From: Candidatus Cloacimonadales bacterium | Lineage (GTDB): Bacteria > Cloacimonadota > Cloacimonadia > Cloacimonadales > JAIOQZ01 | Length of the DNA stretch: 64,000 nucleotides | Assembly (NCBI GenBank): GCA_963674825.1 | Contig: OY771587.1 | Location: forward strand, 2,656,001 to 2,720,000 | Direction of reading: 5' to 3' | Shown: piece by piece, positions 1 through 64,000 of the stretch | Layout: each line of letters begins with the position of its first letter | How positions within the stretch are numbered: position 1 is the stretch's first letter | Translations under genes and position numbers: made by a program | Notes under the pieces: generated by a model | Databases searched by the model: none | What the model was told of the DNA's origin: nothing | What the model saw: the letters and a program-made list of their open reading frames with translations, nothing else

Positions 1-38
1 TCGATTGTCATTGAATAAATATCTTCAGGAATGTTCAT
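1..38 (-). CDS. 5' end of a gene running off the left edge (MNIPEDIYSMTI...)
   Basis: ATG at 38 on the minus strand, preceded by AGGAG (complement of ctcct, 46-50); frame open to the window edge. Confidence 0.5.
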   Translation of the reverse strand, partial: MNIPEDIYSMTI

Positions 39-178
39 CTGAATTCTCCTTTAATGCCGCCGGTCCAATCTGTTGAAATCCATACGGCCTGATTCGCTTG
101 TAACATGATATGCTTTCATTTATCTTTCACTATAATTGTACGACACCTGAACCAGTCACACCCTGCGAAGAAAATGTG

Positions 179-1558
179 TCAAGATTTTTTGGGACGATAT
201 ACCATTCCAACCGCATACGCCACAACGCTCAGCATCAATCCGGGGAAGAACGGCTCGATTCCAAGAGGGTAGGAAGCCCAACCATCCACTGCATTCACCT
301 GACCCATCACAAACCATCCCGTGGAGAGCAGGAAGCTTCCGAGCATGACCAGGATCGTCGTGAGGTTCGGCAGGCGCAGCTTCGGAAAATAGGCTGCCAG
401 CAGCACCGGTAACATGGGTGGAAGCGTGAGCGAACCGAGATTGTACCACATATCGATGATGGATGGGAAGAGGTAGATCAAGCCAATCGAAATCAGCGCG
501 GTGACAATCAGCCCGATTTTAACGGCGCGGTTGATTTTACCCGGTTTCTTTGGTGCGAAGATATCCTTTCCCAGCGTGATAGCCGAGAGAAATGTGAAGC
601 TGTCGATGGTTGACATGATGGTGGCGAGTAATCCACAGAAGAAGACACCCTTGAAGAGCGGCGGCAGGATCTTCACTGCGAGCTCTGGATAGGCGGTCTG
701 AGCATCGGCGAGATTTGGCACCAGCACCAGTGCGTAGAGTCCAGTGGTCATGGTGAGCATGTCGAAGAAAAACCAGAAGCCGATGGATGTCAGTATGCCA
801 CGACGGGCCGTACGTGTGTTCGATGCGGCAGTGACCCGTTGATGAAATCCGGGATCGATGAAAGTCCAGGATGCGATGAGGAACCACACCGCGAGTTGCT
901 GCCAGCTTATGCCACCAGTAGGATCTTTATGGCTCGAGGGAAGCTGCTGCCAAAGTCCGGGCAGGCTTAGCTCGCGCATTGCGAAAATGAGGATCAGCAT
1001 GAATCCCAGGAACATGAAGACGAACTGAAGCTTGTCCGTCCCGACGATCGACCGGAATCCGCCACGCCACACATATGCCACTGAAATGGTGATGCCGATG
1101 AGCAGGCAAAGGAAGAACGGAAGGTTGAACAGCGTACGGAGCAAGATAGTCAGCATCAGGATGTACGGAGCGGGGGAGACGAGGATGAATACAAAGAACG
1201 CGCCAATTTTACTGACCTTCGAGGAAAAAGCGTCTTGTAGCATTTCAGGAATTGAGAGGCTCTGGCTCTTACGGATGCGCGGTGCCAGGAAGAACGCATA
1301 TAAGGCTGCGAAGAAATAGTAGGGCAAACCGAACACGAACCAGTTGGATATCCCGTATTCGTAGGTGAACTGCCCCACACCCAGAATTCCACCGTACCAT
1401 GTCGTAACGAGTGTAGCGACCATCGCCGGAAGGGTGAGTTTGCGACTCCCGAAAAGGTATTCTTCACTGTCGCGACGGTCAGATCGATGCCTGAACCCAA
1501 TATAGAGCAGCGCGATCAGGTAGATTGCAAACGGTATGTAGAAGGAAATCGATTCCAT
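179..1558 (-). CDS. sodium:solute symporter (SSS) family protein
   Basis: Polytopic hydrophobic protein with SSS-type motifs (EEYLFGSRKL, GGFRSIVGTDKLQ, QRVTAA, LATIMSTIDS); start moved to ATG 1558 after an AGAGG RBS. Confidence 0.9.
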   Translation of the reverse strand: MESISFYIPFAIYLIALLYIGFRHRSDRRDSEEYLFGSRKLTLPAMVATLVTTWYGGILGVGQFTYEYGISNWFVFGLPYYFFAALYAFFLAPRIRKSQSLSIPEMLQDAFSSKVSKIGAFFVFILVSPAPYILMLTILLRTLFNLPFFLCLLIGITISVAYVWRGGFRSIVGTDKLQFVFMFLGFMLILIFAMRELSLPGLWQQLPSSHKDPTGGISWQQLAVWFLIASWTFIDPGFHQRVTAASNTRTARRGILTSIGFWFFFDMLTMTTGLYALVLVPNLADAQTAYPELAVKILPPLFKGVFFCGLLATIMSTIDSFTFLSAITLGKDIFAPKKPGKINRAVKIGLIVTALISIGLIYLFPSIIDMWYNLGSLTLPPMLPVLLAAYFPKLRLPNLTTILVMLGSFLLSTGWFVMGQVNAVDGWASYPLGIEPFFPGLMLSVVAYAVGMVYRPKKS

Positions 1559-1591
1559 TATTGTGTATCCTCTGTTTTTTTGCAAGAGTCG

Positions 1592-1620
1592 AAATTATAT
1601 CGTAAGAGTCTCGATGTCAA
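1592..1620 (-). promoter_or_regulatory. candidate sigma70 promoter of the SSS gene
   Basis: Minus strand TTGACA (1620-1615), then TATAAT/TAATTT at 15-17 nt spacing. Confidence 0.5.
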
Positions 1621-1723
1621 ACGATATCGGAGATGTCTATCGAATTGCTTGACCTTTTCATTGCGCCCTACATTTTTGGAATGAAAATTGTTACGAATTC
1701 AAAAAAAATGTATGGAGCAATGA

Positions 1724-2152
1724 ATGGATCGAGTTCCTATTTACTATATCAGCCACGGTATCGCGACGGTTGCGTCAGTTCTGATCGTGCCGTGGATCGC
1801 ATACGGTCTCGCGATAGTGTTTGGTTTCCCAGTGACCGGTATGATGCGCCGGATGACCGGAACTGAAGACAGCAAGACCATCGACGTCAATTTCATCATG
1901 CTGGGCGGATGCCTGCTCGATGGCTTGGTGGGTGTTCTGTTGACGATTGGTGTGTTTACAATCTTCCGTTTTCATACCCCGATGCGAATGGTGTTCATCC
2001 TCGCATTGGCCAAGACGGTCTATACCGTATGGCGCCATGATATCCTGGGCATGAAGTCAGATGAGATTTTCAAGGAAATCGCGCACTTGTTCCTGTATTA
2101 TGGTGGATTATTTCTGGGCGCGCAGCTTTTCCTTACGAATATTCCAAAATAA
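1724..2152 (+). CDS. hypothetical membrane protein (about 4 TM segments)
   Basis: 142-aa ORF with hydrophobic segments and a GGAG RBS upstream. Confidence 0.7.
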   Translation: MDRVPIYYISHGIATVASVLIVPWIAYGLAIVFGFPVTGMMRRMTGTEDSKTIDVNFIMLGGCLLDGLVGVLLTIGVFTIFRFHTPMRMVFILALAKTVYTVWRHDILGMKSDEIFKEIAHLFLYYGGLFLGAQLFLTNIPK

Positions 2153-2155
2153 CGA

Positions 2156-2605
2156 TCAGGAATCGCCGTTTGGATTGTTGAGAATCAGATGGTGAATTCC
2201 CTTTTGTGCAAGGATGGCGATTGCTTCCTTGCTACCGAATAAACCAGCTTTTTTAAGGCATTCGATCTCCTGATCGTTGCCTGTAATCTGATAGCATTTC
2301 GCCAGGTTGATATACAGCTTGGCGATTGTTTGTTTAGGGTACTGCTTCTCAATAGCGAGATCAATCGACTTCGAGAGCGCTGCGACAGCATGCTTGGTAT
2401 CACGGATCATCCAGTATGCTGTACCGAGATTAGCCCAGATGTTTACCTTCTCGTATTCCATCGATGGCAGGATGTCGGTTGCTTTTTGCAGCGCTGCCAA
2501 CATTTTACGGTATTCAAGGATTGCGCTTCTGAAATCACCTGACTCCAGAAAATGGTTTGCGGACTTAAACAGGTCGTTGTACTGCGTTACATCCATCGAC
2601 GCCAT
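2156..2605 (-). CDS. TPR-like helical repeat protein
   Basis: TPR-like patterns (WANLGTAY, YINLAKCY) and an AGGGG RBS. Confidence 0.7.
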   Translation of the reverse strand: MASMDVTQYNDLFKSANHFLESGDFRSAILEYRKMLAALQKATDILPSMEYEKVNIWANLGTAYWMIRDTKHAVAALSKSIDLAIEKQYPKQTIAKLYINLAKCYQITGNDQEIECLKKAGLFGSKEAIAILAQKGIHHLILNNPNGDS

Positions 2606-2723
2606 GTAGAAACCCCTTTATTGATAGTGCTTATGTCCTGTACCATGTACATGTTAATATAAACTATCTCAAAAAGAGGGGAAAAGCAAACAACTTCTTT
2701 ATCGTTGGAACTTTACGATTCAT

Positions 2724-3152
2724 TTAGTCGGATTTTGCATCTATATGGATCGTTTTCAACGGGCTATCGATGATGAAGCTCGCAGCTTTGAATTTGGGCG
2801 GTCCGAATCCTGGCCTGACATTGTTCGAGAAATAGACCGGTTCTTGCGGAATGCCCAATTCGTTTGATTTCAACTTCCCATCTCCGTCGATATCGTGGAT
2901 AATCGCGATCGCGTATTCTCCGTATGGAATGGGGCCGAAAAAGACCTCCAGTGAGTCAGAATCCACTTTGGTCATGAGAGCTTTTACGCGCGTTTCTCCT
3001 GTGCCGGGGAATCCCGCGGGACCGTTGTGCAACGAGAGCATCAGATTACCTTCAATTGGTTCCAGGCCTGAAATGGTGACGGTGAGTGTCCCAGTCTCGG
3101 CGAAGATGAATGATACCAGAATCAGCAGAATGCAGGTCGCTATACCTTTCAT
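2724..3152 (-). CDS. DUF2141 family secreted protein
   Basis: Signal peptide; motifs GEYAIAIIHDIDGDGKL, GIPQEPVYFSNN, FGPPKF. Confidence 0.85.
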   Translation of the reverse strand: MKGIATCILLILVSFIFAETGTLTVTISGLEPIEGNLMLSLHNGPAGFPGTGETRVKALMTKVDSDSLEVFFGPIPYGEYAIAIIHDIDGDGKLKSNELGIPQEPVYFSNNVRPGFGPPKFKAASFIIDSPLKTIHIDAKSD

Positions 3153-3174
3153 TTCGGAAACTCCTTTTAGTAGA

Positions 3175-3207
3175 TAAAAAAGGAAGCCCCGTTGAACGAG
3201 GCTTCCG
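3175..3207 (-). terminator. rho-independent terminator after the adhesin/PorP operon
   Basis: Minus strand GGAAGCC...GGCTTCC stem followed by a T run. Confidence 0.75.
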
Positions 3208-3240
3208 ATTAGTCATTATCGATCCCCACCTGGATGGGAA

Positions 3241-4935
3241 TTATTCTTCGTCTTTCTTCTTCTGTCGCTTTGCCGCGATGATGAACATGACAATCACGCC
3301 GATCACTGCGAGTGCGATTAGCACGTACCAGATCCAAGACATCGACGGTTCTTCCGGTGCCGGTGCCGGCGGTACGACGACCACTGTATCGACAGGCTCG
3401 ATGACCGGCTCTACGATCACAGGCTCTTCCACAACTTCCTTCACGACCGGTTTCGGTCTTGGCTTGCGTACCGGCTTCGGTTCCGGCTTGGGCTCTTCAA
3501 CCACTTCAACGACTTCCGGCTCGTAAACCGCGCCCTTGAAGAGTGAGCTCACGCTTTCTATGTTGTTTCCCTTCTCGACGATGCGAAGCTGATATTCGTA
3601 CTGATTCTCTTCGTCGTCCGGCATCAGTTCCATCACATCCCACGTGTATTCGTAGGTTTGATCCAGGCCATCCTGTGCTACCGACTGTGTAATCGGCTGT
3701 GCGTTCAGGCGAGCTTTCTCAGCACCGTTTTCGAAGAGGTAGATATCGAACTCAGGATTTTCGATCGTCGATACCCATTCGAGCACTACCTTGTCTTCGT
3801 TCCAGATCGTATCCGGAAGTGCTGCGACCTTGATTTCGCGGATGCGACGTGTGATGTTGATCTGGTCTTTGACCGGTTCGCCCAGCGCGCCTGCCACTTC
3901 GATGGTGATCAGGTTGTCGCCGATGTTCAAGTCGAAGTTATCTACGAAGTGTTTACCGTCATATTCGCGCACGTTGTTGCGAATCAGGATGGGATTGCCG
4001 TTTACGAAGGCGCGTACATAGTCGTAGCGCTTCTGGCCTTCTACGTGGAAGTCGATCCGTTCTTGTTCGTCCAGGGTCTCGTATCCGCCCAGCGCCCACC
4101 GGTTGTCGGTGTAGATGATGCTGGGTGTTTCGGAAGACTGCGGAGCGTAGGTCACGAATACACCGTAGTTGGTGCTGTTGATCTCGTCTTCGTAGTAGTA
4201 ATCGTAGTTGAACATGACATCCCAGTAGTTGAGGGTATTGATCTCCGGAGCAATGGAGACCTTTTCCGCGGAGCTGGTGACGTTTGTCGTGAAGAAAGGC
4301 GTAGGAAGGCTCACGCCGACCGAAACACCATAGTAGTCCTCATCCCCTTCGTGCATGTAGAACGCGCCAAGATTGAGGTATTTCTTCACCTGCCAGTCAA
4401 CTTTTGCCAGTGCCTTCATCGGCAGCTTGTATTCGTAATCGGTGTTTGCCATGGAGACATCGGGTCGGTTCAAGTGGAACAGACCAACGCCAACGTTCAG
4501 GCGGTCGTCGAAGAAGTTACCGTGCAGCGAAGCTCCGAAGGTCGGAACCAGAATGCTCGGGTCGTCCAGATGCTCTTTCTCGCTGAAGATCAGGTTGTCT
4601 TCGCTGTAGTCGCGGTAGATGATACCGGCAGAGACGGCAGCTGTGAGGAACGATGTCACCCGATAGCCCGGGCTGACGCTGAATGTGTAGTTCTTATAGA
4701 CATCATCCTGAAGTCCCGTCACGTCCGCTTCGATAGAGAAACGATTGTAAACGGGAACGTTGACCATCATGCCCAACTCGTGGAAACCGTCGTCGAAGTT
4801 CGAGAACGTCTTCTGATAATAGGTGCTGAGCTTGAAATAGTTACCACTCATTTCAGAGGCGGGGATGAAACCGTCAAAGGCAAGCAGTACTGCCAGGATG
4901 GCGACGAATGTGAGAGCTATAATCGTGCGTTTCAT
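3241..4935 (-). CDS. PorP/SprF-like T9SS barrel fused to Ig-like domains, a Pro-rich linker and a C-terminal TM helix
   Basis: Signal peptide; amphipathic beta strands including the PorP-like GVGLFHLNRPDVS; EPKPEPKP linker; hydrophobic helix then KRQKKK; lies directly downstream of a type-B CTD protein. Confidence 0.65.
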   Translation of the reverse strand: MKRTIIALTFVAILAVLLAFDGFIPASEMSGNYFKLSTYYQKTFSNFDDGFHELGMMVNVPVYNRFSIEADVTGLQDDVYKNYTFSVSPGYRVTSFLTAAVSAGIIYRDYSEDNLIFSEKEHLDDPSILVPTFGASLHGNFFDDRLNVGVGLFHLNRPDVSMANTDYEYKLPMKALAKVDWQVKKYLNLGAFYMHEGDEDYYGVSVGVSLPTPFFTTNVTSSAEKVSIAPEINTLNYWDVMFNYDYYYEDEINSTNYGVFVTYAPQSSETPSIIYTDNRWALGGYETLDEQERIDFHVEGQKRYDYVRAFVNGNPILIRNNVREYDGKHFVDNFDLNIGDNLITIEVAGALGEPVKDQINITRRIREIKVAALPDTIWNEDKVVLEWVSTIENPEFDIYLFENGAEKARLNAQPITQSVAQDGLDQTYEYTWDVMELMPDDEENQYEYQLRIVEKGNNIESVSSLFKGAVYEPEVVEVVEEPKPEPKPVRKPRPKPVVKEVVEEPVIVEPVIEPVDTVVVVPPAPAPEEPSMSWIWYVLIALAVIGVIVMFIIAAKRQKKKDEE

Positions 4936-4946
4936 CTTTCACCTCC

Positions 4947-7900
4947 TTACCGAATTAAGTAAATTTTGCCACGTTTCTCGATACTGCCGTTTTTACGTAG
5001 CACGTAGATGTATGGTCCGCTTATACACTTGGAACCACCATCGTTTTTGCCGTCCCAGCTCAGGCTCATGCCTGTGCCGTCATAGACGCCCTTTACGTCG
5101 CGTACGCGTTTACCATGCAGATCGTAAATATTCATTGTAGCATCGATGTTTCCGCTGTTAATCAGCCGCACTGTGTATGTATCGTTCAGACCGTCGCCGT
5201 TCGGTGAGAAGGCGTTGGGCTGCGGTTCGATCGAGTTACCGCGAACCGTGATATTGACGTCGGTTTCATCGACACCGTTGTGCACGATTTCGATTTCACC
5301 GGTATAGACCTGTCGAGTACTCGGCGTAAACTTCACGTAGAAGTCTTCGCTGCCTTGGTATGGGATGGTCAGACTCAGGGTTTGTACCCAGCCTCCATCT
5401 GTTCCATGCCGTATCTGGAATCCGGGTGGAGCTCCGATCTCTGATACGACAAGCTCGTAGTTTCCTGTGTTCTCAATTGTGAACATCTGCGGATCCGATT
5501 CCTCACCCGCGAAGACATCTCCGAAGTTCATCGAAGTTACGTCAACAGCAATATTCGGAAGCGGTGTGGCTACGATCGCGCGGATCATCAGGTCACCGGT
5601 GGTGATTGCACCCCATCCGGTACCGCCATCCACGTAGCTGTGTCCGCTGATCGGGTCGCCTGTGTCAAAGCCAACCTGATACGGATGGGCGTAATCTACC
5701 ACGACATGGAATCTGCCACCAACAAATTCCGGTTGAAGGTCAGCCGGTACATCCAGGACGTTCCAACCGAGGTGAAGATCGCCAGCAGCGTAGTCAATCG
5801 CGGTGATGTAATTCTCGTTTGTAGGCGTATCGCCGTCACCGTAGAGGTTAATCAGCAGATCCTGCGTATCGAGTGTTTCCAGATAGATCGCGAATTTGAT
5901 CAGGGTGCTGGTCGGTGTGTAACGCTGGATCGGGCTCAGATCGAACTGAACGCCGAACTCGTTGCCCTGGCCGTAGCCCTGTTCCGATGTTCCGTCGTCG
6001 TAGAAGAGCGAGAACTCTGTAACCGGCAGCGGATAGACCGTCGTGATGACCGAGAATGTGGATTCGCCAGTCCAGTCGATGTGATCAACCTGGAGTACGG
6101 CAGCGACCTTGTAGAAGTTGTTCGCGCCAGTAACAGGATTCTCATCGATGTACTGTGTTGCATCCGCGCCCAGTTCGGCCAGTAGCTCATATTCGTCATC
6201 GTAAAGGTTTGAACGATAGACGTTGTATCCAGCCAGCCATTTCGAGCTTACGGGAGCGCTCCATGTCAGGGTCGAACCATCGTTGAACAGCTCCGGCGTC
6301 AGGTTGCGCGGTGCGTCGTTCTGGTTGATGACCGTGAAGGAGAAGCTCTTCTCGTCGAATCCGGCATCATTCTGCAGGTGGACGGTGATTTCATACAGGT
6401 TTGTCTGCTCTGCCGTCGGTGTCCAGCTCATTACGCCGGTTTCGCCATCGATGGTCATTCCTGCGGGAGGATCGACCAGCGAGTATTCGGCGACCGGGTA
6501 GAACTCGCCGGTAACGGTGAAGGTCCAAGGTGTATTGATATTATAAACGACCTGCGCGTCGATCGGATCGATTACCGGCACGTCGATGATGTTGATCACG
6601 GTGATCACAACATCTTGCTGTGCGGTTGCGCCATCGTTGTCTTCTGCATAGAAGGTGATCGTCTCGGTTCCATACCAGTCGGTTTCCGGATCGAGTGAAA
6701 CGATGCCGTCGTTGATTCCGACTACGATGTGGATGTTGCCGCTGTAGCTGTAGGTCAGCACGTCACCCCAGATGAGGTCGTCATCGGAGAACATGTTGTT
6801 CAGATCCAGCGACTGGTCGATCTCGTTTTCGTTGATCTGGAGGCTATCGACCGGGTTTGCCACGTAAGGTGCGTCATTGACGTTGATCACTGTGATGGTG
6901 AACGCCTGCATTGCGGTATCGCGCTTCTGCACGGATGCCTTAAGCGATGTGCGGTTGATACCGTCGTCGAGTACCAGCACGACGTCGTTGTCACCCACGT
7001 TGGCGTTGGTCGGCGTACCTTCCAACACTGCGCTGGTGTTGTCGGACTGGGTCAGCGTGAGCCACTCAGGACCAGTCGTCATTGTAATCGTCAGCACCGG
7101 GTTAGGATCGTCGTCGTTGAAGGCGATTGCATAGGAGTAGTTCTCGTCTTCGTTGATTTGAAGGACCGGTGTCGAAGTGAAGTACGGTGCGTCGTTGGTG
7201 TTGATAACCTCAATGTTGAAGGTATCGGTCGCTGATGCGCCTGCTTCATCGGTTGCCATTACGGTGATCATGTAGGTTCCCAGATCGTCGTTGGTCGGCG
7301 TACCGCTGAAGGTACGAGTCGCAGCATCGAAGCTCAGCCAGGCCGGCAGTTCAGAGCCATCAGATTCGGCAGCAGTGTAGGTTAGCACATCACCGTGAAT
7401 CAGGTCATCGTCACCGAATGTGTCTTCCGCGAAGGTGTAGCTGAAGGCTGCGTCTTCGTCGGTTGACTGATCAGGAATCTCGTTCGCCACGTACGGCGCA
7501 TCGTTCACGTTTGTCACCACGATGGTGAAGGACTGGATATCGAGCGTTATACCGTCGTGTACTTCGAGCCCCACTTCGTTATCACCAACGTTCTCGTTGA
7601 GCGGCGTACCTTCGAGCGTTGCAGTTCCGTTACCGTTATCGGTAAGCGTCAGCCAGGTCGGCAGGATTGTCGCGATGATATCGAGGTCGTCGTTCGGGTC
7701 GTCGTCGTCCGCGGTGATGTCATAGGTGTAAACGACATCTTCCGTAGCTGTCGTGAGCGGTGTCGATGTGAAATACGGTGCGTCGTTGGTGTTGTTCACC
7801 GTTAGCTGGAATACGTCGGTTGCTGTTGCACCGGCGTTATCTTCTGCGGTTACCGCGATCTGGTAGGTTCCGAGATCGTCGTTGGTCGGTGTGCCGCTGA

Positions 7901-10900
7901 ATGTGCGCGTTGCAGCATCGAAGCTCAGCCATGCCGGCAGCGGATCGCCGCCATCCTGCTCTGCGCTGTAGGTGAGCGCATCGCCGTGGATGATGTCGTC
8001 ATCGCCGAAGGTGTCGTCAGCGAAGGCGAAGCTGAACGCTGCGTCTTCGGTTGCGGTCTGATCCGGGATCACGTTCGCTACGTACGGTGCGTCGTTCACG
8101 TTCGCGACTTCGATATCGAAGATCTGAGTCGCTACCACGCGTACGCCGTCGCTTACTGTCAGTGTGACCGGGTTGGTTCCAACGTTTTCGTTGAGCGGAG
8201 TACCGGTGATGTCACCGGTTCCGTCGCCGTTGTCGGTGAGGGTCAGCCAGGTCGGCAGAACGTCAGCGCCGAGGACTAGGGTTGCACCCGGATCGACGTC
8301 GTTGGTTTCGATGTTATAGGTATAAACTGCGTCTTCGGTCGCGGTAGTTACCGGCTCGGAGACGAAGTACGGATCGTCTTGCGTGTTTTCTACGGTAAGG
8401 ATGAACACGTCGGTTGCTGTTGCACCCGCGATGTCTTCCGCGATGACAGCGATCGAATAGGTGTCGATGTCATCGTTGGTCGGCGTGCCGCTGAATGTGC
8501 GCGTTGCAGCATCGAAGCTCAGCCATGCCGGCAGCGGATCGCCACCATCCTGCTGAGCGCTGTAAGTCAGCGCATCGCCGTGGATGAAGTCGTCATCGCC
8601 GAAGGTGTCGTCAGCGAAGGTAAAGCTGAAGAGCTCATCTTCGATGGCATTCTGATCGGCGATCGGGTTCATCACGTACGGTGCGTCGTTGCTGTTCGCT
8701 ACTTCGATATCGAAGATCTGAGTCGCTACCACGCGTACACCGTCGCTTACTGTCAGTGTGACCGGGTTGGTTCCGACGTTTTCGTTGAGCGGAGTACCGG
8801 TGATGTTACCGGTTCCGTCGCCGTTGTCGGTGAGCGTCAGCCAAGTCGGCAGAACGTCAGCGCCGAGGACCAGGGTTGCACCCGGATCGACGTCGTTGGT
8901 CTCGATGTTATAGGTATAAACTGCGTCTTCGGTCGCGGTAGTTACCGGCTCGGAGACGAAGTACGGATCGTCTTGCGTGTTTTCTACGGTCAGCACAAAC
9001 ACGTCAGTTGCTGATGCACCCGCGATGTCTTCCGCGATGACAGCGATCGAATAGGTGTCGATGTCATCGTTGGTCGGCGTGCCGCTGAATGTGCGTGTTG
9101 CAGCATCGAAGCTCAGCCATGCCGGCAGCGGATCGCCACCATCCTGCTGAGCGCTGTAGGTGAGCGCATCGCCGTGGATGATGTCGTCATCGCCGAAGGT
9201 GTCGTCAGCGAAGGCGAAGCTGAACGCTGCGTCTTCGGTGGCGGTCTGATCCGGGATCGGGTTCATCACGTACGGTGCGTCGTTGCTGTTCGCGACTTCG
9301 ATATCGAAGATCTGAGTCGCTACCACGCGTACACCGTCGCTTACTGTCAGTGTGACCGGGTTGGTTCCGACGTTTTCGTTGAGCGGCGTACCGGTGATAT
9401 TACCGGTTCCGTCGCCGTTGTCGGTGAGCGTCAGCCAGGTCGGCAGTACGTCAGCGCTGAGGATCAGGGTTGCACCCGGATCGACATCGTTGGTAACAAT
9501 GTTATAGGTATAGACAACGTCTTCGGTCGCGGTGGTTACCGGTGCGGAGACGAAGTACGGATCGTCTTGCGTGTTCGTGACAACGATTTCGAAGTCGTCG
9601 AACGCTGTCAGTCCGCCAATGTCGGTAGCGGTCACACGGATGAGCCATGTACCGATGTCGGCGTTTTCAGGCATACCGCTGTAGGCACGAGTGGCATTGT
9701 CGAAAGACAGCCAGGCAGGCAGCGGATCGCCATCTTGCTGGGTTGATGTGTAGCTCAGTACATCTCCGAACCCGAAGTCTTCATCATCGAAGGTATCGGC
9801 TGCGAAGGTGAAGCTGAACGGCGTATCTTCGATCGCATTCTGGTCGGCGATCGGGTTCATCACGTACGGTGCGTCGTTGCTGTTTACAACCGTGATCACA
9901 AACACGCCTTCCGCGGTCTGATTCTCAATGTCGGTTGCAATAACTTTCACATTGTAAGTTCCGATGTCCGCGAATACCGGCATACCGCTGTAGGTGCGGG
10001 TAGCAGGATCAAATCCAAGCCAGGCCGGAAGTGCGGAGTCGTCATCCAGGGTGGATGTGTAGGTTAGCACGTCGCCATTGATCAGATCGTCGTCCAGGAA
10101 GGTGTTCTCCGGGAATGTGTATTCGAATGCCATATCCTCATGAGCTTCCTGGTTCGGAATCGCGTTTGCGTAGTACGGAGCGTCGTTCACGTTTGCCACG
10201 TTAATGATGAAGCTCTGTGCCATTGGATCGTTGATTCCGTCTGTGACGGTAATCTCCACCGCGTTCTCGCCGACGTTCTCGTTGAGAGGCGTACCGGTGA
10301 GGGTTGCGGTGTTATCACCGTTATCGGTGAGAGTCAGCCAGGCGGGAATTGTAACTCCGCTGAAGCTGAGTGCCTCGAGGTTGATATCAGAGGCTGTGAT
10401 GTTGTAGGTGTAGAGCGCGTCCTCAGTCGCATCGACAACTGGTGTCGATGTGAAGAACGGCGGCTCCTGGCTAAACACCACGTCGAGCATGAACACGTCT
10501 TCGACGCTTTGGAGGTCAAGATCGGTTGCGATTACTTTGATCTGCCATGTTGCAATCGCATCGGGCGTACCATTGAAGTTGCGCGTGGCAGGATCGAAGG
10601 TAAGCCATGCTGGGAGCGGACTTCCATCTTCCTGCGTTGCGGTGTAGGTCAAGACATCTCCCGGAGTCGGTTCGATGAACGTGTTAACCGGGAAGGTGTA
10701 GTTGTAGAGCAGGTTGACGAAGGTCGATTGATCCGGGATCGAGTTGGAGACCACCGGTGGTTCGACAACGTTCTGTACGTGAATGACGAACGATTGATCG
10801 ACCGGTACTCCGGTTGAATCGGCTACGCTAATAACGACTGGATTGTCACCGATATTGCTCTGGTAAGGCGTTCCAGCGAGGAGCGCTGTTCCGTTGCCGT

Positions 10901-13900
10901 TATCGGTGAGTGTCAGCCAGCTTGGCAGAGTGATCGCCGTGAAGGTCAGGTTGTCCATCACGTCGATATCTTCCACTACGATGTTGTACGCATAGGCTTC
11001 AGCTTCCACCGCAGTTGTGTCGGGTGTCGAGGTGAAGTACGGCATATCGTTCGTGTTGTGAACGGTCAGGATGAATACATCCGTAGCGCTCAGCTGATAG
11101 ATGTCCGTCGCTGTAACTGCGATCGCGTAGCTTCCAACTTCATTCTGAGTCGGCAGACCGTTGAAGTTGCGTGTGATATCGTTAAATCTCAGCCATACCG
11201 GTAGCGGATCTCCGTTCTCCAGTAATGCTGAGTAGGTCAGTGTATTGTTCACGTCGATGTCCGCGAAGGTGTTTTCCGGGAATGTGTAGCTGAAGGCTGC
11301 GTCTTCCCAGGCATCCTGATCGGGAATCGGGTTAGCGACATACGGTGCGTCCGGCTCGTCGAGAACGCGCAGGTTGAATTCGTCTGTTGCCTGGAGTCCT
11401 TCTTCATCGATCGCGATGACCCTGATGACATAGGTTCCTACATCTTCGTGAGTCGGGATACCGTTGAACGAACGAGTCTCCGATGTGAATTCGAGCCATT
11501 CAGGAAGTGCGCTTCCATCTGAGAGCTGTGCCTCATAGGTGAGCACATCACCCCAAAGGATGTCCGGATCGTAGAACGTATCGACGCGGAAGGTGAACGA
11601 GTAAGAGGTGAGTTCGTAGATCTCGTGATCCTGGATCGGATGAACGAGATACGGAGCGTCGTTCAGGTTCGCTACTGTCAGCACGAAGGAAGCGGTAGCA
11701 GTCTGTCCGGCCGGGTCTGACGCAATCAAGTCGATCGCCAGTTCACCGACATTGTCGTTGGTCGGTGTACCGCTGAAGTTCCGTGTCACAGCGTCGAAGG
11801 TCAGCCACAGCGGCAGTTCGCCATCTCCGCTTATGATCGCGTTGTAGGTCAGCGCATCGCCATCCAGGTCACCAAAGGTGTTTTCCGGGAAGGTGTAGCT
11901 GAATGCCATATCCTGCGTCGCAGTTTGGTTCGGAATCGCATTCTGTACGAACGGCGGTGAATTCACATCCAGCACCTCGATCGAGAAGCTTTGCTCAGTC
12001 GGAGGAACAGTGATGCCGTCGTCTGCGTTCAGGGTAACCGCGTTAGCTCCCACGTACTGCCAGGTTGGTGTACCGGAGAGGAGCGCAGTGCCGTCGCCGT
12101 TGTCGGTGAGTGTGAGCCATTCCGGCAAGACCGGCGCGGTGATGAGGATTCCGAGGTTTGTCCCATCGTCTGTCACGGTGATCGCGTAGGAGTAAAGCTC
12201 TCCTTCGTTGACTCTCAGGACAGGTTCGGATGCGAACTGCGGCGGGTTGTTCTCGAGAACCACGCGGAGCATGAATACATCTTCAGCAGATACCAGCGCA
12301 ACGTCGGTTGCAGTTACACGGACATTGTAGATACCAACATCGCTCAGTGTCGGTGTACCGGAGAATTCTCGGTTGGCCGCATCGAATGTAAGCCATGCCG
12401 GCAGCGGATTACCATCGGAAAGGTCTGCCGAATAGGTCAGGACATCTCCGTGGATGATATCGTCGTCGCCGAATGTGTTCTCCGCGAAGGTAAACGAGAA
12501 CAGCGTCTCGATCACAGCTCCGTGGTCGCGAATCGGGTTCGCGATATACGGTGCGTCGTTGACGTTCTGGACTTCCAGCGTGAACGACTGATCGGTCGAT
12601 TGGCGGATACCATCATCCACGCGAATGGTGATCGGGAACGATCCGACATTGTCGTTGGTCGGTGTTCCTTGAAGGACAGCCGTGCCGTTGCCGTTGTCGG
12701 TGAGTGTCAGCCAGTCTGCGATCTGGACGCCGGTGATGTTGATCTCTTCGCTGAATCCGTCATCGGTGGTTGTGATATTATAGATGTAAGCGACATCCTC
12801 GGTAGCCGTGGTTACCGGCGTTGAAGTGAATGTCGGCGGCATGTTGTCTGTGTAAACGGTCAGCACGAAGTCGTCATAAACGAATGCGCCATCTTCATCG
12901 GTTACTGTTACGCGGGTGTCGTAAAGACCGACATCCATCAAGTCTGGCATACCGGTGAATGTGTGGGTTGCCGGATCGAATATGAGCCAGGCGGGAAGCA
13001 CCGAGCCGTCCGCAATCTTTGCGCTCCAGGTCAGTACATCGCCCCACATGATGTCATCGTCGCCGAATGTTCCTTCTGGAATCTCATAGTCGAGCATGAC
13101 ACCCTGGCGGATACCAACATCCGCGATCGGGTTGATCAGATACGGTGTGTCGTTTACATTATTTACCGTGATGACGAATTCCTGCTCGGTAACCACCCGG
13201 ACATTGTCGCTTGCCTGAAGAACCACCTGGTGGTCGCCAACGTTCGCGTTTTCGGGGGTTCCGGTAAGGAGTGCTGTGCCGTCGCCATTATCGGTGAGGG
13301 TCAGCCACGCGGGAAGAATCGACGCACTGATCTGTACGCCGAATCCGACGCCGTCATCTTCGGTTGTGATGTTATACGTGTACAGTGCGTCTTCATCGAC
13401 TTCCGTAACCGGTGTTGAAGTGAATTCCGGTGGAAGGTTGCCGGAGAAGACCTGTAATGTGAATATGTCGGTTGCAGATTCCATCGCGTCGTCTGTGGCC
13501 GTTACGGAAATGGAATAGTCACCCGAATCTTGCAGCATCGGCGTTCCGCTGAATGTGCGCGTTGTTCCATCGAATGTCAGCCAATCGGGTAGCGCTTCTC
13601 TCGTTGTGAGCATTGCACTGTAGGTCAGATGATCACCATGGATCAGATCCGGATCGTCAAACGTGTTTTCCGGAATTGTGTACTCGAAAGCAGCATCGGC
13701 TGCAGTTGTGAGATCCGGAATCTCGTTTGCCACATATGGTGCGTCGTTGACGTTGTAGATCGTCAGTGTGAATTGCTGGCTGGACGCTTCGCGAATAATG
13801 CCGTCGCTGACGTAGAGGACGATTTCTTCCTCGCCAACATCGCCATTTGCAGGAGTACCCGAAAGAACGGCTGTTCCATCGCCGTTGTCCACCAGGGTCA

Positions 13901-16900
13901 ACCAAGCCGGGATCACACCATCGACGATGGTCAGACCAGCGTTGATCGCGTCGTCTTCTGCTACTACATTATATGTGTAGAGGCTGTTTTGCCATGCTTC
14001 GGTTACCGGAGTACTCACGAATTCCGGAGCACTGTTGTACGGGCGAATCGTCAAGTCGAAGAGATCGCTTGCCGAAGCTCCCGATTGGTCGAAGGCCGTC
14101 AGTTTGATAGTATAGAGGTTCGCCATGAATTCGCTTGGCGTTCCGGAGTATGTCAGACCATCAGGATTGAAGATAAGCCATGAAGGCAGAGGACTGCCAT
14201 CGATCAGGCTTGATCTGTAGATGATCTGATCGCCGTAGATAGCGTCCGGATCTTCGAATGTATCGCTGTTCGCGCTGAACTCGAAGTACTGGTTCGTGTA
14301 AGCGAACTGGTTTTCATTCGGGTTCGAGAGATACGGAGCGTCGTTCACGTTATTGACTGTCAGCGTGTAGGCTTGCTCGGTTGGGGTTGCGATACCGTCG
14401 CTGGCATAGACGATGATGTTGTAAGCTCCAACATTCTCGTTTGCCGGGACACCGGTGATGATCGCCACGCCGTTACCGAAGTCGTTGAACGAAAGCCATT
14501 CAGGCAGTTCGTTCGTCGTGATTTCGATTCCATTCAGGTTGATATTATCGTCTGTTACGAAGATCTCATAGGTATAGCGCGAATCCTGATCGATAGCTTC
14601 AACCGGTGAAGATGCAAATACCGGCGCAAGGTTCGATGTGATCACGCGCAGATTGAAATCATCATACGCAGTTTCACCCAGGTTATCGGTAACCTCTACC
14701 CGGATGGGTGTGATGCCTTCATCCCCAGGCTGCGGTGTACCGCTGATTGTGCGGGTCGCGTTATCGATGGTAAGCCATGCTGGTGCGGGGCTTCCATCTA
14801 CAGTCATGATCTCGTATGTGAGCGCGTCTCCCTGGTCTGGATCGACGAAAGCATTTTCATCGACAGTATAGCTGAAGAACGTGTTCACGATTGCGAACTG
14901 GTCGCTCAGCGGGATGGCAACGTAAGGCGGATGATTCAGCTCATTAACCAGGATCGAAAACGCCTGCTCGACCGGAGCTGCGATTCCGTCGCTGACTGTC
15001 AGCACGACAGCGTTCGGTCCAGTGTGTTCGACTGATGGCGTACCTGTCAGGGTCGCGGTTCCATCCTCGTTATCGTAAAGTGCCAGCCATTCTGGCAGAA
15101 CCGGTGCTTCGATCACGATACCACCGAAGTTGTTGCCGTCATCGTTGGTTTCCACTTCGTATGTGTAGAGGTGATCGACATCGATCATTTCCAGCGGCAT
15201 CGAGATGAATGCCGGCGGCTGGTTCTCTGTGAAGACGCGTAGCAGGAAGATATCTGCAGCGCTCAGGTCACCCTGGTCGGTCACTGTTACGCGGATATAA
15301 TAGAATCCGGCATCGGTGATCGCGGGAGTTCCCTGAAGTTCACGTGTATCCTGGTTGAATGCAAGCCACGCAGGAAGATCGTTTCCATCGGACAGCTCAG
15401 CGCTCCAGGTCAGGACATCTGTCGGATCCGGGTCGCTGAACGTGTTTTCCGGAACGATGTAGCTGAAGAGCTCTTCGGTTACAGTTGTCTGATCCGGAAT
15501 GTTGTTCACGAGAACCGGTGACTGGTTCACATCGTAAACCTCGATGGTGAATTCCTGCCATACTGGCGGCAGGATATTATCTGTAACGTTCAGGACAACA
15601 TTGTGTAGGCCCTGATCGGTTGCAGCCGGTGTGCCGGAAAGAACCGCCGTGCCGTCTCCGTTGTCGGTGAAGTTCAGCCATGCAGGCAGGGTTGTCGCGT
15701 TGATTGTGATGCCCAGGTTGATGCCATCGTCACGGGTTCTGATATCGTAAACATACGGAATATTCTCGTATGCTTCGGTCACAGGCAGTGATGTGAACAC
15801 GGGCGGTACGTCTTCGGCGTAAACAGAAATTGTGAAGTTATCCGAAGCGGATTCGTTACCGGTATCGGTCACGATCACACGGATGGAATAGGTACCGATG
15901 TTCGCAGCCGAAGGAAGACCGGAGAACCGGTGTTCTTCAGCATCAAAGATCAACCATGCCGGAAGCGGATTGCCGCTGGACAGCGTCGCCGTATAGGTAA
16001 GGACGTCGCCTTCGTCAGCATCGGTAAAGGTGTCTTCCGGGATCACAAACAGGAAGTTCTGGTGAATCAGCGCCGCCTGATCGGCGATCGGGTTGATAAG
16101 CACCGGTGGTGTATTGATGTTCGCCACGTTGATGTTGAACATCTGGGTTACCGGTGCTGCGATTCCATCGGAGACTGTCAGCAGCACGGTGTGGTTGCCG
16201 ACATCTTCGTTATTGGGTGTACCGCTCAAGGTGGCGGTACCGTCGTTATGATCGGTGAAATCAAGCCACAACGGAAGCTGCGGAGCGCTGATCGAGATAC
16301 CAAGATTCACGCCGTCGTCCGTGGTGGTGATGTCGTATTGATACGGAACGCCTTCGATAGCCGCTGTAATTGGGGTCGATGTGAAGGATGGCGCGATATT
16401 GCTGTCGATCACCTGGAGATCGAAGTCATCCGAAACCGAAGTCAGTTGGGTATCGGTTGCGGTGACGCGGATCGTGTAGGTTCCGATATCACTCAATCCA
16501 GGCGTACCTGTGAAGTAGCGGGAAAGAGGTGCGAAACTCAACCAGGCCGGCAGTGCCGAGCCATCGCTGAGAGTCGCGGTATAGGTCAGCACATCTCCGT
16601 GGATGAGGTCGTCATCTCCGAAGGTGCTTTCAGGGAATATGTAGTCGTAAGACTGGTCGATCATCGCAGCCTGATTCGGGATCGGATTCGCGACGTACGG
16701 AATATCGTTCGTATTCGCGACCGTGATCGTGAAGGACTGCGTTGCCAGTACGCGGGTACCGTCGTTGGCGGTAATAACCACGTTGTTTGCACCAACGTTC
16801 TCGTTGAGCGGTGTACCCTGAAGCAAGCCTGTGCCGTCACCGTTGTCGGTCAGCGTAAGCCATTCTGGAAGCTGCGGAGCAGCGAGAACCAGCACGGCAT

Positions 16901-19900
16901 CCGGATCCGAATCTTCGGCAACTACGTTGTACTGGTAGAGTGCATCTTCTGTTGCGTTAACAACCGGTGTCGATGTGAATACCGGGCTATCGCCGCTGTT
17001 GATGACCTCCAGCGTGAACAGGGCTGCTACCGTCGCACCGAGGTTATCGGTCGCGATGACCTTGATCTCGAGGGTTGCAACGTCGTTGTCGCCAGGTGTG
17101 CCGGAGAACGTACGGGTCAGTTCGCTGAAGCCAAGCCATGCAGGCAACAATGAGCCATCGGACAGCTCGGCACTGTAGCCCAGCATGTCGCCCCAAATGA
17201 TGTCGTCGTCGCCGAAGGTGTTCTCTGCGAAGGTGAAGACGAATGCTTCACCTTCCGTAGCAGCCTGATTCGGGATCGGGTTTGCCACGTACGGTGCATC
17301 GTTGCTGTTCTGGACGGTCAGCGTGTAAACCTGGTGGACCGGATCGGCGATACCGTCGGTGACCACGATGTCGATGTTATGGGTGCCCACGTCTTCATTA
17401 TCCGGTGTACCGCTGATCGTGGCAGAGCCACCACCGTTGTTTACCAGTGAGAGCCATTCGGGCAGATCGGAAGCGAGGAAAACGAGTCCGAAGTTCGGGC
17501 CCGAGTCGGTCGCTGTTGCTATATAAGTGTAGAGTACGTCTTCTGTCGCATCCTCAACAGGAGTCGATGTGAAGACGGGCGGGTCGTTCGAATCGATTAT
17601 CGTAAGCTCGAAGTCATCATACACACTCTCGAGTTGGCTGTCGCGAGCGGTAACTCTGATGATGTAGGTTGTACCAAGCAGTTCGATAGGCGCAGTTCCG
17701 GAGAACATGCGGTTCGCTGCATCGAAGCTTAGCCACTCTGGAAGCGGTTCGCCACTTGTCTGTCGAGCTGAGTACGTGAGCGCATCGCCATAGATCAGAT
17801 CGTCGTCGCCGAATGTTGTCTCGGAGAAGATGAACTGGTACGGTGTAAGCGCGATAGCAGCCTGGTCGGGCAGCGGGTTCTCGACGTAAGGCGGCGTGTT
17901 GACATTGAGTACCTGGAGCTCGAAGACATCGGTCGCGGTGCGTCCAGCGAGATCGGTAGCCGTTACTTCGATGCTATAAGTTCCAACATCTTCGTTAGCA
18001 GGAATACCGCTGAACATACGCTGTGACGGGATGAAGCTCATCCAGCCGGGAAGCGGATCGCCACTGGCGAGGGTCGCGCTGTATGCTAATGCGTCACCAT
18101 AGATGATGTCATCATCTTCGAACGTGTCTTCCGCGAACGAGAAGGAATATGCCGCGTTTTCGTAGGTGACGTGATCCGAGATCGGATTCACGAGCACCGG
18201 CGCGTCGTTGGTGTTAATCACATTGATCGAGAAGCTCTGCTCAATCACCGGAGAGATGCCGTCGCTGAGTGTCAGAACGATATTGTACAGGCCGACGAGT
18301 GAGTTGTCCGGAGTACCGGAAAGCAACGCGGTTCCGTCGCCATTGTCCTGAAGCGAGAGCCAGGCCGGAGCTGTCGGTGCCGCGATAACGATTCCACCAT
18401 TGTTTACTCCGTCGTCGGTTGTGACAACATTATATTGGTACAGGGCATCCTCGAAAGCCGTCGTAACCGGTGTGGATATGAATTCGGGCGGATAGTTCGA
18501 AGGAACGATGTTAAGCTCGAACACATCCGTAGCCATTGCGCCTTCAAGGTCGGTTGCCGTTACCAGGATGTTGTAGATCGCGATGTCGTTTGCCTGCGGT
18601 GTACCGCTGAATGTGAGTGTCTGATCGTCGAAGGTCAGCCATGAGGGAAGCGGATCGCCACCGTAAAGGCTTGCCGAATAGGTCAGCACGTCGCCGGCAT
18701 CGATATCGATGAATGTGCCGGCAGGGATCATGTAGCTGTAAGCCACGTCAGCCTGCGAGACCTGATCCGGGATCGCGTTTACAAGCTGTGGCGCGTCGTT
18801 GACGTTGATAACTTCAATGGTGAAGCTCTGCTCGACCGGATCTGCGATGTGATCCCACACAGTCAGTGTGACATCGTAAAGCCCGATATTGTCGTTGGTC
18901 GGCGTACCACTGAGAGAAGCACTACCCCTACCCAGATCGCTGAAGGTCAGCCATTCGGGTACGACGGGTGCAGCGATGGTGATACCAAAGTTCACGCTGT
19001 CGTCTTCGGCTTCGATGTTATAGACGTAAGGAATATCCTGCGTCGCTTCCGTGATCGGTGTCGAGACGAAGTACGGTACTTCATTCGATGAGAACACAAC
19101 GATCTTGAAGATGTCATACGCGGATTCCATCGCGGCATCCATTGCCGTAACGCGGATCTGATATTCCGTGTTCGGTGCGATACCAGCCGGAGTACCATAG
19201 AAGCGTCGGTCGCCGTCGTCGAATGTCAACCAGCCGGGTAGCGGAGAACCATTGGTGAGCTGCGCCGAGTAGTTGAGGAAGTCACCCGGGTCCGGATCGT
19301 TGAAAGTATCGATCGGGAAGGTATAATCGAACGGCGTATCGACAAAGGCAGCCTGATCGGGGATCGGGTTCACCAGTGACGGTGCGTCGTTGAAGTTATT
19401 GATTGTGAGTGTGAAGTCGTCATAGACCGATTCACCCGCGATATCGGTAGCAATCAACCTGATCGTGTAGTTACCGGTATCGTAATCGGAAGGCAAACCG
19501 CTGAACCTACGAGTGGCCGATGTGAGGGTCAGCCATTCGGGAAGCGGACTGCCGTCGTCCAGAGTTGCGGAGTAGGTCAGGACGTCACCATAGGGGAGAT
19601 CTGGATCGCTGAAGGTGTTCGACGGGAATGTGTAGTTGAATGCCACATCTTCCCAGCCGATAACCAACGTGATCTGATTGAGCACGTACGGTGCGTCGTT
19701 GACGTTAGCGACTGTCAGCGTGAATACGTCGGTTCCGCTTGCTCCTTCAAGGTCGGTCGCGATAACCGCAACATCGTAGGTTCCCACATCCGAATTGGCG
19801 GGGGTTCCGCTGAAGGTGCGTGTCGCTGCGTTGAAGCTGAGCCAGGCCGGAAGCGGCGATGTATTCTGGAGCTGTGCAGAATAGGTCAGTGCATCCGCGG

Positions 19901-22900
19901 CATCGATGTCGGCAAAGACATCCTCGCCAAAGGTAAACTGGAAGAACTGATCCTGGGTTGCGTCCTGATCCGCGATCGGGTTCACAACCTGCGGAGCGTT
20001 GTTCACGTTTGCCACCGTGATGGTGAAGTTCTGAATCACGTCCGGTGCGATGTTATCGGATACAGCGAGTACGACTTCGTTTGCTCCGACATTGTCATTG
20101 GTAGGTGTACCTTCCAGAAGTGCGGTGCCGTCGCCGTTATCGGTGAGCGTCAGCCACTCGGGAACGGTATTTCCGTTGATGAATATGCCGTCGTCGATGC
20201 CGTCGTCGCTCGTGTTGATATTATAAGTATAAAGGACGCCTTCTGTCGCATCCAGCGGCGGAGTTGTTGTGAACTCCGGAGCCTGGTTGTAAGGGATAAC
20301 GATCAGATCGAAGTCATCGAACACTTCTTCACCTGCGATATCGCTTGCTGTGACGCGTACTTCGTACGTTGCCACATCGGACAGTGCAGGCATTCCGCCA
20401 AAGTGACGGGTTGCTCCGTCGAAGGTCACCCAGGCCGGTAGATCAGATCCGTCAGACAGGGTTGCCGTGTACGTCAGCTCGTCACCATAGGAGAGATCGT
20501 CGTCCAAAAACGCGTTCTCAGCGAAGGTGTAGTCTAGGTTCATGTCGGCAGCGACAGTCTTGTTGGCGATCGGGTTCGCGACGTACGGAGCGTCGTTGAC
20601 GTTTGTCACCGTGATGGTGAATTCCTGCGTAGAGATAACGCGTACGCCATCGTTGACGGTCAGGATCACCTCGTTCGGTCCCACATTCGCGTTCAGCGGT
20701 GTGCCTTCGAGTACGCCGGTGTTGTCGCCGTTGTCGTTGAGTGTGAGCCAGGACGGTAGCAGATCGTAACCAATCTGGAGCACATTGCCCGGATCGTCGT
20801 CCGCAACTTCTATATTATAGGTATAAAGGGCGTCCTCTGTTGCCTGCAATACAGGTGAAGTGAGGAAGTATGGGTCATCCTGTGTGTTCAGAATTTCAAG
20901 GGTGAATACCGTGAATGTCGTTTCGTCGCTTGTGTCGGTAGCCGTAACCTTGATGCTGATGATTCCCGGGACGGTCGGAGTGCCGGAGAATGCGTTGGTT
21001 GCAGCATTGAAACTGAGCCATGCCGGTAGTGCCGAATCGTCTTCGAGTGTGGCGGAAAGCGTGAGTACGTCTCCCCACATGAGGTCGTCATCACCAAAGG
21101 TGTTTGCCGGAACCGTGAACGTGAATGGAGCGTCTTCCGTCGCCGTCTGAGCCGGGATCGAATTTGCAACGTAGGGTGCATCGTTCACGTTTGCGATGGA
21201 GATAACGAACTCGTCCGTCGCGGTCTCATCCGAGCGGTCACGAGCTGTAACAACGATTGTATAGTTACCTACATTTTCGTTGAGCGGCATACCGTTAAAG
21301 TTCCGCGCGGTCGGTGTGAAGGTCAGCCATTCGGGCAGCGGATCGCCACCGGTAAGTGTTGCGCTGTAGAAAAGTGTGTCGCCCACACCTACGTTCGTAT
21401 CGAAGAATGTATCGATCGGGAAGGTGTAGTCGAACAGTGTATCTTCAGAGCCGTTCTGATTCGGGATCGGGTTTGCGACGGTCGGAGCCTGGTTGAAGTA
21501 GCGTACTTCAAACAGGAAATCGTCGGTCACGCTCACATTGGAGCTATCGGTAGCTGTTACCCGGAGGTCGAAGATTCCGATATCGGCTGTTTGCGGTGTA
21601 CCGGAGAAGGTACGAGTCGCCGGATCGAAGCTCAGCCATACGGGCAGTGCCACCAGAGAGCCTTCATCAACTTTGCCTGCCGAGTAGGTAAGGAAATCGC
21701 CGTGAATTACGTCGTCATCGGCGAATGTATCGGCGGCAAAAGTGTAGCTGTAAGGTAGTGTTTCGGTGGTTATCTGGTTCGGGATCGGATTAACCAGCAC
21801 CGGTGCGTCGTTCACGTTTTCAACTTCAAGCTGGAATGTGTCTGTTGCTGTCGCGAACGCTGTATCGGTCGCGGTTACGGCGATTTCGTAAATTCCAACA
21901 TTGTTATTGAGTGGGATACCGGTGAAGGTTCTGAGTTCCGGTGTGAAGCTGAGCCAGTTAGGTAGCGGATCGCCACTGGCAAGCTCTGCACTGTAGGTCA
22001 GGATATCTCGTTGATGTTCGTTATCAGGGTCACCGAACACGTTTGTGCTGAAGGTGAATGTATAGGGGATATCCTCTGTGGCATGATGATCCAGAATCGG
22101 ATTGAGCACCACAGGGCCGTCATTTGTATTGAGCACTTCGATGCGGAAGGTTGTCGTTGCCGTGAGACCTGCTACGTCTTGTGCCGTAAGCTTGATGTTC
22201 CAGTTTCCGCGGTCTTCATTGGCCGGTGTACCGGTGAATGTACGGGTTGGTCCATCAAAACTCAGCCATTCGGGCAGCGGGATGCGAACACCCTGACTGT
22301 CTTGCTCGGCAGAGTAAGTAAAGGTGTCGCCATATGGTGCATCCGGGTCGCCGAAGGTAGAATCAGCGAAAGTGAATTCGAAATACTGATCCTCAATAGC
22401 GATCTGGTTTGGAACGATGTTCGCCACGAATGGCGGGTCGTTTGTGTTGGCGATCGAAATATCGAAGATATCCTCAGCGGTAAGGCCGGGAACGTCGGTC
22501 GCGATTACTTTGACCGAGAGGGTTCCGACGTCCTCGTTACGCGGGATGCCTGTGAATGTTCGGGTGTTTGGATTGAACTGGAGCCATGTGGGCAGCAGTT
22601 CGTCGTCAGCTTTAACAGCGCTGTATGTGAGAATATCACCTTCGGGAATATTCTCGTCCGTAAACGTATTGTCCGGGAAGGTAAAGATAAAGCCAGCGTC
22701 TTCGGTTGCGTTTCGATCACTGATCGGATTCGCAAGTTGCGGCGCGATGTTTATCCAAGTTACCCAGAGACGGAATACATCCGATGCTGTTGCTCCATCG
22801 AGGTCTTCTACCTGTACGCGAATATAAATCTGTCCAATATCTTCATGAACTGGCGTACCAGAGAAGGTCTTGGTTGCTGGATCGAAATCGAGCCATGCCG

Positions 22901-25379
22901 GCAGCGGTGAGAGATCTTGAAGCGTTGCTGAATAGGTCAGGACATCGTCCGGGTCGTCATCCGCGAAGATAGTATCGGGGAGCGTATAGTTGTATAAGTC
23001 CTGCTCCTGGGTCAGCTGATCCGGGATTTCGCTAACAAGATACGGAGCATCGTTGGTGTTTTGTACGGTCAGGCGGAACGTATCGATAACGGTCTCTTCC
23101 AGAATGTCCATTGCTGTAACAGCAATTTGATAAACGCCGATGTCTGTATTGACCGGAAGACCGGAGAAGAGCCTGTTTTCGGGATTGAAGCTCAACCATT
23201 CAGGTAGGGGATCGTTATCAGCAAGCGCAGCCGAGTAGGTCAAGGCATCGTTCGGATCCGGATCCATGAATGTGTTGGCTGCAAACTGGAAATTGAACTG
23301 GAAGTCTTCCAGTGCTACCTGGTTCGGGATCGGGTTCGCCACCTCCGGAGGGTCGTTGACGTTGATAACCTCGATATTGAACACCTGCTGAACCGGATCG
23401 TCGATGTCGTCACGAACGGTCAGTGTAACCTGATTATAGCCGATATATTCGTTGGATGGCGTGCCTTGAAGGATGGCAGTGCCATCGCCATTATCGGTAA
23501 GAGAAAGCCAAGCCGGCTTGACCGGTGCTGCGAAGTGGATTCCGCAAACACTTACGGTGTCGTCTTCTGCTGTGATGTTGTATTGATAAAGTTCATCTTC
23601 AAAGACGCTTAGCGTAGGTGTTGAGGTAAACACTGGCGGATCATTGGTAAGGGCGAAGTAAATCTTCCGTTCGATGTTTACGCCCGTACCCTGTCCGGTA
23701 AATCCCTGGTCGTTCATGATGATCGTCAGGGTCTCCATACCGGCTGCGCCAGGATTGGAAATGTAGTTGAAGTTCCGCAGGTAGTTATTCATGTTTGTCT
23801 GATTAACGACAATAACCACGTTATTCGTGCCATCACCGGAAATGAAACGTGAATTACCTTCGAAATCGAGAACACCCTTCACGACGTTCATGTTCACGAT
23901 GAGCTGATTAGAGCCGACGTCCGGGTCCCAAACTCTCAAGGAGTCTTCCTGCGTGAAGTGGTAATTCAGGTCTTCGTCCACTTCGAGCGGGATGTACATA
24001 CAGCTGTCGATCATCGTGCTCTTATAGAACACTTCGGGGTTGTCATTGATTTCCTGAACCTTGATCTGCGCTGTATCGTAGGCAAGGCTGAATGCCGTTG
24101 TGTCGCCGACAGTCACGATATCGAAGACGCTACCGGCGATACCTTCGCTACGATCCCATGCACGGAATGTGAAATTGGCATATCCGTTATAGTTTGATTC
24201 TGGAACGAATCGAATTCGGTGAAGCCCCAGCGTACCGTCAAGAAGAACAGCTGAGCTAGAGATATTCACACTTGAATCGATTGTGTCTGTGAAGTTATCC
24301 CAGGTAGCGCCATCGGTTGTTGAGTATTGCCATAAACCGTCGCTGTTATCGACACCAATAACTGCAATCGCGATGACTGTGCTGCCGTCAGGATCATAGA
24401 TCGCGCCGGGGTTGATGATATCTTCGATCAGGTCACCGTCGTTGTCGTAGTCATCTTCAGGGATCGTTGTAAGAGAGGCGGAGTAGTTCGTGTAGAGAAT
24501 AGGAGCATCATTTACGGGTTCGATCATGAAACCTATATAGCGGTTGACATCGTCACCGCCACCCTGACCGATATTGCCCTGGTCATTAATGCGGAATGTG
24601 AGTGTATCAGGTCCAGAATAGTTATCGACCGGATGCAATGAGAAATCCTCAAGGTAGCTGTTGATCTGATTGATCGTAGTGACAATGGTAACGTTGGCGG
24701 TTCCATTACCGGAGATAAAGCGGCTCATACTCCGGTCGATGGTGATCGTACAGTGATCTGTGAGCATATTAACGATAATGGGCGTGTCTGGATCGTCTTT
24801 ATTGATGATATCGACATCGTCAACCCGAATGGAATCCTGCTGCGTGAACGTATAAAAACCATCTTCGAAAATCGCAATATCCAGGTTGACCGGATCTGTA
24901 ATGAGATCGCCGTCCATGAAAAGAACCGGGTCATCATTTACAGCCGTAACGTTAAATCTAAAAGTATGGGAAGCGCTGAACTCGCCGGCGCTGTCCTGCA
25001 CACGGAAAGGGAAATTGGCGTAGTTGAGTCCGTTACCATCCAGCTCGGGTGTGAAGATCAAATCCCCCAGAGAAGTTACGGTAATGTAGATCGGGAAATC
25101 CGATGGATCCACATCCAATCCCTGGAAGTTGATCGTACCCTCACTTGGTGGGTCGTCGATCATGACAGCGGCAAAAGTGTCGCCATCGGAGGGATCGCTG
25201 AACGGGAAGTCCGTCTCGCCGAAGACCCATGGTGTGTCTTCGAGAATTGTTTTGGTTACATCGTCGCTGTTTGGCAACGTTCGATTCCGGGTGTCCAGAG
25301 ACTGAGCCGCGAGAGGGACGCTCGAAATCATGAAAATTGTCAAGAGTGCGAACAGAAAGATTACCCTTGAGTTTTTCAT
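4947..25379 (-). CDS. giant (~6,810 aa) secreted adhesin with roughly 55-60 putative Ig/dystroglycan-type cadherin-like repeats and a type-B (gliding-motility-associated, CHU_C-like) T9SS CTD
   Basis: Signal peptide after an AAAGGAG RBS (start ATG 25379); ~100-aa repeats with LPxWLxFD..TRTFSGTP and NDAP motifs; C-terminal QPNAFSPNGDGLNDTY...KRGKIYLIR. Confidence 0.92.
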   Translation of the reverse strand: MKNSRVIFLFALLTIFMISSVPLAAQSLDTRNRTLPNSDDVTKTILEDTPWVFGETDFPFSDPSDGDTFAAVMIDDPPSEGTINFQGLDVDPSDFPIYITVTSLGDLIFTPELDGNGLNYANFPFRVQDSAGEFSASHTFRFNVTAVNDDPVLFMDGDLITDPVNLDIAIFEDGFYTFTQQDSIRVDDVDIINKDDPDTPIIVNMLTDHCTITIDRSMSRFISGNGTANVTIVTTINQINSYLEDFSLHPVDNYSGPDTLTFRINDQGNIGQGGGDDVNRYIGFMIEPVNDAPILYTNYSASLTTIPEDDYDNDGDLIEDIINPGAIYDPDGSTVIAIAVIGVDNSDGLWQYSTTDGATWDNFTDTIDSSVNISSSAVLLDGTLGLHRIRFVPESNYNGYANFTFRAWDRSEGIAGSVFDIVTVGDTTAFSLAYDTAQIKVQEINDNPEVFYKSTMIDSCMYIPLEVDEDLNYHFTQEDSLRVWDPDVGSNQLIVNMNVVKGVLDFEGNSRFISGDGTNNVVIVVNQTNMNNYLRNFNYISNPGAAGMETLTIIMNDQGFTGQGTGVNIERKIYFALTNDPPVFTSTPTLSVFEDELYQYNITAEDDTVSVCGIHFAAPVKPAWLSLTDNGDGTAILQGTPSNEYIGYNQVTLTVRDDIDDPVQQVFNIEVINVNDPPEVANPIPNQVALEDFQFNFQFAANTFMDPDPNDALTYSAALADNDPLPEWLSFNPENRLFSGLPVNTDIGVYQIAVTAMDILEETVIDTFRLTVQNTNDAPYLVSEIPDQLTQEQDLYNYTLPDTIFADDDPDDVLTYSATLQDLSPLPAWLDFDPATKTFSGTPVHEDIGQIYIRVQVEDLDGATASDVFRLWVTWINIAPQLANPISDRNATEDAGFIFTFPDNTFTDENIPEGDILTYSAVKADDELLPTWLQFNPNTRTFTGIPRNEDVGTLSVKVIATDVPGLTAEDIFDISIANTNDPPFVANIVPNQIAIEDQYFEFTFADSTFGDPDAPYGDTFTYSAEQDSQGVRIPLPEWLSFDGPTRTFTGTPANEDRGNWNIKLTAQDVAGLTATTTFRIEVLNTNDGPVVLNPILDHHATEDIPYTFTFSTNVFGDPDNEHQRDILTYSAELASGDPLPNWLSFTPELRTFTGIPLNNNVGIYEIAVTATDTAFATATDTFQLEVENVNDAPVLVNPIPNQITTETLPYSYTFAADTFADDDVIHGDFLTYSAGKVDEGSLVALPVWLSFDPATRTFSGTPQTADIGIFDLRVTATDSSNVSVTDDFLFEVRYFNQAPTVANPIPNQNGSEDTLFDYTFPIDTFFDTNVGVGDTLFYSATLTGGDPLPEWLTFTPTARNFNGMPLNENVGNYTIVVTARDRSDETATDEFVISIANVNDAPYVANSIPAQTATEDAPFTFTVPANTFGDDDLMWGDVLTLSATLEDDSALPAWLSFNAATNAFSGTPTVPGIISIKVTATDTSDETTFTVFTLEILNTQDDPYFLTSPVLQATEDALYTYNIEVADDDPGNVLQIGYDLLPSWLTLNDNGDNTGVLEGTPLNANVGPNEVILTVNDGVRVISTQEFTITVTNVNDAPYVANPIANKTVAADMNLDYTFAENAFLDDDLSYGDELTYTATLSDGSDLPAWVTFDGATRHFGGMPALSDVATYEVRVTASDIAGEEVFDDFDLIVIPYNQAPEFTTTPPLDATEGVLYTYNINTSDDGIDDGIFINGNTVPEWLTLTDNGDGTALLEGTPTNDNVGANEVVLAVSDNIAPDVIQNFTITVANVNNAPQVVNPIADQDATQDQFFQFTFGEDVFADIDAADALTYSAQLQNTSPLPAWLSFNAATRTFSGTPANSDVGTYDVAVIATDLEGASGTDVFTLTVANVNDAPYVLNQITLVIGWEDVAFNYTFPSNTFSDPDLPYGDVLTYSATLDDGSPLPEWLTLTSATRRFSGLPSDYDTGNYTIRLIATDIAGESVYDDFTLTINNFNDAPSLVNPIPDQAAFVDTPFDYTFPIDTFNDPDPGDFLNYSAQLTNGSPLPGWLTFDDGDRRFYGTPAGIAPNTEYQIRVTAMDAAMESAYDIFKIVVFSSNEVPYFVSTPITEATQDIPYVYNIEAEDDSVNFGITIAAPVVPEWLTFSDLGRGSASLSGTPTNDNIGLYDVTLTVWDHIADPVEQSFTIEVINVNDAPQLVNAIPDQVSQADVAYSYMIPAGTFIDIDAGDVLTYSASLYGGDPLPSWLTFDDQTLTFSGTPQANDIAIYNILVTATDLEGAMATDVFELNIVPSNYPPEFISTPVTTAFEDALYQYNVVTTDDGVNNGGIVIAAPTAPAWLSLQDNGDGTALLSGTPDNSLVGLYNIVLTLSDGISPVIEQSFSINVINTNDAPVLVNPISDHVTYENAAYSFSFAEDTFEDDDIIYGDALAYSATLASGDPLPGWMSFIPSQRMFSGIPANEDVGTYSIEVTATDLAGRTATDVFELQVLNVNTPPYVENPLPDQAAIALTPYQFIFSETTFGDDDLIYGDALTYSARQTSGEPLPEWLSFDAANRMFSGTAPIELLGTTYIIRVTARDSQLESVYDDFELTIIDSNDPPVFTSTPVEDATEDVLYTYIATATDSGPNFGLVFLASDLPEWLSLVNNGGGSATISGTPDNEDVGTHNIDIVVTDGIADPVHQVYTLTVQNSNDAPYVANPIPNQAATEGEAFVFTFAENTFGDDDIIWGDMLGYSAELSDGSLLPAWLGFSELTRTFSGTPGDNDVATLEIKVIATDNLGATVAALFTLEVINSGDSPVFTSTPVVNATEDALYQYNVVAEDSDPDAVLVLAAPQLPEWLTLTDNGDGTGLLQGTPLNENVGANNVVITANDGTRVLATQSFTITVANTNDIPYVANPIPNQAAMIDQSYDYIFPESTFGDDDLIHGDVLTYTATLSDGSALPAWLSFAPLSRYFTGTPGLSDIGTYTIRVTATDTQLTSVSDDFDLQVIDSNIAPSFTSTPITAAIEGVPYQYDITTTDDGVNLGISISAPQLPLWLDFTDHNDGTATLSGTPNNEDVGNHTVLLTVSDGIAAPVTQMFNINVANINTPPVLINPIADQAALIHQNFLFVIPEDTFTDADEGDVLTYTATLSSGNPLPAWLIFDAEEHRFSGLPSAANIGTYSIRVIVTDTGNESASDNFTISVYAEDVPPVFTSLPVTEAYENIPYVYDIRTRDDGINLGITINATTLPAWLNFTDNGDGTAVLSGTPAATDQGLHNVVLNVTDNILPPVWQEFTIEVYDVNQSPVLVNNIPDQTTVTEELFSYIVPENTFSDPDPTDVLTWSAELSDGNDLPAWLAFNQDTRELQGTPAITDAGFYYIRVTVTDQGDLSAADIFLLRVFTENQPPAFISMPLEMIDVDHLYTYEVETNDDGNNFGGIVIEAPVLPEWLALYDNEDGTATLTGTPSVEHTGPNAVVLTVSDGIAAPVEQAFSILVNELNHPPYVAIPLSDQFAIVNTFFSYTVDENAFVDPDQGDALTYEIMTVDGSPAPAWLTIDNATRTISGTPQPGDEGITPIRVEVTDNLGETAYDDFNLRVITSNLAPVFASSPVEAIDQDSRYTYEIFVTDDNINLNGIEITTNELPEWLSFNDFGNGVAIITGVPANENVGAYNIIVYASDGIATPTEQAYTLTVNNVNDAPYLSNPNENQFAYTNQYFEFSANSDTFEDPDAIYGDQIIYRSSLIDGSPLPSWLIFNPDGLTYSGTPSEFMANLYTIKLTAFDQSGASASDLFDLTIRPYNSAPEFVSTPVTEAWQNSLYTYNVVAEDDAINAGLTIVDGVIPAWLTLVDNGDGTAVLSGTPANGDVGEEEIVLYVSDGIIREASSQQFTLTIYNVNDAPYVANEIPDLTTAADAAFEYTIPENTFDDPDLIHGDHLTYSAMLTTREALPDWLTFDGTTRTFSGTPMLQDSGDYSISVTATDDAMESATDIFTLQVFSGNLPPEFTSTPVTEVDEDALYTYNITTEDDGVGFGVQISASILPAWLTLTDNGDGTALLTGTPENANVGDHQVVLQASDNVRVVTEQEFVITVNNVNDTPYLINPIADVGIRQGVMLDYEIPEGTFGDDDIMWGDVLTWSAKIADGSVLPAWLIFDPATHTFTGMPDLMDVGLYDTRVTVTDEDGAFVYDDFVLTVYTDNMPPTFTSTPVTTATEDVAYIYNITTTDDGFSEEINITGVQIADWLTLTDNGNGTAVLQGTPTNDNVGSFPITIRVDDGIRQSTDQSFTLEVQNVNDAPYIANPIRDHGAVIETLFSFTFAENTFGDDDIIHGDVLTYSADLSDGNPLPAWLTFDAANREFSGTPTLSDVGIYNVRVTATDVALVSAEDVFMLRVVLENNPPQFASEPVLRVNEGELYSYAITVTDDGTNLGILITAPVLPEWLTLTDNGDGTALLSGTPTWQYVGANAVTLNADDGITVPPTEQSFSIEVLDVNSPPFVQNAIPNQTATQDMAFSYTFPENTFGDLDGDALTYNAIISGDGELPLWLTFDAVTRNFSGTPTNDNVGELAIDLIASDPAGQTATASFVLTVANLNDAPYLVHPIQDHEIYELTSYSFTFRVDTFYDPDILWGDVLTYEAQLSDGSALPEWLEFTSETRSFNGIPTHEDVGTYVIRVIAIDEEGLQATDEFNLRVLDEPDAPYVANPIPDQDAWEDAAFSYTFPENTFADIDVNNTLTYSALLENGDPLPVWLRFNDITRNFNGLPTQNEVGSYAIAVTATDIYQLSATDVFILTVHNTNDMPYFTSTPDTTAVEAEAYAYNIVVEDIDVMDNLTFTAITLPSWLTLTDNGNGTALLAGTPYQSNIGDNPVVISVADSTGVPVDQSFVIHVQNVVEPPVVSNSIPDQSTFVNLLYNYTFPVNTFIEPTPGDVLTYTATQEDGSPLPAWLTFDPATRNFNGTPDAIATWQIKVIATDLDLQSVEDVFMLDVVFSQEPPFFTSTPVVDATEDALYTYNITASDINLEALSFSGVTIPAWLTLTDNGDNTATLTGTPLNENVGENAVEITVTDGINDPMAQSFIINVANVNDAPYYANAIPNQEAHEDMAFEYTFPENTFLDDDLINGDVLTYTSTLDDDSALPAWLGFDPATRTYSGMPVFADIGTYNVKVIATDIENQTAEGVFVITVVNSNDAPYVMNPIADQNAIEDTPFSFTFAADTFDDEDFGFGDVLSYTSTQQDGDPLPAWLSFDNATRAYSGMPENADIGTWLIRVTATDIGGLTAFDDFEIVVTNTQDDPYFVSAPVTTATEDVVYTYNIVTNDVDPGATLILSADVLPTWLTLTDNGDGTGNITGTPLNENVGTNPVTLTVSDGVRVVATQIFDIEVANSNDAPYVMNPIPDQTATEDAAFSFAFADDTFGDDDIIHGDALTYSAQQDGGDPLPAWLSFDAATRTFSGTPTNDDIDTYSIAVIAEDIAGASATDVFVLTVENTQDDPYFVSEPVTTATEDAVYTYNIETNDVDPGATLVLGADVLPTWLTLTDNGDGTGNITGTPLNENVGTNPVTLTVSDGVRVVATQIFDIEVANSNDAPYVMNPIADQNAIEDELFSFTFADDTFGDDDFIHGDALTYSAQQDGGDPLPAWLSFDAATRTFSGTPTNDDIDTYSIAVIAEDIAGATATDVFILTVENTQDDPYFVSEPVTTATEDAVYTYNIETNDVDPGATLVLGADVLPTWLTLTDNGDGTGDITGTPLNENVGTNPVTLTVSDGVRVVATQIFDIEVANVNDAPYVANVIPDQTATEDAAFSFAFADDTFGDDDIIHGDALTYSAEQDGGDPLPAWLSFDAATRTFSGTPTNDDLGTYQIAVTAEDNAGATATDVFQLTVNNTNDAPYFTSTPLTTATEDVVYTYDITADDDDPNDDLDIIATILPTWLTLTDNGNGTATLEGTPLNENVGDNEVGLEVHDGITLDIQSFTIVVTNVNDAPYVANEIPDQSTDEDAAFSYTFAEDTFGDDDLIHGDVLTYTAAESDGSELPAWLSFDAATRTFSGTPTNDDLGTYMITVMATDEAGASATDTFNIEVINTNDAPYFTSTPVLQINEDENYSYAIAFNDDDPNPVLTITMTTGPEWLTLTQSDNTSAVLEGTPTNANVGDNDVVLVLDDGINRTSLKASVQKRDTAMQAFTITVINVNDAPYVANPVDSLQINENEIDQSLDLNNMFSDDDLIWGDVLTYSYSGNIHIVVGINDGIVSLDPETDWYGTETITFYAEDNDGATAQQDVVITVINIIDVPVIDPIDAQVVYNINTPWTFTVTGEFYPVAEYSLVDPPAGMTIDGETGVMSWTPTAEQTNLYEITVHLQNDAGFDEKSFSFTVINQNDAPRNLTPELFNDGSTLTWSAPVSSKWLAGYNVYRSNLYDDEYELLAELGADATQYIDENPVTGANNFYKVAAVLQVDHIDWTGESTFSVITTVYPLPVTEFSLFYDDGTSEQGYGQGNEFGVQFDLSPIQRYTPTSTLIKFAIYLETLDTQDLLINLYGDGDTPTNENYITAIDYAAGDLHLGWNVLDVPADLQPEFVGGRFHVVVDYAHPYQVGFDTGDPISGHSYVDGGTGWGAITTGDLMIRAIVATPLPNIAVDVTSMNFGDVFAGEESDPQMFTIENTGNYELVVSEIGAPPGFQIRHGTDGGWVQTLSLTIPYQGSEDFYVKFTPSTRQVYTGEIEIVHNGVDETDVNITVRGNSIEPQPNAFSPNGDGLNDTYTVRLINSGNIDATMNIYDLHGKRVRDVKGVYDGTGMSLSWDGKNDGGSKCISGPYIYVLRKNGSIEKRGKIYLIR
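7800..9580 (-). repeat. three near-identical tandem 594-bp units (198-aa domain pair) inside the adhesin gene
   Basis: The string gacgaagtacggatcgtcttgcgtgtt recurs at 8361, 8955 and 9549 (period 594), with long nearly identical sequence between; outer boundaries are approximate. Confidence 0.9.
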
Positions 25380-25453
25380 TGCGTTTGCTCCTTTATGCAT
25401 GTATTATTCTCATAAACGTATATCAGGCGATGAACGCAGTCCATCCCACACAC

Positions 25454-25482
25454 CATATAGTTATCAGGGATGCCATTGTCAA
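25454..25482 (-). promoter_or_regulatory. candidate sigma70 promoter of the adhesin operon
   Basis: Minus strand TTGACA-17 nt-TATATG, with an AT-rich tract upstream. Confidence 0.6.
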
Positions 25483-25966
25483 TCACATTATTCCTTATAT
25501 AAAAAGAAAATTTTTTCGAGTCAGTTCTTTCTTTAGGTGTCATTAATGAGTAATATGCTGTAAATAAACGAGATGTATGTATCTGTTCATTATTGGCACC
25601 ACATTCGTGCAGATCAAAGCTTTTCCCCATTCTGAACCCCATGCTTTGCCTGCTATGTATTTCTAAAGCTTGAGTCAATCCCTGTTAATTCGTCATTGTA
25701 CCCGCAGGATGAGGCGTACTGGCTGTTGCTGCATCAAAGACAAATAGGCGGCTAAAAACTGATAGTTTGATTGACATCATCGTTCCTTCCGGCATTTACT
25801 GAATCTATGGAAAAAATACGTAAATTCAAAGCAATTGCCACTTTTAAATGTCCTTGGTGGGAGAGCATGTCTCGTAAAAGAGAACAATTGCGTGCGTTGC
25901 CTTATTCTGTCTTGACAATAATTTGCAGATGTTAAAGAATGCGGAACACTCACAAATGGAGATGAA

Positions 25967-27178
25967 ATGAATAAAACGTTTGCACTGGAAGCGCTATCCA
26001 TTCTTGCATTTCTTGTCATCGCCACGACAATCATCGGTTATCTGGGGCTTGATATGCGCCTTGAGAAGATGTTCTATTCGGCTGACAAAGGCTGGTCGAT
26101 CGGTGAGATGCAACCTTGGAAATTCCTCTATCACTATGGTAATATTCCTGCGCTTTTGCTGTCAGTAGGATCACTTGTCCTCCTGCTCATGTCATTTATC
26201 AGCCTGAAATACATGATCTATCGCAAAATCGCAATGTTCTTTGTACTGGTGATGCTGATCGGCCCCGGGCTTGTCGTGAATCTCGGATTCAAGAGCTATT
26301 GGGGTAGAAACCGTCCGCGCCATGTGGAAGAACTCGGTGGGCAGGATCGTTACATGGAAATCTGGGAGACTGGAACTGCCGGTCAGGGGAAGTCGTTCCC
26401 CTGCGGTCATGCGACGATGGGATTTTACCTGTTTGCTCCGTATTTTCTGGCCCGTGGAAGAAAGCGGTGGATGGCAGCGGGGTTTCTTGCGCTTGGGCTT
26501 GTGATGGGGTTCCTCATCGGCCTGGCTCGTATGCTTCAGGGTGGCCATTTTCTCAGCGATGTGCTCTGGGCAGGAGGGATGGTCTATCTGGTCACGTTGT
26601 TGTTTTACCGTTTGTTGCGACTCGATAGGAACCTGCTTCTGGAAGAGCGAAATGTCGAATATGGACGGCACCGCAAAACAGCCATCTGGGTGGGGATTCC
26701 TCTGGTGCTGGTCGCGGTTGCGACTTTCCTTCTCGCATCGCCATATTACAAGCATCGCTCTGTCGCGTTGGAAAACGAGCGATTGAAAGATAAGCTGCTG
26801 ATCGAGATTGATAAGGGCGACTTGATTCTTGTATCCGCTGACAGCTTGGAAATCGAATGGAAGGCTGGCGGATTCGGATTCCCCGGCTCCAAGGTGCGAA
26901 ACAACTGGGATGTGGATCTGCCCGATGGCATGAAGCTCAAGCTTTTCCACAAGGGCTTTTTCACCGAGTACGACAATGAGGTGCAGGCGATGATTCCCTG
27001 GGAGAAATTGAGGGTACTCGAAATCGTTATCGACGAAGGCGACCTTTATCTCGAAGATGTGCCGACTGATGTGCAGGTGCTCACGGATCGGCAAACGATT
27101 CCGGAAGAGAAAAGTGGCACGATAATATTGGTTGATTTGAGGAATGGAAAGTTAATGAGCGAAAGAGGTGGGAAATGA
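25967..27178 (+). CDS. PAP2-family membrane phosphatase (lipid A phosphatase-like) with a C-terminal extension
   Basis: PAP2 motifs KSYWGRNRP, SFPCGH and RMLQGGHFLSDV. Confidence 0.85.
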   Translation: MNKTFALEALSILAFLVIATTIIGYLGLDMRLEKMFYSADKGWSIGEMQPWKFLYHYGNIPALLLSVGSLVLLLMSFISLKYMIYRKIAMFFVLVMLIGPGLVVNLGFKSYWGRNRPRHVEELGGQDRYMEIWETGTAGQGKSFPCGHATMGFYLFAPYFLARGRKRWMAAGFLALGLVMGFLIGLARMLQGGHFLSDVLWAGGMVYLVTLLFYRLLRLDRNLLLEERNVEYGRHRKTAIWVGIPLVLVAVATFLLASPYYKHRSVALENERLKDKLLIEIDKGDLILVSADSLEIEWKAGGFGFPGSKVRNNWDVDLPDGMKLKLFHKGFFTEYDNEVQAMIPWEKLRVLEIVIDEGDLYLEDVPTDVQVLTDRQTIPEEKSGTIILVDLRNGKLMSERGGK

Positions 27179-27618
27179 ATGAAATCGTCAAAGCAAACCC
27201 TAAATATCGCACAATTCTGATCTTTATCGCGATTGGGGTAATCGTGTTTCTTTTTGCTGTGGTCATGTGGGGTGGACCGTGGTTCAGACACTACATCAAC
27301 AGTATGGTTGAGCAGAATCGAATGGATGATCTTAAGCGCGCCATGATGTATCTGGAAATTGCCATGGTAGCTATTATAGCTGTGTTTTCCGTGTTTGGCG
27401 CAAAGTTTGTAATCATGGGTAAACGAACGATTCGTGAGCGGAGATTTCCGCCCACAGGTGTCAGGGTTATTCGTGATACCGAGATCGTTATTGAAGAAGA
27501 TGCACTTAGCCGTGGACGACTTGTATCAAGGCTCGGATACGTGCTGATCATTACCTCGGTTGTAACAATTGTCGTAATCGTTATGCTGTTTCAAAATCTT
27601 TTCACGATGATGCAATAG
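27175..27618 (+). CDS. hypothetical 3-TM membrane protein
   Basis: ATGA overlap with the upstream gene; three hydrophobic segments. Confidence 0.7.
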   Translation: MNEIVKANPKYRTILIFIAIGVIVFLFAVVMWGGPWFRHYINSMVEQNRMDDLKRAMMYLEIAMVAIIAVFSVFGAKFVIMGKRTIRERRFPPTGVRVIRDTEIVIEEDALSRGRLVSRLGYVLIITSVVTIVVIVMLFQNLFTMMQ

Positions 27619-27628
27619 GAGTTGTTTC

Positions 27629-29410
27629 ATGAAAAAATCCGTTGTTTTGTTACTTGCCGTTTTCGCCGCGGTTCAGTTGATTGCAATGCCTGTTTCAAAC
27701 GATACCATGGACCTCATCGCCGATAATTTTCTGAGCACGAATGGGGTCGATGGTCAACTTGCTCCGGTATTCGATCACGCGCTAACAAATGGCGACGTTC
27801 TGCTCGCCCGTGTTTACAATCTTTCACCCACCGGGTATCTGGTTATCACTGCCGATACCGATCTTCCGCCGGTCCTGGCATATTCTTTCAAGAATCCTTA
27901 CGAGACTATTCTTCCCGATGGAAGCAATTTATTGGATGTGCTGATTTCTACCGACCTGGGCGACCGCATTGTGGGCTATTCCCAGCCGAGTCGTGAATAT
28001 CATCACGCGAGATGGGAGCATCTGATGGAATCCTCAGCGATGGACCGACCGGAACAATGGCCGCCGGCTGGTTCAACCGAAACAGGTGGCTGGATCGAAA
28101 CACAATGGAACCAGGGCAACCCATGGAATGGGATGTGTCCACTTGATCCGCTCAACGGTAACCGAAGCCTGGCTGGATGCCCAGCAATAGCCATGGGACA
28201 AATTGTCAATTACCACAAAACCTTGAATGGAACACGTCTGGACGATACGGACGACTATCACCACACGTACGGTGGCAGAAATTACTGGATTGATGATGAT
28301 TGGGAAGAAAACGGTTTCCCATCGTTCCCTACGCTGAACACTCATCTGGATACGCTCGAATACAAGATGATGTATTACAAGAACCTGAATAATGATGATA
28401 TGGCAGCGCTGGTCTTCGCATGCGGAACAGCAGCGTATCAGGTCTATTCTACCAGCGCTTCAGGTACGTTCGGGGTAAATCAAATCGTCGATGCCTTCAA
28501 TCGTTTTAACTTCGAAGGATTCGAGCTTCTCGATAACGATTCGGAAGATCTCTTTGAAAGGATGTCCAGCAACATGATGGAAGGCAAACCAGTCCATCTC
28601 GCGATTGTCACACCGGAGTGGGATGCCGGGCATAACATTGTTGTCGATGGATACAACGACACCGATCACTATCACCTCAATTTTGGATGGGGTGGAAATT
28701 CCGACGGCTGGTACACGCTCTTCGAATACATTCCGTACAATCTAACAGTAGTAGAGGGTGCAGTCGTAGATATCCAGCGTATTCAGGCCTATGCTATGTT
28801 TCCAGATCAGATTCCCATGACTGCTTATGTGGATAGCGATATCGAGTTCAACATGATGAACATAAACGAGGAAGCAATCACGATTGATGATTTCATCATT
28901 CACGTGGATGATTCCGAAGAAATTATCGATGTCGAGGGATTTTCCATTACACCAGCATTGCCAATCGAGATACAGTCGGCTGAGACAATTGTCTGCACGC
29001 TGCACATCGACTGGACGGATGCAGCCTGGGATCGCCTGGTTTGCGAGTATACGCTGCATGCAATCTCGGCGGAGTTCGGAAACGATATCCAGCTTCAGGT
29101 CAATTACAATTCGAACGATAACGCTGCCGAAACTCCGAACCTTCAGCTTAGTGCTTATCCGAATCCCTTCAATCCGGAGACGACGATCCAATTCAGCCTG
29201 GCAGGTGATTCTCCTGTCGAGCTGAGTATCTACGATATTCGCGGAAGGAAGGTGCGAACGGTGGTCAATGAAGTGATGCAGATGGGTGAACATCGTGTTG
29301 CCTGGGACGGAACGAGCGACAGCGGAAAGAACGTTGCATCGGGAATCTATCTGATCCGGTTGAATGCTGAAGATCAGACGACTACCTGTAAATCTCTGCT
29401 GTTGAAATAG
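27629..29410 (+). CDS. C10 (streptopain-family) cysteine protease with propeptide and type-A/FlgD-like T9SS CTD
   Basis: TQWNQG, catalytic GCPAIAMGQ, HNIVVDGY and HLNFGWGG; CTD YPNPFNPETTI...SGIYLIRL. Confidence 0.92.
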   Translation: MKKSVVLLLAVFAAVQLIAMPVSNDTMDLIADNFLSTNGVDGQLAPVFDHALTNGDVLLARVYNLSPTGYLVITADTDLPPVLAYSFKNPYETILPDGSNLLDVLISTDLGDRIVGYSQPSREYHHARWEHLMESSAMDRPEQWPPAGSTETGGWIETQWNQGNPWNGMCPLDPLNGNRSLAGCPAIAMGQIVNYHKTLNGTRLDDTDDYHHTYGGRNYWIDDDWEENGFPSFPTLNTHLDTLEYKMMYYKNLNNDDMAALVFACGTAAYQVYSTSASGTFGVNQIVDAFNRFNFEGFELLDNDSEDLFERMSSNMMEGKPVHLAIVTPEWDAGHNIVVDGYNDTDHYHLNFGWGGNSDGWYTLFEYIPYNLTVVEGAVVDIQRIQAYAMFPDQIPMTAYVDSDIEFNMMNINEEAITIDDFIIHVDDSEEIIDVEGFSITPALPIEIQSAETIVCTLHIDWTDAAWDRLVCEYTLHAISAEFGNDIQLQVNYNSNDNAAETPNLQLSAYPNPFNPETTIQFSLAGDSPVELSIYDIRGRKVRTVVNEVMQMGEHRVAWDGTSDSGKNVASGIYLIRLNAEDQTTTCKSLLLK

Positions 29411-29506
29411 TGCCGTTCAATGCATTACGTCTTGTATGAGAGTTGGATAAAACATAGCTTAATGCGAAAATAATCGGTCTTCGGATCGAAAATTGCCTTA
29501 CATTTC

Positions 29507-29540
29507 AGGAAAGCGGACCTCTGTCCGCTTTCCTTTAAAA
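29507..29540 (+). terminator. rho-independent terminator
   Basis: AGGAAAGCGGAC-ctct-GTCCGCTTTCCT stem-loop followed by TT. Confidence 0.75.
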
Positions 29541-29579
29541 TTCTGGATATGATTAGGATTCATGAGAGTTGGGGGATTT

Positions 29580-32500
29580 ATGCGATATGGCATTACTGTA
29601 ATCATTCTACTGATGGCATGCTTTCTGGCAGCCGAAACAATTCAATACGATCTTCATTTTAACGCGCCCGATGTGGTTCAACATCGCGGCGAAACATTGA
29701 TATCATTCGACAACACCATGCAGAGCGGTCTTCCGGGTGAACCGACGTTACCGTATCGGGCTGTTCGTCTGATGCTTCCACCATCCTCGACGGTTGCTGA
29801 TATCACCGTCTACCGTGAGGATCCGATTCAGCTCGAAGGAAGCTGGTCGTTGTTCCCGACGCAAGCTGTCAGGCCCATCTCAAAAGGCGGTGATGGTAAC
29901 TACTTGCGCGACAACAAGGTTTACACATCGTCCGTTTCGTACCCATCGCGGTATTACGGCGATGTAAAAGTGGACTACTACCGTGGTTACGGCTTTGCGA
30001 GCGTCAGCGTGACGCCGGTGGAGTACATTCCAGCAGAAGGCAGCGTAACCTATTATTCCACTATCCGCATCGAAATCGAGACCAAGCCCGATTACCGTAG
30101 CGATATCCTTCCCGTGAGTGCTCGGGAGACGGTACGACTCGACGCCGAAAAGTTTGCAGAGAATCCCAGCATGTCGAGCCGCTACATGGTTCCGGCCATG
30201 CGTAGCTCAGGCTACGAGATGCTCATCGTGACAAGCGATGATTACATGGATGATTTCGATCCACTCGTCGAGCTCTATGCACAGAAGGGTATCCGTTGCC
30301 AAAAAGTAACCATCGATGAAGCGACCGGTAGTCAGACTGGCCAGGATGATCAGGAAAAATTGCGCAATTACATCATTCAGGAATACACTCAGAACGACAT
30401 CGAGTATGTGCTTCTCGGCGGCGATGTAGATATCATCCAGTATCGCGGATTCTTTTGTCAGGTGGAATCGGGTGGAATCGTGGAAGACAATAACATTCCT
30501 TCGGACCTCTACTACTCTGCCCTCGACGGTACCTGGAATGACGACGATGATAATCTCTGGGGCGAGATTGGCGAAGACGATCTGCTGCCGGATGTTGCCG
30601 TGGGCCGTATGCCGTTCGACAACCACGATGAATTCGATGCGATGCTGAACAAGATCATGATGTATCAGACAGAGCCGGTTGAAGATGAACTCGATCAACC
30701 GCTGCTGGTTGGCGAGAATCTATGGGACGATCCTCTTACCTGGGGTGGCGATCTGATCGATACCATCGTCGGAGAGTGCGATATCGCCGGATACACAACC
30801 AATGGCATCCCTGATTCGGATCCCTTCGAAAGGCTCTACGACCGCGATCATGGCGAGTGGAGCACCGGCGAACTTATTAATGCCATCAACGAAGGGCATC
30901 CCTATATCCACCACTCGGGACACTCCAATTCCAGTTACAATATGCGTCTGATGATCTTTCAGATCTCAAACAACAACTTCGCGAACGTTAACGGCACCGA
31001 TCACAACTTCACCAACGTCTATTCGCATGGCTGTATAGCTGGATCGTTTGAAGAAGAGGATTGTATCGGTGAGAGAATGGTGCTGATCGACAATTTTGCC
31101 GCATCGTATATCGGTAACAGCCGATACGGATGGTTCAATGAAGGTCAGCTTGAAGGCCCTTCACAGCACCTACACCGTGAATATACCGACGCGCTATACA
31201 ATGATGGTGTCCGACAGATTGGTATGGCGCACCTCGTGTCTCGTATCATGACCGCGCCCTACGTGAATGCACCCGGTCAGCATGAGCAAGGTGCTCTGCG
31301 CTGGTGTTTCTACGACTGCAATGTTCTGGGCGACCCTGCGATGAGTATCTGGTGCGAACAACCTCACGAAATCACGGCCACCTTCGACGAACCGCTGCCA
31401 ATCGGCTCAACCTCGATGCAGGTAGATGTGGAAAGCACGGATGGGAACGCAGAAGGAATCGTCTGCACGCTGATTCAGGACGACGAAGTTATTGGAAGCG
31501 GCATAACAGACGCCAGCGGTACAGTGGTGATCTTCTTTGACGCCCCCGTGGCGAATACAGGTCAAACTACACTCTATGTCAGTGGAAACGATATCCTCAT
31601 TCATCAGTACGAGGTCGAGATCGCCGAAGTGGAGGATCCGTGGATCGCTCTGCTGCACGTCGATACACATGACGATAACAATCAGATCCCCGAGTACGAG
31701 GAGAATATCTATCTCGATATCACTGTGCAGAATATCGGGCAGGCCGCATGCAGTGATCTGACCGCATACCTCTACACCGACGACGAATATATCAATCTTG
31801 CCGGGCTCAATGCAAGCTTTAGTGCGATGGCTTCTGGCGATAGCGTCACCTCCACCAATGCGTTCAATTTCGATACATCCGACGGCATCCCGGATCAACA
31901 CGAAGCGCTGCTCTATCTCGTGTTTGTGGATCACCCGGAATGGAGTTTACCATTTACGATCACGTTCGCAGCACCAGAACTTGCTTGTGACGACTGGGCG
32001 ATTGATCATTACACTAGTGGACGAAGTGGCTTTCTATTTCCCGGTGACCCGAATCCGCTCTATATCACAATCGGTAACCAGGGTAGCGCAACTTCACCGG
32101 AAATCAGCACCGAATTGACATTGCTCAACGGGCAGGCAACAATATCGCCTTATGTTGACACATCAGCTCCACTCGAGGGAGGAGAAAATGTGGAACTGTG
32201 GTTCGATATCACTCCGGATATCTCAACGCAGACCGGCTCGATCCTGACGTTCGAACTCGAAGTGGACGCAGGCGCATACAGCTTTACGCGAATTCTGGAA
32301 ATCCCGGCTGGCGAACTTTGGGAACTTTTTGATAACTTCACGGATCTTCCGTGGCAGTTCACTGGCGAGGGGGACTGGACGATCGACGACGAAGGCTTCG
32401 AATCGAACCAAAGTGCTCGTTCGGGTGATATCGGCGACGATGAATCCAGCGGTCTGACCATCACCATGGAAGACTTACGCCAGGGCACCATTTCGTTCCA

Positions 32501-33032
32501 CTACAAGGTCTCTTCCGAAGCAGATTACGATCATCTGCGTTTCTTCATCGACGATATCCAGATGGGTATGTGGAGCGGTGATACCGGCTGGCAGGAGAAG
32601 GTTTGCCCGGTTACAGATGGAACTCACGCCTTCACTTGGCTCTACACGAAAGATGCGGGTGCGTCGGATGGCGATGACTGCGCCTGGGTCGATGCAATCA
32701 TCTTCCCGCCACACGAAACCTGGAACGCTATCGACACCGAAGAAATGGCGAAGCTCGTGAAGCAGGGTCTGACCAACTACCCGAATCCGTTCAATCCCGA
32801 AACGACCTTTGCCTTCGCGTTGGAAGAGCCGTCGCACGTGTCGCTGGAAATATTCAACATCCGTGGCCAGCGAGTTCGCAAACTGCTCGACGAACGCATG
32901 CAAAACGGCATTCATCATGCTGTATGGCAAGGACGGGACGATACAGGACGCGCTGTTTCATCGGGTGTGTATTTCGCACGGATAATTACTGCTACCGGCG
33001 CTGTTGTGAAGAAGATTGCAATGATCAAGTAG
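29580..33032 (+). CDS. C25 (gingipain-family) cysteine protease with propeptide, Ig-like domains and type-A/FlgD-like T9SS CTD
   Basis: YVLLGGD, SDLYYSALDG, VAVGRMP, catalytic-like SGH and SHGC, VLGDPAM; CTD NYPNPFNPETT; start placed at ATG 29580 after GGGGG. Confidence 0.92.
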   Translation: MRYGITVIILLMACFLAAETIQYDLHFNAPDVVQHRGETLISFDNTMQSGLPGEPTLPYRAVRLMLPPSSTVADITVYREDPIQLEGSWSLFPTQAVRPISKGGDGNYLRDNKVYTSSVSYPSRYYGDVKVDYYRGYGFASVSVTPVEYIPAEGSVTYYSTIRIEIETKPDYRSDILPVSARETVRLDAEKFAENPSMSSRYMVPAMRSSGYEMLIVTSDDYMDDFDPLVELYAQKGIRCQKVTIDEATGSQTGQDDQEKLRNYIIQEYTQNDIEYVLLGGDVDIIQYRGFFCQVESGGIVEDNNIPSDLYYSALDGTWNDDDDNLWGEIGEDDLLPDVAVGRMPFDNHDEFDAMLNKIMMYQTEPVEDELDQPLLVGENLWDDPLTWGGDLIDTIVGECDIAGYTTNGIPDSDPFERLYDRDHGEWSTGELINAINEGHPYIHHSGHSNSSYNMRLMIFQISNNNFANVNGTDHNFTNVYSHGCIAGSFEEEDCIGERMVLIDNFAASYIGNSRYGWFNEGQLEGPSQHLHREYTDALYNDGVRQIGMAHLVSRIMTAPYVNAPGQHEQGALRWCFYDCNVLGDPAMSIWCEQPHEITATFDEPLPIGSTSMQVDVESTDGNAEGIVCTLIQDDEVIGSGITDASGTVVIFFDAPVANTGQTTLYVSGNDILIHQYEVEIAEVEDPWIALLHVDTHDDNNQIPEYEENIYLDITVQNIGQAACSDLTAYLYTDDEYINLAGLNASFSAMASGDSVTSTNAFNFDTSDGIPDQHEALLYLVFVDHPEWSLPFTITFAAPELACDDWAIDHYTSGRSGFLFPGDPNPLYITIGNQGSATSPEISTELTLLNGQATISPYVDTSAPLEGGENVELWFDITPDISTQTGSILTFELEVDAGAYSFTRILEIPAGELWELFDNFTDLPWQFTGEGDWTIDDEGFESNQSARSGDIGDDESSGLTITMEDLRQGTISFHYKVSSEADYDHLRFFIDDIQMGMWSGDTGWQEKVCPVTDGTHAFTWLYTKDAGASDGDDCAWVDAIIFPPHETWNAIDTEEMAKLVKQGLTNYPNPFNPETTFAFALEEPSHVSLEIFNIRGQRVRKLLDERMQNGIHHAVWQGRDDTGRAVSSGVYFARIITATGAVVKKIAMIK

Positions 33033-33053
33033 ACTATCAGTAGTTTATCATAG

Positions 33054-33082
33054 CCCCTTGCCGCGATGCGGTGAGGGGTTTT
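33054..33082 (+). terminator. rho-independent terminator after the C25 protease
   Basis: CCCCTTGCCGC-gat-GCGGTGAGGGG followed by TTTT. Confidence 0.7.
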
Positions 33083-33087
33083 CAATT

Positions 33088-33159
33088 GTAGGGGCAGGTC
33101 TCCGTGCCTGCCCTTCCTGTTTACGGAGAAAACGGGCAATCACAGTGGATGGCCCCTAC
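33088..33159. repeat. GTAG-type REP doublet (REPIN-like)
   Basis: GTAGGGGCAGGTCTCCGTGCCTGCCC (33088-33113) and an inverted partner GGGCAATCACAGTGGATGGCCCCTAC (33134-33159), each with an internal hairpin. Confidence 0.7.
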
Positions 33160-33229
33160 ACCAACCCTGGGTACGCAGAGCTCCTTGAATCTTCAACGCC
33201 CTCATCTCACATGCAACATGATTTTTTAC

Positions 33230-33258
33230 TTGCAAATGATTCGCATGTAGAATATCTT
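33230..33258 (+). promoter_or_regulatory. sigma70 promoter overlapped by a 7-1-7 Fur/Zur-type operator
   Basis: TTGCAA-17 nt-TATCTT; palindrome TGCAAAT-G-ATTCGCA (33231-33245, one mismatch) overlaps the -35. Confidence 0.55.
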
Positions 33259-33264
33259 GGTTTC

Positions 33265-33678
33265 ATGAATCAATGCAATGCTGAAAATGTGCTCGAAAAG
33301 AGCGGGATACGTAAAACGAGACAGCGGATCGATCTGTTGTGGATCATGATCCGCGAGGTATCGTTTTCTGCGAACCAGTTGCAGAAGGATTTGCCGCAGA
33401 TCGATCTCGCGACCATCTACCGGTTTATTCATCTGCTGCAGGAGCATAACATCATCCGTGAGATCGCTTATCTGGATGGACATCAATTCTTTGAATATGT
33501 CTGCGAGCATCACCCACCGCACGGGCACTTTTACTGCGAAAATTGCTGTCGCCTCTTCTGCCTGGCGCCGTTTGATTTCGACCAAAGTTCAATCCTGATC
33601 CGGAATGCGGAAAGCCACCGGATCGACCACATATCGCTCATCATGAAAGGAGTGTGCAGAACATGCCGCGAATCTTAA
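33265..33678 (+). CDS. Fur-family transcriptional regulator (probably Zur)
   Basis: RKTRQR, IDLATIYR, HGHFYCENC and CRTC motifs; upstream of znuA/znuC; the longer ORF extension runs through the REP and terminator. Confidence 0.85.
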   Translation: MNQCNAENVLEKSGIRKTRQRIDLLWIMIREVSFSANQLQKDLPQIDLATIYRFIHLLQEHNIIREIAYLDGHQFFEYVCEHHPPHGHFYCENCCRLFCLAPFDFDQSSILIRNAESHRIDHISLIMKGVCRTCRES

Positions 33679-34583
33679 TGTTTTTTTTCATCGCTTTACT
33701 TCTGCTGGCGTCCTGCTCGACGGATCGTCAGAAAGAAGCCCTGTCCAAACCCATGGTCTATGTCAGCATCGCGCCGCAACAGTACTTCGTCCAGCGTATA
33801 GCCGGTGACCTGGCAGATGTGCGCTTGATGCTTCCATCCGGGTCCAGTCCGGTGACCTATGAGCCTACGATTAAGCAGCAAGTTGAGCTCAAAACCGCCG
33901 CGATCTATTTCCGTATCGGTGTCCCTTTCGAGGAATCATTCCTGGCCAAAGTTGCGGAAGCCGCGCCGGACCTGAAGATTATCGACACACGGAAGGGCAT
34001 ACACTTGCGTGAAACCGAGTCGTTCGAGGATGTCGCATTGCATCTGGGAACGGAAGACGCTGAACACCACGACCACGATCACGAGCATGAGCATGGCGAG
34101 AAGGATCCGCATATCTGGCTCTCACCGATGCTGGTGAAAATCCAGGCGATGACTATCGCGAATGCACTGATCGAACTGATGCCGAATCAGAAGGGTGTTA
34201 TCGAAAAGAATTTGCTCGCTTTCTACAATGATATGGATCTCCTCTCGATCGAGATTACGAAGACACTCGAGCCGATCCAGAATCGCACCATGCTGGTTTT
34301 TCATCCTGCGTGGGGCTACTTTGGCGATCAATTTGGTCTTCAGCAGATACCCATCGAGATTGAAGGCAAAGAGCCGCTGGGCAAGTACACGGTCGAGATC
34401 ATGAATTACGCCCGTGAAAATGGAATCAAGGTCATCTTTGTGCAGAAGCAGTTTGACGAAGCTATTGCGCAAAGCATAGCGAACGAGATCGGTGGGGGCG
34501 TGGTTCCAATCGATCCTATGGCACCGGATTATCTGGAGAACATGCGTAATATCGCTACGACCATCGCGGAGAATATCCGGTGA
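33663..34583 (+). CDS. znuA: zinc ABC transporter substrate-binding lipoprotein
   Basis: Lipobox LLASC, His-rich loop, DPHIWLSP, VFHPAWGYF; AAGGAG RBS before ATG 33663. Confidence 0.88.
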   Translation: MPRILMFFFIALLLLASCSTDRQKEALSKPMVYVSIAPQQYFVQRIAGDLADVRLMLPSGSSPVTYEPTIKQQVELKTAAIYFRIGVPFEESFLAKVAEAAPDLKIIDTRKGIHLRETESFEDVALHLGTEDAEHHDHDHEHEHGEKDPHIWLSPMLVKIQAMTIANALIELMPNQKGVIEKNLLAFYNDMDLLSIEITKTLEPIQNRTMLVFHPAWGYFGDQFGLQQIPIEIEGKEPLGKYTVEIMNYARENGIKVIFVQKQFDEAIAQSIANEIGGGVVPIDPMAPDYLENMRNIATTIAENIR

Positions 34584-35305
34584 AAACAGCTGTCAGTGTT
34601 GAAAACGTTTCCTTTGCCTACAACACACAACGGGTGCTGGAAGATATCGACCTCGATATTGAAACAGGCGAGTTCATTGCGATCGTTGGCCCGAACGGCG
34701 GTGGCAAGACGACCCTCTTGCGGCTGATGCTGGGACTTCTGAAACCGAATCGCGGATCGGTCAGAATAATGGGTAAAGCCCCGGACAAGGCGCATCGGTT
34801 CATCGGTTATGTGCCGCAATACGGCGTGAAATACGAGGATTTCCCGGTGCGCGTTCGTGAAGTGGTGATGACGGGCGGCCTGACTGCCGGTTCTTTTTTT
34901 CCTTTCTGGTCGGCGATGATCAAATCGAAGGCTGACGAGATGCTGGAGAAAATGCAGATCATGGATCTGGCTAACGAGCGCTACGGCGATCTCTCGGGTG
35001 GTCAGAAGCAGCGAACGCTCATCGCACGAGCCTTGATATCCAATCCAGATATCCTATTTCTGGATGAGCCCACGGCCAGCGTTGATATGCGTATGGAGCT
35101 TGGTATCTATAAGCTATTGAAGACCATCGACAAAACGATCGTGCTTGTCACGCATGACATCGGTTTCGTCTCGACCTACGCTGACCGCGTGGCTTGCCTG
35201 AATCGCCGTATCGCGATTCACAAGACCGAAGAAATCAATGCGGATGTCATATCAGGAACCTACCACGACCAGATGGAGATCATCAGTCACCGTTGCGGTC
35301 TGTAA
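34580..35305 (+). CDS. znuC: metal ABC transporter ATP-binding protein
   Basis: Walker A GPNGGGKT, GYVPQ, LSGGQ, LDEPT, VTHD. Confidence 0.88.
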   Translation: MKTAVSVENVSFAYNTQRVLEDIDLDIETGEFIAIVGPNGGGKTTLLRLMLGLLKPNRGSVRIMGKAPDKAHRFIGYVPQYGVKYEDFPVRVREVVMTGGLTAGSFFPFWSAMIKSKADEMLEKMQIMDLANERYGDLSGGQKQRTLIARALISNPDILFLDEPTASVDMRMELGIYKLLKTIDKTIVLVTHDIGFVSTYADRVACLNRRIAIHKTEEINADVISGTYHDQMEIISHRCGL

Positions 35306-37001
35306 TCTCTGGCAAACGATAGACATAGATATGGTAATAGTCTCCCTTGTCCCGTGCGATCGGCGTCAATCCGATCCGGTCCGCATTGCGTATTGGTAGC
35401 GCTGAGAAAAGGTAATCAACTCCCATTTCACGAAGCTTCTTCAGGTTCAATTCACAGGTTGTCGAAGGTAGGGTCTTGCGCAGCCAGTTTTGATCCAGCA
35501 TATGTATAAATACCCTGTCGTCGAAGAGATATAACTGCGATCCCCATTTCTTCATGTAAATCTCGAGCACTTTGTTTTGTCGCATTTCGCCTTGCAGGAT
35601 TTCCACGAAATCATTTTTCAGATGCAGCGGATAAGACGGGCAATATGCGCCCAACGTCCGGTATCCGTTGAAGTTGGCGACCGATGGTGCGAAGCAGAAA
35701 CATCCGATGCGCGTCGTGGTTTTGTCGAACTCTGGTTCGTTATCTTCCAGAAATTGCCCGATCCTGTCAAACTGGTCGGTGGACATTACCTCATTAAAGG
35801 TCGGTTTTTGCCTCCAGGCTTTCAAGCTCGAGAAGCTGTAGTTGATCCCTATCTGGATGAGAAGTACGGTTGTAACAAGGATCATAACCGGTTTTTTCCA
35901 CTTAGAGCGCTGGATGGCGTAGCTCAGGACTATACCGACCAGCAAGTACCATACGGGAGGGGTAAGGAAGTAAAACCGCGAATAGTCGAACCCGAATTTC
36001 ATCCGCATGTAGAGATTGTTTATCGGCTCATACCGGTAGATGGCGAAGATCACGGCACAGAAGAAGATGAAGCTTTCCAGAATTATGACAAGCCTTCGAT
36101 TGGGTGCATCCTTCTTGCGCAACATCACGTATGAGCCGATGACGATGATCGGAAGAAACAAATACTGGTGAAACGAGTGTGCGTGCTGCTGCGATTGCAC
36201 GAAAAACGAAAGAAAGAAATCGGTCATGACGGTGCCCAGATTCTTCGATGCCAGCAGGATTTCGGAGCGGTTGGACGGAATCTTCTCGAAAAAGAGGATC
36301 ACGAAGAACGAGTAGTATACCACGCAGTAAATAGTGAGCATGATCAGCATCGGTGGGATCAGTCGCCAGAAGGGCTTCCTGGCGATTGCTAGCGCAATCA
36401 TGATGAAACCGAGGATCATCAGGATGAAGATGCCGGTCAGAAAGAATCCCGAATACAGGGTGTATAGCACGACGCATAGGTAAGAGATGATGAGGTGCTC
36501 TTTATTCCAGATAGATAAGAATGCCCAGGCGAGAAGGGGAAGTCCCGCGATGGATAATCCACCCTGCGGCCAGAACGGCAGGTAGATATATGCGATCGCA
36601 AGCAATGCGGGTAAAATGCGAGGAACGTCACGCATGAAGAACCTTCGGAGCAGCAGGAAGAATCCGATGAACCCGAGGATGCGATAGACCATCTCGTTGA
36701 TGATGTATCCAGGCAGGAATCCGAATTGCCAGAAAAGTTTCTGAACGGACAGAATCGAGACTCGGAAGATGGGCTCCATGCCAGGGAGATAGTTTTCGGG
36801 CATGTCATCCGTAGGAAAGAACTTTCCGTGGAATCCTCCATCGAAGATACCGAGATAGCTGATCTGATCGAGGTTGTCGAACTGGTTAATCCAGACGTCG
36901 CCTCCTTTGATCAGATAGGGTAGTACATATATCAGAAACAGAACAAAGACGATTGCGAAAACCCAACGGGGCGAGTCGTACCATTTCAATTTATTGGGCA
37001 T
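35283..37001 (-). CDS. DUF6044-like polytopic membrane protein (putative GT-C-type glycosyltransferase)
   Basis: DNLD motif after the first TM helix, about 11 TM segments, C-terminal soluble domain with NGYRTLGAY..YPL and WG.QLYLF. Confidence 0.6.
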   Translation of the reverse strand: MPNKLKWYDSPRWVFAIVFVLFLIYVLPYLIKGGDVWINQFDNLDQISYLGIFDGGFHGKFFPTDDMPENYLPGMEPIFRVSILSVQKLFWQFGFLPGYIINEMVYRILGFIGFFLLLRRFFMRDVPRILPALLAIAYIYLPFWPQGGLSIAGLPLLAWAFLSIWNKEHLIISYLCVVLYTLYSGFFLTGIFILMILGFIMIALAIARKPFWRLIPPMLIMLTIYCVVYYSFFVILFFEKIPSNRSEILLASKNLGTVMTDFFLSFFVQSQQHAHSFHQYLFLPIIVIGSYVMLRKKDAPNRRLVIILESFIFFCAVIFAIYRYEPINNLYMRMKFGFDYSRFYFLTPPVWYLLVGIVLSYAIQRSKWKKPVMILVTTVLLIQIGINYSFSSLKAWRQKPTFNEVMSTDQFDRIGQFLEDNEPEFDKTTTRIGCFCFAPSVANFNGYRTLGAYCPSYPLHLKNDFVEILQGEMRQNKVLEIYMKKWGSQLYLFDDRVFIHMLDQNWLRKTLPSTTCELNLKKLREMGVDYLFSALPIRNADRIGLTPIARDKGDYYHIYVYRLPEITDRNGD

Positions 37002-37002
37002 G

Positions 37003-38127
37003 TCATTTCCTTTCATAGAAACGATGGATCGCTTCGCAAACGCGATCGACATCGCCGAGAGTAAGATTGTAATGCATGGGCAGCCTCAGGATGTGGTTGG
37101 CTGTCTCGATCGTAACCGGTAATTCGTCTCCATCGTACGTGCCGTTCCAGTATGGTGCCAGGTGCAGCGGTTGGTAGTGGAAGGCCGACTGGATGCCTTT
37201 CTCGTGCAGGTAATCGATAAGCTCCCTGCGCTCGACTTCCGATTCGCAGAGAATGAAAAAGGCGTGGCCATTGGGCTGTGTGTTCTGCGGGATGGACGGC
37301 AGATTTTCCGGTGGCAGCACGGATCGCAGGTTTTTCAGGTAGCGGTTGAACAGCGTAAAGCGGTAATTGGTCACGTCTTTCAGCGCGTCCAACTGGGCGT
37401 GCAAAAATGCTGCCTGGAGTTCGCTGGCGAAGTAGTTCGACCCCGGAAGCTGCCATGTGTATGCGGCTACTTTGTTCTCCTCGAACCGGCTTCTATCCGT
37501 GCCGCGATCGCGGATCATGCGCACGCGCTCTATCAGCTCCGGGTGCTGTACGATCACCGCACCGCCTTCACCGCAATGGATGTTCTTGGTTTGGTGAAAG
37601 CTCAGGGTGGAAATATCGCCGTAGGTTCCCAAGAGCTTGTCGTGATACTGTGCGTCGATTCCGCAAGCGTTGTCTTCCACAAGGTAGATACCATGGCGGT
37701 CGCAGATTTCGCGGATGCGGATCATCTCACACGCGATACCGCTGTAATGGACTGCGATGATGGCTTTGGTGCGCTCGGTGATCAGCGCTTCGATCATATT
37801 CTCATTAATGTTACGAGTGTCTTCACGGATTTCGCACCACACCGGCTGCACGCCAAGTCTGACAAACGCCGTGGCGGTTCCTACGTGGGTGAACGACGGT
37901 AGGATTACCTCGTCACCAGATTTCATCTGCATGGCGAGAGCTGCGATCTCCAGCGCAGCGCTACACGACGAAGTAAGGAGCGCGATTGGGGCACCATACA
38001 TATCTTTGAGCCGTGCTTCACAGCTCAGGCCGAAGTCGCCGTTTCCGCAGAAGTAGTCCGAGGCGAATACCTGCTGGATGTTCAGTTCTTCCTGTCCGGT
38101 TATCAGCGGTCGGTTGAAAACAATCAC
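37003..38127 (-). CDS. wecE: dTDP-4-amino-4,6-dideoxygalactose transaminase (DegT/WecE family)
   Basis: LLTSSCSAALEIAA, SFHQTKNIHCGEGG (PLP lysine), GTDRSRF, YTWQLPGS, FHYQPLH; GTG start overlaps the upstream TGA. Confidence 0.85.
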   Translation of the reverse strand: MIVFNRPLITGQEELNIQQVFASDYFCGNGDFGLSCEARLKDMYGAPIALLTSSCSAALEIAALAMQMKSGDEVILPSFTHVGTATAFVRLGVQPVWCEIREDTRNINENMIEALITERTKAIIAVHYSGIACEMIRIREICDRHGIYLVEDNACGIDAQYHDKLLGTYGDISTLSFHQTKNIHCGEGGAVIVQHPELIERVRMIRDRGTDRSRFEENKVAAYTWQLPGSNYFASELQAAFLHAQLDALKDVTNYRFTLFNRYLKNLRSVLPPENLPSIPQNTQPNGHAFFILCESEVERRELIDYLHEKGIQSAFHYQPLHLAPYWNGTYDGDELPVTIETANHILRLPMHYNLTLGDVDRVCEAIHRFYERK

Positions 38128-38813
38128 GATGAACCTCCCCATATGTATCGCGGACTGGCATTACCCACGTTCAACAGCAGATCGAGGATACTCACACGGT
38201 GCTCGAAATCGCCGTATGGCTGTGGGTAGATGGGATACTCGGGATACTGGAAGAACTCGACACCAATTCCCTCTTTCTCGAAGAGTGCGACATCCAGATA
38301 ATTTTTTGCTGCTGGGCCAGAAACATAGATATCTGCCTCCAGCTCTCTGGCGATGGATAACAGACGCAGGTTACGATCCTCAGAGACGGTAAAATCCTCA
38401 TCACCGTGAAAAGTGGTTTCGATACCGAGTAGTACGCTGATTTTCTTGATAAAGTAGCGGTTGAGCTCGTAAAGGTTGTCCCAGCTTCGATCCAGGTACA
38501 CGTCTTGCAACAGATCGTTGAAATGATCGAATCGCCTGCATGTATGATAGTTATGGCATATTGTCATGTAATGCTTCTGCTGCCAGTCGGTTCCGTCAAT
38601 CTTTGCTTGTGCTATCGATGTTGAGCGATCAGCGCGCACCGGCACCGTGAGCCACAACAAGCCTTCACGTGTCTTGATTAGATTGCGGTTACGCCAATCG
38701 CGCGTGGTGTATTGTACCGAATCGAGGAAAACGAAATCGTCTACGTCATGGATGATGTGGAAATAGCCCTTCCATGGGATGTAATTGGACTGGAGAATCG
38801 CGACCTTCTTCAT
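38124..38813 (-). CDS. WbqC-family protein
   Basis: ILQSNYIPWKGYF, DWRNRN, WLTVP, YVSGPAAKNYLD, SILDLLLN. Confidence 0.9.
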   Translation of the reverse strand: MKKVAILQSNYIPWKGYFHIIHDVDDFVFLDSVQYTTRDWRNRNLIKTREGLLWLTVPVRADRSTSIAQAKIDGTDWQQKHYMTICHNYHTCRRFDHFNDLLQDVYLDRSWDNLYELNRYFIKKISVLLGIETTFHGDEDFTVSEDRNLRLLSIARELEADIYVSGPAAKNYLDVALFEKEGIGVEFFQYPEYPIYPQPYGDFEHRVSILDLLLNVGNASPRYIWGGSS

Positions 38814-39466
38814 CGTGCCTTCCTGAGAAATCTGGCCGGGTTTCCGACGCGTATATCCATTGTATCCATGTCTGACAACAGCACCGATCCCATACCAAGT
38901 GTGGAGTATTTTTTGAGGTGCAGACCTTCGCGCACGGTGGCATTCAATCCGATGTGAACACCATCATCAATCACAACGCGTGAGCTGATGCAGCTTTGTG
39001 CGGCAAAGTGACAGTAATCGCCGACGACGGAGTCATGACCGATGGATGCGTTAACCATTACAAGGCAACATTTACCTAGGACTGCTTCCGACGAAATAGA
39101 AGCGTTGGGCATTACGACGGTACCGCTTCCAAGCCTTGCGCTGGGTGCGACATACGCCATGGGATGAACGAAAGTGAGGAGTTGTTCGTCTGGAATGTTC
39201 AGCTTATCAAAGAGGGCGATCCGACCTTTTTGTCCATCGATGCGGTAGATGGTGTACACGAAATGGTAGCCCTCGTCGATGAACGCGGCAATCTCTCCTG
39301 TTGTTCCCAGCACGGGCCAGGAGCCGATTGTGTCGCCTTCCTGTTGGCGGTCGTTCAAGAATCCGGCAACGATGGGGTCGTCATCGTGACGATGGGCATG
39401 GGTGATGGCGTCGGCGATCACGGTTCCATTCCCGATACCGCCGATTATAATCACTCGTTTAGGCAT
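38810..39466 (-). CDS. NeuD/PglD-type sugar acyl/acetyltransferase (hexapeptide repeat)
   Basis: N-terminal IIGGIGNG Rossmann-like part, HP motif, SIGHD, hexapeptide repeats, GNPAR. Confidence 0.85.
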   Translation of the reverse strand: MPKRVIIIGGIGNGTVIADAITHAHRHDDDPIVAGFLNDRQQEGDTIGSWPVLGTTGEIAAFIDEGYHFVYTIYRIDGQKGRIALFDKLNIPDEQLLTFVHPMAYVAPSARLGSGTVVMPNASISSEAVLGKCCLVMVNASIGHDSVVGDYCHFAAQSCISSRVVIDDGVHIGLNATVREGLHLKKYSTLGMGSVLLSDMDTMDIRVGNPARFLRKAR

Positions 39467-39469
39467 GAT

Positions 39470-40324
39470 TTACTCCGATTCGATTTTGAAATGCGGCTTG
39501 AACCGGCACAGGAAGCGCTTATCCTTTATCAGCAATGAGAGGATGAATCCAATAACCGCGAGTGTTCTGAGAAACCGGTTCTTTGTGCAGGAATAAATAG
39601 TGACGGTTTTCGCTATTCCCAGCAGACCTAACACCTGATGAGGTATTCTCCCGAAGACAAAGATTCTCGTCATGGCCAATGCAAGGAGCTTTCGTATAGA
39701 ATAGGTACTGCGATTACCGGGACGCGACTCGCGTTCGAGCTTGATTGTCGCCCAACTGCATCCGCTGGCGTGCAATTGGCTCAGCAGCGTTCCTGGCTGG
39801 ATGGGCTTACGGAAGATCGGATCCAGGCAATCGCGCCGTAGGATGCGGAAAACCCCGGCACAGCGAGGATTGCGAATGGTTGTAAGCCGGTTTGACAGCA
39901 GATAGAAGCCAATGGACGCGAGGTTGCGCCGCAGATTCTGGTTAGACTGCGGTCTGCTGGCGATGACCATGTCGATCTGCGAATCGAGGATTCGCTGGTA
40001 GAGAACCTCAATGTCCTCGGGCTTGTCCTGAAGGTCGCTGTCCATGACCACGCAGTATTTTCCTCGGGCGCGGGTCAGTCCGGCTGCGATTGCGTTCGAT
40101 TGCCCATAATTCCTGATCAGCTTGATTAGCCGGATATGGTTGTATTGTTCCATTTGCTGGCGGATGATCTGAACCGAGTCGTCGCGACTTCCGTCATCGA
40201 CGAGTAGTATTTCGTATTCGAGTTCCATTCGGGTCATGGCTTCGCTGGTTCTCCTGATGAACTCGGTGATGAACCGCGAGCCGTTATAAACAGGTGATAT
40301 TACCGATATCTGGATGGATTTCAT
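39470..40324 (-). CDS. GT2 polyprenol-phosphate glycosyltransferase (GtrB/ArnC-like)
   Basis: ISPVYN, VDDGSRD, RNYGQSNAIAAGL, MDSDLQD; C-terminal hydrophobic segment. Confidence 0.85.
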   Translation of the reverse strand: MKSIQISVISPVYNGSRFITEFIRRTSEAMTRMELEYEILLVDDGSRDDSVQIIRQQMEQYNHIRLIKLIRNYGQSNAIAAGLTRARGKYCVVMDSDLQDKPEDIEVLYQRILDSQIDMVIASRPQSNQNLRRNLASIGFYLLSNRLTTIRNPRCAGVFRILRRDCLDPIFRKPIQPGTLLSQLHASGCSWATIKLERESRPGNRSTYSIRKLLALAMTRIFVFGRIPHQVLGLLGIAKTVTIYSCTKNRFLRTLAVIGFILSLLIKDKRFLCRFKPHFKIESE

Positions 40325-41271
40325 TGTGCGCCTCCCGCGAGAATGTCCTGTTTTCGTATGTTATCGTGGATGGAGAGTATTCCGCCGATCAGTGCGGGGA
40401 TACCAGCCATAATCAGGAAATTGAGAATCGATATGGCGATTAGATCGGCAGGAAGGATGTTCAGTCTCTGGTAGAAGAAGATAAAAGCGCTTTCTCGGAT
40501 ACCGAAACCGCTGGTTGTTAGCGGAATCAGCGCGATTGTCTGGATAAGTGGCACAAAACAAAGGTGTTGTATAAAAGGCAGTGGGTGCCCGAATAATAAA
40601 AAAAGGAAATGGATGTTCAGGATGCCGAAAAGCTGCACGAGCAGGACAAAACCAATACCCCGAATCAAATACGTGCGGTTTGCCTGTGCCAGCAGATTCG
40701 CAAGCCTCCGGAATTTCAGCATGATTCTTTGCGGTAGATTACCACCGTTGCCTTCTTTGACACTGACCTTACGGACAATCATGAAAATAGCTATCAGGCC
40801 TGTGATAATAATGACGAGGGAAATCCGTAAAATCCAAATCCATTCGATGTCGTTTAAGAAAAGGCTTGCGAGCAGCGCCAGCGTGAATAGGCAGAAAACC
40901 CCCATGAATTTACCCAGGATTACCGACCCGATCGCGGCTTTCGTATCGATTATGCGCATCAGGATGTAGGCGCGAATGAGCGCGAAGCCGTCAGCGGAAG
41001 GCAAGAGCACACCCCAGAAGATCGAAACAAAGTTGATACGAATAAGGCGCGATAGTGGGTAGTTAACCCCAAGTGCATTCAACATGTAATGCCAGCGGAA
41101 TCCGGCGAGAACGGGTATGCATAGAATCGTGATCAGCAGGCAAGGTATCAGCCACACAAAGTTGCCGTCTGTAATCCGAATCTCGCTGAAGGTGACGCGA
41201 TATCGAATTACAAGAAAAGTGAGTAGTGCTACTGCGATCAGCAACTGAATCCATTTAAAAGCCTTTTTCAT
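40321..41271 (-). CDS. LPG-synthase-TM/UPF0104 flippase-like membrane protein
   Basis: RW motif, LPS..G, IPLTTSGFGIRE; about 8 TM segments. Confidence 0.8.
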   Translation of the reverse strand: MKKAFKWIQLLIAVALLTFLVIRYRVTFSEIRITDGNFVWLIPCLLITILCIPVLAGFRWHYMLNALGVNYPLSRLIRINFVSIFWGVLLPSADGFALIRAYILMRIIDTKAAIGSVILGKFMGVFCLFTLALLASLFLNDIEWIWILRISLVIIITGLIAIFMIVRKVSVKEGNGGNLPQRIMLKFRRLANLLAQANRTYLIRGIGFVLLVQLFGILNIHFLFLLFGHPLPFIQHLCFVPLIQTIALIPLTTSGFGIRESAFIFFYQRLNILPADLIAISILNFLIMAGIPALIGGILSIHDNIRKQDILAGGAQ

Positions 41272-42173
41272 TACCGCATGATCTCCGCCATACGCTGTAG
41301 CGAACGGGCCATCGGCTCAGCGATCGCTTCGTCTAGCACGACCTCATTCTTCTCGTTTTCAAGTGCGTCGATTGCCAGATCGAGATGATTCAGCTTCATG
41401 TCCTCGCACTGCATGCGGGGACTGAGCGGCACCAGCGATTTTTCCGGGAATCTGTGCCGAAGCTGCTCGTATAGGCCGATCTCTGTTCCGATAATGCAGC
41501 GATCATTGTGCTGCACATAATCGATCATCTGACTGGTAGAGCAGACCACATCCGCGAACTTGCATACGTCCAAGCCACATTCAGGATGCACCAGAAGAGT
41601 ATAGTCCGGATATTTCTCTTTCATTGCCTGGGCTTCTTCCAGCTCAATCTGATGATGAACGTAGCAATAGCTATCGAACATGATCAGCTTGCGGCCTGTT
41701 TTATATTCTACCCAGCGGCCGATGTTGCGGTCGGGAATGAAGATGATCTCCTTATCCTCGGGAATACGGCTAACCAGTTCCACACAGTTCGCTGACGTAC
41801 AGGTGATGGTGCTTTCCGCCTTGAGTGTCGCAGGTGAATTCACATAGCAGACGACTTCCGCGTCGGGATGCTCATCGCGTAGCTTTCTGAGGCTAAAAGG
41901 GTTCTGCATGTTCGCCAGTCGGCAATCCGCGGTGGGATGCGCCATCAGTACTTTCTTCTCCGGGTTGAGCAGCTTGGCTGTCTCTCCCATGATGCGGATG
42001 CTACACACCAACAGCATCTTCTCGTTTCGCGTGGCAGCGACTTTTGCCATTTGCAGTGAATCGCCCACGTAATCCGCTACCTCCTGAATGCTGTAGTCCA
42101 CGTAGTTATGCGCCATGACGAAGCAATCTTTCTTCTGTTTCAGCTCGATAATCCGGTTCTGTTTCGTGTCCAC
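41271..42173 (-). CDS. nadA: quinolinate synthase-like [4Fe-4S] protein
   Basis: AHNY, GDS, ETAKLLNP, YVNS, CTSAN, HPEC, IGTE; three cluster cysteines (ADC, SYC, MQC). Confidence 0.85.
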   Translation of the reverse strand: MDTKQNRIIELKQKKDCFVMAHNYVDYSIQEVADYVGDSLQMAKVAATRNEKMLLVCSIRIMGETAKLLNPEKKVLMAHPTADCRLANMQNPFSLRKLRDEHPDAEVVCYVNSPATLKAESTITCTSANCVELVSRIPEDKEIIFIPDRNIGRWVEYKTGRKLIMFDSYCYVHHQIELEEAQAMKEKYPDYTLLVHPECGLDVCKFADVVCSTSQMIDYVQHNDRCIIGTEIGLYEQLRHRFPEKSLVPLSPRMQCEDMKLNHLDLAIDALENEKNEVVLDEAIAEPMARSLQRMAEIMR

Positions 42174-42182
42174 GAGTACTCC

Positions 42183-43454
42183 TTATTCATAATGATTGCC
42201 GATCTTCGATCGAATAAACGGTGTTTTTCCACCCTTCGTTTTTTCCAATTCATCTACGATTTCAAAATCTATCTTCATGCTGCTGCCGATTCGCTTACGC
42301 AAACCCTGTTCCAGCGCGTCCTGAGATACTTCGGAATATTGATCGTCCACTACCAGGCGAAAAGTGATATGATCCAGTGCGTCCTGTACGCATTGTGATA
42401 CAATCACGCCTTTTGCCTGATCTACCGAGTGCGACATCACCGCGCCCAGGATGCGCCCGTCCGGCGTGATGATGTGGTCGCAAGCTTTTCCCTGTATCTC
42501 TTTCACCTTGCGAAATGGTCTTCCGCAAGCACAGTTTCCAACTTCCAGCGAAACCAGATCGCGCGTTTTGTAGCGAATCAATGGCATGGAATAGTTATAA
42601 TAGCTGGTTCCGATGAGCCTCCCATCCTCGACTTCCATGAAGCTGAAATCTTCGATCAGGTGCAGCGATCCGTGCTCGCACTGGGAGATCATCGCGCTGC
42701 ATTCGTGCATGGAGTGGAAATCGAACACGGTGGTCTTGTAGAGCGACTCAATCTGCTGCCTGCGGTTTTCGGAGAGCTTCTCACCATATGTGATAACACT
42801 TTTTGGAGAGGGGATCGAGAGTCCGGCATCGGATGCGAATTGCGCGATCATCATGATGTCGAACGGGAATCCGATTATGAAGCGTGGCGGTTTTTTATGC
42901 AGGTATTGGATCAGTTTCAGCGCTGATTCTTTTTGCAGCCTGTTGGAATCGAACCGAATAACGTTGTAAAGCTTATTATGCTGGAAATCGTTCTCCTTGA
43001 AATAGTAACTCTGCACCGATAACGTGCGAATACCGGGACGATAGCCTGCCCAGCCGAAGCTCCGCAGCAGTGCGGCGATCTTGTTTGCCTGAATGGCGTT
43101 GCTCAGCACAAAATGAAGCGGCGTTCCGGTGGAACCGCTGGTGGAGTCCCATGTGATGCCATAGCGTTTAGCCTGGTCGGAGAGCAAGTCCTCCTTTCGA
43201 GTGCGGACAGTTTCTTTGTCCAGGGTGGGAATCCGGTGCATATCCTCGATTCCCTTAAAGGTTGCGGTATCCAAGTCGATCTCGCTGAATAATTGCTTAT
43301 AGTACGGGACATGCGCTCCGGCGTATCGAATGAGGCGGATCAATTGCTCGTTCTGCATAGCTCGCAGTTCCTCCGCACTCCGGAATTGGGATTTCCGGTA
43401 GTATCGTAGCCGTTTCAGGACCGCGAAGGGGATTTGCAGGATCGATTTTTCCAT
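42183..43454 (-). CDS. phenylacetate-CoA ligase/CapK-like adenylating enzyme
   Basis: VPYY, TSGSTG P-loop, MPLIRY, GK..FI C-terminus. Confidence 0.85.
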   Translation of the reverse strand: MEKSILQIPFAVLKRLRYYRKSQFRSAEELRAMQNEQLIRLIRYAGAHVPYYKQLFSEIDLDTATFKGIEDMHRIPTLDKETVRTRKEDLLSDQAKRYGITWDSTSGSTGTPLHFVLSNAIQANKIAALLRSFGWAGYRPGIRTLSVQSYYFKENDFQHNKLYNVIRFDSNRLQKESALKLIQYLHKKPPRFIIGFPFDIMMIAQFASDAGLSIPSPKSVITYGEKLSENRRQQIESLYKTTVFDFHSMHECSAMISQCEHGSLHLIEDFSFMEVEDGRLIGTSYYNYSMPLIRYKTRDLVSLEVGNCACGRPFRKVKEIQGKACDHIITPDGRILGAVMSHSVDQAKGVIVSQCVQDALDHITFRLVVDDQYSEVSQDALEQGLRKRIGSSMKIDFEIVDELEKTKGGKTPFIRSKIGNHYE

Positions 43455-43455
43455 G

Positions 43456-44346
43456 TCAGGTCCGGATCATTTTCTGGATATGTTCGTAGCGTTCGATGGT
43501 GTTTCTTGCTTTCTTGAGCATGGGGGGGCCGATGAAGCGTCCGTTAATCACAGCAACGCCTTTCTCTTGTGACTTCGCCAGATCTGTCAGGCGCACCATC
43601 TCCAGTGCTTCCGTGTATTCATCTGCCGAGGGAGTGAAGTGCCGGTGCGCAGGCTCGATCTCCTTCGGGTTCAAGAGCAGCATGCCCTCGAAACCGAGCT
43701 TGCGCGCGATATCGAGGTTGTATTCCAAGTTCTCCATGTTGTGGACATCGACATGAACGGTGTCGATGGGGATGATCCCATGTGAACGTGCGGTGATGGC
43801 TATCTTCGCACGGGGATAAAACAAGCTCTGCGCTTCTGGGTCATGCACGCCATGAAGATCGGTGATGAAGTCTTCGCAGCCGAACGCGATCGCGATGATG
43901 CGCTCCGATGCGCGGCAGATAGAGTCGAGATTAACGACAGCGCCACAGGTCTCGATGATGGGGACAAGCTTGAGCTTGCCCGATTCGATCTGATTTTCGA
44001 TCTCGACAACGTGCATGAGGTGGTCGATGAAAAAGATATCCTTGGCGGTGTAGGTTTTTGGGAAGACGAACCCGGTGATAGCCAGCGGGGCGAAGGTCTT
44101 GACTTCGTCGTTGAGAAACTTGCTATCGACGTCGTTCAGCCGGATGAAGATATGTTTGCCGGTGAAGATTCCTTCTTCTATAAGCTCTTTGCAGAGTCCC
44201 CTCGCCTTGATTTTGTTTGCATCCGGTGTAACCGAATCTTCCATATCGAGGATAACTGCGTCTGTATCGGTAGTAGCGGCTTTACGAAGCAGGCGCTCGT
44301 TGTGTCCCGGTACGAATAGCATTGAACGCAATATATAATCACACAC
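43456..44346 (-). CDS. CitE/malyl-CoA lyase-like (HpcH/HpaI aldolase-citrate lyase family)
   Basis: RSMLFVPG, ILDMEDSV, IIET, FGCEDF, GFEGM; GTG start. Confidence 0.88.
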   Translation of the reverse strand: MCDYILRSMLFVPGHNERLLRKAATTDTDAVILDMEDSVTPDANKIKARGLCKELIEEGIFTGKHIFIRLNDVDSKFLNDEVKTFAPLAITGFVFPKTYTAKDIFFIDHLMHVVEIENQIESGKLKLVPIIETCGAVVNLDSICRASERIIAIAFGCEDFITDLHGVHDPEAQSLFYPRAKIAITARSHGIIPIDTVHVDVHNMENLEYNLDIARKLGFEGMLLLNPKEIEPAHRHFTPSADEYTEALEMVRLTDLAKSQEKGVAVINGRFIGPPMLKKARNTIERYEHIQKMIRT

Positions 44347-44806
44347 GCCTACCTCCTTTTGGGATCAGAACGTTTCGCACAAAGGAGAGTACTTCCGCGC
44401 CATTCTGATTGAACGCTCGCGTACGAACCCGGACGATTCCGCGGTCAGATTTACTGTGTGAGGCACGGACATCGAGTATTTCGGAGGAAGCATGAATGGT
44501 GTCACCGATAAATACTGGCGCGGTATGGCGAATCTCCTCGTAATCGAGGTTCGCGACAGCCTTTCCGCTGATATCACGCACAGTCATGCCCACGACGACA
44601 GAAAAAACGAGCGTTCCAACTACCACGCGCTCTTTGAATTGCGTTGTCGATGCGTATTCGCTATCGAGGTGAAGCGGGTGGTGATTCATGGTCAAAAGAC
44701 AAAAGAGATTGTTATCGCTTTCGGTGATTGTTTTACCAGGATAATGATCGATCATCTCACCATTTGTAAAATCTTCCAGAAACCTGCCATAATCGTTTGC
44801 TTTCAT
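44339..44806 (-). CDS. MaoC-family (hotdog) dehydratase
   Basis: GRFLEDF, KTITESDN, MNHHPLH, PVFIGDT, RGIV, NQNG. Confidence 0.88.
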   Translation of the reverse strand: MKANDYGRFLEDFTNGEMIDHYPGKTITESDNNLFCLLTMNHHPLHLDSEYASTTQFKERVVVGTLVFSVVVGMTVRDISGKAVANLDYEEIRHTAPVFIGDTIHASSEILDVRASHSKSDRGIVRVRTRAFNQNGAEVLSFVRNVLIPKGGRRV

Positions 44807-44942
44807 GATTCTTCCCTCTCATAAGATCAGATGCAAATTCAGTTCCAATTTTTCACAATATTTAACGATTAATACGCCTGATTTTTATAGAAGAGAAACG
44901 GGCCGGAGTGCAAGAATGATATAACGTAAGATCAAATCAGCA

Positions 44943-46898
44943 TCAGGATTGCTGATTTCTGGTGAGATAATCCCTTCCTCGCTGGGTTATAACGCGATAA
45001 TCTCCTCTACGAACCGTGACGCCCTCACGATCGAATTTATTGATTAACAGGAGACAGATTTTGCGATTTCCGTCGATCAGATCACGGAAAGTTGCGACGG
45101 TTGCGCCTTCTTCGTTCTCGAGAAGATGTTCGAGCAGAATACGTCTGCTGTCGTCAACGATACTGGCGTGGATAAAATTTGCGTCCAGGTTGTACGCTTT
45201 GTTTCTGAATACCAGCAGTTGCAGGATCTGCTTGAGCTTAAGCTCGGGGATGCCCTGGTCGAGAGCGGCTGGCACCATTTGTGACCATAATGGCGTCTGC
45301 ATCTGGCAATCGAGAAGGAATTTTTCGATGAAGTCGATCTGCTGGATATCGCGAGGTGTGAGCTTGACATCGTGCGACTTCAATGCCCAGGTGTGTCCGA
45401 TGCGCTTGAGCTCGCTCTCTGCTTCAAGCTGCTCCAGCACGAGCTGCATGACCGCTTCGGTGGTGGAATCGCGATGGACACCGAAGATACCCATCAATTC
45501 CTCGAACGATCGTCCGCCCTCATCCAGCGGATTCCGTTTGTGATAAGTATTCAGATAGCGGATGATCTTCAGCCGAAGCTTGTCGTATCGCTTACGTTCC
45601 ATCAGGTACGCGACGCTCGGTGTGGAAAGCAGCATGATATCTTCAGGCATATCGCCGGCAATGGCCTTGTCGATCTCAGTACCTGAGATGTTCAGGAGAT
45701 TGGATAGCTCTTCGCTGGTCATGGGGGAGAGGCGTTTGCGGACTTCCGCGGCGATGAGCTCGGGAATGCCGCCCTGTACAACTTCTTTGAGCTTATGGAT
45801 CAGCTCTTCCGGGCGTCTGCGGTGATGCAGTGGATGCGCGTCGATAACTTCACCGCCACCAAGCGTAAGGTCGCTGGAGCTGTTACGGATAACAAATTTA
45901 TCGCCATGCATCAGCACGGCAGGTGCTTCCAGGTGGATCTGAACGATTGCAGTGTCGCCGCCGTCGAGGCGGTCTTTGTCGATGAGGTGGACGCGTGCCT
46001 GCCCTGCGTAGGTTCCCAGCAGGAATATGACCTGCGACCAGAGGTTAAGCGGTTTGGCATGATCGTAAAGCTTAAGCCGGGCGTCGATCATGCGCGTGGA
46101 AGGCAGGATGCGGTCGCTGACCAGCATGCCGCGCTTGTATTGGTCGATATCGAGACCGACCAGATTCATGGAAGCACGGTCACCGGTTGATATTCGCTGC
46201 ACTTCGCCACCGTGGCGTTCAAGCCTTCTGGCACGTAGTTTGTCACCGGTCGGGAGCAGATAGACGTTTGCTGAACGGTTCAGTTCTCCGCTGATCACTG
46301 AACCATTGACGATGGTTCCGTGGCCGGGAATGTTGAAAATACGGTCGATATACATACGGAAAATTTCACCTGATTCCCGTTCCGGGATATCCTGTGATAT
46401 TGCTTCCAGATGCTCGATCAATTCTGGGATGCCCTCGCCGGTTTTCGCGGAGACCTTCACGATAGGTGCGTTTTCGAAGGCGGTATCTTCCACCAACTCA
46501 CGGATATCGATTTCAGCGAACTCGAGCAATTCCTGATCGACCAGGTCTATCTTGGTAAGAACGATGATACCCTTTTCGATGCCGAGGGTGCGGATGATCT
46601 GAAGATGTTCGCGTGTTTGTGGCATCACGCCGCTGTCTGCCGCGATGACCAGCAATACAAAATCGATTCCGCTTGCGCCGGAGACCATCGTATTGACGAA
46701 GTCCGCGTGGCCCGGGACATCGACGATGCCGAGGCTGTTTCCGCTGGGGAGATCGAGGTGACTGAATCCCAGATGGATGGTGATTCCGCGCAATTGCTCT
46801 TCTTTATGGGTGTCGCAGTTGAAGCCGGTGAGCTGCTCGATGAGTGTGGTTTTTCCGTGGTCGATATGACCGGCTGTCCCCATGATCAGGTGTTTCAT
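44943..46898 (-). CDS. selB: selenocysteine-specific elongation factor
   Basis: GTAGHIDHGKT, RGITI, DVPGH, TKID, DRIF, TLGGGEV; C-terminal winged-helix region. Confidence 0.95.
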   Translation of the reverse strand: MKHLIMGTAGHIDHGKTTLIEQLTGFNCDTHKEEQLRGITIHLGFSHLDLPSGNSLGIVDVPGHADFVNTMVSGASGIDFVLLVIAADSGVMPQTREHLQIIRTLGIEKGIIVLTKIDLVDQELLEFAEIDIRELVEDTAFENAPIVKVSAKTGEGIPELIEHLEAISQDIPERESGEIFRMYIDRIFNIPGHGTIVNGSVISGELNRSANVYLLPTGDKLRARRLERHGGEVQRISTGDRASMNLVGLDIDQYKRGMLVSDRILPSTRMIDARLKLYDHAKPLNLWSQVIFLLGTYAGQARVHLIDKDRLDGGDTAIVQIHLEAPAVLMHGDKFVIRNSSSDLTLGGGEVIDAHPLHHRRRPEELIHKLKEVVQGGIPELIAAEVRKRLSPMTSEELSNLLNISGTEIDKAIAGDMPEDIMLLSTPSVAYLMERKRYDKLRLKIIRYLNTYHKRNPLDEGGRSFEELMGIFGVHRDSTTEAVMQLVLEQLEAESELKRIGHTWALKSHDVKLTPRDIQQIDFIEKFLLDCQMQTPLWSQMVPAALDQGIPELKLKQILQLLVFRNKAYNLDANFIHASIVDDSRRILLEHLLENEEGATVATFRDLIDGNRKICLLLINKFDREGVTVRRGDYRVITQRGRDYLTRNQQS

Positions 46899-46905
46899 GA
46901 ATGCC

Positions 46906-48291
46906 TCAATCCTTCAGGTCGGAGATCCAGCGAGCAATGATCGCGAACTGGTCGGGCTGGAGTGTGAAAACATCGAACATGAGCTTGCCTTCGCGCAGGA
47001 TGCCTACAACCGGTTTATCGGCTTGCATGAGCGCTTTCCAAATTCGTTCAGCCCATAATTTATCCTGCCTGGGCGGCAATGCCTGTACGGCAAGGCTTGG
47101 GATGCTTAGATGCGGAAGTGTTCCTCCACCGCAATAGGCTATGCTTTCGATGATCTCGGACGCGATTCCTTCCTTTGCCATCGATTCGATAAACTGCTCG
47201 GCCTTGGCGCGAAGTTCGCCCGGCGTCTGGTTAAGCAAGCTGAAAAGCGGTAACCGCGATTTCAGGCTGTCGTCGTCGATGTAGCAGCGAATAACTGCGG
47301 AAAGGGCCGCGAGGGTGAGTTTTCCGGTTCTTAGCGCGCGCATCATGGGTGCTTTGGCGATCTTGCGGATGTGTTCCTGCTTGCCGGCGATAATGCCAGC
47401 CTGCGGACCGCCCAGAAGTTTATCACCGCTGAAACACACGATGTCGACACCTGCGTCGATGGTGCTGCGAATGTCGGGTTCGTTCTGAAGCGGCAGTCCC
47501 TTGGGCTTGCGCAACAGTCCTGAACCGATGTCGTAGATGAAAATAAGGTTGTGCTTGCGTGCGAGATCGACCATCTCCTCGATTTCTGGCTCTTCGGTGA
47601 AGCCGCCGATGAAGTAGTTTGAGCGATGCGCTTTGAGGATGACGCGCGTTTTATCGGTGATGGCGTTTTCGTAGTCACCGATGCGTGTACGGTTTGTGGT
47701 GCCTACTTCTATCATCTTCGCACCACTGGCAGCCATGATGTCCGGCAGGCGAAAGGAGCCGCCGATCTCGATCAATTCACCGCGCGAGACGATCACTTCG
47801 CTTCCTTCTGCAAAGGTCTTGAGGCTAAGCATGACGCCAGCTGCGTTGTTGTTGACTACCACAGCGTCATCTGCACCGGTAACCCACCGGATCAGGTGAG
47901 AAATGTGGGTTTCTCGTTTACCACGTTTCCCTTCGTCGAGGTCGTATTCAAGATTGCTGTAGCCACGAATGATGGGGGTTAACTCGCCCAGGACGTAGTC
48001 ACCCAATGGTGCTCTGCCGAGATTGGTATGGATAACCACACCGGTCGCGTTGATCACCGGTATAAGGGACGGTTTTGCGATCCTGCGACAGCGTGTTTCG
48101 ATATTGTTAATAATCTCTTGAACCGGGATCGCCTTGCCACCATCGAGGATACTTTTGCGGATGTCTTCGAGTTCTTGCCGGATGGATAGTGTGACCAATT
48201 GCGGTCCGTAGCTTTGGATCAATTCCAGGGTCGATTTATCAGTGAGTAGGGTGTCAACGCCGGGGATTTTCTTGAACTCTTCCTGTCTCAT
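46906..48291 (-). CDS. selA: L-seryl-tRNA(Sec) selenium transferase
   Basis: VINATGVVIHTNLGRAP, VNNNAA, SRGELIEIGGSFR, EVGTTN, FSGDKLLGGPQAG; start placed at ATG 48291 because the ORF-track extension reads through the tRNA. Confidence 0.95.
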   Translation of the reverse strand: MRQEEFKKIPGVDTLLTDKSTLELIQSYGPQLVTLSIRQELEDIRKSILDGGKAIPVQEIINNIETRCRRIAKPSLIPVINATGVVIHTNLGRAPLGDYVLGELTPIIRGYSNLEYDLDEGKRGKRETHISHLIRWVTGADDAVVVNNNAAGVMLSLKTFAEGSEVIVSRGELIEIGGSFRLPDIMAASGAKMIEVGTTNRTRIGDYENAITDKTRVILKAHRSNYFIGGFTEEPEIEEMVDLARKHNLIFIYDIGSGLLRKPKGLPLQNEPDIRSTIDAGVDIVCFSGDKLLGGPQAGIIAGKQEHIRKIAKAPMMRALRTGKLTLAALSAVIRCYIDDDSLKSRLPLFSLLNQTPGELRAKAEQFIESMAKEGIASEIIESIAYCGGGTLPHLSIPSLAVQALPPRQDKLWAERIWKALMQADKPVVGILREGKLMFDVFTLQPDQFAIIARWISDLKD

Positions 48292-48326
48292 ATTCACAGC
48301 CTGGTTATGTTGTTTTGGGTTGAAAA

Positions 48327-48421
48327 TGGCTGAGAGGGCAGGAATCGAACCTGCCACGGACGGTATTATCCGCCCGATACTGGCTTTGCAGACCAGCCGG
48401 ACCACCAGATCCATCCTCCCG
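48327..48421 (-). tRNA. selC: tRNA-Sec-type tRNA (selC) with a GCA anticodon
   Basis: CGGGAGG A TGGATC TGGT GGTCCG GCTGGT CTGCAAA GCCAGT AT CGGGCGG ATAATA CCGTCCG TG GCAGG TTCGATT CCTGC CCTCTCA G CCA: 6-bp D stem with 4-nt loop, long variable arm, G73, encoded CCA; 35 nt upstream of selA. Confidence 0.9.
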
Positions 48422-48502
48422 CACGTGGTTTCCTTTTTGCGCTACGGCTTTTCATCCGTCAACGAAAAACTTGCCGTTGTCAAACTTCTTCCATAGCGTT
48501 CA

Positions 48503-49429
48503 TCAAAACTCCTTCAGCCAGCTTTTGTACATGAGCGTCTCTTTGAAACCGCACTTGTCGTAGATCGTGTGTACCGGTCCTTCATTCGAATCGAGGAATG
48601 CCCACTGCGCTTCAATCTCTTTCAGCCTGCGCAAGCCCTCGTGGAGCATGGCTCGTGCGATTCCCCTTCGGTGAAATATAGGCTCGACTCCTACCGGCTC
48701 AAAGTAGCCCGAACGGGTTACGTCATCGAACCAGATGGTAACGAATCCAGCGAGTGTGCCGTCGTCAGCCACAGCCACGATATCGAGGTCGCGTTTGTAA
48801 AGGGGTGCTTTCTGGATGTTGAGGTACCATTCCCATCCCTCGTATTTCTCATCCGGCTCGTTAGGATGAAACGCTCTCCAAGAAACCCAGCTCCGGGCGG
48901 GAAGTTCGTCTCTTGTCCCGAGTGAACGAAGGGAGAATCCTTCAGGAACCGTTACAACCGGTTCGAAATCCGGCAGATAAATTCGACCACAGCGGTCTTC
49001 GCCGGTGGCAATTCGGTATCCTCGATGGAGCAATACCTCGGTTTTCAGCTTGTCCTGCAATTCGCATGCGATGTACAGCTTTTTTCCACCGTCTTGAGAG
49101 CGTTTGAAGTAGGTTTCTTCCGCTCTTTCGACCATAAAGGCCAGAAGCTCTTTTGTGCATCGATGCGGGTGTGTCTGCAAGGCTACTGCTCCGAATGACT
49201 CCTGGAATATCGCACCCAGGAAATTTGCGTTATCGTCTCGAACGATGATTGCACATTTCTGTGGGGGCTGCTCGAGGCAGTTCTTCCAGATATGCCAGTA
49301 GAAGTAATCGAAACGCTGAACGAACCAGTTCATTTCGATGTGGTTGTTCATGAAAAAGGCATCGCGCAGGAATTGGCGCAGTTGATCGTAATCGCGATCT
49401 GGTTGGAATGATGATGTCTGAAACTTCAT
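48503..49429 (-). CDS. GNAT-family N-acetyltransferase
   Basis: FEPVGVEPIFHRRGIAR acetyl-CoA motif A and YDKCGF motif B. Confidence 0.85.
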   Translation of the reverse strand: MKFQTSSFQPDRDYDQLRQFLRDAFFMNNHIEMNWFVQRFDYFYWHIWKNCLEQPPQKCAIIVRDDNANFLGAIFQESFGAVALQTHPHRCTKELLAFMVERAEETYFKRSQDGGKKLYIACELQDKLKTEVLLHRGYRIATGEDRCGRIYLPDFEPVVTVPEGFSLRSLGTRDELPARSWVSWRAFHPNEPDEKYEGWEWYLNIQKAPLYKRDLDIVAVADDGTLAGFVTIWFDDVTRSGYFEPVGVEPIFHRRGIARAMLHEGLRRLKEIEAQWAFLDSNEGPVHTIYDKCGFKETLMYKSWLKEF

Positions 49430-49805
49430 AATATCTCCATGGGACCATCTACGGGTTGAAAGTGTGTTCCAGACCTGCCGTCTGCCGGAAACGATGGGTA
49501 AGACGGCATGAAGTGCTCATAGGGCATGAGCGGATATCGGAAGGTGAATGTTAGCGGATGATCATTTCCTTGTCGCTCCTTGTGTTATCTTGCGTCAGAT
49601 AGTAATAGAGATATGAAGCCTGGCAATGAAAAAATGTTTCTTACTGTAAGCGATTGCATACGCTTATAAAAGAAATACGGCGGAATCAGAGAAAGGCACA
49701 CCGAAGAAAATAGAGATTCTCAGAAAAAAAATCTTTACAATAATTTTCACAATTATAATCTAATAGATTTTGTAGTGATTTGAAATCAATAACCTGGAGG
49801 TAACG

Positions 49806-52800
49806 ATGATAAAACGAATGATCCCTCTTTTGTGGCTTATGAGCCTCGCAGTTGCGATCAGCGCCTTTACACCTGTAATCGACGGCACCAAAGATGCCGC
49901 CTGGGGTGCTACACCTACTGAAGCAACTTTCACTACGATGCAGCCTACGGAATTCAATCTGGAGGATGGCTGCTACGTAACGGACGATGACAACTATATT
50001 TATTTCGGTATCCCGACTGACAACGATCCCTGGGGCGATGGAAACGCCATCCATCTGCATCTGTCGATCGACCTTCGCAACACCGCTGCCGGCGGTACGG
50101 GCGATGCATGGGGAAGCCAGGTACAATATGGCCAACCCTATCTGCCCGATTACGACATCATTATGCAGTGGAACACGAACGATCAGAACGTTGGCTACAC
50201 TGGATTCATGACCTGGAACGGCACCGGCTGGGATCAGGTTCAGCTCGATCCGGCGAACATCGCGGGTGGCGGTGGTCAGTTCACCGAAATCGCAGTTCCC
50301 AGAAGCATGTTCGATAACGTCGAACTGGACGAAAACCTCAATATTTCTCTCTGGCAGCGTCCGGCTTGGAACAAGAACAATGCCAACGCGTGCTGCCCGG
50401 CAGACGCCGAGTTCCCATCCGATTGGGGTGATGGTGCAGGTGGAACCCAGACAACCCAGTTTGCCTATACCGTATCAACTCAGCTTGCCGATACAACTGC
50501 TCCGCGCATGTCCTCGGCAGTGCAGGACGGCCCCTCCACAGTCCGCGTAACCTTCAACGAACCGATGGGTAGCGGCGCTCAAGTGGCTGGAAACTACACA
50601 ATCGATAACAGCGCTTCAATCGATGCAGTATCGATGATTTCTGCGAGTGTGTATGATCTCACCGTCAGTGGCCTTGTTGCCGGTACGGAATACGAACTGA
50701 CAGCGACATCCGCCATTATGGACGTGTCGAACAATCCGATCGACCCTTCCTACAACAGCGATACGTTCACCGCCAGCGCTTTTGCTGATGTGACTTTTAC
50801 AATCAACGACAACAGCCATATCTATGAGAATATCAAAGTCAAGGGTAACTTCGACGAATGGGCTCTTCATCAGGCTTACGACGATGGTACCCATGGCGAC
50901 CCGACTGCCGGCGACTACTCCTGGACCTGCGTGGTAGAGAATGTACCCGAAGGTAGCTGGGAATGGGGCGCAATCGAAGACGATGGCTCACAGTATGGTA
51001 TCTGGCTCATCGATGGTCCGAACCTTCAATTTACCGTGGATAACACAGGTGCTGTGACCGGCGATGTATCGTACGATATCGCTGGTGGAATCGCACAGGA
51101 TGTCGATGTGACCTTCCGTGTCAATATCGGCTCGCTCGACGTAACCGGTGTTTCCGTGCAGGGTAGCGTTCTGCCGCTCAACTGGACGCCCGGCAGCAAC
51201 CTTATGGCCGACCCCGAAAACGATAAAATCTATGAAGCGACGATCACCTTCCCCGCAGGAAGCAACTTCGACGTTGACTACAAATTCACCTACGAATCGT
51301 CTGTCCGTGATTGGAACTGGGAAGATGTCGATAACCGCACATTCACCATCGATGATACGCAGATCTCGATGGTCCTTGATGTCAATTACTGGAACAACAA
51401 CGAAGTAAGCGAGCTGACCGCTGTGTCTTTCATGGACAGCACTACTTCGGATTACACCAACTTCCAGAGCGGCGACGTCCTGGGAGCAGGCAGCAACATC
51501 CAGATCGAAGTTGAAGCCGACGCGATCGACGTTAACAACAACTCAGGCTTCAGCCTGATGCTGCATTACCGCGTGAACCTTGGCCTCGAGCAGTCCAAGG
51601 CCTTCACCTGGGAAAGCAATGGTGAAACAGCTTCCTACTGGCGTGTCGCGCTCAACTACGGCGCTGAAATCAGTGACGATGACAATGTTCTGTTCCGCAT
51701 TGAAGGTACAGACTACAATGGCCCAACCGTCGAAGACGATAATGGTGGCAGCAATTACGAAGTAAGCCTCGGCTCATCTGGAACCCAGCAGGATGTAGAT
51801 GTGACCTTCACATTCAACCTGGGCACTTCCGACGCGATCGAAGTTGGCCTGGTTGGAACTGTCGCTCCACTCAGCCCGTTAGGATCGGACAACCTGATGG
51901 TTGACGACAACGGCGATAAAATCTATACAAAGACTGTCACTTTCCCGGCAGGATCGCCCTACGCAGTGTCTTATAACTATGCCCGTAACCTGCCGGAAAC
52001 ACGCTCCTGGCAGATCGAACCAAGTATCAGCAGAAGTTTCAATCTCGACGACGTGACCGGAACCATGGATCTCGGTGTCGAGTATTGGGAAGGTGTGGCG
52101 GTTTCCGAACTGACCGATGTATTCTTCCTGGACAACGAGACTTCGGTTTATTCAAACTTCGCCAGTGGTGGATCGGTTGATACCGGTAGCGATATCCAAA
52201 TCGAAGCGCAGGTCGAAGGTGTTGACGCCAATGCAAATTCCGATTTCCAGGTAACATTGTATTACCATGTGAATTCAGGAGAGCTTCAATCAAAAACATT
52301 TGGATGGGCAAGCAACTACGAAGGAAATTCCTGGTGGCATGTGATGCTCGAGAACGGTGTCGAAGTAAATGATGGCGACGATGTGAGTTTCTATATCGAA
52401 GCTACTGATTACAACGGTCCGGTCATCACCGATGACAACGACGGTAGCTCTTACACTGTCAGCGTACTCGGTGCCACGACATCGCAAGATGTCACCGTGA
52501 CATTCTCTATCAACGTTGGTGCGCTCAATGCCGACAGCATTTCGGTTCAGGGCAGCGTTGCTCCGCTTAATTGGATAGCCGGTTCAACACCGATGACCGA
52601 TGAAGATGGCGACCGCACTTACACTGTTGATGTCCTCTTCCCGGCAGGCTCACCTTTCACGGTTGAATACAAGTTCACCCGCGAAACGCCTGCAACCCGT
52701 GAATGGGCCTGGGAATACATAGGTAACCGCAGCTTCCAGATTCAGGATGCCGAGTCTACACAGGTTCTGGATCTCGACTACTGGAATCTCAACGAAGTCC

Positions 52801-53396
52801 ACGAAATGACAAGTGCCGCTTTTGCTGACAGCAGTGCATCCGATTACACCAACTTTGCCAGTGGCGACGTTCTTCCCATGGGCAGCGATGTCCTGATCGA
52901 AGCCTATACCGGTGGAATCGATACCAACTACAATTCTGGCTACGAAGTGACACTTCACTACATCATCAATGGCGGAACCGAGCAAACGACAGTGCTGAAC
53001 TGGCAGGGTAGCGATGCGGAATATTCCTGGTGGCGAATCGGCCTCGTGAATGGCGACACCGTCAGTGATTACGATCAGGTTGAATTCTGGATCACAGCAA
53101 CCGACTACAACGGCCCCGTCTTCACCGATGATAATGGTGGCGAGAACTACACCGTCAGCGTTGGTCAGGCAGCACCTCCGGCAGCACCGCAGGATGTCAT
53201 GATCACCGTCGTCGGAACCGATGTCCAGATATCCTGGGCAGCCGTAACCGGCGCGACGAGCTATCGTCTGCAGTCTTGCGATGCACCGGATGGAACCTTC
53301 ACGAACGTAACGGTTACTACCAATACAAGCGTGACCATCACCAATGGCGCGGGTTCTGCCGATATGAAGTTCTATCGCGTTAAGGCAATGAATTAA
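49806..53396 (+). CDS. secreted multidomain carbohydrate-binding protein (DOMON/CBM9-like, Ig-like, three CBM20-like repeats, Fn3-like C-terminus)
   Basis: Signal peptide; repeated VTF.VN...VQGSV.PLNW..G and YKF...WE...NR.F motifs; C-terminal ISWAAVTGATSY...FYRVKA. Confidence 0.7.
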   Translation: MIKRMIPLLWLMSLAVAISAFTPVIDGTKDAAWGATPTEATFTTMQPTEFNLEDGCYVTDDDNYIYFGIPTDNDPWGDGNAIHLHLSIDLRNTAAGGTGDAWGSQVQYGQPYLPDYDIIMQWNTNDQNVGYTGFMTWNGTGWDQVQLDPANIAGGGGQFTEIAVPRSMFDNVELDENLNISLWQRPAWNKNNANACCPADAEFPSDWGDGAGGTQTTQFAYTVSTQLADTTAPRMSSAVQDGPSTVRVTFNEPMGSGAQVAGNYTIDNSASIDAVSMISASVYDLTVSGLVAGTEYELTATSAIMDVSNNPIDPSYNSDTFTASAFADVTFTINDNSHIYENIKVKGNFDEWALHQAYDDGTHGDPTAGDYSWTCVVENVPEGSWEWGAIEDDGSQYGIWLIDGPNLQFTVDNTGAVTGDVSYDIAGGIAQDVDVTFRVNIGSLDVTGVSVQGSVLPLNWTPGSNLMADPENDKIYEATITFPAGSNFDVDYKFTYESSVRDWNWEDVDNRTFTIDDTQISMVLDVNYWNNNEVSELTAVSFMDSTTSDYTNFQSGDVLGAGSNIQIEVEADAIDVNNNSGFSLMLHYRVNLGLEQSKAFTWESNGETASYWRVALNYGAEISDDDNVLFRIEGTDYNGPTVEDDNGGSNYEVSLGSSGTQQDVDVTFTFNLGTSDAIEVGLVGTVAPLSPLGSDNLMVDDNGDKIYTKTVTFPAGSPYAVSYNYARNLPETRSWQIEPSISRSFNLDDVTGTMDLGVEYWEGVAVSELTDVFFLDNETSVYSNFASGGSVDTGSDIQIEAQVEGVDANANSDFQVTLYYHVNSGELQSKTFGWASNYEGNSWWHVMLENGVEVNDGDDVSFYIEATDYNGPVITDDNDGSSYTVSVLGATTSQDVTVTFSINVGALNADSISVQGSVAPLNWIAGSTPMTDEDGDRTYTVDVLFPAGSPFTVEYKFTRETPATREWAWEYIGNRSFQIQDAESTQVLDLDYWNLNEVHEMTSAAFADSSASDYTNFASGDVLPMGSDVLIEAYTGGIDTNYNSGYEVTLHYIINGGTEQTTVLNWQGSDAEYSWWRIGLVNGDTVSDYDQVEFWITATDYNGPVFTDDNGGENYTVSVGQAAPPAAPQDVMITVVGTDVQISWAAVTGATSYRLQSCDAPDGTFTNVTVTTNTSVTITNGAGSADMKFYRVKAMN

Positions 53397-53414
53397 TCAC
53401 GATTATCACCATAG

Positions 53415-53451
53415 AAAAACGCCCCGTCCGATTGGATGGGGCGTTTGTTTT
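53415..53451. terminator. bidirectional terminator
   Basis: AAAAACGCCCCGTCC-gatt-GGATGGGGCGTTTGTTTT between convergent genes. Confidence 0.8.
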
Positions 53452-53495
53452 CTGGTATGCAGATATCTGGGACCAATTCTCAAATATCTGCTTCT

Positions 53496-54305
53496 CTATA
53501 TCGTGTCATGGATATTTTGAGCCATCTTCTCATAGAGCATGCGACGGGCATCGCGATCATAAACATTATCGCTGTACTTATCGCACAAAGCAACCGACAT
53601 AAAGATAATATAGTCGTGATTCGTATAATTCATCGAATAAATGAAGTATGCGTACCCCGTATCGATCGATTCGAAGTCATCGACGCATCCCACCGGGAAG
53701 GTATAGCTGCGGTCGCTTGGGGAGATATCCTCGAGGAAGACGTCATCATCGTACGTCTCATCTTCTACGTTATAGCACTGACTGATTGCGTACGCTGCCT
53801 GCATCATGTTGTTATTATCCAAATCCCATGAAAATGTGACTTCCTCGTTCGAACTGGTGAGTGAATCGGGTTTGGTCCACGTCGGGTAATATGCGACCGT
53901 GATATCTCCTGAGACAATATCGTTAACGATGATAATATCATCTTCGACCTGTTGGTAACAATAGCTGATCGCGTAGTTCTGGCCGGAAACAAGTTCATTC
54001 GGAAGAACGAACTCTGCGTAGATAAGCTCGCAATATGTGAGGTAGTCGGAATAATCTTCACCATCGATGTGCAAGTAGTGGTAGTAATCGCCATCAAACG
54101 AATCGTCGTCGTATTCGTCATAGCCCTCGACCGTGATAGTTGTTCCTCGATCTCTTTCGGATCCGACTCCGATCACATAGTGTGAAACTGCGGTTTTAAT
54201 GATGATATTGTTGAAACCATAGTCTGCGGATTCTTCTTCACTCTCGCATGATATCAGAGCAGCCAGGAACGTTAATGCGAGTATCGTGATTCCCAGATAT
54301 CTCAT
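53496..54305 (-). CDS. hypothetical acidic lipoprotein
   Basis: Lipobox ALISC after a hydrophobic signal; AGGAG RBS. Confidence 0.75.
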   Translation of the reverse strand: MRYLGITILALTFLAALISCESEEESADYGFNNIIIKTAVSHYVIGVGSERDRGTTITVEGYDEYDDDSFDGDYYHYLHIDGEDYSDYLTYCELIYAEFVLPNELVSGQNYAISYCYQQVEDDIIIVNDIVSGDITVAYYPTWTKPDSLTSSNEEVTFSWDLDNNNMMQAAYAISQCYNVEDETYDDDVFLEDISPSDRSYTFPVGCVDDFESIDTGYAYFIYSMNYTNHDYIIFMSVALCDKYSDNVYDRDARRMLYEKMAQNIHDTI

Positions 54306-54459
54306 ACAGGTCTCCTTGTGTTTGTTATGTTCTGTATAACAATCAAATGCGTCTGATCCTGTAAAGAAAGTTTTAGATGGTGATTTGAATCATTTTTCAT
54401 TGACGGTTTTACGGGAATAAATTCAATCGGGTTCTATAAAACGAAAGGAGACGAAGAAG

Positions 54460-54525
54460 ATGCATACACACCATGAGACAAGCCAGCATGATATCTTCGC
54501 CCCATCGTTACATCTGCTCCCCTGA
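54460..54525 (+). CDS. candidate 21-aa leader peptide upstream of leuS (MHTHHETSQHDIFAPSLHLLP)
   Basis: AAAGGAG RBS, ATG at 54460, TGA at 54523-54525 inside a CCCC-TGA-GGGG hairpin. Confidence 0.5.
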   Translation: MHTHHETSQHDIFAPSLHLLP

Positions 54526-54605
54526 GGGGGATAAACAACTTCAATTCGCTTCCGAAGACGCTCATCACACAAAGAGATAAATTAAATAACATACGGAGGA
54601 TTTTC

Positions 54606-57083
54606 ATGGAGTATCCGTTCCACGAAATCGAAAAAAAATGGCAAAAGGTATGGCTGGACAGGAATATCTTTCATGCCGATAACAACACCGAGAAAGAAAA
54701 GTACTATGTGCTTTCGATGTTCCCATATCCTTCGGGCATCCTGCACATGGGTCATATATCCAATTACTCCATCGGCGACGCGGTAGCGCGTTTCAAGATG
54801 ATGGAAGGCTACAACGTCATGCAGCCGATGGGCTATGACTCCTTCGGCATGCCGGCGGAGAACTTCGCGATCAAGCACAATTCGCATCCACGAATCACCA
54901 CCGAACAGAACATCGACGTTATGCGCGGCCAGTTTAACTCGATGGGATTCGGGTTTGATTGGGAGCGTGAGGTCAGCACCTGCCGTCCAAACTACTACAA
55001 GTGGGGTCAATGGCTCTTCAAACGCATGTACGAGAATGGCCTGGTTTATCAGAAGAAGTCGTTTGTGAACTGGTGTGACGATTGCCAGACAGTTCTTGCA
55101 AACGAGCAGGTGGAAGACGGTTCCTGCTGGCGCTGCGGAAGCGAAGTCAAGCAGAAAGAGATGATGCAGTGGTTCTTCCGTATCACGAAGTACGCCGAAG
55201 AATTGCTCGATTTCTCTCATATGATTGAGTGGCCCGAACGCGTTGTCACCATGCAGAAAAACTGGATCGGCAAGAGCTACGGAACCGAGATTGTCTTCCC
55301 GCTGGAAGACGGCAAGGGCGAAATTCCAGTATTTACGACCCGTCCCGACACGATTTACGGTGTGACCTTCATGGCGCTTCCGCCAGAGCATCCGCTGGTT
55401 CGCGGGTGGCTGGAGCAGGAAGATGAAGGCTCCGAGATGGCGAAATTCTGCGACAAGGTCCTTATGGAAGATAAAACCGAGCGCGGTGCGGACGACACCG
55501 TCAAGGAAGGCGTTTTCACCGGCAGATATTGTATCAATCCGCTCAATGGCGACAAGGTGCAGATATGGGTGACTAATTATGTCCTGATGGAATACGGTAC
55601 CGGTGCTGTGATGGCTGTTCCCGCGCACGATCAGCGTGACTGGGAATTCTCCGATAAATACGATATTCCGCGCAAGATTGTAATCCAGAATCCGGAAGAA
55701 GAACTTGTGCTGGAGAATATGACCTGTGCCTATACAGAGCCCGGTATCATGGTGGATTCGAAGACATTCGATGGCATGAAGAGCACTGACGCCATCACCG
55801 AGATCTCGAAATACATCGAGGCTCAGAAGATGGGCAAGCGAACGGTCAGCTATCGTCTGCGCGACTGGGGTATTTCTCGTCAGCGTTACTGGGGTAATCC
55901 AATTCCGATTATCCATTGCCCCAAGTGCGGAGAAGTGCTGGTTCCTGACGAAGACCTTCCCGTGTTGCTGCCGGACGATATCCAGGTGGGCAAGACGAAG
56001 CAGAATCCGCTGCTGTCTGCCGACGCGTGGCTGAACACAACCTGCCCGAAGTGCGGTGGGCCTGCTAAGCGCGAGACCGACACCATGGACACGTTCGTCG
56101 ATAGCTCCTGGTATTTCGCGCGTTACGCAGATGCACACAACGACGAGATGCCTTTCTCGCCGGATATGGCAAACTATTGGCTGCCTGTGGATCAGTACAT
56201 CGGCGGTATCGAACACGCATGTATGCATTTGCTCTACGCAAGGTTCTTCCATAAATTCATGCGCGATATGGGCATGATCAAGTGCGACGAGCCGTTTGCG
56301 CGTCTGCTGACGCAAGGAATGGTCATCAAAGACGGTGCCAAGATGTCAAAGTCGAAAGGCAATATGGTTGAACCGGAAGGGTACATCGATCGCTACGGAG
56401 CCGATACTGTGAGGCTTTTCATGCTCTTCGCGTCACCACCGGAGAAGGATGTCGAGTGGAACGACGAGGGCGTCGTGGGCGCGTTCAGGTTCTTGAACCG
56501 AGTCTGGAGAACCGTGGAGCAGAATCTCGACCTGATAGCGGATTTTTACAAGCCCTATTCGGAAGATGTCGATCTCTCGCGCGAGATCAAGGAACTGCGC
56601 TACAGTACGCATTATACCGTGAAGAAAGTGAACGAAGATATCCGCGAGCGTATGCATTTCAACACTGCCATCGCGGCTGTGATGGAGCACTTGAACAATG
56701 TCTCGTCTATTGATACCGATAAACTCACGGACGAAGAAAAGATGGTGTTCGCGGAGTCTGTCGCGGTGATCCCGAGGTTGCTCTATCCCTTCACACCGCA
56801 TATCTGCGAAGAACTGTGGTCGATGATGGGACATGACGAACTGGTGCACGAAGCGGGAGTTCTCACTTGCAACGAGAAGTATCTGGTCAAGGATGAGGTC
56901 ACCTATCCTATCCAGATCATGGGCAAGGTTCGCGGTAAGCTGGATGTACCGGCCAATACACCGATCGAAGAGGTCAAGAAGCTGGCTCTGGCAGTCGATA
57001 ACGTACAGAAGCATATCGAAGGCAAGACGGTACAGAAGGTGATCGTGGTGCCGAACAAGTTGGTCAGCATCGTAGCGAAATAA
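54606..57083 (+). CDS. leuS: leucine--tRNA ligase
   Basis: MFPYPSG.LHMGH, FTTRPDT, DWGISRQRYWG, GGIEHA, KMSKS. Confidence 0.98.
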   Translation: MEYPFHEIEKKWQKVWLDRNIFHADNNTEKEKYYVLSMFPYPSGILHMGHISNYSIGDAVARFKMMEGYNVMQPMGYDSFGMPAENFAIKHNSHPRITTEQNIDVMRGQFNSMGFGFDWEREVSTCRPNYYKWGQWLFKRMYENGLVYQKKSFVNWCDDCQTVLANEQVEDGSCWRCGSEVKQKEMMQWFFRITKYAEELLDFSHMIEWPERVVTMQKNWIGKSYGTEIVFPLEDGKGEIPVFTTRPDTIYGVTFMALPPEHPLVRGWLEQEDEGSEMAKFCDKVLMEDKTERGADDTVKEGVFTGRYCINPLNGDKVQIWVTNYVLMEYGTGAVMAVPAHDQRDWEFSDKYDIPRKIVIQNPEEELVLENMTCAYTEPGIMVDSKTFDGMKSTDAITEISKYIEAQKMGKRTVSYRLRDWGISRQRYWGNPIPIIHCPKCGEVLVPDEDLPVLLPDDIQVGKTKQNPLLSADAWLNTTCPKCGGPAKRETDTMDTFVDSSWYFARYADAHNDEMPFSPDMANYWLPVDQYIGGIEHACMHLLYARFFHKFMRDMGMIKCDEPFARLLTQGMVIKDGAKMSKSKGNMVEPEGYIDRYGADTVRLFMLFASPPEKDVEWNDEGVVGAFRFLNRVWRTVEQNLDLIADFYKPYSEDVDLSREIKELRYSTHYTVKKVNEDIRERMHFNTAIAAVMEHLNNVSSIDTDKLTDEEKMVFAESVAVIPRLLYPFTPHICEELWSMMGHDELVHEAGVLTCNEKYLVKDEVTYPIQIMGKVRGKLDVPANTPIEEVKKLALAVDNVQKHIEGKTVQKVIVVPNKLVSIVAK

Positions 57084-57119
57084 GTATGGATTGCAGGTGC
57101 ATGCCTGCTTCGATAGTAT

Positions 57120-57160
57120 GGGAAATCCCAATGTCCTTATGGATGTTGGGATTTCTCTTT
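57120..57160 (+). terminator. hairpin/terminator after leuS
   Basis: GGGAAATCCCAATGTCC-ttat-GGATGTTGGGATTTCTC followed by TTT. Confidence 0.65.
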
Positions 57161-57224
57161 GGCTCGTCCAGAGGTTGAGTGCTGCAAAGTGACATCGGCA
57201 ATGGATAAGCTCAGTATGTAATTG

Positions 57225-57265
57225 ATAGAAAAAGCCCGGCCACCATGTGACCGGGCTTTTTCTAT
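57225..57265. terminator. bidirectional terminator
   Basis: ATAGAAAAAGCCCGG...CCGGGCTTTTTCTAT inverted repeat. Confidence 0.8.
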
Positions 57266-57266
57266 G

Positions 57267-57295
57267 GTAACCTGTTAACTCGTAACGGGTAACTT
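57267..57295. repeat. short degenerate heptamer tandem repeat (GTAACnn x4)
   Basis: GTAACCT GTTAACTC GTAACGG GTAACTT. Confidence 0.5.
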
Positions 57296-57298
57296 CCT

Positions 57299-59899
57299 TT
57301 ACTCGTGTTCTCTCGACATCTCTTCGTCTGGCTGCGTGATGATGACGAAGCTGTTGTTGAGATACTTATTGGCAACTTGCTGGATCTGCTCGGGTGTGAT
57401 GGTGCGAAGGATATCGCCCATGCGATAGAGGTAATCGTACCCATAGCCGCGGTATTCGTAGTAGAGGGCATAGGATGGCAGAGCGTTTTCGCTGATCATG
57501 CTCTGCATGCGTTTGTCGAATTCAATGATCGCCTGATCGAGTTCTTCCTGACTGACCGGCTCGGTTTTCAGCCTTTCGATTTCACCTTTAAGCACCTCGA
57601 TCAACTCATCTTTTTTAGGAAGAGATGTTTGGGATACCATCTCGAATGTGCCCCACTCGTCGCTGAACTGGTAGTCTGAATAAGCCCAATAGGCGAGATT
57701 GTTGGTGCCGCGTGTGGCTTTGTGAAGCCGAGATTTGGATGAACCGCTCAGGATGATTTCCATCAACCGCATTGTGAGGTTGTCTTCGGAATAGAAGCTG
57801 GGTGCCGGGTAGAAGATGTTGACGTTAACCGGCTCGAAATCGTACGTATTGACGGAGACGGTATCTTTCTCGACGATCGTGCGCCATACGCGGGGCTCAT
57901 CGACGGTACCCTTCGGTATTGCCTTGTAGATCTCTTTTGCCCACTTGCGTGCCTCGTCTTCCGAGAGGTCGCCGAAGAGCGCAGCTACGACCGGCTTCTC
58001 GTCGGAAGCCTTGAAGTACTTGTCGTACAGTGCTTGCACCTTATCATGGTCAAGGTCTTTGATTGCTTCCCATTTTTCCTTGTTGGACAGCGAGAACATC
58101 GGTTCTTTGTAGATGAGCTTGTTCGCGATTTCGTTGTGGACGGACAGCGGCCAGCTCTGGGAATTTAGCAATCCTCCCTTCTGTTCTTCCAGCATAAGCT
58201 GGATTTCTTTCTGGGGAAACGTCGGGTTCTTCAGCGCATCAATGATCATATCGAGTAATTCGTCGAAGTCGTTTCGCAGCAGTTTCATTTCAAGCTTGAA
58301 GCCTGTCTCGGTGAGGATGCCGTTCGTCTCGATATAGTGGTCGTCCATGAATTCGGATAGCTCGGTTGCACTGTATTTTTTCGATCCTCTGAGAAGCATA
58401 TCCACTGTAAACTCGAGGCGTTCCAGGTCGCCTTCCGATCCGTAGTTCTTGTAGATAGGCATCAGGATTTCAGCACGGATAATCGGGCTGGTGTTGTTGT
58501 GGCGGTAAATGAGCGTAAGGTCTTCGTTGATTACTATCTTTTTCATCTCTTCGCGGACACCGGCATCTTCTTTTTGCTGTTCCAAAAGCTGACTTGTTCC
58601 GGTAGGCATGGCGAAATAGGTGATGCGATTCTTAGGTACAAGGTGGCGCTGGAAGGCCGCATAGATGTCTTCCGGGGTCAGTTTACTGGCCTGATCGATC
58701 TTTCTCTGGTAGTATTCAGGAGAACCATATATTTGTGTGTAGATACCAATTCGGCTGGCTTCGCTGCCGGGACTCGGAGTCGAGAGTAGTTGAGCCGCCT
58801 GGATGCGGTCGATGTATTTCTGGATATCTTCCTGCGTGATGCCACTTTGGCTGTATTGGAGGATGTATTGGTCGATCACATCGACGATTTCGTTCATCTT
58901 CGAGGGATCTTTCGCTTCGAATCCGATTGTGGCGTCTGCGGCAAACTGCATGTTGTAAGCTGCTCCGCCCCAGACGTTGTTACATAGCTGGAGGTCTTCA
59001 ACCAGAGCTTTGTTGAGCGGCGATGTGCGCTTGGCGAGTAGATAATCCATGCCAACGTTGAGCGCCATGCAGTCCATGTACCATGCATCGGGGATAATGG
59101 TGCAGAGCCTGCCGGTTGCCTGCTGGATGTTGAACTCTTTCACATAGACCGTGTTGCCCTCGAAAGGCGGCTGCTTGACGATGTCTACCGGCTCGAGGAC
59201 TCTTCTCTGGTAATTCTTGAACGTCTCTTCAACTTTTGTCATGAGGGTGTCGGGATCGATATTTCCAACGCCAACGAAGATCATGTTATTGGGCATATAG
59301 CGTTTATTGTAGTAGTTGACCAGGTCGTCGCGCGTGAGTTGCTTGTAGAGCTCGATCTTACCGATGACGGGGTAGTGCCCCGTCGATTGTGGCTGAGAAA
59401 GATCCATGAAGGTCTCGTAGGCCTTCACTGGAGGTGGACTGGAGCGATACACGAATTCTTTGATGATCACTTCACGTTCTCGTGTGACTTCCACCGAATC
59501 GAACGAGCAGAACATGATGTGCTCGGAGAGCATTTCCAAGCCCTTATCCACGTATTCGGCTGGAACTGTCATTTGGAAACAGGTGGTGAACGTGTTGGTA
59601 TAAGCATTGGCTGTTGCGCCAATCTCCTGTTCCATCTGGCCATATTCCTCTTCGGTGTGCAGGGTTGTGGAGCCACCGGAGACGATGTGCTCGAGGTAGT
59701 GCGAAATACCGGTTCCGATGTACTCGTCTTCATAGGCTGAGCCCGTTTTTACGAAACAGTATAATGCAACAGATTCGTTGTTTTCATTGTTTTTCGTGAT
59801 AACTTCCATACCATTGGGAAGTGTTTTCTGGATATAGTCGCCGGCGAACAGTGTAACGCAGGCAATCAGTACCAGTACGATAGCGTACAATTTCTTCAT
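57299..59899 (-). CDS. secreted M16 (pitrilysin-family) zinc peptidase
   Basis: Signal peptide, GISHYLEH (HxxEH), NAYT, Y.PNNM; two-half architecture. Confidence 0.9.
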   Translation of the reverse strand: MKKLYAIVLVLIACVTLFAGDYIQKTLPNGMEVITKNNENNESVALYCFVKTGSAYEDEYIGTGISHYLEHIVSGGSTTLHTEEEYGQMEQEIGATANAYTNTFTTCFQMTVPAEYVDKGLEMLSEHIMFCSFDSVEVTREREVIIKEFVYRSSPPPVKAYETFMDLSQPQSTGHYPVIGKIELYKQLTRDDLVNYYNKRYMPNNMIFVGVGNIDPDTLMTKVEETFKNYQRRVLEPVDIVKQPPFEGNTVYVKEFNIQQATGRLCTIIPDAWYMDCMALNVGMDYLLAKRTSPLNKALVEDLQLCNNVWGGAAYNMQFAADATIGFEAKDPSKMNEIVDVIDQYILQYSQSGITQEDIQKYIDRIQAAQLLSTPSPGSEASRIGIYTQIYGSPEYYQRKIDQASKLTPEDIYAAFQRHLVPKNRITYFAMPTGTSQLLEQQKEDAGVREEMKKIVINEDLTLIYRHNNTSPIIRAEILMPIYKNYGSEGDLERLEFTVDMLLRGSKKYSATELSEFMDDHYIETNGILTETGFKLEMKLLRNDFDELLDMIIDALKNPTFPQKEIQLMLEEQKGGLLNSQSWPLSVHNEIANKLIYKEPMFSLSNKEKWEAIKDLDHDKVQALYDKYFKASDEKPVVAALFGDLSEDEARKWAKEIYKAIPKGTVDEPRVWRTIVEKDTVSVNTYDFEPVNVNIFYPAPSFYSEDNLTMRLMEIILSGSSKSRLHKATRGTNNLAYWAYSDYQFSDEWGTFEMVSQTSLPKKDELIEVLKGEIERLKTEPVSQEELDQAIIEFDKRMQSMISENALPSYALYYEYRGYGYDYLYRMGDILRTITPEQIQQVANKYLNNSFVIITQPDEEMSREHE

Positions 59900-60058
59900 T
59901 CAGGTTCCTCCGATATGCATATCAAATCCATTTCCTGTTCAGCGTATGCATTTTTCATGCCTTTTCTGTCAATGGAATCTTTGCTTCTCACAAAATTTGT
60001 TTGACAGCATGAAATAACCTGAAAAAGATACCTCCAGCAAGAAACCGGGGAGTTCCCA

Positions 60059-60940
60059 ATGTGGAAAACGATAAATATAGAAGATAAACAGAAAATAAAT
60101 AGCTATTTAGCGAAGATCAGCACGGAAATTTCCGAGCTGAATTTCACCAATCTGTTTCTCTGGCAGCCGGGGCAGGATATCCGGTATTGGGAGATGGATG
60201 GCTTTCTCATGATACGTGACGGATTGAAGGACTACGAGTACTTCTTTCCGGTCGGCGAAGGTGATCTGACACAGGCTGTAAAGCATCTTCGTGAAGTTCA
60301 CGAGCAGGGGCCGCTTGTCTTCCGCTGTCTCGACGAATCGATGAAAGATGCCCTGGAAGCCGCGATGCCCGGCCAATTTACCTTTACTCGCACGGATGAC
60401 CGCGACGACTACGTCTATAGCGTACAAGAGCTTATTGATCTCTCTGGGCGCAAGTTTCGCAACAAGCGCAATTTCATTCTCGGATTTTTACGCGAGAACA
60501 ATTTCAGCTACCACCGTCTTACAGCGGATACGGTCGATCTGGTCGCCCATTCCCAACTCGAATGGTGCAACCAGCGTAACTGCGAGCTATTCCCGGATCT
60601 ATATCGCGAAAAGCTTGGTATTATGCGAGTTCTGGAGCATTTCTCGGATCTGGATTATATTGGTGGTTATATTGAGATCAATGGCAAGGTACAGGCGTTT
60701 ACATTCGCTGAACCTCTCACTGATGACACGGTTGTCATCCATATCGAGAAAGCGAATGATCAGATTCGCGGACTTTACCAGTTTATTAATCAGCACTTCC
60801 TTGAGCAGGAATGGAAGGATTTCACGTACGTTAATCGCGAGTGCGATCTTGGAATCGATGGGTTGCGTCAGGCGAAACTATCGTACCGGCCAGTCCGCAT
60901 GATTACAAAATATAAAGCTGTGGAAGTAGGTAACTTGTAA
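60059..60940 (+). CDS. DUF2156 / phosphatidylglycerol lysyltransferase-domain protein
   Basis: NFTNLFLW, DYVY, LSGRKFRNKRN, HIEKAN, GLYQFIN, VNRE.DLG..GLRQAKLSY. Confidence 0.88.
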   Translation: MWKTINIEDKQKINSYLAKISTEISELNFTNLFLWQPGQDIRYWEMDGFLMIRDGLKDYEYFFPVGEGDLTQAVKHLREVHEQGPLVFRCLDESMKDALEAAMPGQFTFTRTDDRDDYVYSVQELIDLSGRKFRNKRNFILGFLRENNFSYHRLTADTVDLVAHSQLEWCNQRNCELFPDLYREKLGIMRVLEHFSDLDYIGGYIEINGKVQAFTFAEPLTDDTVVIHIEKANDQIRGLYQFINQHFLEQEWKDFTYVNRECDLGIDGLRQAKLSYRPVRMITKYKAVEVGNL

Positions 60941-60957
60941 CTCGTAACTGCTAACTT
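60930..60957. repeat. short heptamer tandem repeat (GTAACTn x4)
   Basis: GTAACTT GTAACTC GTAACTG CTAACTT. Confidence 0.6.
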
Positions 60958-60962
60958 TTCTC

Positions 60963-62243
60963 TTACTCGACTATCCTGCCGACCAAATCGTATTCCCACG
61001 CATCGATAATCTCGACGGTGACAATATCGCCCAGCTTCGCCTTACCTTCGGTAATATAAACAATTCCGTCGATTTCAGGAGCATCCTGGCGTGTCCGGCC
61101 CTCGTAGCGATAACCTTCCTCTTCTGATTCCGCGTCGATGATCACCTCAAGCTTCTTTCCGACCTTCTCTTCCATGATCTCGCGGGAAATCTCCTGCTGG
61201 ATCTGCATGAGACTGTCCTTGCGCTTCTCGGCGGTCTTGGGTGTGACTTTGGGCGTTATCTCATATGCAGCGGTACCTTCCTCTTCAGAATAGGTGAAGA
61301 CACCCAAACGATCGAACCGGGCGTCACGCACGAATTCTTCCAGGCGTTTGAAATCGGAAACCGTTTCACCCGGGAAACCAGTGATGAAGGTGGTGCGGAG
61401 CGCGATATCGGGAATGATGTTGCGGATACGTCGCAGCAACATTTCGAGCTGTTCGGTAGTTGTTCTGCGATTCATTGCCTTCAATACGGGATCGCTGATA
61501 TGCTGGAAGGGTACATCCAGATAATGGCAGATCTTGGGGATGGACGCGATGGTCGTCAGCATTTTCTCGGTGATGTGAGCGGGGTGAAGATACATGAGGC
61601 GGATCCATTCGATGCCTTCGATTTTCTCCAGCTCCCACAGCAGATGCGTAAGGCGCTGTTCGCCGTATATGTCGATGCCGTATTGAGTGATGTCCTGTGC
61701 GGTGACGATCAGCTCTTTGACGCCTTTCGCGGCGAGAGATTTCGCTTCCTCGATCAGTACTTCCATCTTTTCGCTCTGGAGTCTTCCGCGAATATCGGGT
61801 ATTGCACAGTAGGCGCAGTAATTCTCGCAACCGTCACTGATGCGAAGATAGGCGTAGTGCGAAGGTGTGAGAATATGCCGGGCCGAGAAATCACCGGTAG
61901 GCTGTTCTGTGAAGATCGATTCGAATTTCGAGAAGTCTTTGAGGTCGATCCAGGCGTTCACCTCCGGAATATCTGATTCGAGCGCGTCCAGATAGCGTTT
62001 GACCAGGCAGCCGGTAACTGCCAGGTATGAATTCGGCTTGCGAACCTCATTGTATTCCAGTATGGTGTCGATCGATTCCCGCTTTGCATCCAGGATGAAT
62101 CCGCAGGTGTTGATCAAAATCATGTCCGCCTCGCGGATATCCATCGTCCGTCTGTAACCGTGTTGCAGCGCGATTTCTGTAAATCGTTCACTGTCCACCA
62201 GGTTCTTCGGGCACCCAAGACTTTCGACGTAAAAGGTTTTCAT
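60963..62243 (-). CDS. rimO: ribosomal protein S12 methylthiotransferase
   Basis: SLGCPKNLVDSE, INTCGFI, radical-SAM CENYCAYC, DAPEIDG TRAM domain. Confidence 0.95.
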   Translation of the reverse strand: MKTFYVESLGCPKNLVDSERFTEIALQHGYRRTMDIREADMILINTCGFILDAKRESIDTILEYNEVRKPNSYLAVTGCLVKRYLDALESDIPEVNAWIDLKDFSKFESIFTEQPTGDFSARHILTPSHYAYLRISDGCENYCAYCAIPDIRGRLQSEKMEVLIEEAKSLAAKGVKELIVTAQDITQYGIDIYGEQRLTHLLWELEKIEGIEWIRLMYLHPAHITEKMLTTIASIPKICHYLDVPFQHISDPVLKAMNRRTTTEQLEMLLRRIRNIIPDIALRTTFITGFPGETVSDFKRLEEFVRDARFDRLGVFTYSEEEGTAAYEITPKVTPKTAEKRKDSLMQIQQEISREIMEEKVGKKLEVIIDAESEEEGYRYEGRTRQDAPEIDGIVYITEGKAKLGDIVTVEIIDAWEYDLVGRIVE

Positions 62244-62387
62244 TCTTGCTCCTTCACGAAAACATTATATTTCACGTAACATCGATGGTCAACATAAAAT
62301 GGATTTTATAAGCATTCATGAACGGAATTGTTTGACGCAATAGGGTTTCATACATTAGATGGGAGATCGGTATCAGAAGAGGATTGT

Positions 62388-63299
62388 ATGGAACAGGAAC
62401 GAATCGAATCGAAGCATAACCGAGCGCTTCTGAACCAGTTCAGAAGTTATCTGAAGCTGGAGAAGGGACTCTCCGACAACACGCTCGAAAGCTATACCAA
62501 CGATCTGGTGCAGTTCATGGAGGATCTGGACAGGGATGTTGAAATGATACCGGTCGAGACGATCGTCAATCATCTTGTACACCTTCAAGAGATCGGTATG
62601 GCATTCACCAGCATTGCGCGCAAGCGTAGTACCATCGTATCGTTTTTCAGATTCCTTGCCGAGGAAGAATTACCGCTTGCATTCACCATCGAGAGCATTC
62701 CGCCGATCAAGCCGCCGCAGCGGTTACCGGAGGTGCTTTCCAAAGATGAGATCATCGAGTTTCTCGACGCGTTACCATTGGAAACACCTCTTCAATATCG
62801 CAACAAGGCCATGTTCGAGCTGATGTACGCTACGGGCGTACGCATCTCGGAGGCAATCGACGCTTCCATTCACGATATTCTGTGGGAAAACCACGTACTG
62901 CGCGTGACCGGCAAGGGCAATAAGCAGCGCTTTGTGCCTATCGCGGGAGAATCGCTCAAGTATTTGCAGCTTTATGTGGATAAGTATCGCATTCTGCTCA
63001 AGCGTGAGAAGCGTACCGATGTTCTGTTTCTGAACCGCTCGGGAAAGGGACTGAGCCGCATGGGTGTGTGGAAAGTATTACGCGAGGAAGCGAAGAAGCT
63101 GGGCTTCAAATGGTGGGAGAAGCTCCATCCGCACATTATCCGGCATTCGTTTGCGACTCACCTGCTGGAAGGCGGAGCGAATCTGCGTACCGTGCAACTT
63201 CTACTCGGGCACGTAAGCATCAACACCACGCAGATCTATACCAACATCGACATGCAGCACATCATCGAGCAACACCGCCTCTACCACCCCAGAGGGTGA
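62388..63299 (+). CDS. xerD: XerD-type tyrosine recombinase
   Basis: EKGLSDNTLESY, ELMYATGVRISE, GKGNKQR, HPHIIRHSFATHLL, LLGH..INTTQIY; GAGG RBS before ATG 62388. Confidence 0.85.
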   Translation: MEQERIESKHNRALLNQFRSYLKLEKGLSDNTLESYTNDLVQFMEDLDRDVEMIPVETIVNHLVHLQEIGMAFTSIARKRSTIVSFFRFLAEEELPLAFTIESIPPIKPPQRLPEVLSKDEIIEFLDALPLETPLQYRNKAMFELMYATGVRISEAIDASIHDILWENHVLRVTGKGNKQRFVPIAGESLKYLQLYVDKYRILLKREKRTDVLFLNRSGKGLSRMGVWKVLREEAKKLGFKWWEKLHPHIIRHSFATHLLEGGANLRTVQLLLGHVSINTTQIYTNIDMQHIIEQHRLYHPRG

Positions 63300-63324
63300 A
63301 TGAACGCTAATCAGCAGACAGTTC

Positions 63325-63354
63325 TTGACAATATAAAGCGTGAACTCATACTAT
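63325..63354 (+). promoter_or_regulatory. candidate sigma70 promoter
   Basis: TTGACA-18 nt-TACTAT upstream of the lipoprotein gene. Confidence 0.45.
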
Positions 63355-63374
63355 GTTGCCGGGTATGGAGAGTC

Positions 63375-63929
63375 ATGAAGAAATCGATCCTGTTATTCAT
63401 CGTCGTTCTGTTGTTCGCCGGTTGTAGTGGAAAACGCAACGGCCGCGAAGAAGAAGCTATTGCGAAAAAGATGTTCGAAGCGCTTCGAGAAGAAGATTCC
63501 GGGAAAATCGGATCGTGCATCGTGACGCAGGATGATGTCGAATATGTCATGACCTACTTTTCCATGAACACTGATGAGTATAAGGCGATGACTCTGGAGG
63601 AGAAGCAACAATTTGAACAGCTCTTCCAGATACGCGTCGAAGAACTCCGCCAAGCCTGGCTCAACAGCTACGACAACATGATCGACCAAATCAACGAAAT
63701 TCAGCAGGCCAATCGTATCGACTGGGGCAAGATCCGTTATGACGGATACCAAGCTTCATTTCCCGACTTCGAGATTGAATATATGCCGCGCTACGGCGAA
63801 TTCGACCTGCTGTTTCATCACGGAAAGACACACTATCGGCTACACACCAAAGGTATCGTGAAAATCCACGACCAATGGAAGCTACAATTGGGTGAATTCA
63901 CCCTCGAGGTGATCGACAATGATTCATGA
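63375..63929 (+). CDS. hypothetical lipoprotein
   Basis: MKKSILLFIVVLLFAGC lipobox; GGAG RBS. Confidence 0.8.
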   Translation: MKKSILLFIVVLLFAGCSGKRNGREEEAIAKKMFEALREEDSGKIGSCIVTQDDVEYVMTYFSMNTDEYKAMTLEEKQQFEQLFQIRVEELRQAWLNSYDNMIDQINEIQQANRIDWGKIRYDGYQASFPDFEIEYMPRYGEFDLLFHHGKTHYRLHTKGIVKIHDQWKLQLGEFTLEVIDNDS

Positions 63930-64000
63930 CATATACGAAAAAGATACATTAAGCAACTATCTGAAACAGGTACAGTTACAGTTCGATGAACGTCCAGCAC
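63919..64000 (+). CDS. 5' end of the next gene (MIHDIYEKDTLSNYLKQVQLQFDERPA...)
   Basis: GAGGTG RBS; ATG 63919 overlaps the previous gene; frame open to the edge. Confidence 0.45.
   Translation, partial: MIHDIYEKDTLSNYLKQVQLQFDERPA

Follow-up and report, generated by a model that had tools for sequence, protein, structure and literature searches.

A diverged second NadA in a conserved, putative amino-sugar export operon of Cloacimonadota, with a predicted role outside NAD synthesis

In a 64,000-nucleotide stretch of DNA from a Candidatus Cloacimonadales bacterium (the window), a ten-gene operon combines predicted genes for an acylated amino sugar and its lipid-linked export with a second, diverged member of the quinolinate synthase family, here called NadA2. 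This protein probably holds a new, undescribed job outside NAD synthesis in these uncultured anaerobes. The explanation that best covers all the data, to which we assign a probability of roughly 0.6, is that the operon serves the export of an N-acylated amino sugar and that NadA2 acts in it as an NAD-independent acid-tailoring enzyme with a predicted product. NadA has, to our knowledge, one established job only, and no report of a second role was found in the open-access literature; the "NadA" named in a polysaccharide review is the neisserial adhesin and not quinolinate synthase.

Organization and conservation of the operon

The ten genes are co-oriented on the minus strand, from 44806 to 35283, in the order proposed by the first-pass annotation:

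44339..44806, minus strand: MaoC-type (R)-hydratase, 155 aa (PF01575, PF19315)
43456..44346, minus strand: CitE-type acyl-CoA C-C lyase of the malyl-/citramalyl-CoA lyase family, 296 aa (PF03328)
42183..43454, minus strand: CapK-like adenylate-forming ligase of the PaaK/F390-synthetase type, 423 aa (sub-cut-off NCBIfam and structure matches)
41271..42173, minus strand: NadA2, [4Fe-4S] protein of the quinolinate synthase family and a diverged second copy, 300 aa, start codon GTG (PF02445)
40321..41271, minus strand: flippase-like membrane protein (LPG synthase TM), 316 aa (PF03706/TIGR00374)
39470..40324, minus strand: GT2 glycosyltransferase, putatively of the ArnC/polyprenyl-phosphate type, 284 aa (PF00535)
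38810..39466, minus strand: hexapeptide-repeat sugar N-acyltransferase, NeuD/PglB/VioB-like, 218 aa (PF00132, PF17836)
38124..38813, minus strand: WbqC-family protein, presumably an aminoacyl (glycyl) transferase, 229 aa (PF08889)
37003..38142 (likely start GTG 38127), minus strand: WecE-type dTDP-4-keto-6-deoxyglucose aminotransferase (NF008687)
35283..37052 (likely start ATG 37001), minus strand: DUF6044 membrane protein with a predicted GT-C fold (PF19510, predicted structure)

All junctions are overlaps or gaps of less than 10 nt, as had been claimed, once the likely starts of wecE and the DUF6044 gene are used. By ORF coordinates, maoC and citE overlap by 8 nt, citE and capK are 1 nt apart and capK and nadA2 9 nt; nadA2 overlaps the flippase-like gene by 1 nt, in the TAATG already described (41273-41269), and this gene overlaps the GT2 gene by 4 nt. 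A gap of 3 nt separates the GT2 and acyltransferase genes, the latter overlaps wbqC by 4 nt, and wbqC overlaps wecE by 4 nt with GTG 38127 (19 nt with the longest ORF); wecE and the DUF6044 gene are 1 nt apart with ATG 37001 (an overlap of 50 nt with the longest ORF). Scans for promoters (8 vs 11.5 expected) and terminators (8 vs 9.2 expected) gave chance-level results. The GC3 of the operon genes (0.50-0.69) resembles that of the neighbouring genes and of the housekeeping nadA (0.67), and thus gives no sign of recent acquisition.

The synteny of the operon is kept in other genomes. Since the ten-gene order is conserved across five families, chance adjacency is ruled out, and the operon is confirmed as real and conserved. 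Some carriers depart from this layout: the flippase-like gene is missing from one operon (G182), so that it is not strictly required, and in G022 the hexapeptide acyltransferase gene has moved with maoC-citE to a separate locus. The nadA2 gene itself has a frameshift in G022 and is broken up in G002, a genome in which further genes are split too, and it has been lost less often than the other operon genes.

NadA2 is a diverged member of the NadA family

NadA2 scores above the cut-offs of the NadA profiles (PF02445, 329.9 bits; NF006878, 335 against 294; TIGR00550, 286 against 263) and shares 41% identity with the housekeeping NadA of the same genome. Its model matches NadA structures with a TM of 0.95 and an rmsd of 1.2 Å, overlays the closed ones at 1.2-1.6 Å, and gives no sign of an additional domain. 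The three-domain NadA fold is thus found together with the three cluster cysteines, at positions 84, 170 and 256, and with the HNY and HPE motifs, all of them noticed at first reading. Within the NadA2 clade, C84 and C170 are kept in 89/89 sequences and C256 in 88/89; H22, Y24, D38, M62, Y110, N112, S127, H173, H196, E198 and T213 are kept in 89/89 each, and S39 in 86/89. We take these residues, from H22 to T213, to have the active-site roles known from NadA, and the His, Tyr, Asp, Ser, Glu and Thr residues among them align with those of the Thermotoga maritima enzyme. In fold, cysteines, active-site residues and equivalog score, NadA2 is therefore like the NadA proteins of T. maritima (4P3X) and Pyrococcus horikoshii (5KTM/5KTP series).

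It differs from them in being a second copy with six fixed substitutions at near-invariant positions. F61 is kept in 0/89 NadA2 sequences vs 149/149 housekeeping ones, V59 in 1/89 vs 149/149, D122 in 0/89 vs 145/149, G168 in 10/89 vs 148/149, L42 in 3/89 vs 149/149 and L151 in 8/89 vs 149/149; F61 is also present in 138/144 NadA clusters formed at 50% identity. The clade, whose changes include F61I, V59I and D122T, accordingly lacks the family signature (VxFMAE, D122, G168, L42, L151). The first-pass annotation had singled out SIRIMGE in place of the typical motif, and this stands against the GVRFMAE of the other NadA of the genome; only I59 and I61 are clade-fixed, however, while S58 and G63 vary, the clade consensus being G-I-K-I-M-A-E. 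As they adjoin catalytic positions, the substitutions suggest an altered specificity. Structures of NadA with itaconate, citraconate and citrate exist, judging by their entry titles.

NadA2 occurs in 34 of the 232 Cloacimonadota genomes, about one in seven of those sampled, and the associated CapK clade (at least 53% identity) in the same 34/232, a co-occurrence of 34/34. All 33 relative loci that were read show the operon context, none lies outside it, and nadA2 directly follows capK at every one. The NadA2 sequences form one clade, both with FastTree (89/241 sequences, support 1.0) and in a quick IQ-TREE run (20/54 rows, SH-aLRT 99), which nests among the housekeeping NadAs of Cloacimonadota and is apart from the housekeeping orthologs, as the early idea of repurposing had predicted. 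The dN/dS of 0.07-0.19 in 21/24 within-genus pairs (the unsaturated ones), nadC-less pairs included, indicates that NadA2 is under purifying selection.

NAD pathway genes in the host and the other carriers

As the first-pass annotation had seen, nadB and nadC are absent from the window; their sole above-cut-off matches are nadC at C1:1639075 and nadB at C1:3304725. A second, housekeeping nadA with nadB/nadC is found elsewhere in the same genome, and the operon gene is not the sole copy. The presence of this second nadA, the separate clade and the conserved synteny support the repurposing of NadA2, and the existence of carriers lacking nadC strengthens it.

Among the 34 carriers, nadC tracks the housekeeping NadA: 26 have both, 8 have neither, and none has nadC with NadA2 alone. 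Because nadC never accompanies NadA2 alone, it is unlikely that NadA2 serves NAD synthesis. In the 8 nadC-less carriers NadA2 is the sole NadA, and 7 of them have no intact nadB. Unlike NadA, NadA2 is always found in a glycosylation operon and is retained in genomes without nadC and, for the most part, without nadB. The carriers are MAGs, whose incompleteness may affect these absences except in G040 and G155, where nadC and the housekeeping nadA are missing between their usual flanking genes on a single contig; nadB is truncated in G040 and intact in G155. The loss counts are not independent, since the 8 carriers, three of them less than 90% complete, represent four genera and nadC, nadA and nadB are adjacent in these families. 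In one genus (g61) the NAD trio is missing in 9/10 genomes, and three still hold NadA2.

The usual context of NadA, with NadB or NadX upstream and NadC downstream, was not found across the 8 nadC-less carriers. In searches of five such carriers each, nadX was detected in 0/5 and PncB in 0/5. The lack of PncB weighs against the preferred reading, and so does a TfrA-like flavoprotein, a relative of NadB, in nadC-less carriers. Weak QRPTase-like matches in these genomes were checked, and the sequence at the two loci read points to IMP-dehydrogenase-like proteins. CitE and MaoC were also considered as a replacement for NadB in supplying iminoaspartate: nadB is present in each of the 4 carriers whose operon lacks maoC-citE, and none lacking both was seen. 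This pattern involves only 2-4 genomes, and MaoC-CitE pairs also occur without NadA; the substitution is kept as a minor option.

The CapK-like ligase, CitE and MaoC

The CapK-like ligase has no Pfam match and only sub-cut-off NCBIfam matches of the PaaK/F390/FlxY type; it aligns with solved PaaK-type structures (PaaK, AjiA1-type), and its score of 60 against the 646 required by the PaaK equivalog TIGR02155 places it in a related fold family only. Prediction of a CapK-NadA2 complex scored 0.00, which is uninformative either way. MaoC is closest to itaconyl-/mesaconyl-CoA hydratases (RipB_Ich, 152 bits, cut-off 340), its best solved relatives being mesaconyl-CoA/beta-methylmalyl-CoA dehydratases. 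The CitE-type protein matches citE and RipC_Ccl below cut-off (RipC_Ccl, 116 against 375), with CitE, malyl-CoA lyase and CLYBL as solved relatives. Ich, of the MaoC fold, is the best NCBIfam relative of the former, and Ccl, of the CitE fold, is among those of the latter; they have been described as an itaconyl-CoA isomerase/mesaconyl-C4-CoA hydratase and a citramalyl-CoA lyase (PMC12290011). Unlike in Ict-Ich-Ccl itaconate degradation, the operon proteins fall far below the cut-offs and the context is biosynthetic, and a profile search of the ten ORFs revealed no CoA-transferase.

Modules of MaoC, CitE, CapK, WbqC and WecE are also found without NadA. CapK relatives at 55-57% identity occur at three NadA-less loci with MaoC-CitE (L177, L180, L181), so that a NadA product is not a necessary substrate of CapK. 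In the NadA-less sister modules, ATP-grasp ligases, alanine-dehydrogenase-like proteins, racemases or a 2,3-dehydratase are encoded near capK. By these comparisons, NadA2 joined an older module on a single occasion, when MaoC, CitE, CapK, the acyltransferase and WbqC were already in place. Conversely, NadA2 persists in G001 and G035, where CitE has no ortholog (best match 34%), and CitE and MaoC are thus not its obligatory suppliers. A change in the CapK pocket, M/L for H/Q at 249, was dropped as a NadA2-linked feature, as four NadA-less CapKs also have L. Open-access searches for CapK as adenylate-forming, and for malyl with O-antigen and MaoC, found nothing.

Sugar synthesis and export

WecE exceeds its cut-off (NF008687, 429.6 bits > 375), rmlA- and rmlB-like genes lie elsewhere in the genome, and the hexapeptide acyltransferase falls just below that of TIGR03570 (159.9 vs 160.8 bits). 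Nothing on WbqC function was found in the open-access literature, and an Atlas search with the protein returned WbqC clusters only. In Escherichia coli O121 and Shigella dysenteriae 7, VioA/WbqC (WbnG) and acetyltransferase modules make a 4-(N-acetylglycyl)amino sugar. The operon likewise has an aminotransferase, a WbqC protein and a hexapeptide acyltransferase; those clusters, in contrast, belong to Wzx/Wzy O-antigen loci and have no CapK, CitE, MaoC, NadA or GT-C.

The best NCBIfam matches of the GT2 protein, both far below cut-off, are the undecaprenyl-phosphate Ara4FN transferase (ArnC) and PgfS. The DUF6044 model (pLDDT 90.3) points to a GT-C-fold membrane transferase: all Foldseek matches listed down to rank 34 are GT-C-type transferases (AftD, STT3, PglB, ArnT), with a best E of 3.7e-06 and a TM of 0.4-0.5 to these proteins. 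As DUF6044 would have the GT-C fold, the operon would be a lipid-linked single-sugar decoration system of GT2, flippase-like and GT-C proteins. No open-access literature on DUF6044 was found; the family also has a match in Bacillus subtilis, which we take to be YkoS. YkoS is described as a predicted GT-C with the GT-A partner YkoT and an unknown target (PMC5836110). With its GT2, putatively a polyprenyl-phosphate enzyme, its flippase-like protein and its predicted GT-C, the operon resembles systems of the GtrABC/ArnCEFT type and YkoT-YkoS and CsbB-YfhO of B. subtilis. It differs in carrying WecE, WbqC, the acyltransferase, CapK, CitE, MaoC and NadA2, and in a flippase-like protein of the LPG-synthase-TM (TIGR00374) type where a GtrA/ArnEF-type flippase is usual in three-component systems. 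The genome has lpxC, which makes LPS one candidate acceptor. The operon and a repurposing of NadA had been proposed in the first-pass annotation; the GT-C nature of DUF6044 and the NadA-less modules had not.

Proposed function and alternatives

The current model proposes that an N-acylated 4-amino-6-deoxyhexose would be built in the cytoplasm, exported on polyprenyl phosphate and passed to an acceptor outside the cytoplasm. WecE would aminate dTDP-4-keto-6-deoxyglucose, which is well supported at the family level, and the hexapeptide transferase, WbqC and the CapK-like ligase may attach acyl or aminoacyl groups. GT2 would load the sugar onto the lipid, the flippase-like protein would move it and DUF6044 would transfer it, an architecture that the predicted fold supports. 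The invariant linkage of NadA2 to the operon suggests a dedicated [4Fe-4S] tailoring enzyme that makes or modifies a small dicarboxylic acid, which CapK would adenylate; substrates may come from CitE and MaoC, or from central metabolism. As to the chemistry of NadA2, about a third of the total probability goes to the hydration/dehydration or the isomerisation of a C4/C5 diacid like those of the malate/citramalate-maleate/citraconate series, and a smaller part to condensation on an enamine made by the operon.

Of the acyl groups first envisaged, a pyridine carboxylate has lost ground and another dicarboxylic group fits better, because the former needs iminoaspartate and 7/8 nadC-less carriers have no intact nadB; with nadB so often absent, a C4/C5 diacid is likelier than quinolinate. 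A dedicated quinolinate synthase is an unlikely role for NadA2; in that case CapK would adenylate its quinolinate or a similar pyridine dicarboxylate, and the amino sugar would carry a pyridine-acyl amide. The retained active-site residues and the quinolinate synthase equivalog scores speak for it, as do the PaaK-type ligases among the solved relatives of CapK, which act on aromatic acids, the intact nadB of G155 after loss of nadC and the housekeeping nadA, and the nadB of all 4 carriers without operon maoC-citE. Besides the missing nadB, it is opposed by the absence of nadX (0/5), by close CapK relatives that occur without any NadA, and by the fixed changes beside catalytic positions, which suggest altered specificity.

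Still less probable is a later step, in which the substrate of NadA2 would be the sugar nucleotide or the lipid-linked sugar after acylation, and the reaction perhaps a cyclisation or dehydration of its N-acyl-aminoacyl side chain: NadA2 joined an older module once, as a late tailoring step would, and outlasts the loss of CitE, but the known NadA pocket is small, the overlay with closed structures reveals no new domain, and nadA2 directly follows capK at every locus read. A redundant enzyme of the NAD pathway, or an operon passenger kept by translational coupling, is a disfavoured and very improbable reading of NadA2. Its nesting among housekeeping NadAs and the frameshift in one carrier would agree with this, and its product could feed NAD in the 26/34 carriers where nadC is present; yet NadA2 is never alone with nadC, purifying selection persists where nadC is gone, 33/33 loci read lie inside the operon, and the other operon genes are lost more often. 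The preferred reading, in the fuller form of a NadA-fold enzyme recruited from NAD metabolism to a new reaction, on a C4/C5 diacid or an enamine made by the operon, and a novel sugar acyl group delivered by a GT-C protein in uncultured Cloacimonadota, falls a little short of even odds.

Biological significance

CapK-like ligases and WbqC proteins are common in glycan loci and poorly characterised, and the operon offers a compact, expressible set for learning their products. With its intact catalytic set and six fixed substitutions, the NadA2 clade gives a route to the other chemistry of this Fe-S scaffold and to its specificity residues, and a GT-C fold is newly given to DUF6044. By the model, roughly one sampled genome in seven of this phylum, most of which is uncultured, should encode a specific surface modification; if true, this would be a surface-sugar acyl group of an undescribed kind, provided by a repurposed enzyme of the quinolinate synthase fold.

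The NadA2 operon and its genome

The genome around the window is one contig of 3.89 Mb, and its proteins have named relatives nearly all from Cloacimonadota. The ten co-oriented, tightly coupled genes of the first-pass annotation are all present when ORFs and junctions are read, and family profile searches uphold their labels, WecE scoring above its equivalog cut-off. The genome also encodes rmlA/rmlB-like genes and lpxC. Next to the operon, a fur-znuA-znuC run (window 33058-35305) overlaps the DUF6044 gene convergently by 23 nt; it has no permease gene alongside, an arrangement that recurs in all three congeneric genomes. A second SelB-like gene (G000:C1:1971875-1973662) is 35% identical to the window selB (44943-46898).

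The structure model of the DUF6044 protein (pLDDT 90.3) matches GT-C transferases, and the family is matched in Bacillus subtilis, where YkoS is described as a predicted GT-C partnered with a GT2 (PMC5836110). The operon pairs its predicted GT-C with an ArnC-like GT2 and, together with the flippase-like protein, is on this model arranged like a system for lipid-linked decoration with a single sugar. Large proteins of secreted appearance, encoded at window 27629-33032 and 49806-53396, are possible GT-C acceptors; the first two share a similar, sorting-signal-like C-terminal domain with a YPNPFNPET motif.

Divergence of NadA2 from the housekeeping enzyme

A second, housekeeping nadA, sought on the suggestion of the first-pass annotation, is indeed encoded at C1:1076614-1077534, with the usual GVRFMAE motif and a housekeeping-gene neighbourhood; nadB and nadC are located elsewhere in the genome. 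Its product is 41% identical to NadA2, the operon's protein. NadA2 forms a separate clade (89 of 241 sequences, support 1.0) nested among Cloacimonadota housekeeping NadAs, and a quick IQ-TREE analysis of 54 chosen rows recovers it again (20 rows, SH-aLRT 99). The clade is compact, since a profile search of 1.84 billion cluster representatives has a single full-length one standing well clear of the others (474 bits versus 371).

Cluster cysteines and active-site residues are retained in nearly all members of the clade, and the NadA2 model superposes on NadA structures with a TM of 0.95. Six positions held by 145-149 of 149 housekeeping NadAs (L42, V59, F61, D122, L151 and G168) are substituted in 79-89 of the 89 NadA2 sequences; F61 is retained in 138 of 144 aligned NadA-family sequences (150 representatives). 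These positions adjoin catalytic or cluster residues in sequence and may shape the pocket. NadA2 is under purifying selection, with dN/dS of 0.07-0.19 (21 unsaturated of 24 within-genus pairs). Four other NadA-family clusters (P0296, P0314, P0355 and P0356) have altered catalytic residues (Tyr24, Glu198, Ser39), which suggests, on sequence grounds, further repurposed NadA paralogs outside the clade.

Distribution and synteny

Among the matches listed, NadA2 occurs in 34 of 232 phylum genomes, distributed over five families; the sequence is full-length, with at least 52% identity, in 32 of them, partial in one and frameshifted in one. The identical set of 34, among the 232 examined, carries CapK, the adenylate-forming ligase encoded directly before nadA2, at 53% identity or more; eight further genomes have CapK relatives at 39-43% only. 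The synteny, one of the checks named in the first-pass annotation, is conserved: in all 33 relative loci the operon genes follow one another in unchanged order up to the limit of each contig, and two housekeeping NadA controls (48-50% identity) have no such operon around them. The maoC-citE pair is missing from the operon in four carriers, being absent altogether in G001 and G035 and at another site in G022 and G152. Other losses affect wecE (three carriers), the flippase-like gene (one) and the acyltransferase (one). The acyltransferase was relocated jointly with maoC-citE in G022, which links these three genes.

At L142:10638, L163, L166:6573 and L176, loci from several lineages, an opposite-strand AAA_14/DUF4143 gene or remnant lies between capK and nadA2, the order being unbroken. 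Upstream of maoC at L123, L124, L127 and L258 (genera g29/g44) are a HypB/CobW-type GTPase and a membrane protein resembling a nickel transporter by eye; metal-handling genes thus adjoin the operon in two lineages, possibly by chance.

Probable uncoupling from NAD synthesis

NadA2 is uncoupled from nadC: 26 of the 34 carriers have both the other NadA and nadC, eight have neither, and none has NadA2 as sole NadA together with nadC. Five of these eight are at least 93% complete. With nadC, nadA and nadB adjacent in these families, the loss of a single contig could take the whole trio with it, but G040 and G155 have unbroken sequence here: both lack nadC and nadA between the flanking gene and nadB, and G040 has a truncated nadB, G155 an intact one. 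In genus g61, nine of ten genomes lack the NAD trio and three of those nine retain NadA2. Neither nadX nor PncB was found in the five nadC-less carriers searched (the PncB control matched in 8 of 14); the absence of PncB and the presence of a TfrA-like NadB relative count against the uncoupling and make an unrecognised NAD route possible. The housekeeping enzyme of twelve NadA2 carriers is a long-type NadA beside nadC/nadB, and gain of this operon may have freed the ancestral short NadA for recruitment.

Carriers of long-type NadA: G143-G145, G156, G159, G160, G166, G168, G171, G182, G190, G229

CapK modules with and without NadA2

A metagenome scan by CapK alignment retained 80 of 191 loci. 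Within the NadA2-linked CapK clade nadA2 is present wherever the contig is long enough; it was not found in the sister-CapK modules of the scan, which contain a GT2 and an aminotransferase, and often MaoC-CitE, an acyltransferase, WbqC and a PMT-type GT-C. Among unlabelled ORFs at CapK loci (108 chosen and 17 more scanned), ATP-grasp amino-acid ligases, alanine-dehydrogenase-like proteins, Ala and Asp/Glu racemases and NDP-hexose 2,3-dehydratases recur. From these sister modules and their accessory enzymes it follows that the module predates NadA2. The recurring families suggest that small amino or hydroxy acids come from the variable part of the module, and the comparison of CapK loci that NadA2 joined the older module once, directly behind capK. 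At L205:13326-14492, on a 3.5 Mb contig, a convergent long-type NadA follows a non-NadA2 sister module (wbqC-GT2-acyltransferase-capK-wecE-612 aa); it may be a chance housekeeping neighbour or an independent association.

Proposed role of NadA2

CapK would receive a small dicarboxylic acid that NadA2 makes or tailors. The preferred proposal is that NadA2 acts on a mesaconate/citramalate-type diacid as an Fe-S hydro-lyase or isomerase, because the operon MaoC is nearest to mesaconyl/itaconyl-CoA hydratases and CitE to malyl/citramalyl-CoA lyases (comparison enzymes in PMC12290011), and structures of NadA bound to itaconate, citraconate and citrate are on record, by their titles. Against it, G001 and G035 hold NadA2 without a CitE ortholog, and CapKs at 55-57% identity occur in modules without NadA. 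Next in rank comes a dedicated supply of quinolinate, weakened by the missing nadB. A late action of NadA2, on the acylated sugar, is placed behind it, and a mere passenger is the least favoured explanation.

In the open-access literature searched, neither this operon nor a NadA with a role other than NAD synthesis is described. The surprising part of the system is the apparent recruitment of NadA.

What the first reader, a model, noticed from the sequence alone, without database searches (positions are those of the whole stretch)
48327..48421. tRNA-Sec with a cysteine (GCA) anticodon heading an intact selC-selA-selB locus: possible Sec decoding at UGC/UGU
Seen: the tRNA has tRNA-Sec hallmarks (6-bp D stem with UGGU loop, 6-bp anticodon stem, long variable arm, G73) and lies 35 nt upstream of full-length selA and selB. 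Its anticodon loop is CU-GCA-AA (forward tgc at 48387-48389), not CU-UCA-AA. Many genes in the window end in TGA, so UGA still acts as stop. Known: SerRS and SelA do not read the anticodon, and SelB delivers Sec only next to a SECIS. tRNA-Sec variants reading non-UGA codons, including Cys codons, have been reported in a few bacteria, so the concept has precedent. Inference: this organism may insert Sec at SECIS-flanked Cys codons, with Cys as the fallback. Its selenoproteins would then be invisible to UGA-based searches.
Basis: partly seen in the sequence, partly recalled or inferred. Interest (0 to 1): 0.92.

Follow-up and report, generated by a model that had tools for sequence, protein, structure and literature searches.

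The report
Selenocysteine tRNA that reads cysteine codons
This bacterium carries a selenocysteine-type tRNA whose anticodon matches cysteine codons, and comparison with relatives indicates it inserts selenocysteine at marked UGC/UGU codons, a rare genetic-code variant that has been reported before.

Summary
Window 48327-48421 (- strand) encodes a 95-nt tRNA that scores as tRNA-Sec. It has a GCA anticodon, a G73 discriminator and an encoded CCA, and it lies 35 nt upstream of intact selA and selB. There is only one selA.

Among 41 related genomes, 18 have only the GCA form, 10 only UCA, and 4 both. The codon at the Sec site follows the tRNA type in three protein families: SelD, FdhA and a secreted W-[U/C]-x-x-C protein. 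UCA genomes have TGA there. GCA genomes have TGC/TGT. In both cases a hairpin with covarying base pairs follows. This genome carries such TGY+hairpin sites in selD and in two secreted thioredoxin-like genes.

Best reading: the tRNA is charged with Ser, converted to Sec by SelA, and delivered by SelB to SECIS-marked Cys codons. This is a known kind of system (Mukai 2016). The "Cloacimonetes-type" 7/5 tRNA-Sec is already named in print, but I could not read that paper. The dual UCA/GCA machinery in one genome may be new. I found no UGA targets here.

The parts
48327..48421 (-). tRNA-Sec-type gene with a GCA anticodon. It has the Cloacimonetes-type 7/5 cloverleaf, G73 and an encoded CCA.
   Evidence: RF01852 at 54.8 bits; ARAGORN; cloverleaf pair counts on 32 homologues; base confirmed in public contigs.
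48387..48389 (-). Anticodon GCA (tgc on the + strand). It is complementary to the Cys codons UGC/UGU.
   Evidence: Sequence. Column 33 of alignment A3 is G in 18 sequences and T in 14, and it is the only difference within the anticodon triplet between the two forms.
46906..48291 (-). selA, L-seryl-tRNA(Sec) selenium transferase. It is the only copy in the genome.
   Evidence: TIGR00474 at 530.4 bits against a cut-off of 267.9; a single genome match.
44943..46898 (-). selB (SelB1), the Sec-specific elongation factor paired with the GCA tRNA.
   Evidence: TIGR00475 at 335 bits against a cut-off of 242. It groups with the SelBs of GCA-only genomes in the tree. It is 35% identical to the genome's second SelB.

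Best explanation
The gene is a genuine selenocysteine tRNA of the Cloacimonadota type whose anticodon has changed from UCA to GCA.

Inferred pathway: SerRS charges it with serine, using the long variable arm and G73. The adjacent SelA converts Ser to Sec using selenophosphate from SelD. The adjacent SelB (SelB1) binds Sec-tRNA and a hairpin (SECIS) just downstream of particular UGC/UGU codons, and delivers Sec there. Ordinary Cys-tRNA on EF-Tu competes at the same codon, so Cys is the fallback and no truncation occurs.

In this genome the candidate sites are selD (C1:133401-134324, TGT) and two secreted W-C-x-x-C proteins (C1:79061-81313 and a paralogue at about 83.2-83.6 kb, both TGC).

The following are shown: the gene and its fold, the linkage to selA and selB, the codon switch that follows tRNA type, and the conserved hairpins. 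The following are inferred: charging, conversion to Sec, delivery, and the Sec/Cys ratio.
For: 1. tRNA identity. The Rfam tRNA-Sec score is above gathering. G73 is invariant in 32 of 32 homologues and the variable arm is long. The genome's ordinary tRNA-Cys is a separate 74-nt gene with U73.

2. Intact machinery. There is one selA, two selB and two selD, all without stops.

3. GCA can be the only form. Of 41 relatives, 18 have only the GCA form and 10 only UCA. The number of SelB genes equals the number of tRNAs in each genome.

4. SelD. There are 36 matches. The 11 with an in-frame TGA all lie in genomes with a UCA tRNA. The 25 without a stop lie in GCA-only genomes, in G000/G002/G003, or in G033. 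At the Sec site, 22 of 31 rows read TGC/TGT and 9 read TGA.

5. FdhA. TGA occurs in the 2 UCA-only genomes, and TGC/TGT in 14 GCA-only genomes plus G015. The hairpin is 93.3% paired, 4 of 7 pairs change on both sides, mostly at synonymous third positions, and 0 of 500 shuffles match.

6. Secreted W-[U/C]-x-x-C family. Of 66 matches, 18 carry one TGA: 17 in UCA-only genomes and 1 in G015. None of the matches in GCA-only genomes or in G000-G003 carries a stop. In the 4 TGA sequences I inspected, the TGA sits on the first Cys of the motif. The hairpin is 92.3% paired with 0 of 500 shuffles matching.

7. SelD hairpin. It is 92.9% paired, and pair 18:26 is AU in 6 sequences, GC in 4 and UA in 2.

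8. Gene neighbourhood. fdhA lies directly beside the GCA tRNA in G004, G007 and G017 (coordinates).
Against: - No selenium incorporation, charging or expression data exist here, and no RNA run was listed.
- Conserved peptide sequence could preserve part of each hairpin.
- One GCA-only genome (G022) has an FdhA with no hairpin.
- One W-C-x-x-C paralogue in a UCA-only genome (G026) has no TGA.
- The hairpin after the fused selD (C1:154782-155696) is weak.
- This genome also has a UCA tRNA-Sec with its own SelB, so it does not depend on the GCA tRNA to use Sec.
- The 7/5 acceptor/T geometry is that of an ordinary elongator tRNA. How EF-Tu is kept off Ser-tRNA is unknown. The unpaired 1:72 is only a guess.
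Confidence: 0.78

Rival explanations
1. It is a tRNA-Cys that mimics tRNA-Sec (selC*/tRNAReC). On this reading CysRS charges it, and SelB delivers it to put Cys at SECIS-marked codons.
For: Such tRNAs exist with GCA or UCA anticodons, next to a second selB, in genomes that also keep a normal selC (PMC5389517 passages; PMC7609411; PMC13582414). G000 does have a normal selC(UCA) and two selB genes.
Against: - The defining U73 is absent: the discriminator is G in 32 of 32 sequences.
- There is no 8/4 stem with an A51a bulge.
- Only one cysS is present and there is no cysS*.
- selA sits between the tRNA and selB.
- 18 relatives have this tRNA as their only tRNA-Sec-type gene, together with selA and selD.
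- Delivering Cys to a Cys codon would achieve nothing.
Confidence: 0.06
2. The GCA tRNA still reads UGA, through a G34-A mismatch under SelB/SECIS control. On this reading the TGY codons at the former Sec sites are plain Cys codons.
For: tRNAReC with a GCA anticodon is reported to mediate UGA recoding with a downstream SECIS (PMC13582414 passage citing Vargas-Rodriguez 2018).
Against: In GCA-only genomes none of the three families keeps a TGA at the Sec site. The hairpins after the TGY codons are nonetheless maintained by compensatory changes. My hunts found no UGA selenoprotein gene in G000.
Confidence: 0.06
3. The locus is a relic. The Sec sites became ordinary Cys codons, and the tRNA, selA and selB persist without inserting Sec, or serve another role such as regulation.
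For: Cys forms of SelD and FdhA are common in nature. No expression data were obtained.
Against: - The tRNA, selA, selB and selD are intact.
- The GCA tRNA gene is found in 26 of 232 genomes of the phylum, in 17 genera; selA, selB and selD were checked only among the 41 relatives.
- The tRNA cloverleaf keeps compensatory changes.
- The hairpins covary at synonymous sites within the TGY lineages.
Confidence: 0.05

Closest known systems
tRNA-Sec(GCA) of Aeromonas salmonicida and other sense-codon tRNA-Sec variants (Mukai et al. 2016, Angew Chem). I know this work only through citing passages in PMC11415595, PMC8124441 and PMC5330540. The paper itself is not held.
   Same: A tRNA-Sec with a Cys anticodon, with selenoprotein genes carrying UGC/UGU followed by a SECIS at the Sec site.
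   Different: - The phylum differs.
- The cloverleaf is 7/5.
- The trait is spread over 17 genera, not a few strains.
- Three target families are involved, one of them secreted.
- In 4 genomes it coexists with a UCA tRNA-Sec and a second SelB.
'Cloacimonetes type' tRNA-Sec, as described by the Secmarker paper citing Mukai 2016 (PMC5330540 passage).
   Same: 12-bp (7+5) acceptor/T arm, one linker nucleotide missing, G73. This is exactly the fold counted here.
   Different: The passage I could read does not mention the anticodon. I could not check whether GCA forms, or genomes with both forms, were reported for this phylum.
selC*/tRNAReC with selB* in Desulfobacterales, Syntrophobacterales and Desulfotomaculum (PMC5389517; PMC7609411).
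   Same: A tRNA-Sec-like tRNA with a GCA or UCA anticodon, a duplicated selB, and a normal selC in the same genome.
   Different: Those tRNAs carry U73, are charged with Cys, have an 8/4 stem with a bulge, and put Cys at UGA. Here the discriminator is G73, selA is adjacent, and the target codons are UGY.
Canonical bacterial selC-selA-selB system (E. coli type).
   Same: Same components, and the apical loop after fdhA (GGUCU) resembles the E. coli fdhF SECIS. That resemblance is from recall, not from a call.
   Different: The anticodon is GCA, the fold is 7/5, and the competitor at the codon is Cys-tRNA rather than RF2.

Membership tests
Bacterial tRNA-Sec | Matches the Rfam tRNA-Sec covariance model above its gathering score | tested here: met
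   54.8 bits against 47.
Bacterial tRNA-Sec | G73 discriminator and long variable arm (SerRS identity elements) | tested here: met
   G is invariant in 32 of 32 sequences. The 7-bp variable stem is 97.3% paired.
Bacterial tRNA-Sec | 6-bp D stem with a 4-nt loop, and a 6-bp anticodon stem | tested here: met
   The two helices are 94.3% and 98.4% paired, with changes on both sides of pairs.
Bacterial tRNA-Sec | 13-bp (8/5) acceptor plus T arm | tested here: not met
   The arm is 7/5 (12 bp), with pair 1:72 unpaired in 29 of 32 sequences. This matches the published Cloacimonetes-type exception (PMC5330540).
Bacterial tRNA-Sec | UCA anticodon | tested here: not met
   The anticodon is GCA. A UCA paralogue lies elsewhere in the genome.
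Bacterial tRNA-Sec | Serylated by SerRS and converted to Sec-tRNA by SelA | not testable with these tools
   Only the linkage to selA, 35 nt away, is shown.
Sense-codon Sec recoding (Mukai 2016 kind) | Selenoprotein homologues carry the matching sense codon at the Sec position, followed by a SECIS hairpin | tested here: met
   Seen in SelD, FdhA and the W-[U/C]-x-x-C family.
Sense-codon Sec recoding (Mukai 2016 kind) | Selenium actually incorporated at that codon | not testable with these tools
   This needs 75Se labelling or mass spectrometry.
selC*/tRNAReC (tRNA-Cys that mimics tRNA-Sec) | U73 discriminator | tested here: not met
   G73 in 32 of 32 sequences. The operational rule in PMC13582414 requires U.
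selC*/tRNAReC (tRNA-Cys that mimics tRNA-Sec) | 8/4 acceptor/T arm with an A51a bulge | tested here: not met
   The arm is 7/5 with no bulge, and the T stem is 100% paired over 5 bp.
selC*/tRNAReC (tRNA-Cys that mimics tRNA-Sec) | Always accompanied by a canonical selC | tested here: not met
   18 of 32 tRNA-bearing relatives have the GCA form alone. Among genomes at least 90% complete, the UCA pattern scan matched no genome with the GCA form other than G000, G002, G003 and G015.
Canonical tRNA-Cys | About 74 nt, short variable loop, U73 | tested here: not met
   The genome's tRNA-Cys is a separate gene at C1:3014650-3014723 with U73.

The most novel reading that the evidence does not exclude
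G000, its congeners G002 and G003, and G015 may run two parallel Sec-insertion channels in one cell, sharing a single SelA: tRNA-Sec(UCA) with SelB2 at UGA, and tRNA-Sec(GCA) with SelB1 at UGC/UGU.

The channels may be kept apart by differences in the SECIS loop. In G015 the two UGA sites have GGG-type loops and the UGC site has GGUCU. In SelD and the secreted family, UGY genomes have U where UGA genomes mostly have G at the third loop position.

This would be a natural pair of orthogonal Sec-decoding systems, and a snapshot of a codon reassignment in progress.
Probability: 0.3. Interest if true: 0.8.

Novelty: new member of a known kind. Interest (0 to 1): 0.6.

Why it matters
- **Annotation.** Pipelines call this gene tRNA-Cys and call the target proteins Cys proteins. 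The selenoproteome of a sizeable part of Cloacimonadota (26 of 232 genomes, 17 of 66 genera) is therefore invisible to UGA-based searches.
- **Evolution of the code.** The phylum contains UCA-only, GCA-only and dual genomes, with matching codon changes in three gene families. This gives an unusually complete natural series for studying how a recoding signal moves from a stop codon to a sense codon.
- **Engineering.** If the two tRNA/SelB pairs are orthogonal, they would be ready-made parts for inserting Sec at sense codons without truncation.
- **A possible new selenoprotein family.** The secreted W-U-x-x-C protein with a type IX secretion tail matches no Pfam family in its N-terminal domain.

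Tried and rejected
- **Selenoprotein hunts in G000 that gave nothing convincing.** I tried Sec/Cys paralogue pairs by self-tblastn, hexamer and six-frame codon models for coding sequence on both sides of TGA, and TGA plus hairpin scans. Sixteen read-through candidates scanned against Pfam were adjacent genes or antisense frames. UGA targets for the UCA tRNA and SelB2 in this genome therefore remain unknown. This is a weak negative.
- **Families absent from G000.** I found no FdhA, GrdA or GrdB. For GrdA and GrdB the control genomes gave no match either, so those two blanks say little.
- **A wasted search.** An FdhA search with TIGR01553 at E<=1e-100 used too strict a cut-off and returned nothing.
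- **Neighbourhood of selC(UCA)-selB2.** The neighbouring genes gave no clue.
- **Genome-wide motif test.** TGY followed by a hairpin with a GUG loop is not enriched over control codons.
- **The loop-switch idea.** A U-versus-G difference in the loop does not hold for FdhA, where both groups have GGUCU. It also does not follow the SelB tree. I keep it only as a hint.
- **Promoter scan.** It found nothing notable upstream of the tRNA.
- **Expression.** No RNA holder was listed for the stretch.
- **Earlier findings of this scan.** Nothing was shown.
- **Literature.** Mukai 2016 is not held. Searches for Cloacimon* with selenocysteine or tRNASec found only PMC5330540 in the held library.

Full report
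**1. The observation**

The stretch 48327-48421 on the - strand encodes a 95-nt tRNA.
- Rfam's tRNA-Sec model matches it at 54.8 bits, above the gathering score of 47. ARAGORN calls the same gene tRNA-Cys(gca).
- The anticodon loop reads CU-GCA-AA, which is tgc at 48387-48389 on the + strand.
- selA (46906-48291, TIGR00474 at 530 bits) starts 35 nt after the encoded CCA. selB (44943-46898, TIGR00475 at 335 bits) follows directly.

I aligned 32 distinct homologues from related genomes, all exactly 95 nt, and counted pairs for a cloverleaf that I wrote by hand.
- 95.1% of cells are paired and 10 pairs change on both sides. None of 500 shuffles reaches the covariation score. Sliding the 3' partners drops pairing to 36-48%.
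- The fold has a 6-bp D stem with a UGGU loop, a 6-bp anticodon stem, a 7-bp variable stem and a 5-bp T stem.
- Acceptor pairs 2-7 are 100% paired, but pair 1:72 is unpaired in 29 of 32 sequences. Only one nucleotide links the acceptor and D stems.
- The discriminator is G in all 32 sequences, followed by CCA in 31.
- This is the 12-bp (7+5) "Cloacimonetes type" tRNA-Sec that the Secmarker paper attributes to Mukai 2016 (PMC5330540, passages).

The base in question is not an error. Contigs from four public runs cover it with no other letter inside the tRNA. One of those runs comes from a different study and holds a relative.

**2.

The window lies in a complete 3.89-Mb genome (G000).
- The genome holds a second tRNA-Sec at C1:1971717-1971811, with the normal UCA anticodon (58.8 bits).
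- That tRNA lies head to head with a second selB at C1:1971884-1973662 (309.6 bits). The second SelB is only 35% identical to the window's SelB.
- There is one selA, the window's copy, two selD and one cysS. An ordinary 74-nt tRNA-Cys with U73 is also present.
- RF2 is present, and TGA ends 613 of 1814 long ORFs, so UGA is still a stop.

**3. Organism and distribution**

The record titles of the nearest selA loci read Candidatus Cloacimonadales.
- Of 41 genomes of the order that were searched, 32 have a tRNA-Sec hit. By anticodon, 18 are GCA only, 10 UCA only, and 4 have both: G000, G002, G003 and G015.
- The number of SelB genes equals the number of tRNAs in every genome examined.
- A pattern scan across the phylum finds the GCA form in 26 of 232 genomes, in 17 of 66 genera. 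It finds the UCA form in 55 of 158 genomes that are at least 90% complete, including a second order. UCA therefore looks ancestral and GCA derived. That ordering is an inference.
- G001, in the same genus as G000, has only the GCA tRNA and one SelB.

**4. The codon at the Sec site follows the tRNA**

*SelD.*
- Of 36 matches, the 11 with one in-frame TGA all lie in genomes with a UCA tRNA.
- The 25 without a stop lie in GCA-only genomes, in G000/G002/G003, or in G033, which gave no tRNA hit.
- At the Sec position, 22 of the 31 sequences I inspected read TGC or TGT and 9 read TGA.

*FdhA.*
- The two UCA-only genomes have TGA in CARL-U-HS.
- Fourteen GCA-only genomes and G015 have TGC or TGT there.

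*A secreted protein family.* I came upon it through a hairpin scan of G000. These proteins have a signal peptide, an N-terminal EVFTQTW-[U/C]-G-Y-C-P motif, PKD and beta-helix parts, and a type IX secretion tail.
- Of 66 matches in the 41 genomes, 18 carry one TGA: 17 in UCA-only genomes and 1 in G015.
- Only one match in a UCA-only genome lacks a TGA.
- No match in a GCA-only genome or in G000-G003 has a stop.
- In the 4 TGA sequences I inspected, the TGA sits on the first Cys of W-C-x-x-C. The 9 sequences from GCA-bearing genomes have TGC or TGT there.

**5. The hairpins**

Each site is followed, 9 to 12 nt after the codon, by a 7-bp hairpin that is present in both the TGA and the TGY genes.

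| Family | Cells paired | Pairs changed on both sides | Shuffles reaching the covariation score |
|---|---|---|---|
| FdhA | 93.3% | 4 of 7 | 0 of 500 |
| SelD | 92.9% | 2 of 7 | 0 of 500 |
| Secreted family | 92.3% | 3 of 7 | 0 of 500 |

- In FdhA the outer pair is AU in 6 sequences, GC in 6 and UA in 2, all at synonymous third codon positions.
- In SelD one pair is AU in 6, GC in 4 and UA in 2.
- The shuffle control does not correct for relatedness. The slide control, which does, falls to 20-60% paired in all three families.
- Exceptions: the FdhA of G022 has no hairpin, and the hairpin after the fused selD type is unclear.

In G000 itself the sites are as follows.
- selD at C1:133401-134324: TGT, then UUAGGAC-CGUGU-GUCUUAA.
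- The secreted protein at C1:79061-81313: TGC, then GCAGCUC-GGUCU-GGGCUGC.
- Its paralogue near 83.2-83.6 kb: TGC, with 6 of 7 pairs and a GGUCU loop.

**6. SelB history**

I built a quick maximum-likelihood tree of 32 SelBs, leaving out two truncated sequences.
- The window's SelB groups with those of G001, G002 and G003 (support 100).
- That group sits inside a clade of 22 SelBs (support 100). The clade holds all 13 SelBs of GCA-only genomes in the tree. It also holds 4 SelBs from the UCA-only family f12.
- The second SelB of G000, G002 and G003 forms a long branch (1.15) next to a UCA-only genome.
- The window's locus is therefore the lineage's resident system, and the UCA/SelB2 pair is an extra. 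Whether that pair was retained or acquired is not settled.

**7. Mechanism**

The shown and inferred steps are listed under the best explanation. Two points deserve emphasis.
- G73 argues against CysRS and for SerRS. This rests on published identity rules for these enzymes (PMC5389517 and PMC8762117 passages), not on a test here.
- At a sense codon the competitor is Cys-tRNA rather than a release factor. Failure to insert Sec therefore gives a full-length Cys protein.

**8. Rivals**

- *A Cys-accepting mimic (selC*/tRNAReC).* This fails on U73, on the 8/4 fold, and on the requirement for a canonical selC alongside.
- *UGA reading by G-A wobble.* This is unsupported, because GCA-only genomes have no TGA at any of the three sites.
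- *A relic.* This is unlikely given the conservation of the tRNA, the machinery and the hairpins.

**9. Known or new**

- Sense-codon tRNA-Sec variants, including GCA with UGC/UGU, were published in 2016. I saw this only through citing passages.
- The tRNA scaffold of this phylum is named in print.
- I could not read the 2016 paper. Searches of the held library for Cloacimon* with selenocysteine or tRNASec found only PMC5330540. I therefore cannot say whether the GCA forms in Cloacimonadota, the three-family codon switch, the secreted family or the dual genomes are already described.

**10. Open points**

I did not find what the UCA tRNA and SelB2 decode in G000, despite several hunts. Nothing here shows expression or selenium incorporation.

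Noticed in passing
G000:C1:79061-81313 (- strand; L246:162-2414) and a paralogue near C1:83204-83578: A family of secreted proteins of about 750 aa, with a signal peptide, an N-terminal W-[U/C]-x-x-C motif, PKD, a beta-helix and a type IX secretion tail. In UCA-type Cloacimonadales the first Cys is TGA, so this looks like a secreted selenoprotein family. Its N-terminal domain matches no Pfam family.
   Followed up: partly
G015 (L170, L211, L252): One genome appears to use both codons. SelD and the W-U-x-x-C protein have TGA, while FdhA has TGC. G015 has both tRNAs and two SelBs.
   Followed up: partly
L083:6287-6383 (Coriobacteriia MAG locus fetched with selA): ARAGORN calls a 97-nt tRNA with a CUA anticodon 'tRNA-Pyl'. 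It lies about 1.9 kb downstream of selA and may be a tRNA-Sec(CUA) for UAG-encoded Sec.
   Followed up: no
G000:C1:154782-155696 (L018): One of the two SelD copies is the C-terminal part of an open frame of about 750 aa. The frame upstream of the SelD part is open and reads as protein, so this looks like a fusion. The same long form occurs in about 10 relatives.
   Followed up: no
alignment A3, columns 1 and 91 (window 48421 and 48331): Pair 1:72 of this tRNA family is almost never Watson-Crick: it is C.A, A.G or A.A in 29 of 32 sequences. This recalls the C1.A72 mismatch of bacterial initiator tRNA, which keeps EF-Tu off. The parallel is from recall and was not tested.
   Followed up: no
window 41271-44806 (- strand): Directly downstream of selB lie a RipB/Ich-like enoyl-CoA hydratase, a CitE-like lyase and an acyl-CoA ligase-like gene. 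All score below the family cut-offs, and they may form an acyl-CoA pathway operon.
   Followed up: no
L222 (G022 fdhA): This GCA-only genome has an FdhA with TGC at the Sec site, no downstream hairpin and a divergent peptide (TITGLSLTL). It may be a true Cys-type enzyme.
   Followed up: no
window 49806-53396 (+ strand): A 1196-aa ORF with no family match except a weak Ig-like domain.
   Followed up: no
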